Made by a program: the position numbers and the translations under genes | Notes under the pieces: model-generated | Seen by the model: only the letters and a program-made list of their open reading frames with translations | What the model was told of the DNA's origin: nothing | The model's database searches: none | DNA from: Candidatus Eiseniibacteriota bacterium | GTDB lineage: Bacteria > Eisenbacteria > RBG-16-71-46 > CAIMUX01 | Direction of reading: 5' to 3' | Assembly (NCBI GenBank): GCA_963833505.1 | Contig: CAWHYG010000007.1 | Coordinates: forward strand, 195,964 to 259,963 | Length of the DNA: 64,000 nucleotides | Shown here: in pieces, positions 1 to 64,000 of the stretch | Layout of the letters: each line of letters begins with the position of its first letter | Position numbering within the stretch: position 1 is the stretch's first letter

Positions 1-1
1 C

Positions 2-334
2 GGGGCCTACGTCTATCGCGCCGTGGCCCGCGACGCTTCCGGGGTTCGGGAGCTCGAGCATGCCCAGGGCCGGTTCTGGGTCGAGACCATGGGGCCGGAG
101 TTCGCCCGCACATGGACCGACACCGAAGCCCTCACCGAGATCGCGAAGCGGAGCGGAGGCGCCGAGGCCGACCCGTCGGGGCTGGCCGGGCTGCTCGAAT
201 CCATCCCGAGGTCGATCCGCCGAATGGGCCGGATCAAGGAAATCGAAGTCTGGAATCACTGGCTCCTGTTCCTGTGCTTCGTATCCGCGCTGTCCGTGGA
301 GTGGTTCCTGCGCCGGCGCCGCGGGCTCGCTTGA
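2..334 (+). CDS. hypothetical protein, C-terminal fragment (gene starts upstream of window)
   Basis: Frame open from window edge to stop at 334 (same frame as ORF 23..334); C-terminal hydrophobic helix WNHWLLFLCFVSALSVEWFL then RRRR; no family recognised. Confidence 0.35.
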   Translation, partial: GAYVYRAVARDASGVRELEHAQGRFWVETMGPEFARTWTDTEALTEIAKRSGGAEADPSGLAGLLESIPRSIRRMGRIKEIEVWNHWLLFLCFVSALSVEWFLRRRRGLA

Positions 335-336
335 TG

Positions 337-980
337 CCCGTCGACGCCGGTTTCGTCTCGGGGACGGAGCCGTTCGTGCCAGCCCCACGCCCCGGCGCGC
401 CAAAGCCTCCGTGGACCGGGTCGTCGGCCCTGCTCCGTGCGGCTCCGCGCACTTGCGTGCGCTCCCGCCGTACTCCGGCACGGGCCTCCTTCATGGTCCA
501 CTCCGGCTTCGGCGCGCCAGGGCTCTGCTGTGGACCCTGAACGCGGGTCTTGGCTCGTGAACTGAGCCGTTCGTGCCAGCCCCACGCCCCGGCGCGCCAA
601 AGCCTCCGTGGACCGGGTCGTCGGCTCTGCTCCGTGCGGCTCCGCGCACTTGCGTGCGCTCCCGCCGTACTCCGGCACGGGCCTCCTTCATGGTCCACTC
701 CGGCTTCGGCGTGCCAGGGCTCCGCTGTGGACCCTGAACGCCGGTCTTGGTTCGTGAACTGAGCCGTTCGTGCCAGTCCCACGCCCCGGCGCGCCAAAGC
801 CTCCGTGGACCGGGTCGTCGGCCCTGCTCCGTGCGGCTCCGCGCACTTGCGTGCGCTCCCGCCGTACTCCGGCACGGGCCTCCTTCATGGTCCACTCCGG
901 CTTCGGCGCGCCAGGGCTCCGCTGTGGACCCTGAACGCCGGTCTTGGCTCGTGAACTGAGCCGTTCGTGCCAGTCCCGCG
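337..980. repeat. tandem repeat, 197-bp unit x ~3.2 copies, intergenic
   Basis: Motif gagccgttcgtgcc recurs at 367, 564, 761 and 958 (exact 197-bp period); copies nearly identical; unit not a multiple of 3 and contains palindromes (gcgcacttgcgtgcgc, ggcgcgcc). Confidence 0.85.
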
Positions 981-1079
981 CCGTGACTTCGTGATCTCCG
1001 CCGGGCACCGCGGTCCCGATCCTGCTAACCAGATCTTCCCGTCGAAGCGGCGACAACGCCCGCCGCCGAAGGGAGACCG

Positions 1080-2888
1080 ATGTCGACCACATCCCACACT
1101 GCTTTCGCCTTCTCGATCCGTGCCACCCCGGAAGCTCCGCGCGAAACGACGCCGACGTCCCGGACGAGCCGGTCGGACGGCGACGCCCACCGGTCCTGCT
1201 TCAACTGGCGGAGTCTTGTCTTCGCCGCGTGCCTGGCGGCCTGCTGTCTCTCGTTTGCGACGCCGGGAGCCGTCCCGGCCGCGCTCTCGATCAACGAGGT
1301 TTTCTACGATCCGGCCGGCACCGACGCGGGTTTCGAATGGGTCGAGCTGTACAACTCCGGGCCGTGGGCCGAGACGCTGGAAGGAGCCGCGATCGAATCG
1401 GGCGGCGAGTCCGCCTCCAATCCCTGGAAGCAGGTCTGGGCAGGTTCGGAAGGGGAGTGGGTCGATTCCCGAGGCTTCTTCTGGATCGGGGGATCCTACG
1501 CGGGCCGTTCTGCGGACTCGCCCGGGACGCTGGACCTGCGGAACGGATCCGGCGCCGTCCGGCTTCTTCGCGGCGGTCTCGAGTTGAATCGGGTCGGCTG
1601 GGGGAACCTCGAAGACGCGGATCTCTTCGAGGGAGAACCGGCGCGGACCGGGCCGGCAGGGCGAAGTCTCGCCCGCAAGGAGGACGGCCTCGACACCGGT
1701 GACAATCAGGCGGACTTCGAGATCGCCTTGCCGACTCCCGGCCGTTCGAACCATCCCCCGTGCGATCTGGCGGTGCGACTCCTTCGGAGCGGGCGCGGGC
1801 TGCCGATCCCGGAGGGCACGGAAGCGTTCCTGACCGGGGTCCTTCTGGAGAACCTCGGACGATCGGACCTGTCGCCGGCCCGGGTGAGCCTGACGGTGGA
1901 TGGAATCTCGGTGCTGCCTGATCCTGCGCGGACGCTTCCCGACATCGACTCGGGCAGCTCGGTGCTGATCCCGTGGACCGTTCCGCTCCGTTCGCAAGTC
2001 GGACTGGGCCAGTGGACCTGCCGTGCCCGACTGGACGGGGATACCGAGCCGACGGATGACGCTGACACGCTGCGCCTTTGGGTCGGCCCCTCTCCGGTGC
2101 GCTTGCTCAAGCTCGCGCCGCACCCGATCAGTGGCGCGACCGAGTGGCTGGCTCTTCAAGCCGCGGCCGATCCGGGCCGGGCGCCTGCTTCGTCGATCTC
2201 ACTTGAAGGCTGGTCTGTGAAAGATTTGAGCGGCAACAAGATCCGCATTGAATCGGCCGCCCCGGTTCCGCCGGATGGAATCCGGATCGTGGCCCGCGAC
2301 TCGACCGCGATGAAAGCGACGCCGGGCTTCGCGCCGGGGACGCTCCTGGCGTGGTCGGGAACCTGGCCGTCCCTCAATGACGCGGCCGGCCCGGGGGAAG
2401 CCGCCGACTCGGTCTTCCTGCTCGACCCTCACGGGGTCATTGCGGACTGGGCGGCCTACGGTTCGACCGGGCCGGGCGAAGTGTGGATCCGTCTTTCGGG
2501 CGCGGAGCACGGCCCCACCGGTTGGACCGTGGATCCAGCCGCGAGCGCACCCGGAGTCGCGGTCGAAGGCCCCAAGGTCGCCGATCCGGAAGGAGATCAC
2601 TGGGCTCCAGCCGCTCTGGCCCTGGGCCGGGACGCCGGGGGCGCCTGGTTTCGATTGGCCGCCCGGTTGTTTCCGGGCTCCTGGGAGGTTCGCGTCGTGA
2701 ACCTCGAGGGCCGGGAGGTCTGGAGGTTCCACGGCGCCACCGTAGATCGAGCGGACTGCTGGATCCGATGGGATGGGCAAAGCTCCGGTGGAACGAGCCC
2801 GGCCGGCCTTTACCTGGTCCAGGCCCGGATCCGTTCGCAGAGCGGAGCCGAGCAGGTCCTGCGGGCGCCGCTGGTGCTCGACCGATGA
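1080..2888 (+). CDS. lamin-tail-domain (LTD) secreted protein with C-terminal FlgD-Ig-like / T9SS-CTD-like beta-sandwich domain
   Basis: ORF 1080..2888; N-terminal hydrophobic signal-like segment LVFAACLAACCLSFATPGAV; LTD signature INEVFYDPAGTDAGFEWVELYNSG; C-terminal ~70 aa with V-x-L-x-GR-x-V ... WDG ... GLYLV pattern; start codon uncertain. Confidence 0.7.
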   Translation: MSTTSHTAFAFSIRATPEAPRETTPTSRTSRSDGDAHRSCFNWRSLVFAACLAACCLSFATPGAVPAALSINEVFYDPAGTDAGFEWVELYNSGPWAETLEGAAIESGGESASNPWKQVWAGSEGEWVDSRGFFWIGGSYAGRSADSPGTLDLRNGSGAVRLLRGGLELNRVGWGNLEDADLFEGEPARTGPAGRSLARKEDGLDTGDNQADFEIALPTPGRSNHPPCDLAVRLLRSGRGLPIPEGTEAFLTGVLLENLGRSDLSPARVSLTVDGISVLPDPARTLPDIDSGSSVLIPWTVPLRSQVGLGQWTCRARLDGDTEPTDDADTLRLWVGPSPVRLLKLAPHPISGATEWLALQAAADPGRAPASSISLEGWSVKDLSGNKIRIESAAPVPPDGIRIVARDSTAMKATPGFAPGTLLAWSGTWPSLNDAAGPGEAADSVFLLDPHGVIADWAAYGSTGPGEVWIRLSGAEHGPTGWTVDPAASAPGVAVEGPKVADPEGDHWAPAALALGRDAGGAWFRLAARLFPGSWEVRVVNLEGREVWRFHGATVDRADCWIRWDGQSSGGTSPAGLYLVQARIRSQSGAEQVLRAPLVLDR

Positions 2889-4924
2889 TGGCGCGCGCGT
2901 CTGCGGCCTCGAGGCCGGACTTCCTGAGGACGTGCCGATGGCGCCGCGCCGGAATCACGGTTCTTCTCGGCTGGATGCTGTTCGCGCCGCCGGCCCGGGC
3001 CGCGTTCGAGATCCGCCTGGGCGGGCCGATCGGGTCGCCGCTCGTCCCTCCGTTCCTGCCCGCGCCGTTCGAGTGGTTGGATGAGGTGCCGGCAAAGCTG
3101 TCGCCCGGGCTGGCCGTCGGGGCGCTGCACCTCGAGCCGTTCGGGCTTCCGGCCGTGACGTACGACGCCTGCGCCGTCGGCGGCTCGTTTCGCTCCTTCG
3201 CGCCGCATCTGCGCGTGGCGCGCCTCGCAGCAGCCGGCTACGCCGAAGACGAGGTGTCGGCGGGCCTCAAGAGCCGCTGCGGCCTGGCCGGAGAGGCCGA
3301 TCTGCTCGCGACCCAGGCCGGGCCGGGTCTTCAGACCCAATGGGGCATCCACCCGCACGCCGTGGCCACCGCCTCGGTCGGAGCAGCCCGCGGATGGAGG
3401 TTCTTCCGAGGTTCGCTCTGGATTCAGGACGCGCTTCGATCCGGCGGTTCCCGAAAGCTGGGACTGGCGCCCCGCCCGCAGGTTCGCCTCGAGATCCACG
3501 CCGGCTCCGGTTGGGTCCTGGCCCTGGGCAAGGACTGGGGCGTGTCGGGAGTTTCCGGCGGTCGTGCCCTGGCCGCCGTGCAATGGTCGCCCGGTTCGCT
3601 TCTCAAGGTCGGCGAGTGCTGGTCGGGGAGCGGCCCCGAGTGCCACTGGCTCGAGGCCGGCGCAGGCGCGCTGGAAGGCCTGCTGTGGAGCGCCTCAACG
3701 GAAAGCGGAGTTCCAGCGACGCCCGGGATCGCGCTCGCATGCTGCGTCCCGCGCGCCGGGAGGCCGGCCTCGAAGCCGAAGGACCGGTTCCTTTGGATGC
3801 GGCAGGCCTGTGATGGCGATCGGAGATCGGGCGTTCCTGGCGCGGCGGTCCGACTCGCGGATGAGCGCGCAGCGACCGGACCGGCGGACGGGAGGCCCGA
3901 ACCGCCGTCCTCGAAACCCGATTCGATGGCCGTGGATCAACCCCTGACCGAGCCAATGCCCTCGACCCCTGATTCGACGGCGGCGGACCAACCCGTGACC
4001 GACGCGGCGCTCGAAGACCTCGATGGCCCTCTTTTCCGGGACGGGCAGCTTCTGGATCAATGGGCGGAGGCCGACAGCTTCGGCGCCGAAACCGACTCCC
4101 TTTCCCCCGGCGATGGCGGAGCTTGCCGGGCTGCATCCTTGGGGCCTTCCACGGCGGCAAGGTCCCGGACTGCCTTGGGATCAGGCGTTCCGCGTCTTCG
4201 CGACGACCACGCCTGGTTTGGCCCGAACGGAGCCCGGCCCTGGCAATCGGATGACGCCCGGTTCGTGCGGCCGTTGGATCCGGGCGCCCTCAGCCTGCAG
4301 GTTGCGGCGCAAAACGGCCGGCCGCGCGACGCAGTGGGTCGGAGGCGGGCTCCTTCAGACTTCGCGGCTCGAGGCGGTCGCCGCCACCGGAGGTTGCCCG
4401 CTCTTCTTCGGGGTCGGTCTGTTGGCGCGAGCGCCGGCGGTGTTCCTGCAGACTCCCGGGGATTCGTCGGGTCGCGGCCTTCCCGCCGCTTCGAGGTCCG
4501 TGCGCGGCGGGACGCGAGCCGGCCGCGATCCCGATCCGTCTCTCTCGCCCGAAGCGACGGCTCAAGGCTTCTCGATCGGCCTGGCCGGGAGAATCGGCCG
4601 AGGCGTTCGTCTCCTGGCCTCGGAGGAACACGACGGCTCGCCGGTGGGATCGGAGAGTCATTGCATCGGCGTCCGCCGCGACGGGGCCGAATGGTCGGAG
4701 GGCGGTCTGTTGCGCTCGGCGCAACGCGGGCCGGGCGCGGCCGGCATCTGGGTCGCCCGGCGGCGGCCGGGGGAGGAGACGTCCCTGGAAATCGCGCGCC
4801 TGACGCCGTGCCTTGGTCAGGCCGGCGTTCGCTGGAGCCGGTTCCTGACCGGGGATCGCGGGCGCCGGCTCTGGTGGGACCTGGTCGTCCGGCAGGCTCT
4901 GCTTCCCTTGGATCGCTTGGATGA
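2885..4924 (+). CDS. hypothetical secreted protein (probably the 5' part of a longer frameshifted gene ending at 5693)
   Basis: ATG at 2885 overlaps the upstream stop (ATGA coupling); signal-peptide-like RRAGITVLLGWMLFAPPARA; codon third-position GC bias is clear up to ~4080, then the frame decays into Arg-rich translation; true 3' end uncertain. Confidence 0.4.
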   Translation: MMARASAASRPDFLRTCRWRRAGITVLLGWMLFAPPARAAFEIRLGGPIGSPLVPPFLPAPFEWLDEVPAKLSPGLAVGALHLEPFGLPAVTYDACAVGGSFRSFAPHLRVARLAAAGYAEDEVSAGLKSRCGLAGEADLLATQAGPGLQTQWGIHPHAVATASVGAARGWRFFRGSLWIQDALRSGGSRKLGLAPRPQVRLEIHAGSGWVLALGKDWGVSGVSGGRALAAVQWSPGSLLKVGECWSGSGPECHWLEAGAGALEGLLWSASTESGVPATPGIALACCVPRAGRPASKPKDRFLWMRQACDGDRRSGVPGAAVRLADERAATGPADGRPEPPSSKPDSMAVDQPLTEPMPSTPDSTAADQPVTDAALEDLDGPLFRDGQLLDQWAEADSFGAETDSLSPGDGGACRAASLGPSTAARSRTALGSGVPRLRDDHAWFGPNGARPWQSDDARFVRPLDPGALSLQVAAQNGRPRDAVGRRRAPSDFAARGGRRHRRLPALLRGRSVGASAGGVPADSRGFVGSRPSRRFEVRARRDASRPRSRSVSLARSDGSRLLDRPGRENRPRRSSPGLGGTRRLAGGIGESLHRRPPRRGRMVGGRSVALGATRAGRGRHLGRPAAAGGGDVPGNRAPDAVPWSGRRSLEPVPDRGSRAPALVGPGRPAGSASLGSLG

Positions 4925-5693
4925 CGGCGACCCGCCCGGCGCCCCCGCCAGGACGCTTTCGTATCGAGGGGCGGAGCTGGGCGCGTCCTCCGGGCGCCAG
5001 TCGGCCGGGGCTCAGGTTCTGTGGGAGCGGCGCGCGGCGTGTCTCGATCCGGCCTCCGGCGATCCGACTACGCCGCGGCTCCGCGAAGCCGAGGTCCGGC
5101 ACCTGCGGCTGTCCGGACAGGGATTCGTGACCGCGGGAATCGCCTGGACCTTCCGCGCCGACGCCCGGGACCGGACAGCCGTCACCGTGGGATTGCCGGA
5201 CGCGCCGTTTGAATCCGGGTTGTCCACCAGCACGAGCCGGATCCGAGCGCGCGCGACGCTCGAATCGACCGCCGGCGGCGGCCTTCTCGTCGGGCTCCCG
5301 TCCGGATATGGGCTCGAGCTGGGAGAAGAGGCGCTCCGGTCATCTTCCTCGGGAGGCTCCGATGCCGCCGTGCCTGCCCTCTGGGCCGGCGCCTGGCACA
5401 AATGCGCGATCCTGCGGCGGATCGACGGAGCGTTCGGTTTCGTCGTGATTCAACTTCCCGGATCGCGAAGCCTCTCGCTTTCCCCGTTCTGGATCGGAGG
5501 GAGCCGGTTCCCGGTTCGGGCCGGCGGATTCTGGAGCGCGGTCCGGGTGTCCGGGCGGCTCGGTCCCCTGGCCTGGTGGCTTCGCGGGTTTGTTCCCATC
5601 CGTCCGGAAGGAAGTCGTTCCACCGGGTCTGCCCGTCGGAATCCGGGAGGTGGATTCGAAGCCAGCGTGCATTTCGAAAGTGGAGCGGCCTGA
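4023..5693 (+). CDS. hypothetical protein, beta-rich/aromatic-rich C-terminal region (possible outer-membrane domain); probably the 3' part of the gene starting at 2885
   Basis: ORF 4023..5693; strong GC3 codon bias from ~4550 to the stop; overlaps the preceding ORF in another frame, so a frameshift or two overlapping genes; true start uncertain. Confidence 0.4.
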   Translation: MALFSGTGSFWINGRRPTASAPKPTPFPPAMAELAGLHPWGLPRRQGPGLPWDQAFRVFATTTPGLARTEPGPGNRMTPGSCGRWIRAPSACRLRRKTAGRATQWVGGGLLQTSRLEAVAATGGCPLFFGVGLLARAPAVFLQTPGDSSGRGLPAASRSVRGGTRAGRDPDPSLSPEATAQGFSIGLAGRIGRGVRLLASEEHDGSPVGSESHCIGVRRDGAEWSEGGLLRSAQRGPGAAGIWVARRRPGEETSLEIARLTPCLGQAGVRWSRFLTGDRGRRLWWDLVVRQALLPLDRLDDGDPPGAPARTLSYRGAELGASSGRQSAGAQVLWERRAACLDPASGDPTTPRLREAEVRHLRLSGQGFVTAGIAWTFRADARDRTAVTVGLPDAPFESGLSTSTSRIRARATLESTAGGGLLVGLPSGYGLELGEEALRSSSSGGSDAAVPALWAGAWHKCAILRRIDGAFGFVVIQLPGSRSLSLSPFWIGGSRFPVRAGGFWSAVRVSGRLGPLAWWLRGFVPIRPEGSRSTGSARRNPGGGFEASVHFESGAA

Positions 5694-6164
5694 GCCATGG
5701 CTTCACGGGTCGAACGGCCCGCCTGAGCCGTGGCTTCACGGGCCAAACGGCTTCAAACGCGGATGCCGGAATCGAGAAGGGGCCCGATCCGTGCGAACGG
5801 ATGGGCCCCGATTCTCTTTGTGCGGGCTTTCCGGGGCTTTGAGAGCCGCTTGTGGCGGCAGTCCAGGGGACCTCCGGGGATCGCCCGAATCCGAAGGTGC
5901 GTCCACCCCCGGTTCCGCGCTTCCCGAGCTGTGATGTCAAGAAGTCGGTGACGGGTCCCGGATTCTCTTGCGCCCCGCCGTTCCGAGCGCCGGCAGCGCT
6001 GCCGGCCCGGATCGATCGGTCCCATTCGACGATTCCGTTTTGGTCCGGAATCGCCGCCGGCCGCGACGCGGCGACAAGATGGGCGGGAAACTAGATGGGC
6101 CCCGGGCCCCTGTCAAGCGGCCTGTGAGCCAAAGCGCTTGTGCTCGATTCTCCCTGGATCGAGC

Positions 6165-7724
6165 ATGAGGGACATGGACCCGTCTTCTTTGCTCGACCGG
6201 ATCCACCTCGCGATGGTGGAGTCGGGAAGGACATGGCCGGCCGGCGAGCTGGCCCGGGAGTTTCTCCGGCTCACCGTGGATGGCCCTGCGCCCCAGGCCC
6301 TCATCCGCCGCATGTTGGCGGCTGATCGGCGCTTCGCCGAAGTCGCTCCCGGACAATGGGCCGCCCTTCGGAGGTCGAGCCTGCCTCTCGTGGATGGCGG
6401 CTATGTTCTCGCATGGGTCGAGATCGGGGAATCGCCATCTCCGGAGGGATGGCGGCTGCACCTTCGGCCCTACGAGCCGCGCAACCAGGGATCGGGGGGC
6501 GCTCCGGATTGCATCACGGTCACCTCAGGAGATCCCGATCATCTCGAGCGCGCTCGCCGGACCTGGGAAGGGCGCCGTCTGGCCACGTTCCAGTCCGGTC
6601 CGCTCGGCCGGTTCCTGCAATGGATGGAGCGTCGTTGGGGACTGGCGGAGTGGAGCTCGCCGCTGGTGGATCTGCAGGCCTGGGTCCGGGTGGCGTTGCT
6701 TCGAGAGGGGCTCGGTCCGGCGGAGACGCAAAAGGCGCTTCAGCTCTCCTCGTTGTCCGAGCGGTGGCGGCTGGGCCCGATGTCCGAACTGCCCCCCGGC
6801 GTGCCCCTGCCCGCGCTGTCCGCCGTGTTCGATCGGGTCTTGGAGCGATTCGGATCGTGGACGGAAGAGGCCATGGCCCGGGAGTGGGAGGAGGGCTTCG
6901 CTCCGCGACCCGTTCCTTGGGAACGATTCGCGTTTGATCCCGCGGAGGTCGAGGCGGTTCCCGATTCCCCGGGCATCTATCGTTTCTATGATGACCGGGA
7001 AACCCTGCTCTACGTCGGCAAAGCGGTGCGCCTTGCCCGGCGGGTCGGGTCGTACTTCCGGCCGCTGCCTCCGGAGTCGACCAAGAGGGAGCAACTCCTC
7101 CAGAAGATCCACCGGTTCGAGGTGGAGCCGCTGCCTTCGGAGCTGGAGGCGTTGGTTCGGGAGGCCGAGGCGATCCGACTGGCGCGGCCGCCGTGGAACG
7201 TGCAGGTCGAGATCCATCCGATCGAGCGGTTGTCTCCCGATTGGTGGTGGCCGCTGGTCTTCGTCGCGCCAGGAGAGGATCCCCTCAGGGTGTCCGCGTT
7301 CCTCGTGGCCGGGCCGGAACAGGCCTTCCTGATGCACCTGCCGAGGGAGGGACGAGCCGAGGAGCTGTGTGATCTCGCCGCCTGGCTGGATCAGCGGCTG
7401 GAAGACGGGGGAGATCCAGCGAGACGGGACGAGTCCTCCGACCGCAACGGGCCGCAGGCGGAACTCGTCCGCGACGGGGACATGGCGGATGCGGTCGATC
7501 GGTACACTCCGAAGGCGCTGGAGCCGCCGGAGGCCAGGCTAGTGCTGCGCTTCTATCTCCGGCAGCGGGATCTGTTGCACCGGGTCGAATCCGTGCACTT
7601 CACGAACGGCTTCGCGCTTCTCGAGGGTCTCCTGGCCCTGGCTCAGTCGGCGCCTCAGGGCTCTCCGATCGATCAGCGACCGTCGCGGCGTGGTCCGCTC
7701 GATTCTGCCGTCCGGAGTTCGTGA
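6165..7724 (+). CDS. GIY-YIG nuclease domain protein with large uncharacterised N- and C-terminal regions
   Basis: ORF 6138..7724; central motif PGIYRFYDDRETLLYVGKAVRLARRVGSYF ... EALVREAEAIRLARPPWNVQ matches the GIY-YIG (UvrC N-terminal-like) fold; start taken at the in-frame MRDMD. Confidence 0.6.
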   Translation: MRDMDPSSLLDRIHLAMVESGRTWPAGELAREFLRLTVDGPAPQALIRRMLAADRRFAEVAPGQWAALRRSSLPLVDGGYVLAWVEIGESPSPEGWRLHLRPYEPRNQGSGGAPDCITVTSGDPDHLERARRTWEGRRLATFQSGPLGRFLQWMERRWGLAEWSSPLVDLQAWVRVALLREGLGPAETQKALQLSSLSERWRLGPMSELPPGVPLPALSAVFDRVLERFGSWTEEAMAREWEEGFAPRPVPWERFAFDPAEVEAVPDSPGIYRFYDDRETLLYVGKAVRLARRVGSYFRPLPPESTKREQLLQKIHRFEVEPLPSELEALVREAEAIRLARPPWNVQVEIHPIERLSPDWWWPLVFVAPGEDPLRVSAFLVAGPEQAFLMHLPREGRAEELCDLAAWLDQRLEDGGDPARRDESSDRNGPQAELVRDGDMADAVDRYTPKALEPPEARLVLRFYLRQRDLLHRVESVHFTNGFALLEGLLALAQSAPQGSPIDQRPSRRGPLDSAVRSS

Positions 7725-7857
7725 TCCATGCTAGACTTCGTCGCGAATCGCATGCGCAGTTTGGGTGATCGGTTTCTGAAGAACGGCCGATACTCATAGC
7801 GGAAGGGCGGTCACGGTTCCCTTCCGCGCGCTCCGGCAATCCTGATCCCGGCCGTGT

Positions 7858-7890
7858 CATCCTACCCCGCAAGGGGTAGGATGGGTTTTT
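7858..7890 (+). terminator. intrinsic-terminator-like hairpin (11-bp perfect stem, GCAA tetraloop, then GGTTTTT) directly upstream of the arcC RBS
   Basis: catcctacccc-gcaa-ggggtaggatg followed by ggttttt; arcC RBS ggggagg and ATG 7903 follow immediately; a second hairpin cggaaggg...cccttccg lies at ~7800-7826. Confidence 0.5.
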
Positions 7891-7902
7891 GGGGAGGATT
7901 CG

Positions 7903-8865
7903 ATGACACGCACCGTGTTGCTCTCCCTGGGGGGCAACGCCATCCTTCCCGGCCGCGGCGCGGGAACAATCGGTGAGCAGTTCCGGGTCACCCAGGCTTC
8001 CATGACGCACGTTGCCGACCTGCTCGAGCAGGGCGTGCGCGTGATCCTGACCCACGGGAACGGTCCGATCGTCGGCAACATCCTCGTCCGGAATCAAATG
8101 GCTCGAGACCGGATCCCTCCCATGCCTCTCGACGTGTGCGGGGCCGATTCCCAGGGTGGCATCGGTTACATGATCCAGCAAACCCTGCAAAACATCCTGC
8201 GCGAGCGCCGGATCCCACGTCCGGTCACGACCGTGGTGACGCAGGTGGTCGTGGACGGGAACGATTCCGCCTTCACCCATCCGACCAAGCCGATCGGACC
8301 CTTCTACACCGAGGAGGAGGCCCGGAACCTGGAACGGCTGAACGGCTGGACGATGGCGGAGGACTCCGGACGCGGGATGCGCCGCGTCGTGCCGAGCCCG
8401 CGTCCGCTCAGGATCGTCGAGGAATCGGCGATCCGCGCGCTCTTCGAGGCCGGGCACGTCGTCATCGCGGCGGGGGGCGGCGGAATTCCTGTGCGGGAGG
8501 ACGGCGGCGCGCTGCGCGGGGTCGAGGCGGTCATCGACAAGGACCTCACGTCGGTGATCCTCGCCCTGGCGGTGAAGGTCGACACCTTGATCAACATCAC
8601 CGCGGTCGACCAGGTGCTGCTCGATTACGGCAAGCCCACCAGCCGGGCCGTTCCGCTTCTCACGATCGACGAAGCCAGACGCTACCTGGACGAGGGGCAG
8701 TTCCCCGAGGGCAGCATGGGTCCGAAGATCCGCGCCGCGATCCGCTTCCTGGAGGCGGGAGGACGCGAGGTGATCATCACGAGCCCTCCCGGAGTCCGGG
8801 AATCGCTGCGCGGTCGCGCCGGGACTCGGATCATCCCGGCCAGAGCCCAGGCGCCCGTTTCCTGA
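7903..8865 (+). CDS. arcC: carbamate kinase
   Basis: ORF 7903..8865, 320 aa; motifs LLSLGGNAI, THGNGPIVG, GSMGPKIRAA typical of carbamate kinase; RBS ggggagg upstream. Confidence 0.9.
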   Translation: MTRTVLLSLGGNAILPGRGAGTIGEQFRVTQASMTHVADLLEQGVRVILTHGNGPIVGNILVRNQMARDRIPPMPLDVCGADSQGGIGYMIQQTLQNILRERRIPRPVTTVVTQVVVDGNDSAFTHPTKPIGPFYTEEEARNLERLNGWTMAEDSGRGMRRVVPSPRPLRIVEESAIRALFEAGHVVIAAGGGGIPVREDGGALRGVEAVIDKDLTSVILALAVKVDTLINITAVDQVLLDYGKPTSRAVPLLTIDEARRYLDEGQFPEGSMGPKIRAAIRFLEAGGREVIITSPPGVRESLRGRAGTRIIPARAQAPVS

Positions 8866-8935
8866 CCGGTGCGAGTCCTGACCGAGTCCTGACCGGCGCG
8901 AGCGGGCCGCGCGGGTTGCAGGACGGTCCCAGGCC

Positions 8936-10993
8936 TCAAGGACTGCCTGACGGCGAGCGGTTCCCTGGATTGCCCCTCGACAGCAGGCCTTGCATCTGTG
9001 CCGCCTCCGGCGCTCCCGGAAACTGATCAACGAACCGCGCGGCCCAGTCCCGCACCTTCGACCTGTCTTCGGCCTCCGCGTACAGCCCGATCAGATTCAG
9101 GTACGCGCTCTTCCGAGCCGGGTCGAGCGCGATGGCCCGCTGGAACCAGGCCGCGGCATCCTCCCGGTTCCCGGCCTTGCGCTCGGCCATCCCGAGGGCC
9201 TCCGCCAGGGACGCATCTCCGGGGTCGAGCGCCTGCGCCTGGGCCAGCACCCCGGCGGCGTCTCCATACCGGCCGGTCCGCGTCCAGGCGATTCCGAGGT
9301 CCTTGAGCAGCGTCTTGGACCGGTTCCCCAGGGAGTAGGCGGTCTCCAGCTCGCGCGCTCCCTCCTGAAAGCGTCCGGTGTTGACCAGGAGCGACCCGTA
9401 CTGCGCGTGTTTGAGCGGGTCCGCCGGGTCGATCCGGACTGCTTCCGCGAGGCAGGGCTCGGCGCCGGCAATGTCTCCTTCCTTGAGGAGCGCCGCGCCC
9501 AGGTTGGCGAGCGCGCGAGCGCTGGTCGGACGCGCCCGCACGTCGGCGGCGAACAGCGCGTGCTCGTTTCTCCAGGCCGGGAGCCTCGCTTCCAGGATCG
9601 CGCAGAACGGCAGCGCCAGGACCGCGCCCGCGATCCAGCCTCTCCTGGGATTCCTCGCCAGAAATCCGTCGGCGGCGGCTCCCAGAAACAGCAGCAGCCC
9701 CACCATCGGCAGATACAGGAAGCGCTCGCCGTAGATCTCTCCCGTTGGAAGGAACTGGAGCACGGGCAGGATCGAGAGGAAGAACAGGCACAGCCCGACT
9801 CCGCCCGCCGGAGAGGCCAGGATTCCGGCGAGTCCCGCCGGGATGAGCCGGCGCCGGCCGCCACTGTCCAACCCGCGCCCCGGCGATCGCCCCTGGAGAA
9901 GGGCAGCCGCCGACCAGACGCAGCCGATCCCGATCGCCGCCAGGACCAGCAGCCCGAGGAGTCCGGCAAGGAGCGGTGCCGGCGACTTCGAAAGCCGCGC
10001 CGGCGGATCGATCGCTAGCGGCCATGGAACCACTGCCAGCCGCAGATAGGTGACGAGGAGATTGCCGCCGAGCAGAAGGCGCGCGGCGAGCGAGCCGCGG
10101 CCGGGAAGAGACTGGCTTCGCCCGAACGCGCCGGCTCCCAGGACCGCGACGCGAAGGATGACGTAGGCCGCCACGGCCGTGCCCAGGGAAATCCAAAGGC
10201 AGAGCGGAACACGGCCGGGCGGCTTTCCGCCCTTGGTCGTGAGCCTCCCGTCTCGAGCCGACGGGCCGGCAGGTCGTCGGCTTCCGGACCGTTCGTTCAC
10301 GGATGCCTCCGGCCCAGGCGTCGATTCGCGCGGTTCCGGCGCGAGAAGAACCAGCGGCGCGAGCAGGATGAGCGCTCCGGCCGACTCCTTGGACGCCAGC
10401 GCAAGGAGGAGAGCCAACGAAGCGACCAGAGCGGCCGGCCATCGCCACCGGCGCGCCAGGCGCCCCTGCCGCGCGCGGCAAAGAAGGAGGAGACAGGCCA
10501 GGGTGAAAAACGCGGCGAAGAGATCGGTGAATCCCGAGATCCACGAAACGGCTTCGGACAGGACGGGATGGACCGCGAAAACCGCCCCCACGACGAGAGC
10601 AGTGGCCGGCGACAGCCCGAGCAGGGAGGCGAGCAGCGCCAGCGAGGCGGCGCAGGCGGCGTGAGTCGCGACGTTCCGGAGATGAAAGAGCCAGGGACGC
10701 CCATTCCCGGCGATCCAGGTGGTCGTGTTCATGATCGTGACGGCAGGGCGGTAGTAGAGGGCCGCATCCGGACTCCCGGCCCGCGACGGAACCCAGCCGT
10801 ATCCGTGGCCGATTGATCGCCCGAGATCTCCGAGATCGTGCGCCGCCGGATTTTCGGCGATGAAGGTCACGTCATCCCAGACGAAGCCGCCGAGCAGCGC
10901 CGGGAGATAGGCGAGAATCGCCAGCAGGATCACGGCGCCGAGCGCCGGGCGCAGATCAGCCGGCCTGGTCTTCCCGGCGTCGCCCTTCTTCAC
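8936..10993 (-). CDS. GT-C fold membrane glycosyltransferase fused to C-terminal TPR repeats (TMTC/PMT-like)
   Basis: Within ORF 8936..11251; multi-pass N-terminal membrane domain with FVWDDVTFIAENP motif, then TPR repeats; start set at GTG 10993, which overlaps the stop of the upstream SGNH gene (GTGA). Confidence 0.7.
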   Translation of the reverse strand: MKKGDAGKTRPADLRPALGAVILLAILAYLPALLGGFVWDDVTFIAENPAAHDLGDLGRSIGHGYGWVPSRAGSPDAALYYRPAVTIMNTTTWIAGNGRPWLFHLRNVATHAACAASLALLASLLGLSPATALVVGAVFAVHPVLSEAVSWISGFTDLFAAFFTLACLLLLCRARQGRLARRWRWPAALVASLALLLALASKESAGALILLAPLVLLAPEPRESTPGPEASVNERSGSRRPAGPSARDGRLTTKGGKPPGRVPLCLWISLGTAVAAYVILRVAVLGAGAFGRSQSLPGRGSLAARLLLGGNLLVTYLRLAVVPWPLAIDPPARLSKSPAPLLAGLLGLLVLAAIGIGCVWSAAALLQGRSPGRGLDSGGRRRLIPAGLAGILASPAGGVGLCLFFLSILPVLQFLPTGEIYGERFLYLPMVGLLLFLGAAADGFLARNPRRGWIAGAVLALPFCAILEARLPAWRNEHALFAADVRARPTSARALANLGAALLKEGDIAGAEPCLAEAVRIDPADPLKHAQYGSLLVNTGRFQEGARELETAYSLGNRSKTLLKDLGIAWTRTGRYGDAAGVLAQAQALDPGDASLAEALGMAERKAGNREDAAAWFQRAIALDPARKSAYLNLIGLYAEAEDRSKVRDWAARFVDQFPGAPEAAQMQGLLSRGNPGNRSPSGSP

Positions 10994-12234
10994 CTTTCGA
11001 CTCCGATCCGAGTGATTGTCTTCAACTCGCGAGCCGCGATCCGGGCGGCCAGCATGTGGCCTTCGCGGTTCCAATGCGGGTTCCGCCGGAAGTAGAGCAG
11101 GCCGCCCCGGGCCGCCGCCGCTCGGAAGTCCGGCAGGGGATCGATGACATCGAGCCCGACGTCCCGGCAGAACTGGAGCAGCCGTTGGTTGGGATAATCC
11201 GGATCGAAGTCGCCCGGTTTCAGCCCATAGCGATCCACCACCTGCTTCCACTGGCGGGGATAGACCTGGATCTGCGAGGGAATCAGGAAGAGCACCGGAT
11301 GCGACCCCTCGCGGATCACCGCCTCCCTCCAGGCCTCCAGCAGCGCGAGGGTCAGCTTCCAGGCGGCCTCCTGCGGAGGGGACGGGTGGACGCTCAGAAT
11401 GCCGACCTGGCTCGAGTAGTAGATCATCGGGCTGGAGTAGATCAGGCCGCTCGCTTCCCAGCGACGGGTCAAGGCGGGAATGCGCGAGAGCCAGTCGAAC
11501 ACGCTGGCATAGAGGGCGCTCCTGGCGTCCAGGAAATCGTGCAGGGGAAACGGGGAATGCGTCAGCGAATCGGGCGGGCCGGCGGAATCGGCGGGAGCCA
11601 CCCGGGGCACAGGAACGCCCTTCAGATCCAGCTTGTCGCCGTTGAACACGAAATAGGGTTTGTACAACCCGTACCGCTTGTCCCGGATGTTGTCCTCGAA
11701 GTCGTTGTCAATGGTCAGGGCGAGCAGGACGACGTCCGGCCGGTACCTCCTTCCCTCGGTGGCGTAGAGCAGGAACTCCTGATCCGTGCCGTAGCCGCTG
11801 ACTCCGAGGTTGACGACCTCGGTGTGGTCCAGCTCCTGTTTCAGAAGATCGGCGAAGTTGAATCGGCGCTCGACGCCGTCTCCCATCATGAAGGAGTCGC
11901 CCAGGATCAGGATCCGCCGCTTGCCCGGCTGCCGCTCGTAGGGAATCTCGTCGTCCCGGAATCCGCGGGAATTCGTGGTGATGGTGTGCTCCACCTCCCA
12001 GGTGCGGTGCAGGATGGTAACGTTGGGCTTGAGGGTCCAGCCGAGGAGCTCGTTGTACTGCCCGAGGCGGCCGTCGGTCAGGAACTGGTCGCGCGTGATC
12101 GAGCCCGGATGCCGGTGGCTGCCGCGTTCATAGGGGAGAAAATGCCGCAGGAGCAGCTCACAGGCCATCAGCCCGATCAAGGTGCTGCCGGCCGCCAGAA
12201 GCAGGTTGCTCTGCCAGGGCTTGATCCGGGGCAC
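10990..12234 (-). CDS. SGNH/GDSL-family hydrolase (N-terminal membrane anchor)
   Basis: ORF 10990..12234, 414 aa; motifs ILILGDSFMMG and GVSGYGTDQE typical of SGNH hydrolases/acyl-esterases; N-terminal TM helix. Confidence 0.7.
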   Translation of the reverse strand: MPRIKPWQSNLLLAAGSTLIGLMACELLLRHFLPYERGSHRHPGSITRDQFLTDGRLGQYNELLGWTLKPNVTILHRTWEVEHTITTNSRGFRDDEIPYERQPGKRRILILGDSFMMGDGVERRFNFADLLKQELDHTEVVNLGVSGYGTDQEFLLYATEGRRYRPDVVLLALTIDNDFEDNIRDKRYGLYKPYFVFNGDKLDLKGVPVPRVAPADSAGPPDSLTHSPFPLHDFLDARSALYASVFDWLSRIPALTRRWEASGLIYSSPMIYYSSQVGILSVHPSPPQEAAWKLTLALLEAWREAVIREGSHPVLFLIPSQIQVYPRQWKQVVDRYGLKPGDFDPDYPNQRLLQFCRDVGLDVIDPLPDFRAAAARGGLLYFRRNPHWNREGHMLAARIAARELKTITRIGVER

Positions 12235-12334
12235 GCCGCCATCCCCTCCTTCGGCGGGAGCGCCGCGGTCCGACGCGCCGGTCGCCGTGAACGCCCGCCG
12301 ACCGGGCGGGCGCCATGATCATCCTACATCGCGA

Positions 12335-14257
12335 TCAATCCCGGCCGCCGGCCGCTCCTCCGGAAGCCGCTCCGGCGCTGAGCGCGGCCTGGACGCGGCG
12401 CAGGCCTTCCTGGGCTCGCCCGTATCGCGTCTTGAGGCTCAGAGCGGCCTGGTACTGGACGAGGCTCGCCGGGAGCTGCCCCAGCGCCTCCAGGGAAGCG
12501 GCGAGATTGCAGCGGAGAAGAGCGTCCTCCGGCTTGAGGGCGACCGCTCGCTCGAAATAGGGGAGGCTCTGCGCCATCTGACCGGATGAAGCCAGAGCCG
12601 CTCCCAGGTCGTTGCACGCGGACGGGTTGTTCGGATTCGCCTCGAGCGCCTGCCGGAATTCCGCGATGGCCGCGCCGGTGGCGCCTCGGGTCCAGTACGC
12701 GATTCCGCGCTGATAGTGCCAGCGCGCCGGACTCCCGTGCACACCTGCGAAATTGATCGAGGCGAGGACGCCCGCGACGATCAAGAGGCTTCCCCAGCGG
12801 ATCAGGGGCGACCAGTTCCTGTCCCGGAACCATCGGCCCATGCGTTCAAGAAAAACGGCGGCCAACAGGATGAGCAGGGGAACGATGGGGAGACGGTAGC
12901 GGGTGGTGATGCCGAAGGGCAGGTATGACACCACCCAGGCGACGAGGAAGAGGAGCAGAAGCGCCGGCACCACGTTCCCGCGGCGCGCCTCGCCGGGCGG
13001 CAGCGTCTCTCCGCGCCGCTTTTCCCCGGAAGCCGGCTTCTTCCTCTCGCGCCAGGCCGCCAGCAGCCACTGGAGCGCGCCGGCCAGGCCCAGCGCCAGG
13101 ATCGGAGGGAAGCCCACCGGATCGAACCTCAGCACCGCCGAGGACTTCCTCTCCAGCGCCAGCTCCTTGCTGTCCGAAGACTCTTCCGGCCCCCAGAAGA
13201 TCAGCGCACGCCGGCCGAGAAGCTCAAGCTCGCGCCCCGGATGTGCCGCCATGAAGCGGAACGCCCGGCCGGAGTAGTAGCTGGAAAGCTCGGAGTAGCT
13301 GAGCTTCCGGCCCAGCCGGGCTTCAACGTTGGCCGCCAGCTCAGGGTAGTCGTAGCAGGTGTGGCGGACGTCGATCTCCGGATTGTCGGCGCTGACCAGG
13401 CCGTTGGCAGTCTCGTTGTTCCCCATGAACAGGTTGATGCCGCCGTTGGAAGAGATCGGCACCAGCTCGCGGCTCGCGGTCCAGTTGCGGATCGTCGCCG
13501 GCAGGATCATCAAGAGCGCCCCGAGCGACAAGGCGAGGATCGTGGCCGGACATCGGCGGCGCTCTCCGTCGCTGCGCTCGATCCAGTACGTCCAGACCCA
13601 CGCCGCCGGGAGCAGCAGAAGGGCGCTGGGCCGCGCCAGGCCGTTCAGGCCGATCAGGACGCCCGCCCCGGCCGCCCGGAGCGGCGTCCTCTGCCTCTCC
13701 CAGGACATCAGCGCGAGAATCAGGCCGAGCAACAGCAGGACCATCAGCACCGGTTCCTGGAATTCCCCTTCGAAGTAGATGAAGGTCCAGTAGGTCGCCA
13801 TCAGGAGCGCGGTGATCCCGCCGGCCGCGGGACCGAAGGCCACGGACGCGATCCGGAACGCCAGGCAGACGTTCAGCAGTCCCAGCGCCATCTGGAGCAG
13901 ACGGGGGCCGAGATAACCGGGGCCGGTCGCGCGATACAGGAGACCGAGGAAGTAGGGATAGCCCGGAGGCCGGAAGTACGGAGTCGTTCGAATCTGCGGG
14001 TCCGGATTGTCCCCCGGCGGCTGCCATTGGCCGAAGGCGAGAGCGCGGGCCCAGTAGTTGTGATAGTCCGCGTCGGCCTGGGGCGCGTTGTAGTCGGGCG
14101 CGCGCGTCAGGTCCAGCAGGTAGAGTCCGCGAAGACCGGCGCCCAGAAGAAGCGCCAGCGCCAGCACGGCCAGCGCCCACCGCCTCCGGGGCATCGTCGG
14201 CCGCGGCGCAGGGATTCCCCGTTCGCGAGCAGCGGGTTTACGCGCGGGCCGGCTCAT
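12335..14257 (-). CDS. glycosyltransferase family 39 (ArnT/PMT-like) membrane protein with C-terminal TPR repeats
   Basis: ORF 12335..14257, 640 aa; N-terminal multi-TM domain with DADYHNYWARALAFG ... TTPYFRPPGYPYFLGL; C-terminal TPR repeats; start ATG overlaps upstream stop (TGATG). Confidence 0.75.
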   Translation of the reverse strand: MSRPARKPAARERGIPAPRPTMPRRRWALAVLALALLLGAGLRGLYLLDLTRAPDYNAPQADADYHNYWARALAFGQWQPPGDNPDPQIRTTPYFRPPGYPYFLGLLYRATGPGYLGPRLLQMALGLLNVCLAFRIASVAFGPAAGGITALLMATYWTFIYFEGEFQEPVLMVLLLLGLILALMSWERQRTPLRAAGAGVLIGLNGLARPSALLLLPAAWVWTYWIERSDGERRRCPATILALSLGALLMILPATIRNWTASRELVPISSNGGINLFMGNNETANGLVSADNPEIDVRHTCYDYPELAANVEARLGRKLSYSELSSYYSGRAFRFMAAHPGRELELLGRRALIFWGPEESSDSKELALERKSSAVLRFDPVGFPPILALGLAGALQWLLAAWRERKKPASGEKRRGETLPPGEARRGNVVPALLLLFLVAWVVSYLPFGITTRYRLPIVPLLILLAAVFLERMGRWFRDRNWSPLIRWGSLLIVAGVLASINFAGVHGSPARWHYQRGIAYWTRGATGAAIAEFRQALEANPNNPSACNDLGAALASSGQMAQSLPYFERAVALKPEDALLRCNLAASLEALGQLPASLVQYQAALSLKTRYGRAQEGLRRVQAALSAGAASGGAAGGRD

Positions 14258-16212
14258 CAGGGGTTCGGCGCCCGCCGGTCCTCGCCGGTCGCCAGGGCGC
14301 GTTGGATCCGGGCGAGGCCTTCCTGGGCCCGCCGGGAATCAGGATCGATCCTGAGCGCCTCCTCGTACTGCGTCCTCCCGTCCGACGGGCGGCCCAGAGC
14401 TTCGTAGGCCGCCGCCAGGTTGCAGCGCGTCACGGCGTCGTCCGGTTTCGACTGGACCGCGCGCTGAAAGTACACGAGGGCCTCGCCCATCCTGCCTTCC
14501 TGCGCGAGAGTCGTCCCGAGGTCGTTGCACGCCGCCGCGTGGCGCGGGTTCGCCTGAAGCGTCTCGCCGTATTCGCGCACGGCCTCGTCTCTCCGGCCCA
14601 GGCGCTGGTAGGCGATGGCGCGCTCGTAGTGCCATCGAGCGAGGCTCGGCTGGTACCGGAGCGGATCCAGGTGGGCGAGAAGGAAAAGGACCACGAACAA
14701 CCCCGCCCATCGACCGGCCATCGCGAGGTTTCGCTTCTTCAGGAGGCCGACCACCCGCATCACGAACACCGCGCCGAACAGCATCAGAAACGGGATGACC
14801 GGTACGCGGTAGCGCGACGTGATGACGAAGGGCAGATAGGAGAGGAACCAGACGATCAGGATGACGAGCAAGAGCTCGGTCAGCTCCTGCGCCTGATCGG
14901 AAACCTCGCCGGCGCGCCGATCCGGCGGTCGAGCCCGCCGCTCCTTCATCAGCAGGATGATCCCGCCGAGGCCCAGAGCCAGCACGAGGGAGAAGCTCCA
15001 TGGGTTCCACCGCAGCACTCCCAGCGCCTGCCGCTCCGCTTCGACGACCTTGCTGTCGTCGAGTTCCTTGGGTCCCCAGAAGAACAACGTCTTCCTTCCG
15101 GCGAGGCCCAGGCTGTCGAGCGGATGATCCAGCAGGAAGCGAAGCGCCCCGCGGGAGAAGTAGGCCGAGACCTCGGCGTGCGACATGGGACGGCCGAGCT
15201 TCCTCTCCACCCGGGCCACGATCTGCGGCCAGTCGTAGCAGGTGTCAAGCTCGCCGATGTCGGGCAGGGTGCCGCGGACCAGCCCGTCGGCCCGCCCGTT
15301 GTTCCCCATGTACAGGTTGATGCCGCCGTTCGAGGAGATGGGCACGAACTCGTGGGCGACGCTCCAGTTGCGGATGGTGGCGGGAAGAAGGGCCAGCGCC
15401 ATCCCGCCGAAGAGCGCAGCGACGTTTCCGGTCCATCGCGCCCGCGCGCGCCGGCGCTGCAGGATCCACCAGGCCCACAGCGCGACGGCCGGACCGAGCA
15501 CCAGGGCGTTCGGACGGATCAGCGCGATGAATCCCATCAGGATCCCGGCCGCCAAAGCCAGGAGCGGACGAGGTTTCGCCGCCCAGCGCAGGAGCAGATA
15601 AACCAGGAGGAGCAGGAGCGGGCAGAGGAGCGCGGGATCGAGCAGCTCGCCTTCATGGAAGATGAAGACCCAGTCGGTCGCCGTCATGCCGGCGAAGACC
15701 AGCCCCACCGCGGGTCCGAAGATCGGCGCGGCCAGGAAGAACGCCCCGGCCGACGTGACCAGGCCCAACAGCATCTGGACGACGCGGGGTCCGACGTAGC
15801 CCGGCCCGGTCAGCTTGTAGACGAGGGCCAGAAAATACGGGTATCCCGGCGGACGGAAATAGGGAGTGGTCCGGATCTCGGGATCGGGATTGCCCCAACG
15901 CTGGGTCCACGATCCGAAGGCGAGGCCCCGAGCCCAGTAATCGTGGTAGTCGGCGTCCACCTCGGGAACCTTGAAGTCAGGCTGCCGGGCGATCTCCGTC
16001 AGATAGACGCCGCGCAGAACGGCTCCCAGGAGCAGGATCGCGGCCAGAACGAGCAGGACCCCCGGTGTGATCGCAAGCGACGCGCGCCACGACCGCGCGC
16101 TCCCGCCCGGCCGCGCGTCCCGCGTGGCTCCGGCACCCGGCGCTCCCGGTTTCCCGCGCGGAGGCGACGTCCCCTCGGGACGTTTGCCCCCCTCTTTGGC
16201 GACTCGATTCAC
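14257..16212 (-). CDS. glycosyltransferase family 39 (ArnT/PMT-like) membrane protein with C-terminal TPR repeats (paralog of 12335..14257)
   Basis: ORF 14257..16212, 651 aa; same motifs as the neighbour (DADYHDYWARGLAFG, TTPYFRPPGYPYFLAL); C-terminal TPR. Confidence 0.75.
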   Translation of the reverse strand: MNRVAKEGGKRPEGTSPPRGKPGAPGAGATRDARPGGSARSWRASLAITPGVLLVLAAILLLGAVLRGVYLTEIARQPDFKVPEVDADYHDYWARGLAFGSWTQRWGNPDPEIRTTPYFRPPGYPYFLALVYKLTGPGYVGPRVVQMLLGLVTSAGAFFLAAPIFGPAVGLVFAGMTATDWVFIFHEGELLDPALLCPLLLLLVYLLLRWAAKPRPLLALAAGILMGFIALIRPNALVLGPAVALWAWWILQRRRARARWTGNVAALFGGMALALLPATIRNWSVAHEFVPISSNGGINLYMGNNGRADGLVRGTLPDIGELDTCYDWPQIVARVERKLGRPMSHAEVSAYFSRGALRFLLDHPLDSLGLAGRKTLFFWGPKELDDSKVVEAERQALGVLRWNPWSFSLVLALGLGGIILLMKERRARPPDRRAGEVSDQAQELTELLLVILIVWFLSYLPFVITSRYRVPVIPFLMLFGAVFVMRVVGLLKKRNLAMAGRWAGLFVVLFLLAHLDPLRYQPSLARWHYERAIAYQRLGRRDEAVREYGETLQANPRHAAACNDLGTTLAQEGRMGEALVYFQRAVQSKPDDAVTRCNLAAAYEALGRPSDGRTQYEEALRIDPDSRRAQEGLARIQRALATGEDRRAPNP

Positions 16213-16432
16213 GCGCTGCCGATCCCCCGCGTGTCCGTCCTGGGACCAAACCGCTTGCCCCAGGGTACCGCAGGTTCGACGCCGCCGTCAGCAGGGAGAC
16301 GGCCGGCGCGGCGGCATGGCGGAAGCAACACGCTGTTGTCTCTGTTGGTCTGCCGTCGGCGCAAGCGAGTCGGCCAGCGGCTTTGCGTTCGAAGGCGGAA
16401 AGGGTGCATACCATTTGCAGAGGAGAATCCCG

Positions 16433-17071
16433 ATGCGGAAATCGCTTTTCCTGGTTGGTCTCTTGCTCTTTTCCCTGGCGCGTCCCGGCGTGGGCAGTTG
16501 CGGCCCGTTGCTCAACGAGATTCTCGCCGCCCCGGCCCGCGACTGGGACGGCGACGGCTCGTACAACTCGAAGAACGATGAGTGGGTCGAAATCGTGAAC
16601 CCCGGCTCATCCGCTCTCGATCTCACCGGCTACTACCTGGGCGACCAGGCCGGGAAGTGCGTCTATGGCTTTTCGGGCAGTCTGGCCGCCGGTGCGGTTC
16701 AGGTCGTCTACGGCAGCCAGTCGGTCGCCTGGGAATCGGCTCACGGGCAATCCACCGTGGGGCTCGGTCTCGCCAACAGCGGCGATACCGTGGAGCTGCT
16801 CCAGATGGTCGGGAAAGACACTCTCCTGGTCGACGCCTACACCTACAACGCCAATGAAGGGGGGTCCGACCGTTCCACCGGACGAGTTCCCGACGGCGGG
16901 CCCGACTGGCAGATCTTCGACGCGCTCGACGTCTATCACGGAACGACGCCGCCTCTCGGCAACGGCCTCGCGCCCACGCCGGGCGCGCTGAACGATCCGG
17001 CCGTGACCCAACCCACGCAGGTGGCCACCGACACCTGGGGGCGCGTCAAGAGCCTGTACGGCCGCCCGTAG
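16433..17071 (+). CDS. lamin-tail-domain (LTD) secreted protein / possible lipoprotein
   Basis: Within ORF 16067..17071; start at MRKSLFLVGLLLFSLARPGVGSCG (signal peptide with Cys); LTD motifs LLNEILAAP ... DEWVEIVNPGSSALDLTGYYLGD ... GDTVELL. Confidence 0.7.
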   Translation: MRKSLFLVGLLLFSLARPGVGSCGPLLNEILAAPARDWDGDGSYNSKNDEWVEIVNPGSSALDLTGYYLGDQAGKCVYGFSGSLAAGAVQVVYGSQSVAWESAHGQSTVGLGLANSGDTVELLQMVGKDTLLVDAYTYNANEGGSDRSTGRVPDGGPDWQIFDALDVYHGTTPPLGNGLAPTPGALNDPAVTQPTQVATDTWGRVKSLYGRP

Positions 17072-17106
17072 CTTCCATCCGTTCGAGCCCCAGCTCCCAT
17101 GCGGGC

Positions 17107-17141
17107 GAGCCGGGCTCCGCGTCCTGGCGCGGAGCCGGCTC
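17107..17141 (+). terminator. GC-rich imperfect palindrome downstream of the LTD gene (terminator-like hairpin, no U-tract)
   Basis: gagccgggctccgcg / cgcggagccggctc inverted repeat (one-base bulge), ~35 nt after the stop at 17071. Confidence 0.3.
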
Positions 17142-17210
17142 CGCGCCGGGAGCCATCCGATCGCCCGACCCGCCCCTTCGGCCCGGTGCGATAGGAATCG
17201 CGGCGCACTC

Positions 17211-17239
17211 TTGCCGCTGCCGCGACCCTCTCCTATCAT
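17211..17239 (+). promoter_or_regulatory. candidate sigma70-like promoter (TTGCCG-N17-TATCAT) a few bases upstream of the hldA start; would give a near-leaderless mRNA
   Basis: -35 ttgccg, 17-nt spacer, -10 tatcat, ATG at 17246; unusually AT-containing for this genome. Confidence 0.3.
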
Positions 17240-17245
17240 GCCGGC

Positions 17246-18325
17246 ATGCCGTTTCCATCTCCCGATCGCCTGGAGTCGATCCTGACCGGTTTTTCCGGTC
17301 AGAAGGTGCTGGTCCTCGGCGACCTCATGCTGGATCGCTACGTCTGGGGAGACACTGCGCGCATTTCCCCGGAAGCGCCGGTCCCGGTCATCGAGGCGCG
17401 GGAAGAGACGGCCCGGCTCGGCGGCGCGGCCAACGTCGCCAGCAATATCCAGGCTCTCGGCGCAGAGCCGCTCCTGGTCGGCGTGACCGGAGCGGACAAC
17501 TTCGGGCAGGAGCTGGTGCGCCTGCTTCGCGGCCGACACATCTCCGCCGGCTGGCTGGTGGCCGATCGGGGCCGCCGCACCACCACGAAGACCCGCATCC
17601 TGGCGCGAAACCAGCAGATCGTCCGGGTGGACCAGGAGGAGACCGCCGAGGTCAACGGCGCGGTCCTGGACTCGGTGCTGGATCGAGCCTCGGCCGCCCT
17701 CGAAAAGGCCGCGGCCTGCGTCATTTCGGACTACGGCAAGGGCGTCATCACGCGCGCTCTTCTCGAGAGCGTGCTCTCGGAGACGAAGTCCCGGGGGATC
17801 CCGGTCTGCGTCGATCCGAAGGAAACGCATTTCTTCTCGTATCGCGGCGTGGCCGTCATCACGCCGAACGCGGCCGAGGCGGGAACGGCTTTCGGCCGGC
17901 GGCTGCGGGATCTGCCGACCCTGCTCGCGGCGGGGCAGCGCCTGCGGTCGGAGCTGGGCTGCCGCGCCGTTCTGATCACCCGCGGCGAGCAGGGCATGAC
18001 GCTTTTCCAGGAGGCGGGTCCGACGCTTCACTTCCCGGCCGTGGCCACCGAGGTCTTCGACGTCACGGGCGCGGGCGACACGGTGGTGAGCGTCTTCGCC
18101 CTCGCTCTGGCCGCCCGGGCCGAGCCGGCGGAAGCCGCCGCGATCGCCAATCATGCCGCGAGCCTGGTCATTCGCGAGGTCGGGACGTCGGCCACGACGG
18201 TGGAAGCGATCCGGCGCTCCTTCGTCGATCAGGGAGGGGCGGATCCCGAGGAATTGCGGGCGGACGGGCCACCGGACGGCGCGCCTGGAGGATCGCCGGA
18301 TGGACCGATCGATTTCCGACCCTGA
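17246..18325 (+). CDS. hldA: D-glycero-beta-D-manno-heptose-7-phosphate kinase (RfaE domain I, carbohydrate kinase)
   Basis: ORF 17246..18325, 359 aa; pfkB-family kinase motifs VLVLGDLMLDRY, PNAAEA, VFDVTGAGDTV; matches HldE N-terminal domain. Confidence 0.85.
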   Translation: MPFPSPDRLESILTGFSGQKVLVLGDLMLDRYVWGDTARISPEAPVPVIEAREETARLGGAANVASNIQALGAEPLLVGVTGADNFGQELVRLLRGRHISAGWLVADRGRRTTTKTRILARNQQIVRVDQEETAEVNGAVLDSVLDRASAALEKAAACVISDYGKGVITRALLESVLSETKSRGIPVCVDPKETHFFSYRGVAVITPNAAEAGTAFGRRLRDLPTLLAAGQRLRSELGCRAVLITRGEQGMTLFQEAGPTLHFPAVATEVFDVTGAGDTVVSVFALALAARAEPAEAAAIANHAASLVIREVGTSATTVEAIRRSFVDQGGADPEELRADGPPDGAPGGSPDGPIDFRP

Positions 18326-18881
18326 AGGGCTCCTGTCCCGCCCGGACCTGGCTCGCCGCTGCCAGGACCTTCGCCGCCGGAGCGCCCGGATCGTCTTCAC
18401 CAACGGCTGCTTTGACCTGCTCCATGCCGGACATGTGCTCTACCTGGCTGAGGCGAGGGCCCTGGGCGACGTCCTCGTGGTCGGGCTGAATTCCGACACC
18501 AGCGTCCGCCTGCTCAAGGGGCCGACCCGTCCCTTCCAGGACGAGCGGGAACGGGCGCTCCTCTTGCTCTCCTTGCGCTCGGTCGACCTCGTTTCGATCT
18601 TCCCGGAACCCACCCCTTTGGAGTTGATCGGTGCCGTCCAGCCGGATATCCTCGCCAAGGGCGGGGATTATCGCCCGGAGGAGGTTGTTGGGCGGGAGGT
18701 GGTGGAAGCCGCCGGGGGTGAGATCCGTATCATCCCGTTCCATGCCGGATATTCGAGCAGCGCTCTGATCCGGTCCATTCTGCGATCGCTGTTCCCTGGA
18801 GGGCCGGCCCTAGAGCGGTCGCCAGGCGGGCGGCGCGCCGAGGGGATCCGCCGGGGACTGGCCGCGCGCCCACTCCTCTAA
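18300..18881 (+). CDS. hldC: D-glycero-beta-D-manno-heptose-1-phosphate adenylyltransferase (RfaE domain II, cytidylyltransferase-like)
   Basis: Within ORF 18153..18881; start at MDRSISD (18300); motif IVFTNGCFDLLHAGHVLYL typical of the nucleotidyltransferase HxGH family; overlaps hldA 3' end. Confidence 0.8.
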   Translation: MDRSISDPEGLLSRPDLARRCQDLRRRSARIVFTNGCFDLLHAGHVLYLAEARALGDVLVVGLNSDTSVRLLKGPTRPFQDERERALLLLSLRSVDLVSIFPEPTPLELIGAVQPDILAKGGDYRPEEVVGREVVEAAGGEIRIIPFHAGYSSSALIRSILRSLFPGGPALERSPGGRRAEGIRRGLAARPLL

Positions 18882-18945
18882 AACTCGAACTCGGACCGGT
18901 CGTCGTACCACGCTCCGGAAGCTGCCGGAACGGGAAGGGCGACCC

Positions 18946-20295
18946 TTGGGGGCTTCCATGGCATCGACTTCGAAACGAAGGCTGATCGTGCTCGGCGCGG
19001 GCGGCCGGGACTTCCATAACTTCAACGTCTGCTTCCGGCATCGAGACGATGCGACGGTTCTGGCCTTCACGGCGACCCAGATTCCCGGGATCGAGAACCG
19101 CGTCTATCCGCCCAGTCTCGCGGGCGCCGGCTATCCCCAGGGGATTCCGATCATTCCGGAGGAATCCCTGCCCGCCTTTCTCAAGAAGAACCCGGCCGAC
19201 GAGGCGATCTTCGCCTACAGCGACGTCTCGCACGAATACGTGATGCGGAAGGCCAGCTGGGTTTTGTCGATGGGGCTCGATTTCCGGCTCCAGAGCCCCG
19301 TTTCGACCCAGATCGCGAGCGCGCGGCCGGTCATCTCGGTGCTGGCCTCGCGGACCGGCGCGGGCAAGAGCCAGACCACGCGCAAGGTCTGCCGCCTGCT
19401 GCGCGAAGCGGGGCGCAAGGTCGTCGCCATCCGCCATCCCATGCCGTACGGCGACCTGGCTCGCCAGGGGGTCCAGCGGTTCGAGACCGTGGCTGATCTC
19501 GCCCGGCACGAGTGCACGATCGAGGAGATGGAGGAGTACGAGCCCCACGTCGTGGCCGGCACCGTGATCTACGCCGGCGTCGATTACGAGGCCATCCTTC
19601 GCGAGGCCGAGAAGGAGGCCGACGTCATCGTCTGGGACGGCGGCAACAACGACACCTCGTTCTATCGGCCCGACCTCCAGATCCTGGTGGTCGATCCGCT
19701 CCGGGCCGGCGACGAGCTGTCCTACCATCCCGGCAACACCAACCTGCTCATGGCCGACGTCATCGTGATCAACAAGATCGACTCGGCGACCCTCGACCAG
19801 GTGAACGCGCTGCGCCGCAACATCGCGGCCTATGCGCCGGCCGCCCGGGTCATCGACGCCGCCAGCCCGATCTTCGTGGACGACTGGGAGAAGATCCGCG
19901 GCCGCCGGGTCCTGGTGGTGGAGGACGGGCCGACCTTGACGCACGGCGGGATGAAGATGGGCGCGGGCATCGTGGCCGCGCTCAAGTACGGGGCGAAGGA
20001 GATCGTCGATCCCCGGCCCTATCTGGTCGGCTCAATCCTCGAGACCTTCCGGAAGTACCCTGGCATCGGAACGCTGCTTCCCGCCATGGGGTACGGCGAA
20101 GAGCAGGTCCGCGATCTCGAGGCGACCATCCAGCGGACACCGTGCGACCTGGTGTTGATCGGAACGCCGATCGATTTCCGCCGCGTGGTCAAGCTCGACA
20201 AGGACTCGGTGCGGGTCACCTACGAGCTGGAGGAGATCGGCGAGCCGAAGTTGAAGGACGTCCTGGCGAAGTTCCTCGTCGGCGAAAACCGGTAG
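18946..20295 (+). CDS. P-loop NTPase-like protein, tentatively cyclic 2,3-diphosphoglycerate synthetase family
   Basis: ORF 18946..20295, 449 aa; Walker-A-like SRTGAGKSQTT; overall resemblance to bacterial proteins annotated cyclic 2,3-diphosphoglycerate synthetase; family assignment from memory only. Confidence 0.5.
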   Translation: MGASMASTSKRRLIVLGAGGRDFHNFNVCFRHRDDATVLAFTATQIPGIENRVYPPSLAGAGYPQGIPIIPEESLPAFLKKNPADEAIFAYSDVSHEYVMRKASWVLSMGLDFRLQSPVSTQIASARPVISVLASRTGAGKSQTTRKVCRLLREAGRKVVAIRHPMPYGDLARQGVQRFETVADLARHECTIEEMEEYEPHVVAGTVIYAGVDYEAILREAEKEADVIVWDGGNNDTSFYRPDLQILVVDPLRAGDELSYHPGNTNLLMADVIVINKIDSATLDQVNALRRNIAAYAPAARVIDAASPIFVDDWEKIRGRRVLVVEDGPTLTHGGMKMGAGIVAALKYGAKEIVDPRPYLVGSILETFRKYPGIGTLLPAMGYGEEQVRDLEATIQRTPCDLVLIGTPIDFRRVVKLDKDSVRVTYELEEIGEPKLKDVLAKFLVGENR

Positions 20296-20317
20296 CCGGG
20301 CGGGGGACGGGGAGAAT

Positions 20318-20440
20318 CAGCGGCGGGGAGCGCCGCCGAACGGCCCGGACGCGAAGTCGGCGGGAGCGCCGGCGAACGGGCCCGGGCGTGAAGTCGGCGG
20401 GCAGCGCCGCGGAAGGGCCCGGGCGCGGCGGCGCGCCTCC
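20318..20440. repeat. imperfect ~35-bp tandem repeat x3 in the sucC upstream region
   Basis: gcgccgccgaacggcccggacgcgaagtcggcggg / gcgccggcgaacgggcccgggcgtgaagtcggcggg / cagcgccgcggaagggcccgggcg. Confidence 0.5.
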
Positions 20441-20478
20441 GTGGGCACAAGCAGTCCGAGGGGACTGGAGGAGGTTCG

Positions 20479-21612
20479 GTGAACATCCATGAATACCAGG
20501 CCAGGGAGATCTTCCGGGCTCACGGGATCCCCGTGCCCGGAGGCGAAGTGGCTTCGACCCCCGAAGAGGTCGAGGCCGTCGCCGCCCGGTTGGGCGGGCC
20601 GGTGGTGATCAAAGCGCAGGTGCACGCCGGCGGTCGAGGGAAGGCCGGAGGCGTCAAGCTGGCCTCGAGCCCCAAGGAAGCCCGGGAGAAGGCGACCGCC
20701 ATCCTGGGGATGGAGATCAAGGGCCTCAAGGTGCAGAAAGTGCTGGTGGCGCCGGCCCAGGACATCGCGCACGAGTACTACCTCGGGGGCGTGCTCGACC
20801 GCCAGGAAGGGCTGCCGCTCCTGATGGTCTCCCGGGAGGGAGGCATCGACATCGAAGAGGTGGCCCGCACCAAGCCGGCCGCCATCCATCGGCGTCATTT
20901 CGATCCGGTCGGCGGGCTCCACGGCTTCGAGGCGCGCGGCCTGGCCTACGCCATCGAGTCCGACCCGAAGACGGCAGGGCAGATTGCCGCCATCCTCCAG
21001 AAGCTGGCGCGCGCGTTCGTGGCGGTCGACGCATCGCTGGCCGAGATCAACCCCCTGATCCTCACGCGGGGCGGGGACGTGGTGGCCCTCGACGCCAAGA
21101 TCAACCTGGACGACAACGCCCTTTTCCGGCACCCCGAGCTGGCCGCGCTTCGCGACCTTTCGGCGGAGCTTCCCGAAGAGGATGTGGCGCGCAAGCAGGG
21201 TCTCTCCTACATCAAGCTCGACGGCAACATCGGATGCGTGGTCAACGGCGCCGGTCTGGCCATGGCGACCATGGATCTGGTCAAGCACTCCGGCGGGATG
21301 CCGGCCAACTTCCTCGACATCGGCGGATCCTCCGATCCGGAGAAGGTGGTCACCGCGATCCGCATCATCACCGCAGATCGCAATGTGCGCTCGATCCTCT
21401 TCAACATCTTCGGCGGGATCACGCGCTGCGACGACGTGGCCAAGGGGCTCAAGGAGGCGGTCACCCGCACCGGGGTCAAGCTCCCGATCGTGATCCGGCT
21501 GACCGGCACGAACGAGGCCGAGGCCCGCGAGATTCTGAAGGGGACGCCCGGGTTGACCTCGGCCGAGTCGATGGACGAGGCGGTCCGGCTCGCGGTCGAG
21601 TTGGCGGTCTGA
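20479..21612 (+). CDS. sucC: succinyl-CoA synthetase (ADP-forming) beta subunit
   Basis: ORF 20479..21612, 377 aa; [20 protein letters not shown] ... classic SucC N-terminus (ATP-grasp); GTG start preceded by ggaggag RBS. Confidence 0.95.
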
Positions 21613-21626
21613 AGGGAGGTGCCGGC

Positions 21627-22502
21627 ATGAGCATTCTGATCGACGAAAGGACGAAGCTGGTGGTGCAGGGGATCACCGGACGGGACGGCTCCTTCCACGC
21701 ACGGGCCATGAAGGCGTACGGAACCAACGTGGTGGCCGGTGTGACGCCGGGCAAGGGAGGCGGATCCCTCGACGGCATCCCGATCTTCAACACGGTGCGC
21801 GAAGCGGTCGCGGAGACCGGGGCGAACGCCTCCGTCATCTACGTCCCGCCGGCCGCCGCTCCCGACGCCATCCTTGAGGCGGCCGACGCCGGGGTCGGCC
21901 TGGTGGTGGCGGTGACCGAAGGCATCCCGACCCTCGACATGGTTCCGGTGATCCGCGAGCTCCGGGCCCGCGGCTGCCGGCTGGTTGGGCCCAACTGCCC
22001 GGGCCTGATCTCGCCCGGCAAGGCCAAGGTCGGCATCATGCCGGGAGACATCCATCGTCTCGGGCCGGTCGGGGTCGTGTCGCGAAGCGGAACCCTCACG
22101 TACGAGATGGTTCACCAGCTCACGAAGAACGGGATCGGACAATCGACCTGCATCGGGATCGGCGGAGACCCGATCGTCGGCACGACCTTCATGGACGTGC
22201 TGCCGCTCTTCCAGGCCGACCCCGAGACCAAGGCGGTCGTCATGATCGGCGAGATCGGAGGCACCGCCGAGGAAGAGGCGGCCGCCTACATCCGGGAGAA
22301 GATGACCAAGCCGGTGGTCGGATTCATCGCCGGACAGACCGCTCCTCCGGGCAAGCGCATGGGCCATGCGGGCGCCATCATCGCGGGGGGCAAGGGCACC
22401 GCGGCGGAGAAGATGCAGGCCCTGGGCGCGGCCGGGATTCCGGTGGCCATGATCCCATCCGAGGTGGGGCCGCTGATCCGGCGCGCGCTCAATCTGTCCT
22501 GA
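21627..22502 (+). CDS. sucD: succinyl-CoA synthetase alpha subunit
   Basis: In-frame ATG (residue 132 of ORF 21234..22502): [25 protein letters not shown] ... SRSGTLTYE ... GHAGAII; RBS gaagggagg upstream. Confidence 0.95.
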
Positions 22503-22617
22503 GCCCGGAGCGCCGGTTCGGATAGGCTGGCCGGGGGGCCGGATGTTCGGGACGTGCGGCGTCCTGTGCCGGCCCCGGCGCGGTGGGGCCGCGGGTTCGG
22601 CAAGGAAGGAGGCAGGA

Positions 22618-23034
22618 TTGGATCGGACACTCATGATGATCAAGCCCGACGCGGTGGAGCGGCGGCTCATCGGCCGGATCCTGGAACGCGTGGAATCGGC
22701 CGGGCTGAGCGTCGCTCGACTGCGGATGGCGCGCCTCACCGAGGCTGAGGCCCGGGCCTTCTATCGGGTGCACGAGGGAAAGCCGTTTCTCGATTCCCTG
22801 GTCGCCTTCATGTCCTCCGGCCCCGTGGTCGTCCTGGTGGTCGAGGGGGAGAACGCCGTCCGCCGCCTCATGGACCTGATCGGTCCGACCGATCCGGCCA
22901 AGGCCGAACCCGGCACGATCCGCCGGGACTTCGGACTGTCCATCGAGAAGAACTCCGTTCATCGTTCCGATTCGACGGAGACCGCCGAGAGCGAGATCGC
23001 GTTCTTCAAGCTCGGGCTGGAGCTTCGAAGCTGA
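22618..23034 (+). CDS. ndk: nucleoside diphosphate kinase
   Basis: Within ORF 22543..23034; LDRTLMMIKPDAVERRLIGRILERVE ... NSVHRSDS; start taken at TTG 22618 after aaggaaggagg RBS (ATG 22633 is an alternative). Confidence 0.9.
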   Translation: MDRTLMMIKPDAVERRLIGRILERVESAGLSVARLRMARLTEAEARAFYRVHEGKPFLDSLVAFMSSGPVVVLVVEGENAVRRLMDLIGPTDPAKAEPGTIRRDFGLSIEKNSVHRSDSTETAESEIAFFKLGLELRS

Positions 23035-23052
23035 AGCGCGGAGGAGACTCCA

Positions 23053-23604
23053 GTGAACCCATCCGGGCCCTTCGTGCTGTCGCTGCACGACCTCGAAGAG
23101 GGGGAGACGCACCTGGAGATGGTCGGAACCGGTTCCGACCTGGAACTCTCGCGGGACGAGCTGGCGCTGTCCCAGCCGGTCGTGCTGCGCGCCAAGGTCT
23201 TCCGGGCCGCCTACCATGTGGAGGTCCAGGGGACCCTCCTGACGACCGCGGATCTGGTCTGTGATCGCTGTCTCGAACCGATCCGGCGCGCGCTCGAGAT
23301 CCCGTTTCGGGTATTCTCCGAGCGGCAGGAGACCCGGGACCACCGGACCAGACAGGAAATGCGTGAAGAGGATCCCGGGATCGTCTACCATGATGGGCAG
23401 TTTGTGGTTCTGACCGACGAAGTGAGACAGGAGCTTCTGGTGGAGAAGCCCTGGCACGTCGTCTGCCGGCCGGACTGCCTGGGGCTCTGCCCGCGCTGCG
23501 GAGGCAACCGCAACGTGAGCGGCTGCACCTGTCCGGATCGCCGGGATCAGGACAGCCCCGACGCGGAACGCATGGACTCGAAACCAAGAATTGAGTCGGA
23601 GTAG
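23053..23604 (+). CDS. yceD: YceD/DUF177 family protein (large-subunit rRNA accumulation factor)
   Basis: ORF 23053..23604, 183 aa; C-terminal CxxC...CxxC (CDRCLEP ... CLGLCPRCG); conserved position upstream of rpmF-plsX-fab operon. Confidence 0.8.
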   Translation: MNPSGPFVLSLHDLEEGETHLEMVGTGSDLELSRDELALSQPVVLRAKVFRAAYHVEVQGTLLTTADLVCDRCLEPIRRALEIPFRVFSERQETRDHRTRQEMREEDPGIVYHDGQFVVLTDEVRQELLVEKPWHVVCRPDCLGLCPRCGGNRNVSGCTCPDRRDQDSPDAERMDSKPRIESE

Positions 23605-25510
23605 GAACCATGGTCACCCATAGCCCCCTCCACAGAACCGGACGAGCGGGACTACCGCATCCGGCTCCCACCTTGGGTCATCACGCCCAGGCGCTGATTG
23701 GGCCAGGGTTGACAGATCCGGGGAATTGGGAGCCATTGAGTCACCAAGCGTTTCCATCGGACGACCGTGAGCCGCGTCGTCTGACTTCGGCGGCGGAGAC
23801 TCCGCCCCCATCGCCAGGACACCGCGTTGCGGAAGGCCGAGAGGGCCGGTCCGTTTCGAGGCACCCCGTAATAGCGGTAGTGCCCGAGCAGGACCGTCCG
23901 CAGGTAGGCTCCTTGGTCCGGGACGGGGTCGTGCAGTCGCCTCCGGAGTTCGCTGCCGATCTCCTTGAGCTTCGCCTGCCACCGCTTGCGCATCGTCTGC
24001 CGCAGCACCGTGAACTTCCCCCGCCGGGTCTTCCCGCAATGTGCGTGAAGCCAAGGAAGTTGAAGGTCGGGGGCTTCCCGTCCCCCCGATCGCGTCGGTT
24101 CTTCTCGGCGAAGCGACCGAACTCGATCAGGCGGGTCTTTTCCGGGTGCAGCTCCAGCCCGAACTTTGCGAAGCGTTCGCGCAGCTCGACCAGGAACCGC
24201 TCGGCCACGTCTCGATGCTGGAACCCAACCACGAAGTCATCGACAAAACGCACCACGACCACGTCGCCGCGCGCTTGCTTCGTTCTCCATCGCTGGATCC
24301 ACAGGTCGAGAGCATAGTGCAGGTAGACGTTGGCCAGGAGGGGACTGATCGACCCGCCCTGAACCGTGCCCACCCTCCCGGCGATGCGCTTCCCCTCCTC
24401 CAGCACGCCGGCCTTGAGCCACTTCAGGATCAAGCGCACGACCCGCTGGTCCGCGATCCGGTGCTCGATGAATTTCCGCAGCCATCCATGGTCGAGGGTA
24501 TCGAAGAACGACCGGATGTCGGCGTCGAGCACCCAGCTCACCTTCTTCCGTTCGATCCCGACCGTGAGTGCATCCAGCGCTTGATGCGGGCTGCGTCCCG
24601 GTCGGGAACCATAGGAAAATCCGAGGAAGTCGATTTCGTAGATGGCGTTCAACACCTCGACCACCGCACGCTGGACGATCTTGTCCTCCAGCGTCGGAAC
24701 TCCGAGCGGCCGCTGCCGCCCGTCGGTCTTGGGGATGTACGCTCGCCGAACCGGCTTCGCCCGATACGCTCCTCGCTTCAGCCTTTCGGAAAGGTCTCGG
24801 AGGTTCTCTTCCAAGTTTTCCCCGTAGTGCTGCCAGGTCTCGCCGTCGATTCCTGCCGCCGCGTTCTTCTTCAGGGCGAAGTAGCCCGCGCGCAGTCGAT
24901 CCACGTCGTAGACATGGTGCAGGAGCGTGGTGAACCGCTGTTTCCTGTCCTTTCTTGCCGCCTGTCGTACCCGCTCCAGTCCGCTGGGCACGCACTCCCG
25001 GCTCTGTGTCCGGTGCGTGTCGGCTTCGAGCGAGTTCCCCTTGGCCCGACCCCTTCCCTCCATCACCTCCGCCACCGGTCGCCCGGCACCGTTCGGCGAC
25101 TTCCCCGGTACTACGGGTCGGTCCGACCTCCCACCTTCGTCCATCATCGGCGTGCGCCTTTCGGCTTCCCGATGCGGTCTGGGCATACCCTGCTTCCAGA
25201 CGAGGGCGGGATCTCCCGGTTCCCATGCAAGGTGACTCCGAACGTGCTCAGGGCCTCTGACCGCGCGGGGTCCCTCGGCGTCTCGCCATGGCGACGCCCA
25301 GGGTGTGGCCTTCCGCTAACCTCCACAGCGTCGGCACCCCGAAGTGATTCATGGATTACGCGGCTCAATACCCGGCCCGCCCGTACCCCTGTCAACGCTT
25401 CACTCCCGGCCTCGCGGCCGACAGCGCATGACTCGGGGCCATCGTGGGTGGCTGGCCCTTCGATGTATGACTCTTTCATTCACTTCACCTCGCCGGTTTG
25501 ACCGGCGCAC
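23605..25510 (-). mobile_element. bacterial group II intron (~1.9 kb) in antisense orientation between yceD and rpmF
   Basis: Minus strand starts GTGCGCCGG (GUGYG 5' consensus) at 25510; domain-V-like hairpin GAGCCGGAUGCGG-UAGU-CCCGCUCGUCCGGUUC at 23635..23667 with AGC triad; encodes an RT/maturase ORF; 3' boundary approximate (+/-5 nt). Confidence 0.8.
23652..25186 (-). CDS. group II intron-encoded reverse transcriptase/maturase (apparent -1 frameshift after FLGFTHI, near 24010-24040)
   Basis: ORF 23741..25186 carries RT motifs (AAGIDGETW, RRAYIPKTDGRQRPLGVPTLEDKIVQ, VVRFVDDFVVGF, FLGFTHI); ORF 23652..24008 in another frame carries the maturase/X domain (LRQTMRKRWQAKLKEI ... LLGHYRYYGVP); junction reads attgcgggaagacc where ggaaag would restore the frame. 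Confidence 0.85.
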
Positions 25511-25519
25511 GGAGGCACC

Positions 25520-25699
25520 ATGGCCCTGCCCAAGAGGCGACACTCGAGCGCACGGCGGGACAAGCGCAAGGCGAACTGGAAACTGGCGGCCCCGCCCGCT
25601 TCGAAGTGCTCCAACTGCGGAGCCGTCAAGCGCCCCCATTACGTCTGCCCGCAGTGCGGCTACTATCGGGACGAGGAGTTCGTGGTCGTCGAGAGCTGA
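25520..25699 (+). CDS. rpmF: 50S ribosomal protein L32
   Basis: 59-aa ORF below track cutoff, read directly: MALPKRRHSSARRDKRKANWKLAAPPASKCSNCGAVKRPHYVCPQCGYYRDEEFVVVES; ggagg RBS 5 nt upstream. Confidence 0.85.
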   Translation: MALPKRRHSSARRDKRKANWKLAAPPASKCSNCGAVKRPHYVCPQCGYYRDEEFVVVES

Positions 25700-25765
25700 G
25701 GCGCCGGCCCGTCCGAGCGCAGCTCGAGTCATGCGAAGGCATCTTGAGGCAGACACGAGGCCGTC

Positions 25766-26842
25766 TTGGACCGCTTGGGGCCTGGTGAGGGCGGCTTGAC
25801 CGATCTCGTTCGCCGCAGGCGAGTGGCCGTCGACGCCATGGGGGGAGACACCGGTCCCGCGGTGATCGTGGCCGGAGCCGTTGAGGCCGCGCGCCGCTAC
25901 TTTGACACCACCCAGGTCGTCCTGGTCGGCGACGAAAGCGAGATCCGCCGCCATCTGGACCGGACCGTCGAGGAGGAGCTCGGCGTCGAAGTCGTCCACA
26001 CCAGCCAGACCATCGATATGGGGGAGTCCGCGACCAGCGTCTACCGCCAGCGGCAGGATGCCTCCGTGGTCGTGGCCACCCGGTTGCTCGGAGCCGGGAA
26101 GGTGGACGCCTTGGTTTCCGCGGGCAACACCGGAGCGGTCGTGACCTCGAGCCTGCTCGAGCTCGGGCGGGTCAAAGGGGTGGCGCGTCCGGCCATCGCC
26201 AGCCTGGTGCCGACTCCCACGGGACACACGGTGCTCCTGGACGTGGGCGCGAACTCCGACACCAAGCCGCTCCATCTGTTCCAGTTCGCGATCATGGGAA
26301 GGATCTACGCCCAGTATGTGTTCGACGTGGCCGATCCGCGCGTCGGGCTGCTCAACATCGGCGAGGAGAGCAGCAAGGGCTCGGAAGTGGCCCAGCAGGC
26401 CAACAAGATCCTGGAAGCGAGCCGGGCCAACCTTCACTTCATCGGCAACGTGGAAGGTCGCGACATCCTCCGCGGCACGGCGGACGTGGTCGTCTGCGAC
26501 GGGTTCACCGGCAACGTGATCATCAAGTTCGCGGAGAGCGTGGTCTGGATGGCGGTCGAGTCGGCGCGCCGCGAGCTGGCCAACAATCTGAAGTTCAAGT
26601 TCGGGGCTCTGCTGCTGAAACCGGTGCTGCATCGGTTGCGAAACCGGCTGAATTACGAGGAATATGGGGGGGCGCCGCTGCTCGGTGTGAACGGGGTAGT
26701 CGTGATCGGCCATGGCCGGTCCTCGGCCAAGGCGATCATGAACGCGATCCGCGTGGCTGACAAAGGTGCCCGGGAACGGATCGACCAGAAAATCAGAGAG
26801 GAACTGGCCCGTGAACAGGGAAGCGAAGAGGCAGCTGGTTAG
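25766..26842 (+). CDS. plsX: phosphate acyltransferase PlsX
   Basis: ORF 25766..26842; VAVDAMGGDTGPAVIV ... SAGNTGAVV ... CDGFTGNV motifs; true start may be the GTG at ~25823. Confidence 0.9.
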   Translation: MDRLGPGEGGLTDLVRRRRVAVDAMGGDTGPAVIVAGAVEAARRYFDTTQVVLVGDESEIRRHLDRTVEEELGVEVVHTSQTIDMGESATSVYRQRQDASVVVATRLLGAGKVDALVSAGNTGAVVTSSLLELGRVKGVARPAIASLVPTPTGHTVLLDVGANSDTKPLHLFQFAIMGRIYAQYVFDVADPRVGLLNIGEESSKGSEVAQQANKILEASRANLHFIGNVEGRDILRGTADVVVCDGFTGNVIIKFAESVVWMAVESARRELANNLKFKFGALLLKPVLHRLRNRLNYEEYGGAPLLGVNGVVVIGHGRSSAKAIMNAIRVADKGARERIDQKIREELAREQGSEEAAG

Positions 26843-27821
26843 GGAGGTTCGCTTCGTCTCGACCGGTCGGTATGCCAATGAGAACCGGATCCTCACGAAC
26901 CAGGATCTCGAGAGGATGGTCGACACCTCGGACGAGTGGATCACGACTCGGACCGGGATCAAGGAACGGCGGATGGCCGAGCCGGAGCAGGCGGCCTCCG
27001 ATCTGGCCTATCCGGCCGGCAAGCAGGCGATGGAGCGCGCCGGGGTCCGGCCCGAAGATCTCGACGCCATCATCGTCGCCACCGTGACCGGCGATCACTG
27101 GTTCCCGTCCACCGCCTGCCTCCTGCAGGCGCGTTTCGGTGCCGTCAACGCCTACTGCATGGACGTCATGGCGGGCTGCTCCGGATTCCTCTATGCCACC
27201 CAGACCGCGCGCGGTCTCATCGCTTCCGGTTTCGCCGACACGGTGCTGGTGATCGGCGTCGAAGTGCTGACCCGCATCACCGACTGGCAGGATCGCAGCA
27301 CCTGCATCCTCTTCGGCGACGCCGCCGCGGCCGCGATCTTGAAGCCCGGGGACGAAGACCACCGGATCCTCGGCCTCAGGCTCGGCGCGGACGGCACCAA
27401 CTCTTCCCTGATCGAGCTGCCCGCCGGCGGGACGCGGATGCCGATCACTCCGGAGGTGCTGGCAGGGCGCCTGAACTACATCCGCATGAAGGGCAACGAG
27501 GTCTTCAAGCTCGGCGTCCGGGGGATGGAGGAGGTCGCGAGGCAGGTGCTGGATGAAACCGGTTACACACCGGCCGATCTCAAGCTCCTGATCCCGCACC
27601 AGGCGAATCTGCGAATCATCGAAGCCACCGCGAAGCGGCTCGAGGTTCCGCCGGAAAAAGTCTATTGCAACATCCAAAAATACGGCAATACTTCGTCCGC
27701 ATCCGTCCCGCTGGCCCTGGACGAAGCGCTGGTCGAGGGGCGCGTCGTCGAGGGCGATCTCGTGCTCATGGTGGTGTTCGGCGCGGGTCTGACCTGGGGC
27801 GCGGGACTGATCCGCTGGTGA
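26811..27821 (+). CDS. fabH: 3-oxoacyl-ACP synthase III
   Basis: Within ORF 26766..27821; NQDLERMVDTSDEWITTRTGI, AGCSGF, HQANLRI, GNTSSASVP motifs; start set at in-frame GTG, overlapping plsX 3' end. Confidence 0.9.
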   Translation: MNREAKRQLVREVRFVSTGRYANENRILTNQDLERMVDTSDEWITTRTGIKERRMAEPEQAASDLAYPAGKQAMERAGVRPEDLDAIIVATVTGDHWFPSTACLLQARFGAVNAYCMDVMAGCSGFLYATQTARGLIASGFADTVLVIGVEVLTRITDWQDRSTCILFGDAAAAAILKPGDEDHRILGLRLGADGTNSSLIELPAGGTRMPITPEVLAGRLNYIRMKGNEVFKLGVRGMEEVARQVLDETGYTPADLKLLIPHQANLRIIEATAKRLEVPPEKVYCNIQKYGNTSSASVPLALDEALVEGRVVEGDLVLMVVFGAGLTWGAGLIRW

Positions 27822-27977
27822 GGTCCCAGCAGGGGGCCGGCGGCGCGGAATCGACGGCCCTCGATCTGGAGGCGACGGAGGCGCTTCACCCACCGGGCCG
27901 ACTCGTCGGGGACGACGCCGGCGAACCGAAGGAGCCGGTTTCGCCCGCGGCCATGGTGGTCACGCCGTGAGGCGGCG

Positions 27978-28934
27978 GTGGCATGGAAGGAGGACCGATT
28001 GAAGACGGCCTTGCTGTTCCCCGGACAGGGATCGCAGTTCGTCGGCATGGGCCGGGACCTCTACGAGCGCCATCCTGAGGCCCGGGCGACCTTCGACGAG
28101 GCCTGCGAGATCCTGGGTGTGGATCTGAAGCGCATCTGCTTCGAGGGGCCGGAGGAGGAGCTCCGGCGCACGCACAACACCCAGCCGGCGATCTTCGTCC
28201 ACAGCGTGGCGACGCTGCGATCGATGGGCCTCCGGCCGGAGGGCGCGGACTTCCGTGCCGCCGGACACAGCCTGGGCGAGTACAGCGCCTATGTCGCCGC
28301 GGGAGCGATCTCGTTCGCGGACGCGCTGCGGCTCGTGCGGAGACGCGGGGAGCTCATGTACCAGGCGGGCCTGGACCGGCCCGGCACCATGGCGGCCATC
28401 CTCGGCCTCGAGGGCCGGCGGGTGGCGGAAGTGCTCGAGTCGGTTCCCGGGATCGTCCGGGCCGCCAACTTCAACTCTCCGGGACAGGTCGTGATTTCCG
28501 GGGAGGTCGAGGCGGTCGGGTTGGCGGCGCAGCGCTTGAAGGAAGCGGGGGCGCGGAAGACGATCCCGCTCGAGGTGAGCGGGGCGTTTCACTCCCCCTT
28601 GATGAAAGGCGCGGCGCGGGGATTGTCCGAGATGCTGTCAGGGACGCCCCTGGCGCGCGCGCGCTGTCCGGTCCTGGCCAACGCCTCCGCGACCGAGGTA
28701 GTCGAGCCGGAAGCCATCCGGACCTCACTCGAGGCGCAGCTCCTCTCGCCGGTGCTCTGGGAACAGACGGTCCGCGCCCTCCTGGACTGGGGCGCCGGCC
28801 GGTTTGTCGAGATCGGACCGGGCAAGGTGCTCACCGGACTGGTTCGGGCCGCGGACAAGGAGGCGAGCACGCTGGCGATCGGGGACGCCGCGCAGGTCGA
28901 GGCCTTCCGAACGGAGGAGGGACGGGAGGCATGA
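27978..28934 (+). CDS. fabD: malonyl CoA-ACP transacylase
   Basis: ORF 27978..28934; ALLFPGQGSQFVGMG, GHSLGEYSA motifs; likely start is TTG at 27999 after aaggagg. Confidence 0.9.
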   Translation: MAWKEDRLKTALLFPGQGSQFVGMGRDLYERHPEARATFDEACEILGVDLKRICFEGPEEELRRTHNTQPAIFVHSVATLRSMGLRPEGADFRAAGHSLGEYSAYVAAGAISFADALRLVRRRGELMYQAGLDRPGTMAAILGLEGRRVAEVLESVPGIVRAANFNSPGQVVISGEVEAVGLAAQRLKEAGARKTIPLEVSGAFHSPLMKGAARGLSEMLSGTPLARARCPVLANASATEVVEPEAIRTSLEAQLLSPVLWEQTVRALLDWGAGRFVEIGPGKVLTGLVRAADKEASTLAIGDAAQVEAFRTEEGREA

Positions 28935-29752
28935 TCAACCGGAACGCATTCTCGATCTCGAACCTGCCCGCGGACGGAGAGCCCGCCTTGTCCGGCACGC
29001 GTCGACCTGGGAAGCTGGAAGGACGGGTCGCCCTGGTCACGGGGGGGAGCCGGGGGATCGGTCGGTCGGTCGCGCTTCGGCTGGCGGCGGACGGAGCCGA
29101 TCTCGCGCTGGTCGACCGGACGGGCGAGCCGGAGGGACCGGCGGTGGTGGAGATCCGCGCTCTCGGCCGCCGCTGCCGCCACTTCCGTTGCGACGTGTCC
29201 GATCCGGCCCGGGTGCAGGCGTTGGCGGCCGAGGTGCAGGAAGCGCTGGGCCCTGTCTCGATCCTGGTCAACAATGCCGGCGTCACCCGGGACAACTTGT
29301 TCCTGCGCCTCGGGACCGAGGAATGGGACACGGTGCTCGGGATCAACCTGAAAGGGGCGTTTCACTGCATCAAGTTCCTCAGCCGCGGTATGCTGAAGGA
29401 GCGATGGGGCCGGATCGTAAACATGAGCTCCGTCGTGGGCCAGATGGGAAACAAGGGGCAGGCGAACTACGCCGCCTCCAAGGCCGGCTTGATCGGGCTG
29501 ACGGTCTCAGTGGCCCGGGAGCTGGCCGAACGGGGGATCACGGTCAACGCCGTGGCTCCGGGGTACATTGACACCGACATGACCGGGATACTGCCGGAGC
29601 CGGTTCGCGCCGAGCTTCTCCGGAGCATTCCAGCGGGCCGGATCGGGCATCCCGAGGACGTCGCCGGGATCGTGGCGTTTCTCGCTTCGGACGAGGCGGC
29701 CTACATCACCGGCCAGGTCATCCGGGTCGACGGCGGCATGCTCATGGGCTGA
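28931..29752 (+). CDS. fabG: 3-oxoacyl-ACP reductase
   Basis: ORF 28931..29752; [29 protein letters not shown] motifs; ATGA overlap with fabD stop; has ~28-aa N-terminal extension so start is uncertain. Confidence 0.9.
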
Positions 29753-29841
29753 CGGCCGTGGGTGGTCCTCGCGGGAGGTCCCGGGGGGACCAGGTTCGAG
29801 GGGCGACGAAGGGGGGGGATGCCCCCGGAGGAAGGAATCCG

Positions 29842-30114
29842 ATGGACAACTACGAGCAGAAGATCCGGGACATCATCGTCGAACAGCTTGGGGTCACGCC
29901 CGAGAAGGTGACGCCGGAGGCGTCGTTCATCGACGACCTGGGTGCCGATTCCCTGGACACGGTCGAGCTGATCATGGCCCTGGAGGAGGCCTTCGAGATC
30001 GAGATCCCGGACGAGGACGCGGAGAAGATGGAGAAAGTAGGCGACGCGATCCGCTACCTGAAGGATCATTCTGGAGGCGGCCAAGTAGGGTGCCGCCATC
30101 GGCCTGGACCATAA
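29842..30114 (+). CDS. acpP: acyl carrier protein
   Basis: In-frame ATG (residue 29 of ORF 29758..30114): [18 protein letters not shown] ... [18 protein letters not shown] (phosphopantetheine-attachment Ser motif). Confidence 0.85.
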
Positions 30115-30122
30115 GGAAACCC

Positions 30123-31370
30123 ATGAAGCATAAAGTCGTGATCACCGGGTTGGGCGCGATCACGCCTCTCGGTCTGACTACGCCCCATTTCTGGGGTGGG
30201 TTGATCGAAGGGCGTTCCGGCATCGGCCCCGTGACCCGCTTCGACACCACCTCATTCGCGAGCAAGATCGCCGGGGAAGTGCGCGGATTCGATCCCGGCA
30301 ACTACATGGATCGCAAGGAGGCGAAGAGAACCGATCCGTTCACCCAGTACGCGCTGGCCGCGGCCAAGGAGGCGGTGGAACAGAGCGGCCTGGACACGTC
30401 GGAGCAGAACGGAGAGCGGATCGGCTGCATCATCGGTTCGGGCATCGGCGGGACGACCACCTGGGAGGCCCAGCACCGGATCCTGCTCGAAAAGGGGCCC
30501 GAGCGCGTCTCCCCTTTCTTCGTCCCCATGATGATCGCGGACATGGCCTCGGGGCAGGTCTCGATCGTCTACGGAACCCGCGGGTCCAACTTCGCCACCG
30601 TCTCCGCCTGCGCCTCGGGCGCGCACGCGGTGGGGGAAGGGTTCCGCCTGATCGGGAGCGGCGATCTGGACGCCTGCATCGCCGGTGGAAGCGAAGCTCC
30701 GGTCACGCCGCTGGCCATGGCCGGGTTCTGCTCCATGAAGGCCCTGAGCTTCCGCAACGACGATCCCCCCCGGGCGAGCAGGCCCTTCGATCGCGACCGG
30801 GATGGCTTCGTGATGGGGGAGGGGGCTGGGGTCGTCATCCTGGAGTCGGAGGCACATGCCCGGGCCCGAGGCGCGACCATTCTCGCCGAGCTGGCGGGTT
30901 ACGGGAGCACCGCCGACGCCCACCACATCACGGCACCGGCTCCCGTGGGCGAAGGCGCAGCGCGAGCCATGCGGCTCGCGCTGGAATCGGCCGGGGCCCG
31001 TCTCGAGGAAGTGGATTACATCAACGCGCATGGAACCTCCACGCCTTTGAACGACAAGTATGAGACGATGGCGATCCACACGGTCTTCGGCGAGCACGCC
31101 CACAAGCTGGCGATCAGCTCGACCAAGTCCATGACCGGCCACCTCCTGGGGGCGGCCGGCGCCATCGAGCTGGTGGCGACGATTTTGACCGTGAGAAACG
31201 ACCTGCTTCCGCCGACCATCAACTATGAGACGCCTGATCCTGAGTGCGACCTGGACTACGTGCCGAACCGTGCTCGCCCGGCGAAGGTCCGATTCACGCT
31301 CAGCAATTCCTTGGGCTTCGGCGGACACAATGTGACGCTGGCGGTTCGGAAGTACCCGGCGGAAGACTGA
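30123..31370 (+). CDS. fabF: 3-oxoacyl-ACP synthase II
   Basis: In-frame ATG (residue 12 of ORF 30090..31370): MKHKVVITGLGAITPLG ... ACASGAHA ... HGTSTPLNDK ... GHLLGAAG. Confidence 0.95.
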   Translation: MKHKVVITGLGAITPLGLTTPHFWGGLIEGRSGIGPVTRFDTTSFASKIAGEVRGFDPGNYMDRKEAKRTDPFTQYALAAAKEAVEQSGLDTSEQNGERIGCIIGSGIGGTTTWEAQHRILLEKGPERVSPFFVPMMIADMASGQVSIVYGTRGSNFATVSACASGAHAVGEGFRLIGSGDLDACIAGGSEAPVTPLAMAGFCSMKALSFRNDDPPRASRPFDRDRDGFVMGEGAGVVILESEAHARARGATILAELAGYGSTADAHHITAPAPVGEGAARAMRLALESAGARLEEVDYINAHGTSTPLNDKYETMAIHTVFGEHAHKLAISSTKSMTGHLLGAAGAIELVATILTVRNDLLPPTINYETPDPECDLDYVPNRARPAKVRFTLSNSLGFGGHNVTLAVRKYPAED

Positions 31371-31419
31371 ATCGCGGCTTCCGCCGGCGGGCTCGCGCCC
31401 GCCTTCGGCAGGAAGAGAC

Positions 31420-32265
31420 ATGGGCTGGATCCAGCAGCTATGGCGGCGCCTTCAAGGCGGGCCAAAGCGCCAGGCCGCGGACATTCAAGGCATCCTGGAC
31501 GCCTTTCAGAGGGAGATCGGGCTCAGGTTCAACGACCAGGCCCTTCTCCGCCAGGCGCTGACCCATCGATCCTTCCTGGGGAGCAACGGAGCCGACCCGC
31601 GCCTGTCCAACGAGCGGATCGAGTTCCTCGGCGACGCCGTGCTCGAGCTGGCCGTGATCGAGTTCCTCTATCGCCTGTATCCGGAAGACCGCGAAGGAGC
31701 CCTGACGAAGAAGAAGGGGTTGCTCGTTTCCCGGGAGGTGCTGGCCCACTGCGCGGAGCGGATGCGTCTGGGGAACTACATCCTTTTGAGCGACGCCGAG
31801 CGGGATTCAGGCGGTCGGGCCCGGGCTTCGATCCTCGCCGACACCTTTGAAGCGGTGGCGGGCTCGATCCATCTCGATCACGGATTGGTCGAGGCCCGAC
31901 GCTTCGTGCGCGAGCGGCTGCTGGTGCATGCCGACAGCATCCTGAAGGATCAGTCCCTCTCGAATCACAAGAGCCTCCTGCAGGAGCGCGTCCAGGCCCG
32001 GTTCAAGACGCATCCTCGCTATCGGGTGGTCACGGAGAGCGGCCCGGACCACATGAAGGTGTTCACCGTGGAGGTCTCGATCCGGGGAATGCTCCTGGGG
32101 CGCGGGCAAGGGAACAACAAGAAGGAGGCGGAACAGGCCTCGGCGCAGAACGCCCTCTTCCGCCTCGGCCAGATCGAGCCCGACCTTCCCCCGGCAGAGC
32201 CCGCAGCGGCGCACCGCGAGACGCCGCCGGCCGGGACCGGCGGGGATCCAAGCCCATCCCCTTGA
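31420..32265 (+). CDS. rnc: ribonuclease III
   Basis: ORF 31420..32265; RNase III signature ERIEFLGDAVLELAV and C-terminal dsRBD; Pro/Ala-rich C-terminal tail. Confidence 0.9.
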   Translation: MGWIQQLWRRLQGGPKRQAADIQGILDAFQREIGLRFNDQALLRQALTHRSFLGSNGADPRLSNERIEFLGDAVLELAVIEFLYRLYPEDREGALTKKKGLLVSREVLAHCAERMRLGNYILLSDAERDSGGRARASILADTFEAVAGSIHLDHGLVEARRFVRERLLVHADSILKDQSLSNHKSLLQERVQARFKTHPRYRVVTESGPDHMKVFTVEVSIRGMLLGRGQGNNKKEAEQASAQNALFRLGQIEPDLPPAEPAAAHRETPPAGTGGDPSPSP

Positions 32266-32403
32266 GGCGCGTCCCCGGGGAGCCCTTGCGCCTCAAAGCC
32301 TGCTCGGACCTGCTTCGTCGGCGCCTCGGAGCCCTTGCGCGCCAAAGCCTGCACGGACCGTGGACGGCCGATCATCCTCCGCGGGAATCGCCGATCGATG
32401 CCT

Positions 32404-33786
32404 CTACAGCTTGAAGTTGGCGCCCAGAAGGAAGCGCTTGTCCGTGGTCTGCTCGATCGTGGTGGCGCCCGACACCGCAGAGGCGCCGAGCCGGGTGAAG
32501 CCGCCGGTGATGTAGGCTGCGTCCAGTGACATCGCCGGGTCGACCTGCACGCTCGCGCCGAAAGTGACGTAGCGCCGATCGTGGTCGAACTGCGCGGGCA
32601 CGGCCTCCCCCGCGAAGACATCGGTGGCGATCATCCGGTAGGCGACCGGCTGGGAGATGAATCCCGCCCTCACGCTGACCGGCGTCTTGGGAATGTCGTA
32701 CTGGGCTCCGAAGCGCAGATCGACGGTCGATCGGTAGGCGTAGGAATCGCCGGTTCGGATCGACTCGTGGTCTTCCTGGATCTGGGTCCAGTCGGCGAAC
32801 TGGGCGTCAGCCGAAAGGAGCAGCCCGCGCAGGGCCCCGTGAGGCGCCTGATAGGCGAGCCCGGCCGACAGGCGCGGCGGGAAATAGAACGTCTGCCGGA
32901 TCCGCTCCGATCCGTAGGGGAAGCTGTCCAGACTGTCGAGGCCACCGTTCACGACGATGCGCGCGCTGTCGCTCTGCGTGCGCTCGAGCGTGATCGACTC
33001 CGGCAGGTGCACCACCAGCCCGAATCCGAATCCGGTGTCGGAGTGGAGATAGGCTCCCAGGTCTCCGGTCACTCCGGTGAAGTCGCCGTGCCAGGTGGAG
33101 TATTCCTGGTCCGAGTCGAGGCCGTCGGCCGAGCCATAGCTGAACGTCCGGCTGAGGTCGGAGCTGCCGGACAGAACGGTTCCGCTCAGCCCGAGGGAAA
33201 GCGTCGGCGTGACCGCCAGGCCGAGGCCGATCCGGTAGGCCCCGACGCTGCCGTTCTCCTCGATGGCCTCCATCTCGTCCTTGACCGGTCCGCCCGAGCC
33301 CGAGCGCAAGTAGGACGAGTCCAGCGGGATCTCGCGGTCGTAGGAGAACCCCACGACGAAGGAGCCTCTCCAGGTGGGCACGGGATACGCGATGCCAAAC
33401 GAGTTGATTCCGCTTTCATCCGCGGTGGAGGAGGTCGGATTTCCGAAGTACCGGTTGTCCTGCTCCAGGGTCGCGTGCGAGAAGGTCCCGCCGATCTGGG
33501 TGTTCTGGATCTGGCTCAAGCCAGCCGGATTGTAGCTCAGGGCGGTGTAGTCCCGGGCGACGCCGGTCCACGCGCCCCCCATTCCCATGGCCACGGCCCC
33601 TGCTCCGGATTGGGAGACGAGGGGAAGGTCATCGGGAATCTGCGCCTCTGCTCGACCGGTCCAGGCGAGCGCGGCCAGAAGCAGAAACGACGCGGCCGTC
33701 CGGATGCTCGCCCCTGGAGCGCCTCGGCGGCTCGCCGCCGGCACCGGAAACGGATGACTCGCTTGGGAACTGCTGGATACCGTCAC
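32404..33786 (-). CDS. FadL/OmpP1-family outer-membrane beta-barrel protein
   Basis: ORF 32404..33786, 460 aa; signal peptide; N-terminal hatch-like motif GAGAVAMGMGGAWTGVARDYTALSYNPAGL (NPA motif); beta-strand-rich; ends ...LGANFKL. Confidence 0.65.
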   Translation of the reverse strand: MTVSSSSQASHPFPVPAASRRGAPGASIRTAASFLLLAALAWTGRAEAQIPDDLPLVSQSGAGAVAMGMGGAWTGVARDYTALSYNPAGLSQIQNTQIGGTFSHATLEQDNRYFGNPTSSTADESGINSFGIAYPVPTWRGSFVVGFSYDREIPLDSSYLRSGSGGPVKDEMEAIEENGSVGAYRIGLGLAVTPTLSLGLSGTVLSGSSDLSRTFSYGSADGLDSDQEYSTWHGDFTGVTGDLGAYLHSDTGFGFGLVVHLPESITLERTQSDSARIVVNGGLDSLDSFPYGSERIRQTFYFPPRLSAGLAYQAPHGALRGLLLSADAQFADWTQIQEDHESIRTGDSYAYRSTVDLRFGAQYDIPKTPVSVRAGFISQPVAYRMIATDVFAGEAVPAQFDHDRRYVTFGASVQVDPAMSLDAAYITGGFTRLGASAVSGATTIEQTTDKRFLLGANFKL

Positions 33787-33930
33787 GGAGATCCTCCTTC
33801 AAAACAGAGCGGCGCCGGAGCGGGGACGACGCAACGCTCGCCGGACGCCGTCGAGCGCAAGGGGGAACCCGGAGACCTGCTCTTGCTCAGGCGTCGTCAT
33901 CGTCTCCTCGGTTCCGCTGCGAGGTTCGCC

Positions 33931-34413
33931 TCATCGTCCCCAGGCGTGTCGCGACGCATCCCGATCCGGCGGCGATGGTGGCGGGGTGGATGAGTTCGAG
34001 TTGTTGGAATCGTCGTTCGTGCTCGCATCGACGCCGGTAGCAGGGGTGGGAGTGGTTCCCGAGCCCACCGGCGGGACGGTCGAGGCGCCGGAATTGCGGT
34101 TCCAGGCGCCGCGTCCGCTCGACGCGGGTGCCGGAGACGGCGTGGCCGATCCCGGCGCCGCGTGCCACCAGGAATCATCCCAGTACGACCACGGCTGGAC
34201 GAAGAAGACGTGGGGAACGACTCCGTAGGGCGTGAACGCCAAGTAGTACGGGTCGGTCCACTGGTCGTAGACTGTGGAGTCCGGCGGGGTCCCCAGGTCG
34301 GACTGATCCGACGCATCAGGCAGGCTCGGAGGGCGAAGCAACACGGTGTAGCAGCCGGTCCCGGCCACGACGATGAAAGCGGCAAGACAGAAGATGACCG
34401 CGAAGCGCGACAT
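33931..34413 (-). CDS. small secreted/membrane-anchored hypothetical protein (Trp/Tyr-rich core, Ser/Thr/Pro/Asn-rich tail)
   Basis: In-frame ATG (residue 120 of ORF 33931..34770): MSRFAVIFCLAAFIVVAGTGC signal/anchor; good GC3 bias downstream; no family recognised. Confidence 0.45.
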   Translation of the reverse strand: MSRFAVIFCLAAFIVVAGTGCYTVLLRPPSLPDASDQSDLGTPPDSTVYDQWTDPYYLAFTPYGVVPHVFFVQPWSYWDDSWWHAAPGSATPSPAPASSGRGAWNRNSGASTVPPVGSGTTPTPATGVDASTNDDSNNSNSSTPPPSPPDRDASRHAWGR

Positions 34414-36310
34414 GCCCGACCTCCCTGTCACCGGCTCCGCCGGCGCGGAGCCGTTTGTCGGACGCGAGTGCCAAATCCGCCGGGTCGAGAGCCGAAGAGG
34501 GCCGGTTCGGTCCTTCCCGCGGCTCACGAACTTCCTGACTCGGCTTCTTTCGACCGCAGCGTTGTCTTTTACCGTATACACGGCAGAGGCGGCGGCGTTC
34601 CCTGTTCCGGAGTTTACGCAGGTACTGCCGCAAGCAGGAGTATTTCCGCCGGACACGAGCGGGATCCGCGCCGCCCACGGCATCGTTCCGGCCAACGGAG
34701 CCGGTTCCGGACTGGAAGCGTTCCTGGCGGGTACGCTTCTGGAGGAGCAGGGACGCCACCGGGAGGCCATCGCGGAGTTCCGGAAGGCGCGGGCGGCCGA
34801 CTCGACGGACGTCGCGGCCCCGGTGGCGATCGCTCGCGCCTACGCGGAAATCGACCGCCCGGATTCGGCGGAGGCCTGGATCCGCGCGTCTCTTGGTCTC
34901 TCGCCCCGGAACCTCGAGGCGCTGGTCCTGGCGGGATCCATCGACGAAGGGCTGGGACGCCTCGACAGCGCGCGAGTGGAGTACCAACGGGCGCTTCAGG
35001 TTTCGCCCGACGATCCGGGCGCGTTCATGAATCTGCTGTCCCTCCTGCAGAGGCAGGGGCGCGGGCAGGAGGCCCTCGATCTCATCGAGCAATCCCGCTC
35101 GCCTCTGCTGGAGACGCCTCCGCTCGACTTCCGGAAGGCGCAGATCCAGGCATCTCTGGAGAAGTATCCCGAAGCGATCGAGTCCCTGGCACAGGTCTTG
35201 AAGCGGGAGCCGGATTTTCCGGATGCCGTGGCGCTGCTCCATCTCGCTCTGGCCAGATCGGCCGACCCGGTCTCGGCGGTGCCCGTCCTGGAGGAGATTC
35301 TCAGCGAGCAACCCCAGATGGACCGCGTCCGCGTGGAGCTGGCGCAGATCCTGATGTCCTCCGATCGCTGGAAGGACGCCATACCGCATCTGCAGTTCCT
35401 CTGGCAGGAGCATCCCAAGGACGAGATCATCGCCGCGCACCTCGGCGCGCTTCTGCTCCGGGCGGATCGGAACGCCGAAGCGCAGGCCGCTCTCGAATCC
35501 GCGGCCGGCCTCAAGCCCGATGATCCCGAGCCGCTCCGCCTGCTCTGGCAGGTCGCGTCTCAGTCGAATCGCGATCAGGATGCCCTGGGCCTGGCGAACC
35601 GGCTGGTCGGCCTGGAGCCTCGGGATGCCCGCAGCCGCACGATGCGCGCCCTGAGCCTGGCGAAGTTGGGACATGCGCCGGAGGCGCTGGCCGCGGCCGA
35701 CTCCGCCCTGGGGTTGGATCCGGGAGACAACGAAGCGGCCGTCCTGGCCTCGGGCATATTGAGTCGCCGGAAAGACTACGACGCGGCGGCGCGGCGCGTG
35801 CGGACCGTCATCCAGGCGCATCCGGACGACCGGCCCATGGAGTTCCGCCTGGGAGCGATCCTGGAAGAAGCCGGCCAGATCGACTCGTCTCTGGCGGTTT
35901 TCAACCGGATGCTGGCGGTGGACCCGGACGATGCGATCGCTCTCAATTTCGCCGGCTATATGTGCATCGAACGCGGAATCCGGATGGACGAAGCCATGGA
36001 TCGCGTTCGAAGGGCTCTCAAGTTGCAGCCGGACAACCCAGCATTTCTTGACAGTTACGGATGGGGCCTCTATCGCACGGGGAAGGCGGCCGAGGCGCTC
36101 GATCCGCTGAGCCGGGCCGCCTCGATCGACCCCGAGAATCCCGAGATCCTCAAGCACCTGGGCCGCGTCCAGGCCGAGGCCGGCCACAAGGACGCGGCGG
36201 CCGACACCTATCGGCGCGCGCTTCGCCTGACGCCGGGGGACCAGGAGCTTCAGGGATGGCAGCGGGAGCTGGAGCCGCTCACCGAGCCGCATCCCGATGC
36301 ATCCAAATAA
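34412..36310 (+). CDS. tetratricopeptide-repeat (TPR) protein
   Basis: ORF 34373..36310; many TPR units (e.g. AEAQAALESAAGLKPDDPEPLRLLWQVA); 5' ~300 nt has atypically low GC3, so the true start may lie further downstream (~34700-34830). Confidence 0.6.
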   Translation: MPDLPVTGSAGAEPFVGRECQIRRVESRRGPVRSFPRLTNFLTRLLSTAALSFTVYTAEAAAFPVPEFTQVLPQAGVFPPDTSGIRAAHGIVPANGAGSGLEAFLAGTLLEEQGRHREAIAEFRKARAADSTDVAAPVAIARAYAEIDRPDSAEAWIRASLGLSPRNLEALVLAGSIDEGLGRLDSARVEYQRALQVSPDDPGAFMNLLSLLQRQGRGQEALDLIEQSRSPLLETPPLDFRKAQIQASLEKYPEAIESLAQVLKREPDFPDAVALLHLALARSADPVSAVPVLEEILSEQPQMDRVRVELAQILMSSDRWKDAIPHLQFLWQEHPKDEIIAAHLGALLLRADRNAEAQAALESAAGLKPDDPEPLRLLWQVASQSNRDQDALGLANRLVGLEPRDARSRTMRALSLAKLGHAPEALAAADSALGLDPGDNEAAVLASGILSRRKDYDAAARRVRTVIQAHPDDRPMEFRLGAILEEAGQIDSSLAVFNRMLAVDPDDAIALNFAGYMCIERGIRMDEAMDRVRRALKLQPDNPAFLDSYGWGLYRTGKAAEALDPLSRAASIDPENPEILKHLGRVQAEAGHKDAAADTYRRALRLTPGDQELQGWQRELEPLTEPHPDASK

Positions 36311-36377
36311 AGGCAGGGGTTCGGGAACCCTTTCACCCCGACAGGGTTTCACCCGATGATGCCATAAGGGAGAAGAT

Positions 36378-37006
36378 ATGCAGGTGAGTGACGAAAAACG
36401 GGCGACACCGCTCATATCGGGGCTTCCGGACGAGGTCCTGATGGAACACGTCGTGAGGGGCTCGGAGGCGGCGTTCGCCACTCTGGTGGATCGCTACAAG
36501 GGCCGCGTCATCAACGTCGTCTGCCGGTTCATCAACGACCGGGATCGCGCCCAGGAGATCGCCCAGGAGGTGTTTCTCCGCGTCTTTGTGCACCGCGAAC
36601 GCTATCGTCCGAACGGCAAGTTCAGCACGTGGATCTACACGATCGCGGTGAACCTCGCGAAGAACGAGATCCGGCGCCGGGTGCGATCCGCGGAATCGTC
36701 AGCCTGGACGCGCTTCTGGAGGTGGCGGGCGACTCCAGCAAGTTCGTGGCCGACCCCGGCCCGCGCCCCGATCGCCGGCTGCGGCAGAGAGAGATCGAGG
36801 AGTGGGTGCAGAAGGGTCTGTCCGAGCTTCCGGAGAAGTACCGCGAGGTCATCATCCTGAGAGACTTTCAGCAGCTTTCCTACGAAGAGATCGAAGAGGT
36901 CTTGGGCATTCCGGGGGGGACGGTCCGTTCCCGGATCAATCGGGCCAGGGCATCGTTGCAGGAACGCCTGGGGGCCCTGGTGGAAGGTGGCATCGATGAA
37001 TTGTAG
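36378..37006 (+). CDS. ECF-family RNA polymerase sigma factor (apparent frameshift near 36690)
   Basis: ORF 36378..36860 has sigma region 2 (DEVLMEHVVRGSEAAFATLVDRYKGRVINVV ... STWIYTIAVNLAKNEIRRR); ORF 36629..37006 in another frame has region 4 (YREVIILRDFQQLSYEEIEEVLGIPGGTVRSRINRARASLQ); a single base in gaa(a)tc would join them. Confidence 0.8.
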
Positions 37007-37655
37007 GCAGGCGCGGGCTTTGTTCTCGAACCGCATCGACCATGAGCTGGCGACCCGGGACACCCAGCGTCTCGAGCGCCATGTGGCCGTGTGTCGTGAG
37101 TGCCAGGCCAAGTGGGAGTCCTTCGAGCTGACCGTCCGGATGGTCCGCACGTTGCCCCAGGCCGCTCCCGACGCCTCGTTCGTCGGCCAGGTGCTTGACC
37201 GCGTGCGGGGCTACGAGGCGGAGAACCGCGCCCGGGAGCGCGAGGCCCGGATCGGGATCCTCGACCGGATCCGGGACGGGCTGGAGGGCGCCCTCTGGCG
37301 GCGCCTGCAGCTTCCGGTCCAGCTTGCCGGAGCCGCGGCGTTCGGGCTGTTGGCGGGCTTTGTCGTCACGCAGACCCATCTGTTGTCCGGGAGGGTTCCG
37401 ATGACGATGACCGCCGCCATCCAGGGCTCCGTTCCGTTCTCCTCAGCGAGCGCCGTGGCCGGCGTCGTCCAGTCGCGCCGACCGTTCGACGACCTCGTCG
37501 GGACCATTGCGGAAAGGCAGGGATCCGGAAACTCCGACTCGGCTGCCGCCGTCCGGTCGCCGTCTTCGGACGCCGCGTCCGGTGTGCTGCAGGGGTCCGG
37601 GGCGGAGCGCCAGGTGAGCTTGAGTGCCGATGGCCGCCCTCAAATCACCTTCTAG
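36987..37655 (+). CDS. anti-sigma factor, zf-HC2 type, single TM helix
   Basis: ORF 36987..37655; N-terminal CRQA...H-x3-C-x2-C zinc-finger pattern (HVAVCRECQ); central TM LAGAAAFGLLAGFVV; directly follows and overlaps the ECF sigma gene. Confidence 0.7.
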   Translation: MASMNCRQARALFSNRIDHELATRDTQRLERHVAVCRECQAKWESFELTVRMVRTLPQAAPDASFVGQVLDRVRGYEAENRAREREARIGILDRIRDGLEGALWRRLQLPVQLAGAAAFGLLAGFVVTQTHLLSGRVPMTMTAAIQGSVPFSSASAVAGVVQSRRPFDDLVGTIAERQGSGNSDSAAAVRSPSSDAASGVLQGSGAERQVSLSADGRPQITF

Positions 37656-38928
37656 AGCCCGCCGACCAGACCCGCAGGTATCCGTCTTCGAGGGGGCGCC
37701 GGCCGGCTCGAGAGCCAGGCTGAGCGTCCCCGTTCTCTTGCTGGCTCTCCTCGTCGCTCCGGCGCTGCGCGTCGCAGCGGCCTCGGGACCGCCCGGCTAT
37801 CCTCCGGTCGCCGACGCTCTGGCCCGCCTCAGCCGCGACCTGGAGCCGTCGGTCGTCCAGATCATCTCCTTCCGGCCGATCGGACCGTCCCCGCGAGACC
37901 TGGAGGGCGCCGGAAGCGTGTCGAGATTGGAACCGTCGCGCGAAACGCTCTGGGCCTCCGGAGTGGTCTTGGACGAGCAGGGGACGATTCTCACCTGCGC
38001 CGAAACCGCCCAGCCGGGTGACAGCCTCGAAATCCGCACCGCGGCGGGCCGGCGGTTCGGGGCTCGTTTCCTCGCGCTCGACGCTCCGCTGGGAGTGAGC
38101 CTGATCCAGGCGTCCGGCGCGGAAGGGCTGGCGCCGATCCGCCTGAGCGGTCCGGCGCCTTTCCGGAGAGGCTCGTCCGTGCTGGTGCTTCACTACGTGG
38201 CCGAGGGCCAGGAGCCCGTGCTCAAGCTCGGCGCGATGACCGCCCCGCCCGCCGGTCCGGGAGACCAGAACACGCACCTGAGACTGGCCCTGGCCGACTG
38301 CCACGGCGCGTGCGGAGGCGCGGTCGTCGATGCCGACGGCCACTTCTGCGGGATCGTGGTGGACATCCAGGCGGAAGCCGAGGCCCAGGGCGGCCAGGGC
38401 GAAGTCAGACAGCCGGCGGATCTGCTTGAATACGACGACGTGGGCGTTCTCTGCGCGGGGATGTTCCCGGATCTGGCCGCGCGTCTGGAGAACCAGGCCG
38501 AGCGGCGGTTCGGTTATCTGGGGGTGCAGGCCCGGGTGGGGGACGAGTTGAGCCGGGAGCCGGATCCGGCGGACTCCACTCGCGGGCCGATCTTCGTCAG
38601 CCGCGTGTTCCCGGGCAGCCCGGCCGAGGTCGCCGGATTCCTGCCAGGGGATCAGATTCTCGCCATCGACGGGCGGGAGGTCTCCGGGCGCGCCCAGGTG
38701 ATCCGGCAGCTAGCCGAGACGCCTCCCGGCAGCGAGATCCAGGTCAAGCTGCTTCGAAGAGGGGTTCCCCTTACGCTGTATCCCCGGGTCGGGGATCGCT
38801 CGTCTCTGGAGTGGATGCAGCGCGAAGACCAGCTCAACCAGATCCGGCAGAGGCGCATCCGGCGCACCATCCAGGAGCTGGAGATCCACCTCCATCAGAT
38901 CGAAGAGCCGAAGGTGGCGCAACGCTGA
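37624..38928 (+). CDS. trypsin-like (DegP/HtrA-like) periplasmic protein with C-terminal PDZ domain; catalytic motifs non-canonical
   Basis: ORF 37624..38928; signal peptide; PDZ motif IFVSRVFPGSPAEVAGFLPGDQILAIDGREV; protease-like core where the expected GNSGGP appears as GACGGA and the TNAH-type His motif as LTCAE. Confidence 0.65.
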   Translation: MPMAALKSPSRARRPDPQVSVFEGAPAGSRARLSVPVLLLALLVAPALRVAAASGPPGYPPVADALARLSRDLEPSVVQIISFRPIGPSPRDLEGAGSVSRLEPSRETLWASGVVLDEQGTILTCAETAQPGDSLEIRTAAGRRFGARFLALDAPLGVSLIQASGAEGLAPIRLSGPAPFRRGSSVLVLHYVAEGQEPVLKLGAMTAPPAGPGDQNTHLRLALADCHGACGGAVVDADGHFCGIVVDIQAEAEAQGGQGEVRQPADLLEYDDVGVLCAGMFPDLAARLENQAERRFGYLGVQARVGDELSREPDPADSTRGPIFVSRVFPGSPAEVAGFLPGDQILAIDGREVSGRAQVIRQLAETPPGSEIQVKLLRRGVPLTLYPRVGDRSSLEWMQREDQLNQIRQRRIRRTIQELEIHLHQIEEPKVAQR

Positions 38929-39127
38929 GCCGTCCTCCCGGCCTTGACCTCTGCCCGGCCCGATGCTGATGATTCTCCGGTGCCTCGCGACGGGCGATCA
39001 TGAATAATGCGGGCTGTTCTTCGGAACGTGTTGGACCGCCGCGCCCGGGAACTGGAGCGCGGGGGCGGGAAGAGGCTCGGCGAGCCCACATCGAGAGGTA
39101 GGGAACCGGCAGGCACGCCGCTGGGCG

Positions 39128-40255
39128 TTGCCGGGATGGCGCGGGCGCAACGGCGGCGGAGGCGGCGTGATCGAGATCCAAGTCAACCTGGGTGATCGGA
39201 GCTATCCGGTCCGCATCGGCCCCTGGCGGGATTGGGACCTGAGGTCGCTCGCGCGCGGCTGGTCCCGCTCTCCCTGGGTTCTGATCGCCGACCGGCGCGC
39301 CTGGGACGTCTGGTCGCGCGACGTCCTGTCCTGTTTCGGATCCGAACAGATCGACGTGCTCGTCGCGGAACTGGACGGCGGGGAACCGGCCAAGTCCCAC
39401 GATGCGCTTTTCCGGATCTACGACCACCTCGTCCAGCACAACGTCCATCGGGACGGGACCCTCGCCGTGTTCGGCGGGGGAGTGCTGGGCGATCTGGCCG
39501 GATTCGCGGCCGCGACCTGGCAGCGCGGAATCCGATTCGTGCAGATTCCGACGACGCTCCTGGCGCAGGTCGATTCCAGCGTCGGCGGAAAGACGGGACT
39601 GAACTACGGCCGGACGAAAAACGTGATCGGGACCTTCTATCAACCCGCAGCCGTGCTGATCTCGCCGGAGTGGCTGAACAGCCTGCCTCCCCGTGAGTTT
39701 CGGGCCGGGATTGCCGAGGTGATCAAGTGCGCGGTCATCCGGGATCCCGAGCTGCTCCGGATCCTGGAGGATGAGGAACCCGACCGTCTGGCCCGTTCCC
39801 TGGTCCTGGAAGAGATCCTGGCGCGCGCGCTCGTCGTCAAGGCCCGGATCGTCGAGCAGGACGAACGCGACCACGGGCTCCGGAACATCCTCAACTTCGG
39901 GCACACCATCGGGCACGCCCTCGAGGCGGCCTCCGGATTCACGCAGCTCCTGCACGGCGAAGCCGTCTCCCTGGGCATGGTGGCGGCGCTCCACCTCTCG
40001 GTGGACGCGGCCGGGCTTCCGCCCGCCGACCTCTTGCGCATCGAGCGTCTCCTCGCGCGCCACGGCCTCCCGATCCGGGTGGACGGCATCGATCCGGCCT
40101 CGGCGCGCGAACGTCTCAAGGTCGACAAGAAGGTTCGAAGCGACGCCCAGGTGTGGGTGTTGACAGAGAGACTGGGCACGGCTACCGTCACGACCCGAGT
40201 TCCCGCCGACCAGGTCGACGCGGCGGTGTCCTACATCTTCGAGCGGGGATCCTGA
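39128..40255 (+). CDS. aroB: 3-dehydroquinate synthase
   Basis: ORF 39128..40255; LAVFGGGVLGDLAGFAAATWQRGIRFVQIPTTLLAQVDSSVGGKTGLN and NFGHTIGHALE motifs; alternative GTG start at ~39167. Confidence 0.9.
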   Translation: MPGWRGRNGGGGGVIEIQVNLGDRSYPVRIGPWRDWDLRSLARGWSRSPWVLIADRRAWDVWSRDVLSCFGSEQIDVLVAELDGGEPAKSHDALFRIYDHLVQHNVHRDGTLAVFGGGVLGDLAGFAAATWQRGIRFVQIPTTLLAQVDSSVGGKTGLNYGRTKNVIGTFYQPAAVLISPEWLNSLPPREFRAGIAEVIKCAVIRDPELLRILEDEEPDRLARSLVLEEILARALVVKARIVEQDERDHGLRNILNFGHTIGHALEAASGFTQLLHGEAVSLGMVAALHLSVDAAGLPPADLLRIERLLARHGLPIRVDGIDPASARERLKVDKKVRSDAQVWVLTERLGTATVTTRVPADQVDAAVSYIFERGS

Positions 40256-40695
40256 TGCCAAGACGCCTCCTCGTACTGCACGGGCCGAATCTGAACCTGC
40301 TGGGAGAGCGGGAGCCGCAGATCTACGGAACGCGGACTCTCGAATCCATCAATCAGGATCTCGAATCGGAGGCGGCGAGGCTGGGTTGCGAGCTCGCCGC
40401 GTTTCAATCGAATCATGAGGGAGAGCTGATCGATCGCCTGCAGCGGGCCCGGACCGAGGTGGACGGCGTCATTCTGAACCCGGGCGGACTGAGTCACACG
40501 AGCGTCAGCCTGAGGGACGCGGTGGCGGCTCTCGGCCTGCCGGTGATCGAGGTCCATCTAAGCAATCCGGCTGCGCGCGAGGCGTTCCGCCGTAGAGACC
40601 TGATCGCGCCCGTGTGCTCCGGATTGATCCAGGGACTCGGCCCGACCGGATATCTGGCCGCCCTCTGGGCGCTCAATGCTCTCCTCAAGGGCTGA
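40255..40695 (+). CDS. aroQ: type II 3-dehydroquinate dehydratase
   Basis: In-frame ATG (residue 35 of ORF 40153..40695): MPRRLLVLHGPNLNLLGEREPQIYG ... INPGGLSHTSVSLRDA; TGATG overlap with aroB. Confidence 0.9.
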   Translation: MPRRLLVLHGPNLNLLGEREPQIYGTRTLESINQDLESEAARLGCELAAFQSNHEGELIDRLQRARTEVDGVILNPGGLSHTSVSLRDAVAALGLPVIEVHLSNPAAREAFRRRDLIAPVCSGLIQGLGPTGYLAALWALNALLKG

Positions 40696-40808
40696 ACGGG
40701 GTCTCGTGACCGCCGATCGGCCCGCTTCTTGTCCCAGGCTGATGGCGCTGTCGGAAACGGCGCCGGGGCCCTTTCCGCCCGGGCCGCGGATGACTGGAGA
40801 GAGTTCCC

Positions 40809-41315
<507 letters not shown>

Positions 41316-41320
41316 GCGGA

Positions 41321-41350
41321 CGCGGCGGGGCCTGCAAGGCCGCGCCGCCG
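41321..41350 (+). terminator. GC-rich hairpin downstream of accB (terminator-like)
   Basis: gcggcggggcc-tgcaa-ggccgcgccgc, ~8 nt after the accB stop; no clear U-tract. Confidence 0.35.
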
Positions 41351-41506
41351 GCGAGAAGTCAAGGGGGTCCTCTTCCCGGCGCGCTACGCCGGCGCTCCGA
41401 CGTTCCGATCGAACGGCGGCCCTTCTGCCGAGGCCGTGCGCCGGCGTTCCGATCGGCAGGCCGCTCTCTTGATGAGGCCGCGCCCCGGCAGGTGTCCGGC
41501 GAAAGG

Positions 41507-42727
41507 ATGGCGATGGATTTCCGCCGCGTTCTCGAGATCGTCCTCGATCGGAAGGCGAGCGACCTCCACCTCAAGGTGGGAACCCGGCCGCAGATCCGGG
41601 TGGACGGCAGGATCGAGAGCGTCGATGAGCCCCCGCCCACCGTGAAGGAGATGGAAGGCTTCGCCGACATGCTCCTCACGCCGGCCCAGAAGCAGGAGCT
41701 GGCGCAGAAGCGGGAGATCGACTTCGCGATCGGAGTTCCCGGCCTGGCTCGATTCCGGGCCAACGTCTACTACCAGCGGGGGACGATGGCGGTCGTGCTC
41801 CGGCACGTCCCCCTCGGCGTCCCCGCCTTTGAAGAGCTGAATCTTCCGCCCCAGGTGGAGAAGCTCGCGCTCTCTCCCCGCGGCCTCGTCCTGGTCACGG
41901 GCACGGTCGGCAGCGGCAAGTCCACGACGCTGGCTTCGATGATCGATTCGATCAACCGCCGGATCGCGCGCTCCATCATCACGGTGGAAGACCCGGTCGA
42001 GTTTCTCCATCGCGACGACAAGTGCGTGATCAGCCAGCGCGAGGTCGGCCTCGACACCTTGAGCTACGCCGACGCGCTCCGGCACATCCTGAGGCAGGAT
42101 CCCGATGTCATCCTGCTCGGCGAAATCCGGGACCGGGAGACCATGTCGACGGCGCTCATGGCCGCGGACACCGGCCATTCGGTGCTCTCCACCCTGCACA
42201 CGGTGGACGCAGCCCAGACGGTGAACCGCATTCTCTCGTTCTATCCGCCCCACCAGCACGAGGAGATCCGCTACCTTCTCGCCTCCACGCTGCGGGCGGT
42301 GGTGTCGCTGCGGCTGATTCCCAAGGCCGGAGGTTCCGGCCGGGTGCCCGCCGCGGAGATCCTGGTCAACACTCCGACCATCCGGGACTATCTGATGTCC
42401 GCGGACAAGACGCATTCGATACGCTCGGCGATCCAGGAGGGTGCCACGCAGTACGGGATGCAGTCCTTCGATCAGTCCTTGATGCGTCTCTATCGGCGCG
42501 GTTTGATCACGCAGGAGGAGGCGGTGCGGAACTCGTCGACTCCGACCGAGTTCGAGCTGCGGATCCGGGGCATCCAGGCTTCCAGCGACACGAGCTGGGA
42601 CGTGTTCGAGGAGGGGCCCGCCGGTCCGATTCCCTCGGAAGAGCCGGGCTCGGCCGGCGGCAGCGAAGAGCGCGCCCCGGTCGCGCGGGAGCCGGCCGCG
42701 GGGCCCGGAGGCGTGGTGCGGTATTGA
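41507..42727 (+). CDS. pilT: type IV pilus twitching-motility ATPase PilT/PilU family
   Basis: In-frame ATG (residue 209 of ORF 40883..42727): Walker [41 protein letters not shown] motifs. Confidence 0.9.
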
Positions 42728-42810
42728 AGCGTTCCGGTCGCGACGCGACCGACGTTCCCACGACCCGGGCGGCGGATCGGTTCCGGGAAGGGGCAGAGCG
42801 CAGGAGGCGC

Positions 42811-44232
42811 ATGTTCACGAAGATTCTGGTCGCCAATCGGGGCGAGATCGCGGTGCGGATCATCCGCGCCTGCCAGGAACTGGGCGTGGCCACCGTCGCC
42901 GTCTACTCGGACGCGGACCGGGATTCCCTCCACGTGCGCATGGCGGACGAAGGCATCTGCATCGGTCCGGCGCCGAGCCGGGAAAGCTATCTCAACGTGA
43001 CCCGCGTCATGAGCGCGGCCCAGATCTCCAACGCCGACGCGATCCATCCCGGATACGGGTTCCTGGCGGAGAATCATCAGTTCGCCGAGGCGGTCGAGAC
43101 TTCCGGCCTGACCTTCATCGGGCCGGCGCCCGAGTCGATCCGCGTCATGGGCGACAAGAGCATCGCCAAGGCGACGATGAAGGCGGCGGGAGTGCCGGTG
43201 GTTCCGGGCAGCGAAGGAACCGTCGACGATGTGGCCGTCGCCCTGGTCCTGGCGGAACGCATTGGATACCCCATCATCCTCAAGGCCAAGGACGGCGGCG
43301 GCGGAAAGGGCATGCGCGTGGTCTCGGCTCCGGAGGAGCTGGAGCGCCAGTACCAGACGGCGCAGAACGAAGCAGCGGCCGCGTTCGGCAACGGCGCCCT
43401 CTACCTGGAGAAGTACCTGCGCGCTCCCCGGCACATCGAGATCCAGCTCGCGGGGGACACGGCCGGACGCGTGGTCCACTTCTTCGAACGGGATTGTTCG
43501 ATCCAGCGGCGGCATCAGAAGCTGCTCGAAGAGACTCCCAGCCCGGGGCTGAATCTGCAGACGCGCGAGGCCATGGGTCGGGTGGCCTGCGAGGGGGCGG
43601 GCGCCATCGGCTACCGGGGCCTGGGCACGATGGAGTTCCTGCTCGACCAGGACGGCTCCTACTACTTCATGGAGATGAACACCCGGCTCCAGGTGGAGCA
43701 TCCGGTGACGGAAATGGTCACGGGCATCGACCTCGTCAAGTTGCAGATCCGGATCGCCGCGGGCGAGCCGATTCCCTTCGGCCAGTCGGACATCGTGCAG
43801 CGGGGACACGCCATCGAATGCCGGATCAACGCGGAATCGCCGCACCAGGGGTTCCGTCCCTGCCCCGGCACCGTGACCGGTTTCCACATCTCGGGAGGCT
43901 TCGGCATCCGGCTCGACAGCCATGTCTACGCGGGTTACGCCATCCCGCCGCACTACGACTCCATGATCGCGAAGCTCATCGCTCACGGGCGCGACCGGGA
44001 AGAGGCCGTCGCCCGGATGTCGCGGGCTCTCCGGGAGTCGGTCATCGAGGGCATCGACACCACTATTCCCTACCATCGGGCGATCCTGTCCGACCCGGAC
44101 TTCCTGGCCGGCCGGTTCGACACCCGTTTCGTCGAGCTGCATAAACTGACATCCGAGCGCGAAGGCGGCGCCGGCGCGTCCGCGCCTCGATCCGAGGCCC
44201 AGGCGGCGCCGCGGGCCTCCGGAACGGCATGA
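42811..44232 (+). CDS. accC: acetyl-CoA carboxylase biotin carboxylase subunit
   Basis: In-frame ATG (residue 264 of ORF 42022..44232): [20 protein letters not shown] ... [20 protein letters not shown] ... [14 protein letters not shown]. Confidence 0.95.
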
Positions 44233-44284
44233 ACCCCACCCGGAGCGGATCCAGGATCCGCGCCGGCCCGGAGTTGAACGCACC

Positions 44285-45079
44285 ATGAAGATTGAGCTTC
44301 TGTTGACCGGCGGGGAGGTTCCTGATTTCCACGCCAAGGGGAGGCGCATCGTGCTGGTGGACGTGCTGCGCGCCGGCACCAGCCTGGCGGTCGCCCTCGA
44401 ATCCGGCGCCGAACGCATCGTGCCCGCGGAGTCGGTTGAAGCGGCCAAGAAGCTGCTGGCGCTGCTGGATCGAAAGAGCACGCTTCTGGCGGGGGAGATG
44501 GACGGAGCCAAGCTTCCGGGCTTCGACCTGGGCAACTCGCCCGGCGAGTTCCGCGACGCCCAGATCGCGGGCAAGACCATCGTCTTCAGCTCCAGCGATG
44601 GAGCGCCGCTCATGGCGCGGATGTGGGACGCGGCCGAGATGCCCCTGCTTTCGTTCGTGAACATCCAGGCCGTGACCGACTATCTGCTGGCCATGGAGGA
44701 GACCGACCTCTCGGTGATCTGCGCGGGCCGGGAAGGCCGCTTCAGCATGGAGGATGCGGTCTGCGCCGGCATGCTCTGCGAGCGGCTCGCCGGGAAGTCG
44801 TCGGATCTCGAGACCAATGACGCGGGCCGGGCCGCCCTGTTGCTCTACCGGGCCCGCGCCGCCGATCTGACCGAAGTGCTGCGGACCTGCTCGAGCGGGC
44901 TTTTCCTCAAGAGCCTGGGGCTGGAGGCGGATCTGGACGAGGCCGCCCGCGTCGACTCGATCCGGCTGGTGCCGGTGGTTCGCGAGGGACGGATCACGGC
45001 GATTCGCCCGCCCTGGCCGGCGCCCGCCGTGGACCCGCCGGTCAGTGGGTCACCTTCCAGAAGAGCAGCCCGCCGATAG
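44285..45079 (+). CDS. 2-phosphosulfolactate phosphatase (ComB) family protein
   Basis: ORF 44285..45079; resemblance to the ComB family (VLVDVLRAGTS ... SSDGAPL ... AGREGRFSMEDAVCAG); assignment from memory, moderate. Confidence 0.6.
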   Translation: MKIELLLTGGEVPDFHAKGRRIVLVDVLRAGTSLAVALESGAERIVPAESVEAAKKLLALLDRKSTLLAGEMDGAKLPGFDLGNSPGEFRDAQIAGKTIVFSSSDGAPLMARMWDAAEMPLLSFVNIQAVTDYLLAMEETDLSVICAGREGRFSMEDAVCAGMLCERLAGKSSDLETNDAGRAALLLYRARAADLTEVLRTCSSGLFLKSLGLEADLDEAARVDSIRLVPVVREGRITAIRPPWPAPAVDPPVSGSPSRRAARR

Positions 45080-46151
45080 CTCCGAAGACCAGATTCCCGA
45101 GCCAGGCCGCCAGCATCGGGGGAAGATCCCCGTTGTACCCCAGCGCCTGGCCGACTCGGATGAAGGAGAAGTAGGCGAACCCCACCGAGACGCTGATGCC
45201 GAATCCCAGCGCCAGGTTGCCGCCCCGGACCACCCGGAGGGACAGGGCGGTCCCGAGCAGGACCATGATCAGGTTGGCCAGGGGGAACGAGGCGCGGAGA
45301 TGGAAGTTCGTCATGTGCTTCTGAACGCCCCCGCCGCTTTCCCGCACCCGCCGCGCGAAGGCGAGCAGGTTCTTCATGCTCATGTGAAAGGGATCCTCGT
45401 TCAAGCGGGCGAAGTCTCCCGGCACCTCCGCCAGCGAGCTGTTGCCGTAGTACTGGAAGTGGAGGACGGTCTCGGAGGAATCGCGGAAGGACCGGTCGTA
45501 GCCGCGAAAGAAGCGCCAGGTCCCTTGCAGGTACTCGGCCGACTCCGCGTCGATCCTCCGGCGGATCTCCGGCCGTTGGATGAACTGGAGGGAGACGCCG
45601 CGAAGGGCCTGGGCTCCCGCGTCGTAGTACTGGGCCACGTAGAAGCGCCTCTGGGCGCCCAGGAACCGGACCTCGGTCTGGCTCTCGCGGTCGGCGTCGG
45701 ACTGCTTTCGGATCTCCTCGGAGAGAATGCGCTGCTGTCGCGCGTAGCTCGACGGACCGATGGCTTCGTTCATGACGTACTGGCCGATCGAGACCAGGAG
45801 GGCGGTCAGGAGCAGCGGCCGGGCCAGGCGCCATGGGCTTTCTCCCGCTCCCTGCATGGCGGTGACCTCGTTGTTCTTCCGGAGCGCGCTCAATCCCAAG
45901 AGGGCGCCGAGCAGAAGCGCCAGGGGCAGCACCTCGGTCAGGGTGGTGGGCAGCCCGTTGCCGTAGTAGCGGAGGACCATGAGAGGCGTGGCGTGGTTGT
46001 CCACGAAGACGTCGAGCTTCTCGAAGAGGTCGACGATGATGAACAGGCCGACGAAGCTGACCAGCCCGAGGAGGGAGTAGCCCAGGAACTCCCGGAGCAG
46101 GTATCGGTCGAGGATTCTCACGCCGATCCTTCCGCCGCCGCCCCGTCTCAT
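45042..46151 (-). CDS. LptF/LptG-family LPS export permease (YjgP/YjgQ)
   Basis: Second half of ORF 45042..47522; starts MRRGGGGRIGVRILDRYLLREFLG (ATGA overlap with upstream stop); N-terminal TM helices, periplasmic domain, C-terminal TM helices. Confidence 0.75.
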   Translation of the reverse strand: MRRGGGGRIGVRILDRYLLREFLGYSLLGLVSFVGLFIIVDLFEKLDVFVDNHATPLMVLRYYGNGLPTTLTEVLPLALLLGALLGLSALRKNNEVTAMQGAGESPWRLARPLLLTALLVSIGQYVMNEAIGPSSYARQQRILSEEIRKQSDADRESQTEVRFLGAQRRFYVAQYYDAGAQALRGVSLQFIQRPEIRRRIDAESAEYLQGTWRFFRGYDRSFRDSSETVLHFQYYGNSSLAEVPGDFARLNEDPFHMSMKNLLAFARRVRESGGGVQKHMTNFHLRASFPLANLIMVLLGTALSLRVVRGGNLALGFGISVSVGFAYFSFIRVGQALGYNGDLPPMLAAWLGNLVFGAIGGLLFWKVTH

Positions 46152-47522
46152 ATCGACCGGGCCCGCGCGCGGCGGGCCGGCTGGCCCGAAGTGATGGCCC
46201 GGGCCGTCAGGTAGAGACCGAGGAGGCCGAGGACGATGTTCGGAAGCCACATCGCCAGCCAGGGGGAGATGATCAGGCGGTCGGCCAGTTGCTCGCCTCC
46301 GACCAGGCAAAGGTAGTAGAACAGGAAGAAGACCACGCTGAAGAACGCCGCCGCCATCCCTCCGCGCCGGGCCATGGTTCCGAGCGGGGCGCCCACGAGA
46401 ACGAACACGATGCAGGCGACCGGAATCGAGAGCTTCTTCTGGATCTCGACCCGGTAGCTGCTGATCTGGCGTTTGACCGAGCTGATCTCGTCCATTCTGG
46501 GATCGGATCTTCTCGGCCTCGAGCTTCTGCTCCGACGTCCAGCTCGGGGGAGCGCCGGAAGGCACGGCGGGAGCACGGTGGCGGAGGGCGCCGAGCAGGA
46601 CGGCCGCTTGGAGGAGGGGAACGGGATAGACCCGATTCAGGTCGGCCAGGCTCTTGACCGGAAGTTTCGTCATCTCCTGCCGGATGAGCGTGTCCTGCCG
46701 CGCCTGCTCGGTCCGGAGCGTGCGCACGGCGGCCTCCATGGCCGGGATCGACATCTCCCGCTGGCCGCGCTGATGTTCCATCGTGGTCCGGAACTGATCG
46801 GTCGGGTCGCTGATGTTGAGGGTCTGGGCGTCGAAACGGAGCCGCCGATACTCGCCCGTCGTCGAGGTCGGATCGGCCTCGTGGATCTCGCCGTCCACGA
46901 GGTCCAGCGTGAGCGAGTTCGTGTCCGCGCGGAACCGGAGCGTACCGGTGCGCGCCAGGATGGTCCTCGGCGAGATCGGATGGGTTCTCCCGTCCAGGAT
47001 GAGCACATCCCGCATCGCTCCGGTGGCGTCGTCCAGGTGGCCGATCCAGAGGTCGTACCCCCGGAAGTCGGTGATCATCACCCCCTCGCGGATCTGGGCG
47101 GTCGGGTGCTTCCGGGAGACGTCGCTCAAGGTCTGCGAGTATCCGTAGTTCATGTCGGGCAGGATGTAGTTGTTGAAGAGCGCCAGCACCCCGGCCACAA
47201 TCACGGAAGCTGCAAGCGCCGGGCGCAGCACGGTCATGAGGTGGACGCCGCTGGCCCGGATCGCGATGATCTCGTTGTCCTGGCTAAGGCGGCCGAAGGT
47301 CATCAGGACGGAGACCAGGACTCCGCAAGGCACGGAGAGGGCGACCATCCAGCCGAGGGCCAGGACGAAGAGCTTGAGGACGATCCAGGCGCCGACGCCC
47401 TTGACGATGAGGAGCTCCAGAAGGTCCAGGAGCATGTCGATCGTCAGGAGAAAGGTCACGAAGCCGAACCCGATGAAGAACGGCCCGACCAGGGATCGGG
47501 CCACATAGCGTTTCAGGATCAT
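46148..47522 (-). CDS. LptF/LptG-family LPS export permease (apparent frameshift ~46500-46600)
   Basis: N-terminal 300 aa in the frame of ORF 45042..47522 (MILKRYVARSLVGPFFIGFGF ...); C-terminal TM region in the frame of ORF 46148..46576 (EIQKKLSIPVACIVFVLVGAPLG ... LGLLGLYL); a G5 run at 46546-46550 lies in the switch region. Confidence 0.7.
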
Positions 47523-47718
47523 CCGTGCCTTTTTTCCATCTTCGGGGGCCCGGCGCCCCCCCGATGCCGCCCGAGACGGGCGACCTCCCTGTTCGAACCC
47601 CTCAGCATCATACCCGCTCCCGGCCGAACTTGTCCCGGTCCCAGGAGTATAAGCGGGTAGTACGGGGAGACCGCGAGGTTCGAAATCTCGCCGCTGGAAT
47701 GCGGCGCCCTGGAGTGTC

Positions 47719-50700
47719 TTGAAGCGACGATCCGGAATGATCCGGCGCCGAAGCTCCGGAGTCTGCGCCCTCTTCCTGCTCCTTCTGTTCGCGGCGGGGC
47801 CAACCGGTCCCCGGAGAACTGGAGCGGAGTCGGAGTTTGCCGTGCCCGGCGGCGCGGCCGCTCATCCGGCGGACGGGGCGGGAGCTCCCGCATCCGATCC
47901 GGGGCGGGGTGCGGATGAGACGCAGCCTGATTCCGCCAAGGTCGCGCCTCCGGACACCCTGCCCGCGCCTCGCGCCAGGCCGATTCCCCCGGTCTCGAAC
48001 TCCGCGGCTCGGCCGGATTCCGCGCGGTCGGTGGGTCCGGACACGCTGCCGGCGTCCCATCCCACGCCGGCTCCGCAGGCGGCCACGACCGCGGCTCGGC
48101 CGGATTCCGCGCGGTCGGTGGGTCCGGACACGCTGCCGGCGTCCTATCCCACGCCGGCTCCGCAGGCGGCCACGACCGCGGCTCGGCCGGATTCCGCGCG
48201 GTCGGCGCGTCCGGACACGCTGCCGCCTTCCAATCCGGCGCCGGCTCCGCAGGCGGCCACGGCCGCCGCTCGAGCCGATTCCTTCCGGGTGGCCCTGCCC
48301 GACACCCTGCCGATCCCAGCCCCGGTGGAGGAGATCACCTCCTCCGACACCAGCCGAGCCGGCCTACCTGTTGAGAATCCAGCGCAACCGGACACCTCCA
48401 AGGGCCGCGGGACCAAAGCGGCTCCGGTGGCGGCTGCGGGAGTCCTGGCTGCCGCGCTCGCCGCCGGCGATACGGCGGCCGTCCGCCAGGCGTTCGCGCA
48501 ATTTCCGTTCTGGGTTCCGCCCCCGGGACTGTGCCCGAGTCAACAGGCGTTTCTCTTTCGGGTCGTCTCCGAGGAGCGGTGGGCCGACGTCATCCGGACC
48601 GGAGGGTTTCTCAAGCCTGAGATCCAGATGCGTGAAGACAGCCTGACCGCGCGGCTCATCATCCCGGAGGCGCCTCGCCTGAGCCTTGCCGACCAGGTGA
48701 CCCAGCAGGCGTCACCCCACGCCGACGACGGCGCGATCGAGCTCACGCGGACGGTCCGGGACACGCCGGTGGAGCCTCCGGTTCGAATGACCCAGGCCGA
48801 ATACCTGTCGCGTCTGACCCAGACGCAGTTCCGGCAGTTCTGGAAGGAGACGGTGGATCAGAGCCTCCGGAACAACGCGACCCAGGAAAACGGCCGGAAA
48901 GGGCTGCTCCGATTCGATCTGCCCGTCCAGCTTCCCTCGCAGCTTCAGACCATCTTCGGGGCCGGCAATCCCGATCTGTCCTGGCGCGGAAGCGAGAAGA
49001 TGTCGTTCGGCGGCACTTCCATCTGGCATCCCAATCTGATTGCCAACGAAATCGCCGCCAAGGAGTCGAAGTTCCCCCAGCTCGAGATGAAGCAGGACCT
49101 GAACTTCTCCCTCACCGGCACGATCGGGGACAAGGTCTCGGTGGACCTCGATCAGGCGACCGACACGGCCACGCCGCTCGCGAACAAGATCAAGATCCGC
49201 TACAAGGGATACGACGACGAGGTCGTCCAGAAGATCGATCTCGGCAACACCAGCCTGAGCCTGCCGGGCACGCAGTACGCCACCTACAGCGGAAACGTCG
49301 AAGGCCTGTTCGGAATCAACGCCCTGTCGCGCCTGGGCCCGGTCGACGTCACGACCATCCTCTCGAAGCAGGAGGGGCAGAACGAGTCGAAGACGGTGAG
49401 CGCCGCGGCCGAAACGAAGACGATCCAGATCAACGACATGGACTACATCGCGGGGAAGTACTTCTTCCTGCGCACTCCGAACGGTTGTCCCTGGCAGCTC
49501 GACCAGAACTCGCTCAGCGTCTTCCTCGACGACAAGAACGGATCCAACGACGTGCAGCAGGGAGCGATTCCGGGGAAAGCGACCCTGGACGGCAACTCCG
49601 CCGACGGCGGCCACAGCTATCCGGGCATGTTCTACCGGCTCCAGCCGGGACCGCCTCCCGACGGCCAGTACGAGATCCAGAATGACGTCTACACCGGCCA
49701 GCCGGTGCTGATCCTGAATGACGCACTGAACGACCGGTACGCCCTCGCCGTGACCTACGCCGGCTGGTATCTCGACGCCAACCTCCACCCCGACCAGGGC
49801 AGCCCGATCCACGTCGGTCAGATCGCGGCGGACACGCTGCGGCTCGAGTTGCTCCGTCCTTCCGTCTCCGATCTCTCGACCAATCGGAGGCAGGGAACCT
49901 GGGGCCCGCTGGCCAACCTGGAGCTTCGCAACATGTACGATCTCCAGGCTCGAGGGATCCTGAAAGCCGGGTTCCAGCTTCACATCCGGTTGAAGAGCTC
50001 AAGCGGCGGAGTCGTCGAGCCCGACCGGATCGGGCAGACCACCTTCCTGCAGATGACGGCTCTCGACCTGTCCAAGCAGACCGACACCGGTTACTCGCCC
50101 GGCCGCGACGACCTGGTCGACGACCAGTTCATCAGCTATCAAAACGGGATTCTCCACTTCCCGGACCTTCGACCCTTCGATCCCGACTCGTCCGACCTGG
50201 GGTTGCCTCCGGTACGCTGCAACGGTTTCGCCTACGCCCGCTATGGTCCGGCCAGCCCGGCCGATCCGACCGATTGGGTGAACTCGACCCTCCGGACCTA
50301 TGACACCCAGACGGCCTACCGCCCCAGGGTGCTGCCGATGTCGCCCGACTCGGCCAGCCTGTTCCGGGCGCCCGCCATCTATGACAACGTGATCCGCCAG
50401 GACACCGACAGCCGCTACTACCTGGAGATCACCTACAGCAGTCCGGTCAGCAAGATCGATCTCGGCGCCGTCGGGATCCTGGCGGGCAGCGAAACGGTGA
50501 CGGCGGGGGCGAGGACCCTGGTGCGGGACCGCGACTATCGGATCGACTACGACGTCGGGGAGGTCGAGATCCTTCCGGCCGCCGGCATCACCGAGTCGGA
50601 CCAGATCCACGTGACCTACTCCTATCTGCCGTTCGCCGGCACGGGCGGACAGAAGACGCTGTTCGGCACCGCCGCCTCCTATGCGCCCGAGCAGGGCAAT

Positions 50701-53700
50701 CTGTCCTTGTCGACCGCCTGGCTCTTCCAGAGCCAGGGCGGCGTTTCCGGCATCGAAGGGAACCGGCCCCGCCTGGGCCAGGAGCCGTCCCGCACGCTGG
50801 TGGGAGAGGTGGCCGGAACGTACAAGACCGACTCCAGGCTGATCACGAAGCTCATCGACGACATTCCGGGAGTGGACACGCGCCTCCCGACCAAGATCGA
50901 CCTGGCGGTCGGAGCCGGCATCTCCGTGCCGAACCCGAACACGAAGAACGTCCTTTACATCGACGACTTCGATGGAGTGAAGGACGACACGCCGCTCAGC
51001 ATGAACCGGCTGTCCTGGCGATGGAGCTCCATCCCGGGATCGGACCTGACCGGCGCCGCCCTCCAGACGAAGGCGAATCGACATGGGGAGCTGTGGTGGT
51101 ACTCCCCGCGCAACATCGTGCATGAGAGGGATCTCCAGCCGACGCTGGACCAGCAGGAGGGCGAGAACAGCCACCAGGTCATGATGCTGCAGTTCTATCC
51201 GCACGTTCCGGACACGGACAGTCCCGACAGTTCCTGGGCCGGGCTCACCACGCCGATCTCGGTCACCGGCCAGGACTTCTCTCGCGCCCAGTTCCTCGAC
51301 ATCTGGGTCAACGACTTCATCCAGTGGCCCGACGTCCTGCACCGGCGCCGCGGCAAGCTGCACATCGACCTGGGCAAGGTGAGCGAAGACGCCATGTGGT
51401 ACAAGAACGACCCGTCCGCTCCGGCTGACCAGTGGAAGGTCGTGCTCCCGAATGGAAAGCTCGACACCGAGGACGCCAACCGGGACGGCAAGCTCGACCA
51501 GACGGAGGACGTTGGTCTGGACGGCATCAAGCACGGCGATCCGGGGGCCGATCCCAACGACGTCTATCAGTACGATGACAGCGCCCCGGAGTCCGACCAG
51601 AAGTACGCGCACGTCAACGGGACCGAGGGCAACCAGATTCTCGACACCGAGGACCTGGACGGCGACGGCCAGCTCGAGACCCAGAACTCCTACTTCGAAA
51701 TCACCGTGGATCTGGGGGACTCGACCCTGTGGCAGACCGACGTCTACCGCGACTATCCGGGCTACCGTGGCAAGCTCGATTCGTCCAACGGCTGGCGCCG
51801 GATCCGCATCCCCCTGCAGGTGGACACCCTGGTCCATCCGGTGTACGACTTCGCCGCCGGTCCTCCGGTCTGGGCCAAGATCTTTCACGCGCGCCTCTGG
51901 GTCTCCGGGCTCTCGGCTCCGACCCAGATCGAGCTGGGCGGCATCGACATCACCGGCAATCGGTGGTTCCAGAGCCAGATCGCCGACTTGAGGGGCCGCC
52001 TGCTGCCCGACAGCGCCCTGGCGCCGGGGGAGAGCTTCTTCATCGGGACGGTGAACAACAAGGACGACGCGTCCATCTATCAGTCGCCGGTGACGATCCA
52101 GAAGGACGCCAACAACATCCCCGAGCAGGAGCAGTCCATCACGCTGAACCTCACCGAGTTCCAGCCCGGGCACGCGGCCACCATCTACCGGACGTATCCG
52201 GACCGCCAGGACTACACCTTGTACAACGACATGCAGTACTACGTGAGCGGATACAACCAGGGGAGCTCCAATCTGGTCTGCGGGGTGCGGCTCTGCCGGG
52301 ACGCGGTCTCCGATTCGGCCAACTATTACGAGTATCAGATCCCGGTGAAGTCCGAATGGCAGCTCGTCGACATCAATCTGGCCGCCCTGAGCCGGCTGCA
52401 GCTTTTGCGTCCCGACACGGTCAGCGGCATGGTGGCGCAGGATCTCGGTAACGGCGTCCGCATGATCCGGCGGGGAGCGCCCTCGTTGAACAGCGTCCAG
52501 AGGATCAGCTTCGTCGTGTACAACACGGGGAGCTTCCCGGTGACCCAGGGGAGCGTCTGGATCGACGAGCTGCGTCTGACCGACGTCAAGAAGGACGTGG
52601 GGCTCGCGGCCCGCATGCACCTGGGGGCGGATCTCGGCGGCCTGGCCCGTCTGGACCTGAGCTACCAGCGCACGGGGGCCGACTTCCTCACGGTGGGAGC
52701 GGATCGCGGCAGCGGCACCACGACGACGACCTGGGGTTTCGCCGGGTCGAGCGACAACCTGTTCGGATTCGGCGACCGTCTGGGCCTGAACCTGCCGGTC
52801 CACGTGACCTACAACGACACGCGGGCCGTGCCGAAGTTCCGCCCGAACAGCGACCTCATCCTGGACACGCCCCGGACCGGCGACATCTCGGTGACCAACA
52901 GCGAGGAGTTTTCGTTCACCGCCCAGCGGAAGCAGTCCCCGGAGTGGTGGAGCCGGTATCTGCTCGAGCCCTTCTCCTTGAGCGGGCGCGTGAATCGGTC
53001 GCTCGATCTCGAGCCCACCAGCCAGGACACCTCGGTGACCCGGAGCGGCTCGGTGGCCTGGAACTTCTCTCTCGAGCAATGGGGGGACATCGGGCTGAGC
53101 CAGAAGATGAAACTCCGCCTGATCCCCACCATGCTGTCCGCCACGGTGACCGGCGCGACCACGCAGGACCGGCGCTATTACCGGAGCGACGTCAATTCGG
53201 ACTACGCGCCTCAGCCCAGCCAGGACCTGACCTCCGCTGGCCTCGCCTTGTCTGCGGCTGCCCGGCCCTTGACGCCGGTGACCTATCGCATCGACAGCAC
53301 GCGCGATCTCATGCTCCACGAGGGGGAGATGAAGCTGTTCGGCATGAACCTGGGGGAGGAGACGGCGCGCCACCACCAGCTCAGCGCTTCAACCGACATT
53401 CCAATCCTGAGACAGATCCTGTCCCCGAGGGTGTCCTGGTCGGGCAACTCCGGTCTGGCCGCCGCCATCCAGACCTCGGTGCTGCCGGGGGAACCCGCGC
53501 GGCAGCTCTCCTTCAACAACTCGCGAACGACGGACTGGGGGGGACGCCTCTCGCTGCCCGATCTGTTCCACGGCCTGACCACCTTCGGGCGCCGTCGCGC
53601 CGCCCAGGACACAACCGGCGGAAAGGGGTCGCGGGCCAATGGAGCTTCACCGCTCCCCGGGTCTCTGGCTCCGAACGCGCCCCCGCCCGCGCCTTCCGGA

Positions 53701-55227
53701 CGGTTTCCTTCGCCCGGCCGGTTGTCGAATCCAGAGCCGGGCGGCGCGCCGGACTCGAATCCTGGTTCTCGTTTCTCGAACCCGCCGTCGGGCGGCCCAT
53801 CGTTCTCGAACCCGATGCCTGGCGCGGACCAGAATCCGACCTCGAACCCGGCTACGAATCCGGAAACGAGCCCGGCCACGAACCCGACGACCAACCCGCC
53901 CACGAATCCGGCAACGAGCCCGGCTACCAACCCCGCGACGAACCTGGCAACAGGCCCGGCCACGAATCCGGCAACGAGCCCGGCCACGAACCCGACGACG
54001 AATCCCCCAACGAACCCAGCGCCCGCCACGAACCAGAGGTCACCGGTCTCGGGTCCGGATTTGCCGATCGCCCCGGAATCCCCACCGGTGCCTCCGGGGC
54101 TTCCGTATCAGCCGCCGGAGCCCGAGCCCGCCCAGCCCGGGGCGGAGGGCACCCCGCCAAGTGGCGGGACCGCCCAGCCGTCTCCCTCGGCGCAACCGGG
54201 AAATGAGGCCGCTCAGTCGCCCGCCGGCGCAACCCAGAACCCGGCGCCGGGAACGAAACCACCGCCGTCGCCTCACGCCGGGTCCCTGGCCCGCCAGCTG
54301 GGCGTGAGCTTCATGTCCCTCGGCGCCATCGAGATCTCCTACGGTCTCAGCACCCAGACGAGCTACTCGAGCCAGAAAGGGGAGCCGAGTCTCTTCTACC
54401 AGCTTGCGTTCGTGAACAGTCCGGGGCCGGGCGCTCAGGCGCTGAGTCGCGCCACCGCCACCGAGACCAACTCGCAAACCCTCGACCTGAGCACCAACCT
54501 CAAGCTTCCCCGGGCGATCAATGTTGCGCCGCGGTACTCCCGTTCGACCGGTCAAACGGCCACGAACGGACTCACGACGATGACCAACGACCTCAAGTGG
54601 CCCGATCTCGACATCAGCTGGGGCAATCTGTACCAGGCGATCGGATTGGGCAGATGGTTCCAGGGCTTCCAGGCGAACACCCACTACAGCAAGGAGAGGC
54701 GGATCCAGGGTTCGACCGACTACCCGGAGACGAACCTGACCTCGGGCTATTCTCCGCTGCTCAACGTCAACGCCACGTTCAAATCGGGCGTGACCGCCAC
54801 CCTGAATTCCAGCTACACCTCCACCTCCGACCTGCTTACGGGCGCGGGCGAGGCCGGCGGGTACGAAACCGAAAACGACACGGACCACCTGCAATGGACG
54901 ATCACCTTCAAAAAGACCTTGAACCTGACGAAGAAGATCGCCGTGCCGATGACCAAGGAAGTCAAGACGGTGCAGACGAGGGTCGATCTCAACGCGAGCC
55001 TCGACTACATCGCCGACAAGCGGGAAACCCGAGCCTCCGGCCAGCCTCCGGTGGTGACCGACAACCGCGCGAGCGTCAAGTTCGAAGCCGGCCTGGGCTA
55101 TCAGTTCACCCAACGGATCAACGGAACCGGGTCGCTCAACTTCGGCAAGGACGTCGACAAGAAGAACGACGCCAATTCCGTGAATCAGCTCGGACTCGTC
55201 TTCACCGTCACCTTCTCGCTGGACTGA
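47719..55227 (+). CDS. sprA: giant outer-membrane protein, SprA-like (candidate type IX secretion translocon), 2502 aa
   Basis: ORF 47719..55227 with no internal stop; signal peptide; beta-rich throughout, ending in a beta-barrel-like C-terminus (...QLGLVFTVTFSLD); calcium-binding-like DxDxDG repeats; size matches SprA (~2400 aa); family assignment is from memory, not a search. Confidence 0.6.
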   Translation: MKRRSGMIRRRSSGVCALFLLLLFAAGPTGPRRTGAESEFAVPGGAAAHPADGAGAPASDPGRGADETQPDSAKVAPPDTLPAPRARPIPPVSNSAARPDSARSVGPDTLPASHPTPAPQAATTAARPDSARSVGPDTLPASYPTPAPQAATTAARPDSARSARPDTLPPSNPAPAPQAATAAARADSFRVALPDTLPIPAPVEEITSSDTSRAGLPVENPAQPDTSKGRGTKAAPVAAAGVLAAALAAGDTAAVRQAFAQFPFWVPPPGLCPSQQAFLFRVVSEERWADVIRTGGFLKPEIQMREDSLTARLIIPEAPRLSLADQVTQQASPHADDGAIELTRTVRDTPVEPPVRMTQAEYLSRLTQTQFRQFWKETVDQSLRNNATQENGRKGLLRFDLPVQLPSQLQTIFGAGNPDLSWRGSEKMSFGGTSIWHPNLIANEIAAKESKFPQLEMKQDLNFSLTGTIGDKVSVDLDQATDTATPLANKIKIRYKGYDDEVVQKIDLGNTSLSLPGTQYATYSGNVEGLFGINALSRLGPVDVTTILSKQEGQNESKTVSAAAETKTIQINDMDYIAGKYFFLRTPNGCPWQLDQNSLSVFLDDKNGSNDVQQGAIPGKATLDGNSADGGHSYPGMFYRLQPGPPPDGQYEIQNDVYTGQPVLILNDALNDRYALAVTYAGWYLDANLHPDQGSPIHVGQIAADTLRLELLRPSVSDLSTNRRQGTWGPLANLELRNMYDLQARGILKAGFQLHIRLKSSSGGVVEPDRIGQTTFLQMTALDLSKQTDTGYSPGRDDLVDDQFISYQNGILHFPDLRPFDPDSSDLGLPPVRCNGFAYARYGPASPADPTDWVNSTLRTYDTQTAYRPRVLPMSPDSASLFRAPAIYDNVIRQDTDSRYYLEITYSSPVSKIDLGAVGILAGSETVTAGARTLVRDRDYRIDYDVGEVEILPAAGITESDQIHVTYSYLPFAGTGGQKTLFGTAASYAPEQGNLSLSTAWLFQSQGGVSGIEGNRPRLGQEPSRTLVGEVAGTYKTDSRLITKLIDDIPGVDTRLPTKIDLAVGAGISVPNPNTKNVLYIDDFDGVKDDTPLSMNRLSWRWSSIPGSDLTGAALQTKANRHGELWWYSPRNIVHERDLQPTLDQQEGENSHQVMMLQFYPHVPDTDSPDSSWAGLTTPISVTGQDFSRAQFLDIWVNDFIQWPDVLHRRRGKLHIDLGKVSEDAMWYKNDPSAPADQWKVVLPNGKLDTEDANRDGKLDQTEDVGLDGIKHGDPGADPNDVYQYDDSAPESDQKYAHVNGTEGNQILDTEDLDGDGQLETQNSYFEITVDLGDSTLWQTDVYRDYPGYRGKLDSSNGWRRIRIPLQVDTLVHPVYDFAAGPPVWAKIFHARLWVSGLSAPTQIELGGIDITGNRWFQSQIADLRGRLLPDSALAPGESFFIGTVNNKDDASIYQSPVTIQKDANNIPEQEQSITLNLTEFQPGHAATIYRTYPDRQDYTLYNDMQYYVSGYNQGSSNLVCGVRLCRDAVSDSANYYEYQIPVKSEWQLVDINLAALSRLQLLRPDTVSGMVAQDLGNGVRMIRRGAPSLNSVQRISFVVYNTGSFPVTQGSVWIDELRLTDVKKDVGLAARMHLGADLGGLARLDLSYQRTGADFLTVGADRGSGTTTTTWGFAGSSDNLFGFGDRLGLNLPVHVTYNDTRAVPKFRPNSDLILDTPRTGDISVTNSEEFSFTAQRKQSPEWWSRYLLEPFSLSGRVNRSLDLEPTSQDTSVTRSGSVAWNFSLEQWGDIGLSQKMKLRLIPTMLSATVTGATTQDRRYYRSDVNSDYAPQPSQDLTSAGLALSAAARPLTPVTYRIDSTRDLMLHEGEMKLFGMNLGEETARHHQLSASTDIPILRQILSPRVSWSGNSGLAAAIQTSVLPGEPARQLSFNNSRTTDWGGRLSLPDLFHGLTTFGRRRAAQDTTGGKGSRANGASPLPGSLAPNAPPPAPSGRFPSPGRLSNPEPGGAPDSNPGSRFSNPPSGGPSFSNPMPGADQNPTSNPATNPETSPATNPTTNPPTNPATSPATNPATNLATGPATNPATSPATNPTTNPPTNPAPATNQRSPVSGPDLPIAPESPPVPPGLPYQPPEPEPAQPGAEGTPPSGGTAQPSPSAQPGNEAAQSPAGATQNPAPGTKPPPSPHAGSLARQLGVSFMSLGAIEISYGLSTQTSYSSQKGEPSLFYQLAFVNSPGPGAQALSRATATETNSQTLDLSTNLKLPRAINVAPRYSRSTGQTATNGLTTMTNDLKWPDLDISWGNLYQAIGLGRWFQGFQANTHYSKERRIQGSTDYPETNLTSGYSPLLNVNATFKSGVTATLNSSYTSTSDLLTGAGEAGGYETENDTDHLQWTITFKKTLNLTKKIAVPMTKEVKTVQTRVDLNASLDYIADKRETRASGQPPVVTDNRASVKFEAGLGYQFTQRINGTGSLNFGKDVDKKNDANSVNQLGLVFTVTFSLD
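48007..48267 (+). repeat. in-frame 87-bp tandem repeat x3 (29-aa unit ARPDSARSVGPDTLPASHPTPAPQAATTA) in the N-terminus of the SprA-like gene
   Basis: Three near-identical copies (1-2 nt differences) seen in both nucleotide and protein sequence. Confidence 0.85.
53640..54270 (+). repeat. low-complexity Pro/Thr/Asn/Ser-rich region with short tandem units (TNPA/ATNP) inside the SprA-like gene
   Basis: Translation ...NPATNPETSPATNPTTNPPTNPATSPATNPATNLATGPATNPATSPATNPTTNPPTNPAP...; ~66-bp units repeated at DNA level. Confidence 0.8.
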
Positions 55228-55766
55228 CAGCCCGATCCTCGCCCGACTGACGGTCCGTTCCGTCGGCGACTCCATCCTCCGATCGGCGATGGCCTGCCGG
55301 CCCTTTGCGCGCCTACCGGATCCGGCCCTCCGCGAACCGACGCGTGGGCCGAGGGTTCGAAACCGCCCCTTCGGAACGGCCGGGTCTCCGTCTGAGGTGG
55401 CCGTTCCCATCCGGCAGCCCCACGGGCCATGCCTCGAGGCTGAGCTATAGACATGATTGGCGGGCGCGAACGGTTCTGGCATACTGAGGAAGATGTTCCG
55501 TCCCGAACTGGCTCCCGGAAACTCCGGCGGGCCGGGGAGGTCGCAGCGACTCACATCTGCGGGGGATACCTGGTGGCCTAGGTTTTCCCATGGAGTCAGA
55601 ACCGACGGCTGGGGCCGTTGAGGAGCCTGCCGCCCCGTTTGATTTGGACGGGGGGCAGGGGGTCACTCTGCCCTTGCCACGGTGTCCGACCCTGTGTACG
55701 GTGAGACTGCGTGGACGGACGTCCACGTTTTTGTTTGAGCGGAGGTGTCTCTCCGGGGAGACTGGG

Positions 55767-56303
55767 GTGAGGCAGGCGGAATTAGCCGAGCTGGTTCGAC
55801 CTCTGCTCAATGAGGAGAAGTGTGAGCTGGTCGAGTGCTCGGTGTCGCGGACGGCGCACGGCCAGACCTTCCGCGTCTCAATCGATCGGGAGGGAGGAGT
55901 GCCCATTGAGGCCTGCGCGCATGTCAGCCGGAAGATGGCCTTGCTCCTCGACGCCAATCCGCTTCTCCGAGGCACGTATCAGCTCGAGGTCTCCTCGGCC
56001 GGAATGCACCGGCCCATCTGGAGCGTGGAGCACTTCCTGCGGTTTCAAGGGGCGCCGGTCCGGATCGAGCTGGCGGATCCGGCGGCCAATCCCCGCCGCA
56101 TCCGGGGAACGATCGGTCCGGTGGAAGGAGAGCGGGTCCGGATCCGGCTGGAGGGAAACGGGGGCGAGATCGTGTTGAGCCTGGGCGAAATCGGCCGCGC
56201 GCAGCTCAACCTGGACCCCTGGAAGAAGAGGGAAGCGATCGGGCTGGAAGGGACGGATCGGCGAGATCATGGCAATCATGGCGACGACGGACGAAATCCT
56301 TGA
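55767..56303 (+). CDS. rimP: ribosome maturation factor RimP
   Basis: Within ORF 55590..56303; LVRPLLNEEKCELVECSV ... YQLEVSSAGMHRPIW ... FQGAPVRIEL matches RimP; start set at GTG after ggggag. Confidence 0.8.
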   Translation: MRQAELAELVRPLLNEEKCELVECSVSRTAHGQTFRVSIDREGGVPIEACAHVSRKMALLLDANPLLRGTYQLEVSSAGMHRPIWSVEHFLRFQGAPVRIELADPAANPRRIRGTIGPVEGERVRIRLEGNGGEIVLSLGEIGRAQLNLDPWKKREAIGLEGTDRRDHGNHGDDGRNP

Positions 56304-57761
56304 GGCCTTGCGGCAGATCGCCCGCGAGAAGAGCGTCGATCGGAAACTTCTGATCGAGACCCTGGAAGCGGGCATTCTGAGCGCGGCCAAGAAGCGCTAT
56401 GCGACCGCGGCCGACGTTCAGGTGGCCTTTGACGACATCACCGGAAGGATCAAGGTCCTGGTCCACAAGAAGGTCGTGCCTGTGGCCATCGACCTGGAAG
56501 GGGAGATCGACCTGGAGGAGGCGACCACGCTGATTCCCGGCATCCGGGTCGGCCAGACCATTCCGGTCGAAGTTCCGGTGGCGGAGTTCGGGCGCAACGC
56601 CATCCAGGCCGCCAAGCAGGTGCTCGTCCAGCGCGTCCGCGAGGCGGAACGGGACAACGTCTATCAGGAGTTCATCGACCGGAAGGGGCAGGTCGTGTCC
56701 GGCACGGTCTCGCAGGTCGATCGCGGCAGCGCCATCGTCAAGATCGGCAAGACCGAAGGCATCATTCCGCCCCGCGAGCTCATGTACCGGGATCGCTTCA
56801 AGATCGGCGACCCCGTGCGGGCCCTGCTCCTGGACGTCGATCGGAACCAGAAGGGGCCGATGCTGGTCCTCTCGCGCACCAACCCCGAGTTCGTGCGCCG
56901 GCTCTTCGAGAACGAGGTGCCGGAGATTTTCGAGCGGGTCGTGGAGATCCGCGAGATCGCCCGCGAACCAGGGTCGCGGACCAAGATCACGGTGATCTCG
57001 CACGACGACCGCGTGGATCCCGTGGGCGCCTGCGTCGGAATGAAGGGCTCGCGGGTCCAGTCCATCGTGCGCGAGCTGGGGGGCGAGCGGATCGACATCG
57101 TTTCCTGGAGCCCCGATCCCAAGATCCTGGTCAGCCGCGCGCTGTCGCCCGCCCGGGTGCTGGACGTCCAGATCCACGCCGAAGAGAAGCGGGTCACGGT
57201 CATCGTGTCGGACGATCAGCTCAGCGTGGCGATCGGCAAGGGCGGGCAGAACGCCCGTCTGGCCTCCAAGCTGACCGGCTACGGCATCGACCTCAAGAGC
57301 CAGTCCCAGGTCGAGCTGGCCGGCGGCGGCGGACCCGCGATCGAGCTGGAAGATCTGAGCAAGGAGCTGGGACCGCGCCTGGTCGAGCGCCTGATCAAGG
57401 CGGGCAAGGAGACGTTGCAGGACGTCCTCGGGACCTCCGCCGAGGACTTGATGGAAATCCCCGGGATCGGCGAGAAGACTGCGGGCCGCCTGCTGGCGCT
57501 GGCGCGCCAGATCCTGGACGAGCGGGCGGCGGGAGCCGGTCGGGAAGGCGAATCGGAGTCGGCCCAAGGCCCCGAAGAGGGCGCGGAGACGGCGCCGAGC
57601 GCGGCCGCCAGCGCCGAGACGCCCGAAGAGCCCGCGGAGGGAACGGATCTGGAGGCTGCGGCCCCGTCCGGCGGGGAGTCGGCGGAACCGGCGCCGGAGA
57701 GCGGGTCGGAGGCTGAGCCGGGAGGGCGTCCGCCGGCGGACGAGACGGGGGAGGAACGGGA

Positions 57762-57765
<4 letters not shown>
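56269..57765 (+). CDS. nusA: transcription termination/antitermination factor NusA
   Basis: ORF 56269..57765; S1 and KH domains (GACVGMKGSRVQSIVRELGGERIDIV, AIGKGGQNARLASKLTGYGIDL); acidic C-terminal tail. Confidence 0.95.
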
Positions 57766-60113
<2,348 letters not shown>

Positions 60114-60171
60114 CGCCGCGGCGGCGGGGCGGCGGTGGTGCCGCGGGCGAACGCCCGGCCGGAGAACGCGG

Positions 60172-60480
60172 ATGTACTATGGAGTCGCGCGGCTCGAGTT
60201 CTTCATCGGCCAGAGCCGCTCCCTCAAGGACAAGCGGGCCGTCCTGAATCGGCTCAAGGCGCGGCTCGAGAATCGCTTCCGGATCGCCGTGGCGGAAGTC
60301 GACTACCAGGACCTCTGGCAGCGCTGCGCTCTCGGGGTCGCGCTCGTCGCCCAGGGCGCGGAGTCGGCCCGGAACGGCCTTCAGGCGGTCCGCCGCGAGG
60401 CGGAAGCGGACCTCAGGATCGAGATCATCGACTTCCGCGTCCGGGTTGAGCCCTTCGAGGACGGTCACTTCGAGGAATGA
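60172..60480 (+). CDS. DUF503 family protein (YlxP-like), conserved between infB and rbfA
   Basis: ORF 60172..60480, 102 aa; MYYGVARLEFFIGQSRSLKDKRAVLNRLKARL; conserved operon position. Confidence 0.7.
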   Translation: MYYGVARLEFFIGQSRSLKDKRAVLNRLKARLENRFRIAVAEVDYQDLWQRCALGVALVAQGAESARNGLQAVRREAEADLRIEIIDFRVRVEPFEDGHFEE

Positions 60481-60481
60481 G

Positions 60482-60982
60482 ATGAAGGGAGTCCGGATCG
60501 AGCGGATGGCCGAGGAGCTGCGGGCGCTCATCTCCGAAATCCTCCAGAACCGGGTCTCCGATCCGCGGCTCGGTCTCGTCGTGGTGACCCGGGTCGAGCC
60601 GTCCCGGGACATGGCGCACGCCCGCGTCTACGTGTCCTTCCTGGGGGATGAAAAGACGCAGGAAGCCAGTCTTCACGTGCTGGCGCATGCCGGAGGATTC
60701 GTCCGCCATGAGTTGGCGCGCCGCGCTCATCTCCGGCACGTCCCCGAGCTGGTGTTTCAGGCCGACCCCGGGATCCGCTACAGTTTCCGACTTCAGCAGA
60801 CCCTGAAGGAGCTGGGCCTCTCCGGCGAGGCCGGAGGCGAAGAGGAGCAGCCGGAGACCGGAGGCGGGCCGGTGGAGCCGCCGGAGACCGGAAGCGGGCC
60901 GGTGGAGCAGCCGGAGACCGGAAGCGGTCCGGTGTCGCCCCCGCCGGCCGATCCGGATTCCGGAGGCGATGAGGAGCCATGA
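60482..60982 (+). CDS. rbfA: ribosome-binding factor A, with repetitive Glu/Pro/Gly C-terminal tail
   Basis: In-frame ATG (residue 13 of ORF 60446..60982): MKGVRIERMAEELRALISEIL ... VTRVEPSRDMAHARVYVS ... VPELVFQAD; tail has PETG(G/S)GPVE x3. Confidence 0.85.
   Translation: MKGVRIERMAEELRALISEILQNRVSDPRLGLVVVTRVEPSRDMAHARVYVSFLGDEKTQEASLHVLAHAGGFVRHELARRAHLRHVPELVFQADPGIRYSFRLQQTLKELGLSGEAGGEEEQPETGGGPVEPPETGSGPVEQPETGSGPVSPPPADPDSGGDEEP
60838..60940 (+). repeat. 33-bp in-frame tandem repeat x3 in the rbfA 3' end
   Basis: gagcagccggagaccggaggcgggccggtg / gagccgccggagaccggaagcgggccggtg / gagcagccggagaccggaagcggtccggtg. Confidence 0.8.
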
Positions 60983-61947
60983 ACGCTGCGATCGACGCCG
61001 GGCTCGAGGCCGGGTTCGTCCTCAACATCCGGAAGGAGATTCCCTGGACCAGCCACGACGCGGTCGCCCGCGTGCGGCGGATTCTCGGGATCCGCGCGGT
61101 CGGCCATTGCGGAAGCCTGGATCCCCTGGCCGACGGCGTGCTGGTGGTGGGCGTGGGAAGGGGCACGAAGCTCGCCTCGCACATCATGGAGCTGCCCAAG
61201 GTCTATCGCGGGACCATGATCCTCGGCCGCCGCACCTCCACGGGCGATGCCGGTGGCGCGATCCTCGAAGAACGCGCGGCTCCGGCCCTGGATCAGGAAC
61301 AGCTCCGCAGCGTGGCCGCGGAGTTGGAGGGGCCCGGGATGCAGAAGCCGCCGATGGTGTCGGCCGTCAAGCAAGACGGCCGCCGGCTCTACGAGCTGGC
61401 GCGGAAAGGCATCCAGGTCGAACGGCCTGCGCGCTCGATCACGATCCATCGCTTCGAGATCGCAGGGTTCGACCCTCCGCGTGTCGATTTCGAGCTGGGG
61501 TGCAGCCGGGGCACCTACGTGCGAACCCTCGTCGAGGAGTTCGCCGGGCGCCTCGGGACGATCGCCTCCGTGGAGTGCCTGACCCGGACCCGCGTGGGGC
61601 ATTTCGCGATCGAGGATAGCTGCCGGATCACTTCGCCGCCCTGCTCGGAGGCGGCGGGCCTGAGGGAAAGGGCCATCGCGCCGGCGGAGGCGTTGAAGCA
61701 TCTTCCCGCGGCGAGAGTCGATCCCCACTGGGTCCGCAAGCTGCGGCAGGGACTGGCGCCGCCCTGGAGATGGCTCTCGCTCGATTCACCACCGGCGCCC
61801 GGTTCCACGCTGCGGCTGCTGGGGCCCGGAAGCGAGGCCCGGCCGGAGGGAGAGCTCCTGGCCATCGCGACCGTTGAAATGCTGCCGGGGCCGGCGGATC
61901 GACCGATCGAGCTGGCCAGCCTGCTCCGGCTGGAGCGCGTCCTCTGA
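60979..61947 (+). CDS. truB: tRNA pseudouridine(55) synthase
   Basis: ORF 60979..61947; GHCGSLDPLADGVLVVGVGRGTKL (catalytic Asp motif), KQDGRRLYELARKG. Confidence 0.9.
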   Translation: MNAAIDAGLEAGFVLNIRKEIPWTSHDAVARVRRILGIRAVGHCGSLDPLADGVLVVGVGRGTKLASHIMELPKVYRGTMILGRRTSTGDAGGAILEERAAPALDQEQLRSVAAELEGPGMQKPPMVSAVKQDGRRLYELARKGIQVERPARSITIHRFEIAGFDPPRVDFELGCSRGTYVRTLVEEFAGRLGTIASVECLTRTRVGHFAIEDSCRITSPPCSEAAGLRERAIAPAEALKHLPAARVDPHWVRKLRQGLAPPWRWLSLDSPPAPGSTLRLLGPGSEARPEGELLAIATVEMLPGPADRPIELASLLRLERVL

Positions 61948-61964
61948 AGGAGGCGCGATCGGCC

Positions 61965-62909
61965 GTGCGCTCAGGGATCCGCGGAGCCGCCCTGCCAACG
62001 GCAGTCGCCACGATCGGCGTCTTCGACGGCGTCCACCGCGGTCACCGGGCTCTGCTCGAGGTGGTGATCGAGCGTGCCCGGTCGCTTGGCGTCCCGTCGG
62101 TCGCGATCACCTTCCACCCCCATCCGGTGGCCGTCCTGGCTCCCCCGGGGCGCCGGCATCTTCTGAGCGGACCCCGGCTCAAGCTTCGATGGATCGGCGA
62201 GCTGGGTTGCCACGCCGTCTGGGTCCTTCCGTTCTCCCGGGACATGGCGGCACTGGCCCCGGCCGAGTTCCTGGACGGCCTGCTCCACGAGGTCGAGCTG
62301 GCCGAGCTGTGGATCGGCTACGATTTCCGCTTCGGCCGCGGGCGGGAAGGCGACGTCGATTTCCTGAGGAGGGCGGGGAAGGCGCGAGGCTTCGGGGTCC
62401 AGCAGTTCGGACCGGTGCATGAATCCGGCCGGGTCTTGAGCAGCTCCTGGGTGCGGGAAGCCCTGGCGCGAGGGGACGTGGACGAGGCGCGGGGGATTCT
62501 CGGCCACGAGTTCATCCTGGAAGGACCGGTGGGACGCGGTTTCGGAAAGGGAGCGAGGCTGCTGGTACCGACGGCGAACCTGGATCTTCCGGAGGAGCAG
62601 TTCCTGCCCGCCTACGGCGTCTACGCGGCCTGGGCCGAGTTCGACGGGCGGCCGCTCCCTGCCGTCATCAGCATCGGAGTCCGCCCGACCCTGTATGAAG
62701 ACGCGCCGCCGGTCGTGGAGGCGCACCTGATCGACTGGGAAGGGGATCTTCGCGGGAAGACGCTGGCCATCCATTTCGGGATCCGCCTCCGCGAGGAGCG
62801 GCGCTATCCCGATATCGACGCTCTCAGGGACGCGATCGCGGCCGACATCGCGGAGGCCAGGTCGTGGCTGGCAGGCCGGGAACCGATGGCGGTCGCGGCG
62901 GGCCGATGA
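61965..62909 (+). CDS. ribF: bifunctional riboflavin kinase / FMN adenylyltransferase
   Basis: ORF 61965..62909; VATIGVFDGVHRGHRALL (nucleotidyltransferase) and C-terminal riboflavin-kinase domain (GRGFGKGARLLVPTANLDL); aaggagg RBS. Confidence 0.9.
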   Translation: MRSGIRGAALPTAVATIGVFDGVHRGHRALLEVVIERARSLGVPSVAITFHPHPVAVLAPPGRRHLLSGPRLKLRWIGELGCHAVWVLPFSRDMAALAPAEFLDGLLHEVELAELWIGYDFRFGRGREGDVDFLRRAGKARGFGVQQFGPVHESGRVLSSSWVREALARGDVDEARGILGHEFILEGPVGRGFGKGARLLVPTANLDLPEEQFLPAYGVYAAWAEFDGRPLPAVISIGVRPTLYEDAPPVVEAHLIDWEGDLRGKTLAIHFGIRLREERRYPDIDALRDAIAADIAEARSWLAGREPMAVAAGR

Positions 62910-63069
62910 GAATCATGGCCGCAATATAAGGCGCGCCTCGTCCAAACAACGCGATTGAATCCGGGCGCAGATCCTGATACGGTGGCGGCTGATTATTGGC
63001 GCACACGCAGGGACCGCCGGAGGGTCCGACGGCCGGAGGTGCCGGCCGAGACGAACACGGAGGAAGGTA

Positions 63070-63339
63070 ATGCCTCTTTCAAAGGAAGAGAAGCAGGAGA
63101 TCATCAGCCGCTACAAGCTCCACGAGCTGGACTCGGGCAGCCCCGAAGTCCAGATCGCGCTCCTGACCGAGAAAATCCGTCACCTGACCGAGCATTTCAA
63201 GAAACACACCACCGATCATCACTCCCGCCGCGGACTTCTCCGGATGGTGGGGCGGCGCCGGAAGCTGCTCGATTACCTGAAGAACACGAAGGTCGAGAGC
63301 TACCGGAGCCTGGTCAAGGACCTGGGGCTGCGCCACTGA
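63070..63339 (+). CDS. rpsO: 30S ribosomal protein S15
   Basis: ORF 63070..63339, 89 aa; [46 protein letters not shown]... Confidence 0.95.
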
Positions 63340-63441
63340 TCGCGGTCTCCGATCCTCCCGCCGCCGTGCTGTTCCCCTGCCGGGGACGGCTCTATCCGGT
63401 TGTTTGCACATTTGACCAAGTCCGAACGGGAGAACTCTAAA

Positions 63442-64000
63442 ATGGAACACACTTTCAGCCTCGAACTGGGGGGCCGTACGCTCAGCATCGAAGTCGGACG
63501 CCTCGCCAAGCAGGCCTCCGGCTCCGCGCTCGTGCGCTACGGAGACACGGTCGTCCTGGCCACCGCCGTGGTCAGCAAGCAGGAAACGGAAAGGGACTTC
63601 CTTCCACTTCTCGTCGACTACCGGGAAAAGACCTATGCCGCCGGAAGGATCCCCGGTGGTTTTTTCAAGCGCGAGGGGCGGCCCAACGAGAAAGAGGTCC
63701 TGTCCTCGCGCCTGATCGACCGCAGCCTGCGCCCGCTCTTCGAGAAGTCGATCCGGTATGAGATCCAGATCTCCGCCGAGGTCCTCTCCTCCGACCAGGA
63801 AAACGACGGGGACACCCTGGGATTGATCGGCGCCTCCTGCGCGGCCTGCCTGAGCGACCTGCCTTTCCCCGGCCCGGTCGCGGCGGTCCGGATCGGTCTC
63901 GGAGAAAACGGATTCATCCTCAATCCCACCAGCTTCGACCTCGAAGCGAGCCGGATGAACATCGTCGTCGCCGGAACGGATGACTCCATCGTGATGGTCG
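63442..64000 (+). CDS. pnp: polynucleotide phosphorylase, N-terminal fragment (continues beyond window)
   Basis: ATG ~63442: MEHTFSLELGGRTLSIEVGRLAKQASGSALVRYGDTVVLATAV ... RPLF; frame open to window end. Confidence 0.95.
   Translation, partial: MEHTFSLELGGRTLSIEVGRLAKQASGSALVRYGDTVVLATAVVSKQETERDFLPLLVDYREKTYAAGRIPGGFFKREGRPNEKEVLSSRLIDRSLRPLFEKSIRYEIQISAEVLSSDQENDGDTLGLIGASCAACLSDLPFPGPVAAVRIGLGENGFILNPTSFDLEASRMNIVVAGTDDSIVMV

What the first reader, a model, noticed from the sequence alone, without database searches (positions are those of the whole stretch)
48007..48267. Near-perfect in-frame 87-bp triplication in the N-terminus of the SprA-like gene
Three 29-aa copies differ by only 1-2 nt, implying very recent expansion or ongoing copy-number change by slipped-strand or recombination events. 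This is a potential length-variable surface-exposed segment of an outer-membrane protein.
Basis: seen in the sequence. Interest (0 to 1): 0.45.

Follow-up and report, generated by a model that had tools for sequence, protein, structure and literature searches.

The report
Repeat-built sugar-site tail on SprA translocon
The 87-base triplication is real but ordinary: it lengthens a floppy tail, most likely on the periplasmic side, of a type 9 secretion pore protein, and each copy adds two short motifs matching the protein-glycosylation signal used by Bacteroidota.

Summary
The repeat is real and in frame. It is a five-unit 87-bp array (47914-48348), not a clean triplication. Units 1 and 2 differ by 1-2 nt. 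Unit 3 differs from them by 7-9 nt. Two flanking units are only about 50-60% identical to the centre.

The array lies in a gene (47737-55227, +) that meets the SprA/Sov type 9 secretion translocon models, in a genome related to Candidatus Eisenbacteria. It encodes part of a ~230-residue Ala/Pro-rich tail between the signal peptide and the first conserved helices. AlphaFold2 predicts this tail to be disordered.

In Flavobacterium johnsoniae the SprA N terminus is periplasmic, so "surface-exposed" is not supported.

Every unit keeps PDSA(R/K) (DSF in the last) and PDTLP. D-(S/T)-(A/I/L/V/M/T) is the Bacteroidota O-glycosylation sequon. It is about 7.6-fold enriched in the unalignable tails of all 13 orthologues; control motifs are not. 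Across 101 SprA lineages the enrichment rises with tail length.

Best reading: slippage or unequal recombination lengthens a periplasmic, probably O-glycosylated, spacer. Glycosylation is inferred, not shown. Copy-number variation could not be tested because no close relative exists in any collection. Interest is modest.

The parts
47737..55227 (+). SprA/Sov-family type 9 secretion outer-membrane translocon gene (2,496 codons from the ATG at 47737, plus the stop codon).
   Evidence: The ORF is listed and translated. It matches TIGR04189 at 4.9e-142 (475 bits, cutoff 200) and PF14349 SprA_N at 2.9e-15. It matches PDB 6H3I/6H3J SprA at 2e-30 and 1.9e-61 with a profile. The deposited protein P0001 starts at a GTG 35 codons further in and so lacks the signal peptide. 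I prefer the ATG because an outer-membrane barrel needs a signal peptide and the orthologues have one ahead of the same kind of tail.
47737..47802 (+). Signal-peptide-like N terminus (MIRRRSSGVCALFLLLLFAAGP).
   Evidence: The sequence is. The strongest hydrophobic 12-residue window scores 12/12. It is the only helix in the first 229 residues of the AlphaFold2 model (residues 9-18).
47797..48486 (+). N-terminal tail, residues 21-250: 24% Ala, 18% Pro, predicted to be disordered. It is additional to what F. johnsoniae SprA has.
   Evidence: In the AlphaFold2 model, residues 1-229 have pLDDT below 50 (block means 26-44) and no secondary structure after the signal helix. F. johnsoniae SprA residues 62-66 onward align only from query residue ~337-340. 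The tail holds 10 D[ST][AILVMT] sites against 1.2 expected.
47914..48000 (+). Repeat unit 0 (diverged): DETQPDSAKVAPPDTLPAPRARPIPPVSN.
   Evidence: It is in register at 87-nt spacing and is 56-60% identical to the central units. It keeps the DSA and DTL motifs.
48001..48087 (+). Repeat unit 1: SAARPDSARSVGPDTLPASHPTPAPQAAT.
   Evidence: It differs from unit 2 by 2 nt, both nonsynonymous.
48088..48174 (+). Repeat unit 2: TAARPDSARSVGPDTLPASYPTPAPQAAT.
48175..48261 (+). Repeat unit 3: TAARPDSARSARPDTLPPSNPAPAPQAAT.
   Evidence: It differs from units 2 and 1 by 7 and 8 nt. Against unit 2 that is 5 nonsynonymous codons and 1 synonymous codon. None of the changes touches DSA or DTL.
48262..48348 (+). 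Repeat unit 4 (diverged): AAARADSFRVALPDTLPIPAPVEEITSSD.
   Evidence: It is in register and 49-54% identical to the central units. It keeps DTL. Its first motif is DSF, which fits only the extended motif reported for Tannerella forsythia (PMC11611037).
48637..48645 (+). D301-S-L: a single sequon in the conserved N-terminal region.
   Evidence: A canonical D[ST][AILVMT] occupies this alignment column in 10 of 10 orthologues, with S/T and I/V/A/L variation. D301 is invariant in alignment A1.

Best explanation
What is shown:
- The 87-bp array is five in-frame 29-codon units: three young central units and two old flanking ones.
- It lies inside a ~230-residue Ala/Pro-rich tail that AlphaFold2 predicts to be disordered. 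The tail sits between the signal peptide and the first conserved helices of an Eisenbacteria-type SprA/Sov T9SS translocon.
- Each unit carries two D-(S/T)-hydrophobic triplets, PDSA(R/K) and PDTLP.
- The same triplet is the only feature shared with the otherwise unalignable tails of the orthologues.

What is inferred:
1. The tail hangs in the periplasm, by homology with the F. johnsoniae SprA N terminus.
2. The triplets are acceptor sites for a Bacteroidota-type general O-glycosylation system, whose sequon is D-(S/T)-(A/I/L/V/M/T). The tail would then be a glycan-decorated, protease-resistant flexible spacer below the translocon.
3. Replication slippage or unequal recombination between 87-nt units adds or removes 29 residues and two sequons at a time. 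The last such event is recent (1-2 nt of divergence), an earlier one is older (7-9 nt), and the array itself is ancient (flanking units ~50-60% identical).

The triplication itself may be nearly neutral. Selection appears to act on sequon content and disorder rather than on the exact sequence or copy number.
For: Repeat anatomy and reading frame.

Gene identity.

Disorder: (residues 1-229 have pLDDT below 50 and are coil).

Periplasmic N terminus of SprA: PMC10994853.

Sequon definition, and the fact that glycosylated sites mostly face the periplasm: PMC12871550, PMC8729774, PMC11611037.

Sequon enrichment in the tail:
- Window protein: 10 observed against 1.2 expected. It is still 6 against 0.79 (p <= 5e-5) after collapsing the three young copies to one.
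- All 13 Eisenbacteria-type proteins (the window protein and 12 orthologues): 92 observed against 12.1 expected, each with p <= 0.0015.
- Controls in the same tails: reversed motif 8 against 12.0; N[ST]x 2 against 1.0; D[ST][other] 14 against 19.9; D[AG]x 8 against 16.6.
- Density is 4.35 per 100 aa in the tail against 0.53 in the rest of the protein.

Across 101 SprA representatives at no more than 50% mutual identity, the upstream region shows 2.87-fold enrichment. The ratio rises with upstream length from 1.48-fold (under 140 aa) to 5.29-fold (250 aa or more). The reverse motif is at 0.77-fold and D[ST][other] at 0.63-fold.

The substitutions between units are almost all nonsynonymous but never touch the two triplets. 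PDTLP is identical in all five units.

Orthologues carry unrelated in-frame arrays in the same tail: period 42 x 2.8, period 15 x 3.9, and period 15 x 3.7 copies. More distant SprA proteins carry DSLLA, DTTGQ and APVDSVFADSLAV arrays.
Against: - No glycan has been observed. Eisenbacteria are uncultured, and the oligosaccharyltransferase of the Bacteroidota system is unidentified (PMC12871550), so its presence cannot be checked by homology.
- The review reports motif enrichment mainly in Bacteroidota and Fibrobacterota and does not mention Eisenbacteria.
- Signal-peptide or transmembrane proteins encoded near SprA in the window and in nine Eisenbacteria loci show no sequon enrichment (1.08-fold, against 1.11-fold for the other proteins). 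Most of them are inner-membrane permeases, so this test has little power.
- Periplasmic location is by homology at about 25% identity, and the tail itself has no counterpart in the solved structure.
- The shuffle tests keep composition but not local repeat structure, so internal repeats in some orthologues inflate their counts.
- Codon-position GC in the tail does not show the usual third-position signal because of its Ala/Pro/Arg/Gly content. Translation of the tail therefore rests on the signal peptide and on the orthologues.
Confidence: 0.5

Rival explanations
1. Neutral low-complexity growth. The tail is a tolerant disordered linker in a GC-rich gene. The 87-bp units expand and contract by slippage with no effect on function, and the D-S/T-hydrophobic triplets have no role.
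For: Differences between units are almost all nonsynonymous. Tails cannot be aligned between orthologues, and each has its own repeats. The same gene holds a second, lineage-specific 210-residue low-complexity insert with a 12-nt array. F. johnsoniae SprA works without such a tail.
Against: A purely neutral tail would not keep one specific triplet about 7.6-fold over composition in 13 of 13 orthologues while the reversed and near-miss triplets stay at or below expectation. It would also not show enrichment that rises with tail length across 101 lineages. PDTLP is invariant even in the two units that are otherwise about 50% diverged.
Confidence: 0.25
2. The D-S/T-hydrophobic triplets are peptide docking motifs rather than glycosylation sites. 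Each unit would bind a periplasmic partner directly, for example a Skp-like chaperone, the SprE/PorW TPR scaffold, or peptidoglycan. Duplication would then raise avidity.
For: The F. johnsoniae SprA N terminus is a disordered polypeptide captured by SkpA and contacts SprE (PMC10994853). Latescibacteria and Krumholzibacteriia SprA proteins keep two such triplets in a short conserved N-terminal segment, LY[DTL]YRDR..[DSV]. That pattern could be structural.
Against: The motif occurs in very different contexts: proline-flanked here, Ala/Leu-rich in P0022, and Gly/Gln-flanked in P0017. Only the three sequon positions are constrained. That fits an enzyme sequon better than a binding interface. No partner gene is linked in the window.
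Confidence: 0.15
3. One reading: a surface-exposed, length-variable segment of an outer-membrane protein that changes copy number between cells or strains (antigenic or length variation).
For: Units 1 and 2 are near-identical, and the exact direct repeats of up to 60 nt would allow frequent slippage.
Against: The SprA N terminus is periplasmic in the only solved system. The unit length is a multiple of 3, so there is no on/off switching. The sequon reading also points to the periplasm, where such sites are mostly found. No variant copy number was found, because no close relative exists in any collection searched.
Confidence: 0.07
4. Assembly artefact: the copy number, or the near-identity of units 1 and 2, was produced by mis-assembly or polishing of a short tandem repeat.
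For: Tandem near-identical units are a classic place for assembly errors. Reads were not available.
Against: The whole array is only 435 bp and the young part 261 bp, so single reads can span it. The reading frame is kept across it. The same protein is deposited from a 2.45-Mb contig.
Confidence: 0.03

Closest known systems
Flavobacterium johnsoniae SprA / Porphyromonas gingivalis Sov (T9SS outer-membrane translocon; PDB 6H3I, 8GL6)
   Same: It belongs to the same family by the NCBIfam equivalog model and Pfam. It is of similar size and has a signal peptide. Its N-terminal segment precedes the barrel and is disordered on its own. In F. johnsoniae that segment is periplasmic and is held by SkpA.
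   Different: Identity is about 22-25%. This protein has roughly 230 extra tail residues, built partly from 87-bp repeats, ahead of a clade-specific helical region. F. johnsoniae SprA has only about 40 residues before the aligned core. It also has a 210-residue insert near residue 1964. The host is an Eisenbacteria-type bacterium, not Bacteroidota.
Bacteroidota general protein O-glycosylation at D-(S/T)-(A/I/L/V/M/T), for example on SprE/PorW, PorE, LptD and TamA
   Same: The three-residue motif is identical. The protein is noncytoplasmic. The sites lie in a soluble, flexible region expected to face the periplasm. T9SS components in Bacteroidota are known substrates, and glycosylation stabilises SprE.
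   Different: Glycosylation has not been demonstrated here, and the phylum lies outside the range where the system has been shown. Sequon density (4.35 per 100 residues, in tandem units) is far above the 0.53 per 100 residues in the rest of this protein, so the tail looks more like a mucin-type array.
In-frame minisatellite repeats in bacterial envelope proteins (for example the Staphylococcus aureus protein A Xr region and the group B Streptococcus alpha C protein; from general knowledge, not tested here)
   Same: Tandem units have a length that is a multiple of three. The central units are homogenised and the edge units diverged. The units lie in a low-complexity Pro-rich spacer. Change is expected to occur by slippage or unequal recombination.
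   Different: Those repeats are in wall-spanning or exposed regions and are known to vary between strains. Here the region is probably periplasmic and no variation data exist.
Eukaryotic mucin PTS tandem repeats
   Same: Both are disordered Pro/Ala/Ser/Thr-rich tandem units whose main conserved property is the density of O-glycosylation acceptor sites. Both arise by lineage-specific expansion.
   Different: This is an analogy only. The enzymes and cellular compartment are unrelated, and the repeat number here is far smaller.

Membership tests
SprA/Sov T9SS translocon | Scores above the curated cutoff of the equivalog model TIGR04189 (surface_SprA). | tested here: met
   475.1 bits against a cutoff of 200, E = 4.9e-142.
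SprA/Sov T9SS translocon | Pfam SprA_N (PF14349) domain above the gathering score. | tested here: met
   56.6 bits against 27. All 40 strongest homologues carry PF14349.
SprA/Sov T9SS translocon | Sequence similarity to the solved SprA structure. | tested here: met
   6H3I/6H3J at 2e-30 with the single sequence and 1.9e-61 with a profile, in three collinear stretches.
SprA/Sov T9SS translocon | Very large (36-strand) outer-membrane beta-barrel fold. | not tested
   Only residues 1-620 were modelled, at low confidence (mean pLDDT 49). The full length exceeds the predictor's limit.
SprA/Sov T9SS translocon | Other T9SS components (PorV, GldKLMN, SprE, SprT, PorU) and cargo proteins bearing the T9SS C-terminal secretion-signal domain in the same genome. 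| not testable with these tools
   None is in the 64-kb window. The neighbours are a fused LptF/LptG gene, rimP, nusA and infB. The rest of the genome could not be fetched.
Substrate of Bacteroidota-type general O-glycosylation | Protein exported beyond the cytoplasm. | tested here: met
   Signal-peptide-like N terminus and membership of an outer-membrane protein family.
Substrate of Bacteroidota-type general O-glycosylation | Presence of D-(S/T)-(A/I/L/V/M/T) sequons in soluble, accessible regions. | tested here: met
   There are 10 sites in the disordered tail against 1.2 expected. The enrichment recurs in 13 of 13 Eisenbacteria-type SprA proteins (window plus 12 orthologues) and rises with tail length across 101 lineages.
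Substrate of Bacteroidota-type general O-glycosylation | Organism-wide excess of the sequon in noncytoplasmic proteins. | tested here: inconclusive
   17 signal-peptide or transmembrane proteins from the window and nine Eisenbacteria loci gave 15 observed against 13.9 expected (1.08-fold), compared with 1.11-fold for 78 other proteins. The sample is dominated by inner-membrane permeases. The folded part of SprA across 101 lineages is at 1.47-fold.
Substrate of Bacteroidota-type general O-glycosylation | Glycosylation machinery present (core-glycan oligosaccharyltransferase, flippase, lfg-like glycosyltransferase locus). | not testable with these tools
   The oligosaccharyltransferase, the ligase and the core flippase are still unidentified (PMC12871550). 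The window holds two tandem PMT_2 (GT-C) + TPR genes. These are only candidates.
Substrate of Bacteroidota-type general O-glycosylation | Glycan actually attached to the S/T of the motif. | not testable with these tools
   This needs glycoproteomics or heterologous expression.
Variable-number tandem repeat / contingency locus | Near-identical head-to-tail units. | tested here: met
   Units 1 and 2 are 97.7-98.9% identical and unit 3 is 90-92% identical to them.
Variable-number tandem repeat / contingency locus | Copy number differs between strains or within a population. | not testable with these tools
   No sequence closer than about 53% protein identity was found in any collection. The repeat's 28-mer was absent from the metagenome contigs.
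Variable-number tandem repeat / contingency locus | A unit length that shifts the reading frame (on/off phase variation). | tested here: not met
   The period is 87 = 3 x 29, so any copy-number change keeps the frame.

The most novel reading that the evidence does not exclude
A Bacteroidota-type, sequon-directed general O-glycosylation system operates well outside Bacteroidota, in Eisenbacteria and other Fibrobacterota-Chlorobiota-Bacteroidota (FCB) group lineages that carry T9SS. In those lineages the SprA translocon repeatedly evolves a mucin-like, heavily glycosylated periplasmic tail by tandem duplication of sequon-bearing units. The 87-bp array is a snapshot of that process. The two PMT_2 + TPR GT-C genes in the same window would then be candidates for the long-sought oligosaccharyltransferase.
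Probability: 0.35. Interest if true: 0.6.

Novelty: new variant of a known kind. Interest (0 to 1): 0.35.

Why it matters
The triplication by itself is an ordinary in-frame minisatellite in a disordered linker. It matters mainly as a clear example of how such tails grow.

The wider pattern is more useful. SprA tails in many non-Bacteroidota lineages are dense arrays of the exact Bacteroidota O-glycosylation sequon. This bears on an open question raised in the field's own review (PMC12871550): where this glycosylation system originated and how far it extends.

If the tails are glycosylated, they would be compact, sequon-rich test substrates. They would also suggest an unrecognised periplasmic appendage on the T9SS translocon.

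Tried and rejected
1. Close relatives for a copy-number comparison. None of these gave one:
- The exact protein could not be located on a retrievable contig.
- Single-protein scans of genome contigs and metagenome contigs found no relative.
- A 28-nt exact repeat pattern in metagenome contigs gave 0 hits.
- The 90%-identity cluster of the protein has one member, and the next best homologue is 53% identical.

2. A protein search with the 145-residue array found nothing, not even the protein itself. The query is too low in complexity, so the result says nothing about whether the unit occurs elsewhere.

3. A neighbourhood test for organism-wide sequon enrichment was inconclusive because there are too few true periplasmic proteins.

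4. An RNA or regulatory reading of the repeat was rejected. Rfam finds nothing there. There are no promoter-like or terminator-like sites inside it. The other five reading frames are interrupted by stop codons.

5. An internal start after the repeat, which would make the repeat non-coding, was rejected. There is no suitable start codon with a signal peptide downstream, and the orthologues have a signal peptide or lipobox ahead of the same kind of tail.

6. The taxonomy of the distant DSL-array SprA proteins (P0022, P0028) could not be obtained from their records.
Full report
**Observation**

Tandem Repeats Finder reports one array at 48002-48282 with period 87, 3.2 copies, 93% matches and score 462. 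In codon register the three central units are 48001-48087, 48088-48174 and 48175-48261. Units 1 and 2 differ by 2 nt. Unit 3 differs from them by 8 and 7 nt.

A gapless repeat search shows that the 87-nt register continues one unit further on each side. Unit 47914-48000 is 56-60% identical to the centre, and unit 48262-48348 is 49-54% identical. The feature is therefore a five-unit array with a young centre and old edges, not three copies that all differ by 1-2 nt.

A degenerate pattern for the unit core occurs only at these three places in the window, against 0 expected in shuffles. Exact direct repeats of up to 60 nt at an offset of 87 nt are present.

**The gene**

The array lies in a 2,502-codon ORF at 47719-55227 on the + strand. 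The ATG at 47737 gives MIRRRSSGVCALFLLLLFAAGP, a signal-peptide-like start. The identical deposited protein (P0001, from a 2.45-Mb contig) was called from a GTG 35 codons later and lacks the signal peptide.

The protein meets the NCBIfam equivalog for the T9SS translocon Sov/SprA (TIGR04189, 475 bits against a cutoff of 200) and Pfam SprA_N. It matches the solved F. johnsoniae SprA (6H3I/6H3J) at 2e-30 with the single sequence and at 1.9e-61 with a profile.

The nearest named genomes are Candidatus Eisenbacteria assemblies at 41-49% identity. Nothing closer than 53% exists among 5.8 billion protein clusters.

The neighbours are a fused LptF/LptG gene (divergent, and syntenic in the orthologues), then rimP, nusA and infB. 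They are not other T9SS genes.

**Where the repeat sits in the protein**

- F. johnsoniae SprA residues 62-66 onward align to query residues ~337-340 onward.
- Ahead of that, the Eisenbacteria-type proteins share a ~90-residue helical region (query 231-336).
- Ahead of that again lies a tail of about 100-230 residues that cannot be aligned between orthologues.
- The repeat (residues 60-204) is in this tail.

The tail is 24% Ala and 18% Pro. In an AlphaFold2 model built with 14 homologues, residues 1-229 have pLDDT below 50 and no secondary structure apart from the signal helix.

In the F. johnsoniae Extended Translocon, the SprA N terminus projects into the periplasm. It is disordered on its own and is enclosed by a SkpA trimer (PMC10994853). 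By homology the tail here is periplasmic.

**What the units conserve**

All five units contain P-D-T-L-P. Four contain D-S-A-(R/K) and the fifth has D-S-F. The substitutions between the young units are 2 nonsynonymous (units 1 and 2) and 5 nonsynonymous plus 1 synonymous (units 2 and 3). None touches these triplets.

D-(S/T)-(A/I/L/V/M/T) is the acceptor motif of the general O-glycosylation system of Bacteroidota. That system modifies noncytoplasmic proteins, mostly on periplasm-facing soluble regions, and its substrates include T9SS components such as SprE/PorW (PMC12871550, PMC8729774, PMC10994853, PMC11611037).

I tested whether the motif exceeds what composition predicts:

- The window's tail has 10 sites against 1.2 expected from composition-preserving shuffles. 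After collapsing the three young units to one, it still has 6 against 0.79 (p <= 5e-5).
- In the tails of all 13 Eisenbacteria-type proteins the total is 92 against 12.1 expected. Each protein has p <= 0.0015.
- Controls in the same tails are not enriched: reversed motif 8 against 12.0, N[ST]x 2 against 1.0, D[ST][other] 14 against 19.9, D[AG]x 8 against 16.6. E[ST]x is about 2-fold.
- Density is 4.35 per 100 residues in the tail and 0.53 in the rest of the protein.
- One sequon in the conserved region, D301-S-L, is canonical in 10 of 10 orthologues, with S/T and I/V/A/L variation.

**Generality**

The orthologues have their own unrelated in-frame arrays in the same tail: period 42 x 2.8, period 15 x 3.9 and period 15 x 3.7 copies. 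More distant SprA proteins carry N-terminal arrays such as DSLLA repeats, DTTGQ x 4 and APVDSVFADSLAV x 4.

I ran an exhaustive HMMER search of the conserved core against 1.84 billion representatives. Of the best 150 hits, 101 have an intact N terminus with a signal sequence. In these, the region between the signal and the core holds 130 sequons against 45.2 expected (2.87-fold). The reversed motif is at 0.77-fold, D[ST][other] at 0.63-fold, and the sequon in the rest of the protein at 1.47-fold. Enrichment rises with the length of the upstream region:

| Upstream length | Proteins | Sequon observed/expected |
|---|---|---|
| under 140 aa | 70 | 1.48 |
| 140-180 aa | 17 | 2.59 |
| 180-250 aa | 6 | 4.82 |
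| 250 aa or more | 8 | 5.29 |

Latescibacteria and Krumholzibacteriia SprA proteins have no long tail but keep two sequons in a short N-terminal segment. Whenever SprA grows an N-terminal tail, that tail tends to be sequon-rich. The window's array is one lineage-specific instance.

**Mechanism**

Shown: an in-frame array with graded unit ages, a tail predicted to be disordered, and motif enrichment.

Inferred: the units duplicate by slippage or unequal recombination. Each added unit brings 29 residues and two acceptor sites. The tail lies in the periplasm and is O-glycosylated, forming a flexible, protease-resistant spacer beneath the translocon.

I give this full reading about 0.5. The anatomy alone is near certain.

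Weaknesses:
- No glycan evidence exists.
- The oligosaccharyltransferase is unknown, so the machinery cannot be searched for.
- A neighbourhood test for organism-wide sequon excess was flat, though underpowered.
- Periplasmic location rests on homology alone.

**Rivals**

- Neutral low-complexity growth (0.25). It fits the triplication itself but not the motif statistics.
- The triplets are docking motifs for Skp, SprE or another partner (0.15).
- Assembly artefact (0.03).

**Copy-number change**

This could not be tested. The exact protein could not be traced to a retrievable contig. Protein-based scans of genome and metagenome contigs found no close relative. A 28-nt repeat pattern had no metagenome hit. 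The orthologues do not share the triplication, so the expansion post-dates a deep split at about 50% identity.

**Verdict**

The feature is real and correctly placed in a SprA gene, but it is described too cleanly and is placed on the wrong side of the membrane. As a repeat it is ordinary. Its content links it to a broader pattern, not reported in the literature I searched, of sequon-array tails on SprA outside Bacteroidota. That pattern is worth a modest follow-up. Interest 0.35; a new variant of a known kind.

Noticed in passing
window 53626-54255 (array at 53832-54017): The same SprA gene has a second lineage-specific low-complexity insert of 210 residues (1964-2173), rich in Pro/Ser/Asn/Thr and absent from 10 of 10 orthologues. 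It contains a 12/36-nt in-frame array of about 15.5 copies encoding (T/S)NPA. It starts just after a DTT sequon (D1958), a position where 5 of 10 orthologues carry a canonical DS(T/A) sequon.
   Followed up: partly
window 12338-14257 (-) and 14260-16212 (-): Two tandem paralogous genes encode an N-terminal PMT_2 (GT-C glycosyltransferase, protein-mannosyltransferase-like) membrane domain plus C-terminal TPR repeats. A GDSL/AlgX-like gene (10993-12234) sits next to them and a heptose-7-phosphate kinase gene lies nearby (17246-18322). They are possible periplasmic protein glycosyltransferases and bear on the glycosylation hypothesis, but they lie 32 kb from the repeat.
   Followed up: partly
window 23595-25474 (-): Rfam gathering-score hits to group II intron domains: RF02005 at 25251-25474 and RF00029 at 23595-23669. 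A 481-residue ORF lies between them (23741-25186, - strand). This looks like an intact group II intron with its own encoded protein.
   Followed up: no
window 47737 vs 47842: The deposited protein for this gene (P0001, 2,461 aa) starts at a GTG preceded by GGAG-like sequence. That start removes the signal peptide. The ATG at 47737 restores it. This is a probable start-codon mis-annotation in the public record.
   Followed up: partly
window 45045-47522 (-); loci L001, L002, L004, L006, L007, L008 upstream of SprA: A gene with two LptF/LptG permease domains (826 aa; a fused LptF-LptG) lies divergently upstream of SprA. LptF/LptG-type genes hold the same position in several Eisenbacteria loci, so the LPS-export permease and the T9SS translocon are conserved neighbours.
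   Followed up: no
L001, L002, L003, L006, L008 (SprA N termini): Several Eisenbacteria SprA orthologues have a Cys directly after the signal-peptide hydrophobic stretch (for example LLVASC|G and LVVGC|L). This suggests lipoprotein-type SprA in those lineages. The window's protein has no such lipobox.
   Followed up: no

What the first reader, a model, noticed from the sequence alone, without database searches (positions are those of the whole stretch)
53640..54270. Long Pro/Thr/Asn-rich low-complexity insert with TNPA-type micro-repeats inside the SprA-like protein
About 190 residues of predicted disordered, repetitive sequence interrupt an otherwise beta-rich protein. Such Ser/Thr/Pro-rich stretches are typical O-glycosylation targets, which is notable given the GT-C/TPR glycosyltransferase cluster in the same window.
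Basis: partly seen in the sequence, partly recalled or inferred. Interest (0 to 1): 0.4.

Follow-up and report, generated by a model that had tools for sequence, protein, structure and literature searches.

The report
Disordered loop expansion in SprA translocon
A roughly 230-residue floppy, proline-rich stretch is really present inside the outer-membrane secretion pore protein SprA of an uncultured Eisenbacteria-like bacterium, but it is an overgrown version of a loop that varies in length across this protein family, so it is an ordinary kind of feature, with one testable lead about sugar attachment.

Summary
ORF 47719-55227 (+) is a SprA/Sov type 9 secretion translocon (TIGR04189 475 bits, cutoff 200). 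Residues 1957-2187 (window 53587-54279) are 80% P/A/G/T/S/N, including 16 in-frame TNPA-type 12-nt units (53830-54021). AlphaFold2 gives pLDDT about 31 across the stretch.

Syntenic orthologues have 29-242 residues between the same anchors (median 56); the query has 263. Twelve predicted strands follow the insert, which places it between barrel strands 24 and 25. By parity this is a periplasmic turn (inferred). It appears to be the loop that is proteolytically clipped in F. johnsoniae SprA.

In 90 cluster representatives this loop spans 2-275 residues, and 10 are at least 100 residues. It is therefore a family-wide site of low-complexity growth. The query is an extreme and unusually uncharged case. 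TNPA-like tetrapeptide arrays also occur in unrelated proteins.

The glycosylation idea is only partly supported. The GT-C/TPR genes lie about 37 kb away and are unlinked. The TNPA array carries no Bacteroidota-type D(S/T)x sequon. That sequon is, however, enriched in this loop (57 observed, 15 expected) and in the SprA N-terminal tails (180 versus 28). The query keeps one (DTT) at the loop base.

Best reading: a tolerated, slippage-born expansion of a permissive loop.

The parts
47719..55227 (+). SprA/Sov-like T9SS outer-membrane translocon gene. It is 2502 codons from the TTG at 47719; the likely true start is the ATG at 47737.
   Evidence: TIGR04189 475 bits against a cutoff of 200. PF14349 56.6 bits against 27. 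phmmer to 6h3i/6h3j SprA, E 2e-30. Foldseek of the C-terminal 1200-residue model to 8gl8_A/6h3i_A, E 2e-30 to 7e-26. GC3 is 0.86.
47737..47808 (+). Probable signal peptide, MIRRRSSGVCALFLLLLFAAGPTG.
   Evidence: Read directly from the sequence. The database entry P0001 (2461 aa) starts 41 codons downstream of the TTG and omits it.
47896..48318 (+). N-terminal Ala/Pro-rich disordered tail. It contains four copies of a ~29-residue unit (ARPDSARSVGPDTLPASxPTPAPQAATTA) and carries 10 D[ST][AILVMT] triplets.
   Evidence: The sequon count is 10 observed against 1.0 expected in residues 1-300.
53503..53550 (+). Predicted barrel strand 24 (QLSFNNSRTTDWGGRL).
   Evidence: AlphaFold2/DSSP strand at fragment residues 627-642, high pLDDT. 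The numbering is inferred from the 12 strands that follow the insert.
53554..53592 (+). Short amphipathic helix that follows strand 24 (LPDLFHGLTTFGR). The pattern G-[RD]-[LF]-x-[LF]-x-x-L-[FY] is conserved in homologues.
   Evidence: Its counterpart in F. johnsoniae SprA lies at about residues 1883-1896.
53608..53619 (+). Conserved D-[ST]-x-G motif at the base of the loop (DTTG, residues 1964-1967). It matches the Bacteroidota O-glycosylation sequon.
   Evidence: D[ST]xG occurs in 25 of 63 homologous loops against 1.6 expected. In 90 cluster representatives D[ST][AILVMT] is seen 57 times against 15.2 expected.
53620..53829 (+). First part of the expansion: Pro/Gly/Ser-rich, with three copies of an (F/L)SNPxPGG unit.
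   Evidence: Direct-repeat family D2 at 53722, 53773 and 53803; translation.
53830..54021 (+). TNPA-type tetrapeptide array: 16 in-frame 12-nt units of the form [TSQ]-[NSG]-[PL]-[ATEP].
   Evidence: Mean unit-to-unit identity is 70%; the longest exact repeat is 27 nt (53865/53973).
54022..54279 (+). Third part of the expansion: a Pro/Gln/Ala/Gly/Glu-rich tail without regular repeats.
   Evidence: pLDDT about 30.
54328..54378 (+). Predicted barrel strand 25 (IEISYGLSTQTSYSSQK), the first of 12 strands that run to the C-terminus.
   Evidence: AlphaFold2/DSSP strand at fragment residues 902-918. It aligns to the segment IGVLTSIKNVQINY of F. johnsoniae SprA, which starts at residue 1939.
12335..16212 (-). 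They are context only and are not shown to be linked to SprA.
   Evidence: Pfam PMT_2 40.6 and 48.2 bits (cutoff 26.1) plus TPR repeats. No NCBIfam family above cutoff. They lie about 37 kb from the insert.

Best explanation
The segment is a genuine, in-frame, lineage-specific low-complexity expansion of the connection between beta-strands 24 and 25 of the 36-strand SprA/Sov barrel. The host is a bacterium related to Candidatus Eisenbacteria. The expansion adds about 215 residues.

The connection lies on the same side of the membrane as the N- and C-termini, which is the periplasmic rim of the translocon. This placement is inferred from strand parity. The connection is intrinsically disordered and tolerates very different lengths and compositions across the family.

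The expansion grew by slippage or duplication of short units: 16 x 12-nt TNPA units and 3 x FSNPxPGG units. The product is a nearly uncharged, Pro-rich, non-collapsing lasso anchored at both ends.

Most likely it is tolerated rather than required. The barrel, the short helix after strand 24 and the conserved D-T-T-G motif at the loop base are all retained, and the extra chain simply hangs into the periplasm. If it is modified, the best-supported site is the conserved DTT sequon, not the TNPA repeats.

Shown: identity of the protein, position of the insert, disorder, repeat anatomy, lineage specificity, and family-wide variability of the loop. Inferred: periplasmic side, slippage origin, near-neutrality.
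For: Identity: SprA family membership is supported.

Orthology: the LptFG-SprA-RimP-NusA gene order is conserved in Eisenbacteria loci.

Lineage specificity:
- Between conserved anchors the query has 261-263 residues. Close homologues have 35-107.
- 67 homologues have 29-242 residues, median 56.
- In 90 cluster representatives the loop spans 2-275 residues, median about 40, with 10 of at least 100. By the same measure the query (about 241) is the second longest.
- The long loops differ in composition, which points to independent expansions.

Disorder: pLDDT is about 31 across ORF residues 1958-2197, while the flanks score 85-94.

Topology:
- 12 long strands follow the insert.
- The SprA N-terminus is periplasmic, because it is enclosed by SkpA (PMC10994853).
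- The query loop maps to F. johnsoniae residues about 1897-1938.

Relaxed constraint: A/T-ending codons make up 24% of the insert against 11% in the rest of the gene (Fisher p = 1.5e-7). GC3 is 0.76 against 0.87-0.91.

Generic nature of the repeat: T-[NDE]-P-x tetrapeptide arrays occur in unrelated proteins, including a eukaryotic Piezo, an X8-domain protein and Pfam PT-repeat proteins.

No RNA family matches the region.
Against: No experimental data exist for this organism, and no second assembly or close relative (above 53% identity) was found to date the expansion.

The periplasmic assignment rests on counting DSSP strands. Two pairs of segments (fragment 938-956/959-961 and 1033-1043/1048-1052) were treated as single kinked strands. 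Model coordinates could not be inspected.

The equation of the query loop with the clipped F. johnsoniae loop is inferred; Lauber et al. 2018 could not be read.

The insert is unusual among long loops in being only about 9% charged, against 24-27% in the others. That could reflect selection for a particular physical property rather than drift.

The lower codon bias could simply come from amplifying a seed unit that contained rare codons.
Confidence: 0.6

Rival explanations
1. The expanded loop is a functional, O-glycosylated periplasmic module. It would act as a mucin-like or PT-linker-like spacer or brush at the periplasmic mouth of the translocon. It could be glycosylated on many Ser/Thr by a PMT/TMTC-like GT-C+TPR enzyme, or at D(S/T)x sequons by a Bacteroidota-type general O-glycosylation system.
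For: The insert has 48 Ser/Thr in 231 residues, 27% Pro and few charges. GT-C+TPR genes are present in the genome window, and there are precedents for such enzymes acting on proteins (TfpW, TMTC).

Sov is an O-glycoprotein in P. intermedia. One mapped site, T1979 in SFEQEVTIPADTTIVVSHSK, matches the loop segment KYERTITLKEDTSVMVRHNLK of the Bacteroidales-like homologue P0028.

The sequon D[ST][AILVMT] is enriched in this loop: 57 observed against 15.2 expected in 90 representatives, while the reverse motif gives 9 against 15.2. The query keeps DTT at the conserved position.
Against: The TNPA array and the P/Q-rich tail contain no D(S/T)x sequon. The whole insert has only DTT and DSN.

The GT-C/TPR genes are 37 kb away, unlinked, and of unknown acceptor specificity.

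Loop length and composition are unconstrained across orthologues.

It is unknown whether Eisenbacteria have a Bacteroidota-type O-glycosylation system.
Confidence: 0.22
2. The loop is extracellular (the strand-parity inference is wrong). It would then form a surface-exposed, repeat-number-variable antigenic or adhesive brush on the translocon cap.
For: Long variable loops in outer-membrane proteins are usually extracellular. Tandem repeats can vary in copy number. Model coordinates could not be inspected.
Against: An even number of strands (12) separates the insert from the C-terminus, and 24 precede the corresponding loop in F. johnsoniae (PMC10994853).

The repeat units are degenerate (70% identity, longest exact repeat 27 nt), which is a poor substrate for rapid phase variation.

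Bacteroidota O-glycosites are biased to periplasm-exposed regions (PMC8729774), and one appears to lie in this loop in P. intermedia.
Confidence: 0.12
3. The stretch is an assembly or gene-calling artefact: a mis-assembled simple repeat, or two genes fused through a spurious open frame.
For: Only one assembly holds this sequence. In high-GC DNA, frames stay open easily; a second frame is also open across the insert.
Against: The repeats are imperfect and short, with a longest exact repeat of 27 nt. Both flanks are homologous and collinear with single-gene orthologues, so strands 24 and 25 must be in one polypeptide. The SprA frame is uninterrupted across the whole insert and continues into the conserved C-terminal strands; the +1 frame is also open there. 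The source contig is 2.45 Mb.
Confidence: 0.03

Closest known systems
Loop between barrel strands 24 and 25 of Flavobacterium johnsoniae SprA (PDB 6H3I/6H3J/8GL8)
   Same: It sits at the same position in the same protein family. The query's flanks align to F. johnsoniae SprA at about residue 1896 and residue 1939, and 12 strands follow. The F. johnsoniae loop is flexible enough to be proteolytically clipped without loss of the complex (PMC10994853).
   Different: The F. johnsoniae loop is about 40 residues; here the disordered stretch is about 230, uncharged and repeat-bearing. That the clipped loop is this exact loop is inferred, because the 2018 structure paper could not be read.
O-glycosylated Sov (SprA) of Prevotella intermedia: the Bacteroidota general O-glycosylation system with sequon D(S/T)(A/I/L/V/M/T...)
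   Same: Same protein family. One of six mapped glycosites (T1979, DTT) appears to lie in the same loop. The query has DTT at the conserved loop base, and the sequon is enriched in this loop across representatives.
   Different: This organism is not a member of Bacteroidota, and neither glycan nor machinery was shown. In Bacteroidales the loop seems to contain a small folded beta segment rather than a low-complexity tract. The TNPA array itself lacks the sequon.
Tetrapeptide Pro/Thr disordered repeats (Pfam PF04886 'PT repeat', XPTX) and Pro/Thr-rich linkers of secreted proteins
   Same: Period-4, Pro- and Thr-containing, disordered, and arising convergently in unrelated proteins. phmmer hits to the TNPA array include PT-repeat proteins and many T-[NDE]-P-x arrays.
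   Different: The query does not reach the PF04886 threshold. The unit here is T-N-P-A (Asn-Pro core). It is not a linker between two domains but a closed loop anchored at both ends in a barrel wall.
Pro-rich periplasmic spacers such as those of TonB and OmpA-family proteins (from general knowledge, not tested here)
   Same: An extended, Pro-rich, low-hydrophobicity chain located in the periplasm and attached to a membrane protein.
   Different: Those spacers connect two functional domains and are usually charged (Glu-Pro/Lys-Pro). This chain is uncharged and connects two adjacent strands.

Membership tests
SprA/Sov T9SS translocon (TIGR04189, PF14349) | Whole-protein match to the curated equivalog model above its cutoff | tested here: met
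   TIGR04189 475.1 bits against cutoff 200. PF14349 56.6 bits against 27.
SprA/Sov T9SS translocon (TIGR04189, PF14349) | Giant single-chain beta-barrel fold like PDB 6H3I/8GL8 | tested here: met
   The AlphaFold2 model of the C-terminal 1200 residues has 8gl8_A, 8gl6_A, 6h3i_A and 6h3j_A as its top Foldseek hits, E 2e-30 to 1e-25. TM-scores are low (0.35-0.38) because only part of the barrel was modelled and 240 residues are disordered.
SprA/Sov T9SS translocon (TIGR04189, PF14349) | 36 transmembrane strands | tested here: inconclusive
   Only the strands after the insert were counted. There are 12, which is consistent with strands 25-36. The N-terminal 24 were not counted.
SprA/Sov T9SS translocon (TIGR04189, PF14349) | Co-occurrence with other T9SS components (PorV, PorK/L/M/N, SprE/PorW) | not tested
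   None were identified among the window ORFs scanned. The rest of the genome is not available.
Bacteroidota-type general O-glycosylation substrate | D(S/T)(A/I/L/V/M/T) sequon in an exposed extracytoplasmic segment | tested here: met
   DTT at residue 1964 at the loop base, and 10 sequons in the N-terminal tail. For the TNPA array itself the feature is not met: it has no sequon.
Bacteroidota-type general O-glycosylation substrate | Organism encodes the glycosylation machinery and the glycan is detected on the protein | not testable with these tools
   Only a 64-kb window of an uncultured organism is available. Needs glycoproteomics or heterologous expression.
   48 S/T and 62 P in 231 residues; pLDDT about 31.
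   The genes at 12335-16212 are about 37 kb from the insert, on the other strand, with housekeeping genes between. No PMT_2-TPR gene lies within about 10 kb of SprA in 51 related loci.
   PMT_2 domain above the Pfam cutoff (40.6 and 48.2 bits against 26.1) with C-terminal TPR. No NCBIfam model above cutoff. The neighbouring gene is an SGNH/AlgX-like esterase.
Pfam PT disordered repeat (PF04886, XPTX) | Match to the Pfam model above its gathering score | tested here: not met
   No PF04886 hit for the SprA protein at E <= 0.01. The resemblance is in period and composition only.

The most novel reading that the evidence does not exclude
A Bacteroidota-type general O-glycosylation system (D-S/T-hydrophobic sequon) operates outside Bacteroidota, in Eisenbacteria and their relatives. 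The periplasmic disordered parts of the SprA translocon, meaning the N-terminal tail and the strand 24-25 loop, are its preferred and selected targets. The expanded loop here would then be a glycan-bearing or glycan-presenting spacer at the periplasmic mouth of the type 9 translocon rather than junk.

The evidence is statistical only:
- Sequon 180 observed against 28 expected in 32 N-terminal tails.
- Sequon 57 observed against 15.2 expected in 90 loops.
- Reverse-motif and D[ST][other] controls at or below expectation.
- 474 background genes at 428 observed against 427 expected.

A non-glycan role for the same short motif, such as partner binding, is not excluded.
Probability: 0.25. Interest if true: 0.55.

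Novelty: new variant of a known kind. Interest (0 to 1): 0.3.

Why it matters
On its own the insert matters little. It shows that the strand 24-25 connection of the T9SS translocon can absorb more than 200 residues of disordered chain. That marks the site as permissive, which is useful for inserting tags or reporters into SprA, and as dispensable for barrel folding.

The more useful outcome is the side result. The Bacteroidota O-glycosylation sequon is specifically enriched in two disordered segments of SprA orthologues from lineages outside Bacteroidota. If these segments are really glycosylated, the known range of that glycosylation system would be extended. It would also point to a conserved role for glycans at the periplasmic face of the translocon. 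Glycoproteomics or heterologous expression could test this directly.

Tried and rejected
Searches for closer relatives or an independent assembly found nothing closer than about 53% identity:
- GTDB species representatives, with the C-terminal 315 residues as query: nothing. An alignment-based scan gave 51 Eisenbacteria-type loci, the best at 49% identity (a first alignment was too diverse).
- JGI metagenome contigs: nothing.
- 5.8 billion proteins: only the protein itself plus homologues of at most 53% identity. Cluster look-up gave no names.

Other dead ends:
- The TNPA core alone against 5.8 billion proteins gave no significant hit.
- tblastn of the insert against the window and 51 loci gave only compositional noise and no other TNPA array.
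- Rfam on 47000-56500 gave nothing.
- Overlapping ORFs, such as 53639-54307 (+) in another frame and 53283-54029 (-), were rejected as high-GC artefacts. Only the SprA frame continues into conserved, homologous flanks, and the minus-strand frames carry 2-3 stops across the insert.
- Lauber et al. 2018 (PMC6927815) is not held, so the clip site and loop side could not be read from the primary paper.
- The F. johnsoniae N-terminal tail could not be retrieved through the PDB sequence search.
- An extended 'DSxR...PDTLP' motif pair as an explanation for the N-terminal sequon enrichment was rejected. It is specific to the query's own repeats, and the contexts in other orthologues are diverse.
- PMT_2-TPR genes were looked for near SprA in related loci and none were found.
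- An intein, a mobile-element insertion and a foreign origin were considered and dropped. There is no domain hit, no homologue, the composition is purely low-complexity, and the flanks are collinear.
Full report
**1. What is there**

The finding lies inside one long ORF, 47719-55227 (+). It is 2502 codons from a TTG, with an ATG at 47737 followed by a typical signal peptide. The protein is a SprA/Sov type 9 secretion translocon:
- NCBIfam equivalog TIGR04189 scores 475 bits against a cutoff of 200.
- Pfam SprA_N scores 56.6 bits against 27.
- phmmer finds F. johnsoniae SprA (6H3I/6H3J) at E 2e-30.
- An AlphaFold2 model of the last 1200 residues has the four SprA cryo-EM chains as its top Foldseek hits, E 2e-30 to 1e-25.

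The flanking genes are a fused LptF/LptG upstream and rimP-nusA-infB-rbfA-truB-ribF downstream.

**2.

Residues 1957-2187 (window 53587-54279) have the composition P 26.8, A 13.4, G 10.4, T 10.4, S 10.4, N 9.1 %. Only 14 residues are hydrophobic and 21 are charged. The stretch has three parts:
- A P/G/S-rich part with three (F/L)SNPxPGG units.
- 16 in-frame 12-nt units encoding [TSQ]-[NSG]-[PL]-[ATEP], at 53830-54021. TRF reports period 12 x 15.5 copies, and period 36 with score 169.
- A P/Q/A/G/E-rich tail.

AlphaFold2 gives pLDDT of about 31 for ORF residues 1958-2197, against 85-94 for the flanking strands. The TNPA pattern occurs nowhere else in the six-frame translation of the window. The longest exact internal repeat is 27 nt and the units are 70% identical on average. 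Repeat collapse in assembly is therefore unlikely. No second assembly could be found.

**3. The insert is lineage-specific, but the site is a family-wide hot spot**

The closest relatives are SprA proteins of Candidatus Eisenbacteria MAGs, at no more than 53% identity. They share the LptFG-SprA-RimP-NusA gene order and are therefore orthologues.

Between the conserved anchors GRLSLPDLF... and ...EISY the query has 263 residues. The 67 homologues have 29-242, with a median of 56.

An exhaustive phmmer search of 1.84 billion cluster representatives gave 90 SprA-like proteins with both flanks. In these the loop spans 2-275 residues, with a median of about 40, and 10 are at least 100 residues long. 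By that measure the query (about 241) is the second longest.

The long loops have unrelated compositions: P/G/D/E, A/P/E/K, G/N/P/K and E/R. Expansion has therefore happened repeatedly and independently. The query stands out only in being nearly uncharged, about 9% against 24-27%.

**4. Where the loop sits**

In the model the insert follows a long strand (53503-53550) and a short amphipathic helix (53554-53592). It precedes a strand at 54328-54378. Twelve long strands then run to the C-terminus. In a 36-strand barrel that makes the insert the connection between strands 24 and 25.

Lauber et al. [quoted passage not shown] They also report that the SprA N-terminus is held by the periplasmic SkpA (PMC10994853). 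With a periplasmic N-terminus, an even-to-odd connection is periplasmic.

The query's flanks map to F. johnsoniae residues about 1896 and 1939, through a Bacteroidota-type homologue.

The periplasmic assignment is an inference. It depends on reading two pairs of DSSP segments as single kinked strands, and I could not inspect coordinates or read the 2018 structure paper.

**5. How it probably arose and what it does**

The nested short repeats point to slippage or duplication. The insert uses A/T-ending codons twice as often as the rest of the gene: 24% against 11%, Fisher p = 1.5e-7, with GC3 of 0.76 against 0.87-0.91. That fits relaxed constraint or amplification of a rare-codon seed.

Three facts support a tolerated expansion of a permissive, disordered periplasmic turn:
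- The loop tolerates cleavage in F. johnsoniae.
- It tolerates a hundred-fold length range across the family.
- It tolerates any low-complexity composition.

The product is a Pro-rich lasso hanging from the periplasmic rim. I give this reading 0.6.

T-[NDE]-P-x tetrapeptide arrays turn up in unrelated proteins: a eukaryotic Piezo, an X8-domain protein and Pfam PT-repeat proteins. The repeat type is therefore generic.

**6. The glycosylation idea**

The two PMT_2+TPR genes exist (12335-16212, minus strand). They are about 37 kb away and unlinked, and match no specific NCBIfam family above cutoff. GT-C+TPR enzymes can glycosylate proteins (TfpW, TMTC), but nothing connects these genes to SprA.

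A different line gives partial support. Sov is an O-glycoprotein in P. intermedia, with six sites, all at D(S/T)x (PMC10897501, Table S3). The peptide around T1979 (SFEQEVTIPADTTIVVSHSK) matches a segment inside the same loop of the Bacteroidales-like homologue P0028 (KYERTITLKEDTSVMVRHNLK). Bacteroidota O-glycosylation is biased to periplasm-exposed regions (PMC8729774).

The sequon D[ST][AILVMT] is enriched in this loop:

| Set | Motif | Observed | Expected from shuffles |
|---|---|---|---|
| 63 homologous loops | loops with D[ST][AILVMT] | 31 | 8.9 |
| 90 representatives | D[ST][AILVMT] sites | 57 | 15.2 |
| 90 representatives | reverse motif | 9 | 15.2 |
| 90 representatives | D[ST][other] | 38 | 34.6 |

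The query keeps DTT(G) at the conserved loop base (residue 1964). The 215 extra residues add only one further D(S/T)x triplet (DSN), and there is none in the TNPA array. If this SprA is glycosylated by such a system, the expansion itself is largely not the target.

**7. Side result**

The same sequon is strongly enriched in the disordered N-terminal tails of Eisenbacteria SprA orthologues: 180 observed against 28.0 expected over 32 tails. The reverse motif gives 27 against 27.6, and D[ST][other] 39 against 42.8. The query's tail has 10 against 1.0. The flanking contexts are diverse.

Background genes show no enrichment: 39 against 30.4 in the window, and 428 against 427 in 474 ORFs of related loci.

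Shared ancestry and internal repeats inflate these counts, and a non-glycan short linear motif is not excluded. The specificity of the controls nevertheless makes this a testable lead.

**8. Verdict**

The feature is real, correctly located and lineage-specific. It is an extreme member of a known kind: low-complexity growth of a flexible outer-membrane-protein loop that is already known to be protease-sensitive in SprA. A sequon-based glycosylation of the loop base and the N-terminal tail is a plausible alternative.

Noticed in passing
window 47896-48318 (SprA residues ~60-200), and the N-terminal tails of SprA orthologues in loci L001-L046 and proteins P0002-P0016: The Bacteroidota O-glycosylation sequon D[ST][AILVMT] is about 6-fold enriched in the disordered N-terminal tails of Eisenbacteria SprA orthologues: 180 observed against 28 expected. 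Reverse-motif and D[ST][other] controls are at expectation. The query has 10 against 1.0, mostly from four ~29-residue repeats (ARPDSARSVGPDTLPAS...). Background genes show no enrichment (428 against 427).
   Followed up: partly
window 47719-47841: The database version of this protein (P0001, 2461 aa) starts 41 codons downstream of the TTG and so lacks the signal peptide. The ATG at 47737 (MIRRRSSGVCALFLLLLFAAG...) is the more plausible start.
   Followed up: partly
window 45042-47522 (-): A single 826-residue ORF matches both LptF (TIGR04407, residues 2-252) and LptG (TIGR04408, residues 470-823), which suggests a fused LPS-export permease. It lies directly upstream of SprA, divergently oriented, and this position is conserved in about 40 related loci.
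   Followed up: partly
window 10990-16212 (-): Three co-oriented genes: an SGNH/AlgX-like esterase followed by two paralogous PMT_2 (GT-C) + C-terminal TPR proteins of 640 and 651 residues. None matches a specific NCBIfam family above cutoff, so the acceptor is unknown.
   Followed up: partly
window 53554-53619: A short amphipathic helix (LPDLFHGLTTFGR), then basic residues and a D-[ST]-x-G motif, are conserved at the start of the otherwise hypervariable loop, from Eisenbacteria-type to Bacteroidota-type SprA proteins. Their function is unknown.
   Followed up: partly
proteins P0095, P0101, P0115, P0125, P0126, P0133, P0161, P0163 (hits): Many unrelated proteins carry long T-[NDE]-P-x tetrapeptide arrays resembling the TNPA array. 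They include a eukaryotic Piezo channel homologue, an X8-domain protein and Pfam PT-repeat proteins. This points to convergent origin of this repeat type.
   Followed up: partly
locus L015 (SprA ORF 9788-16555), and proteins P0029, P0091, P0140: These show independent large low-complexity expansions of the same SprA loop, 152-275 residues long, with different compositions. P0029, from a Bacteroidota-type SprA, is also Asn-Pro-rich (GANNPAGNNPAANPGA...).
   Followed up: partly
window 58002-58181 (IF-2 residues ~81-140): There is a Pro-rich low-complexity stretch in the N-terminal region of IF-2. Together with the two SprA regions, these are the only stretches in the window's called genes that met the P/T/S/A/G/N-rich filter.
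   Followed up: no
window 40883-44232: The mechanical ORFs for a T2SSE-type ATPase (40883-42727) and a biotin carboxylase (42022-44232) overlap by about 700 nt. The carboxylase domains begin only at residue 264, so its real start is probably much further downstream.
   Followed up: no
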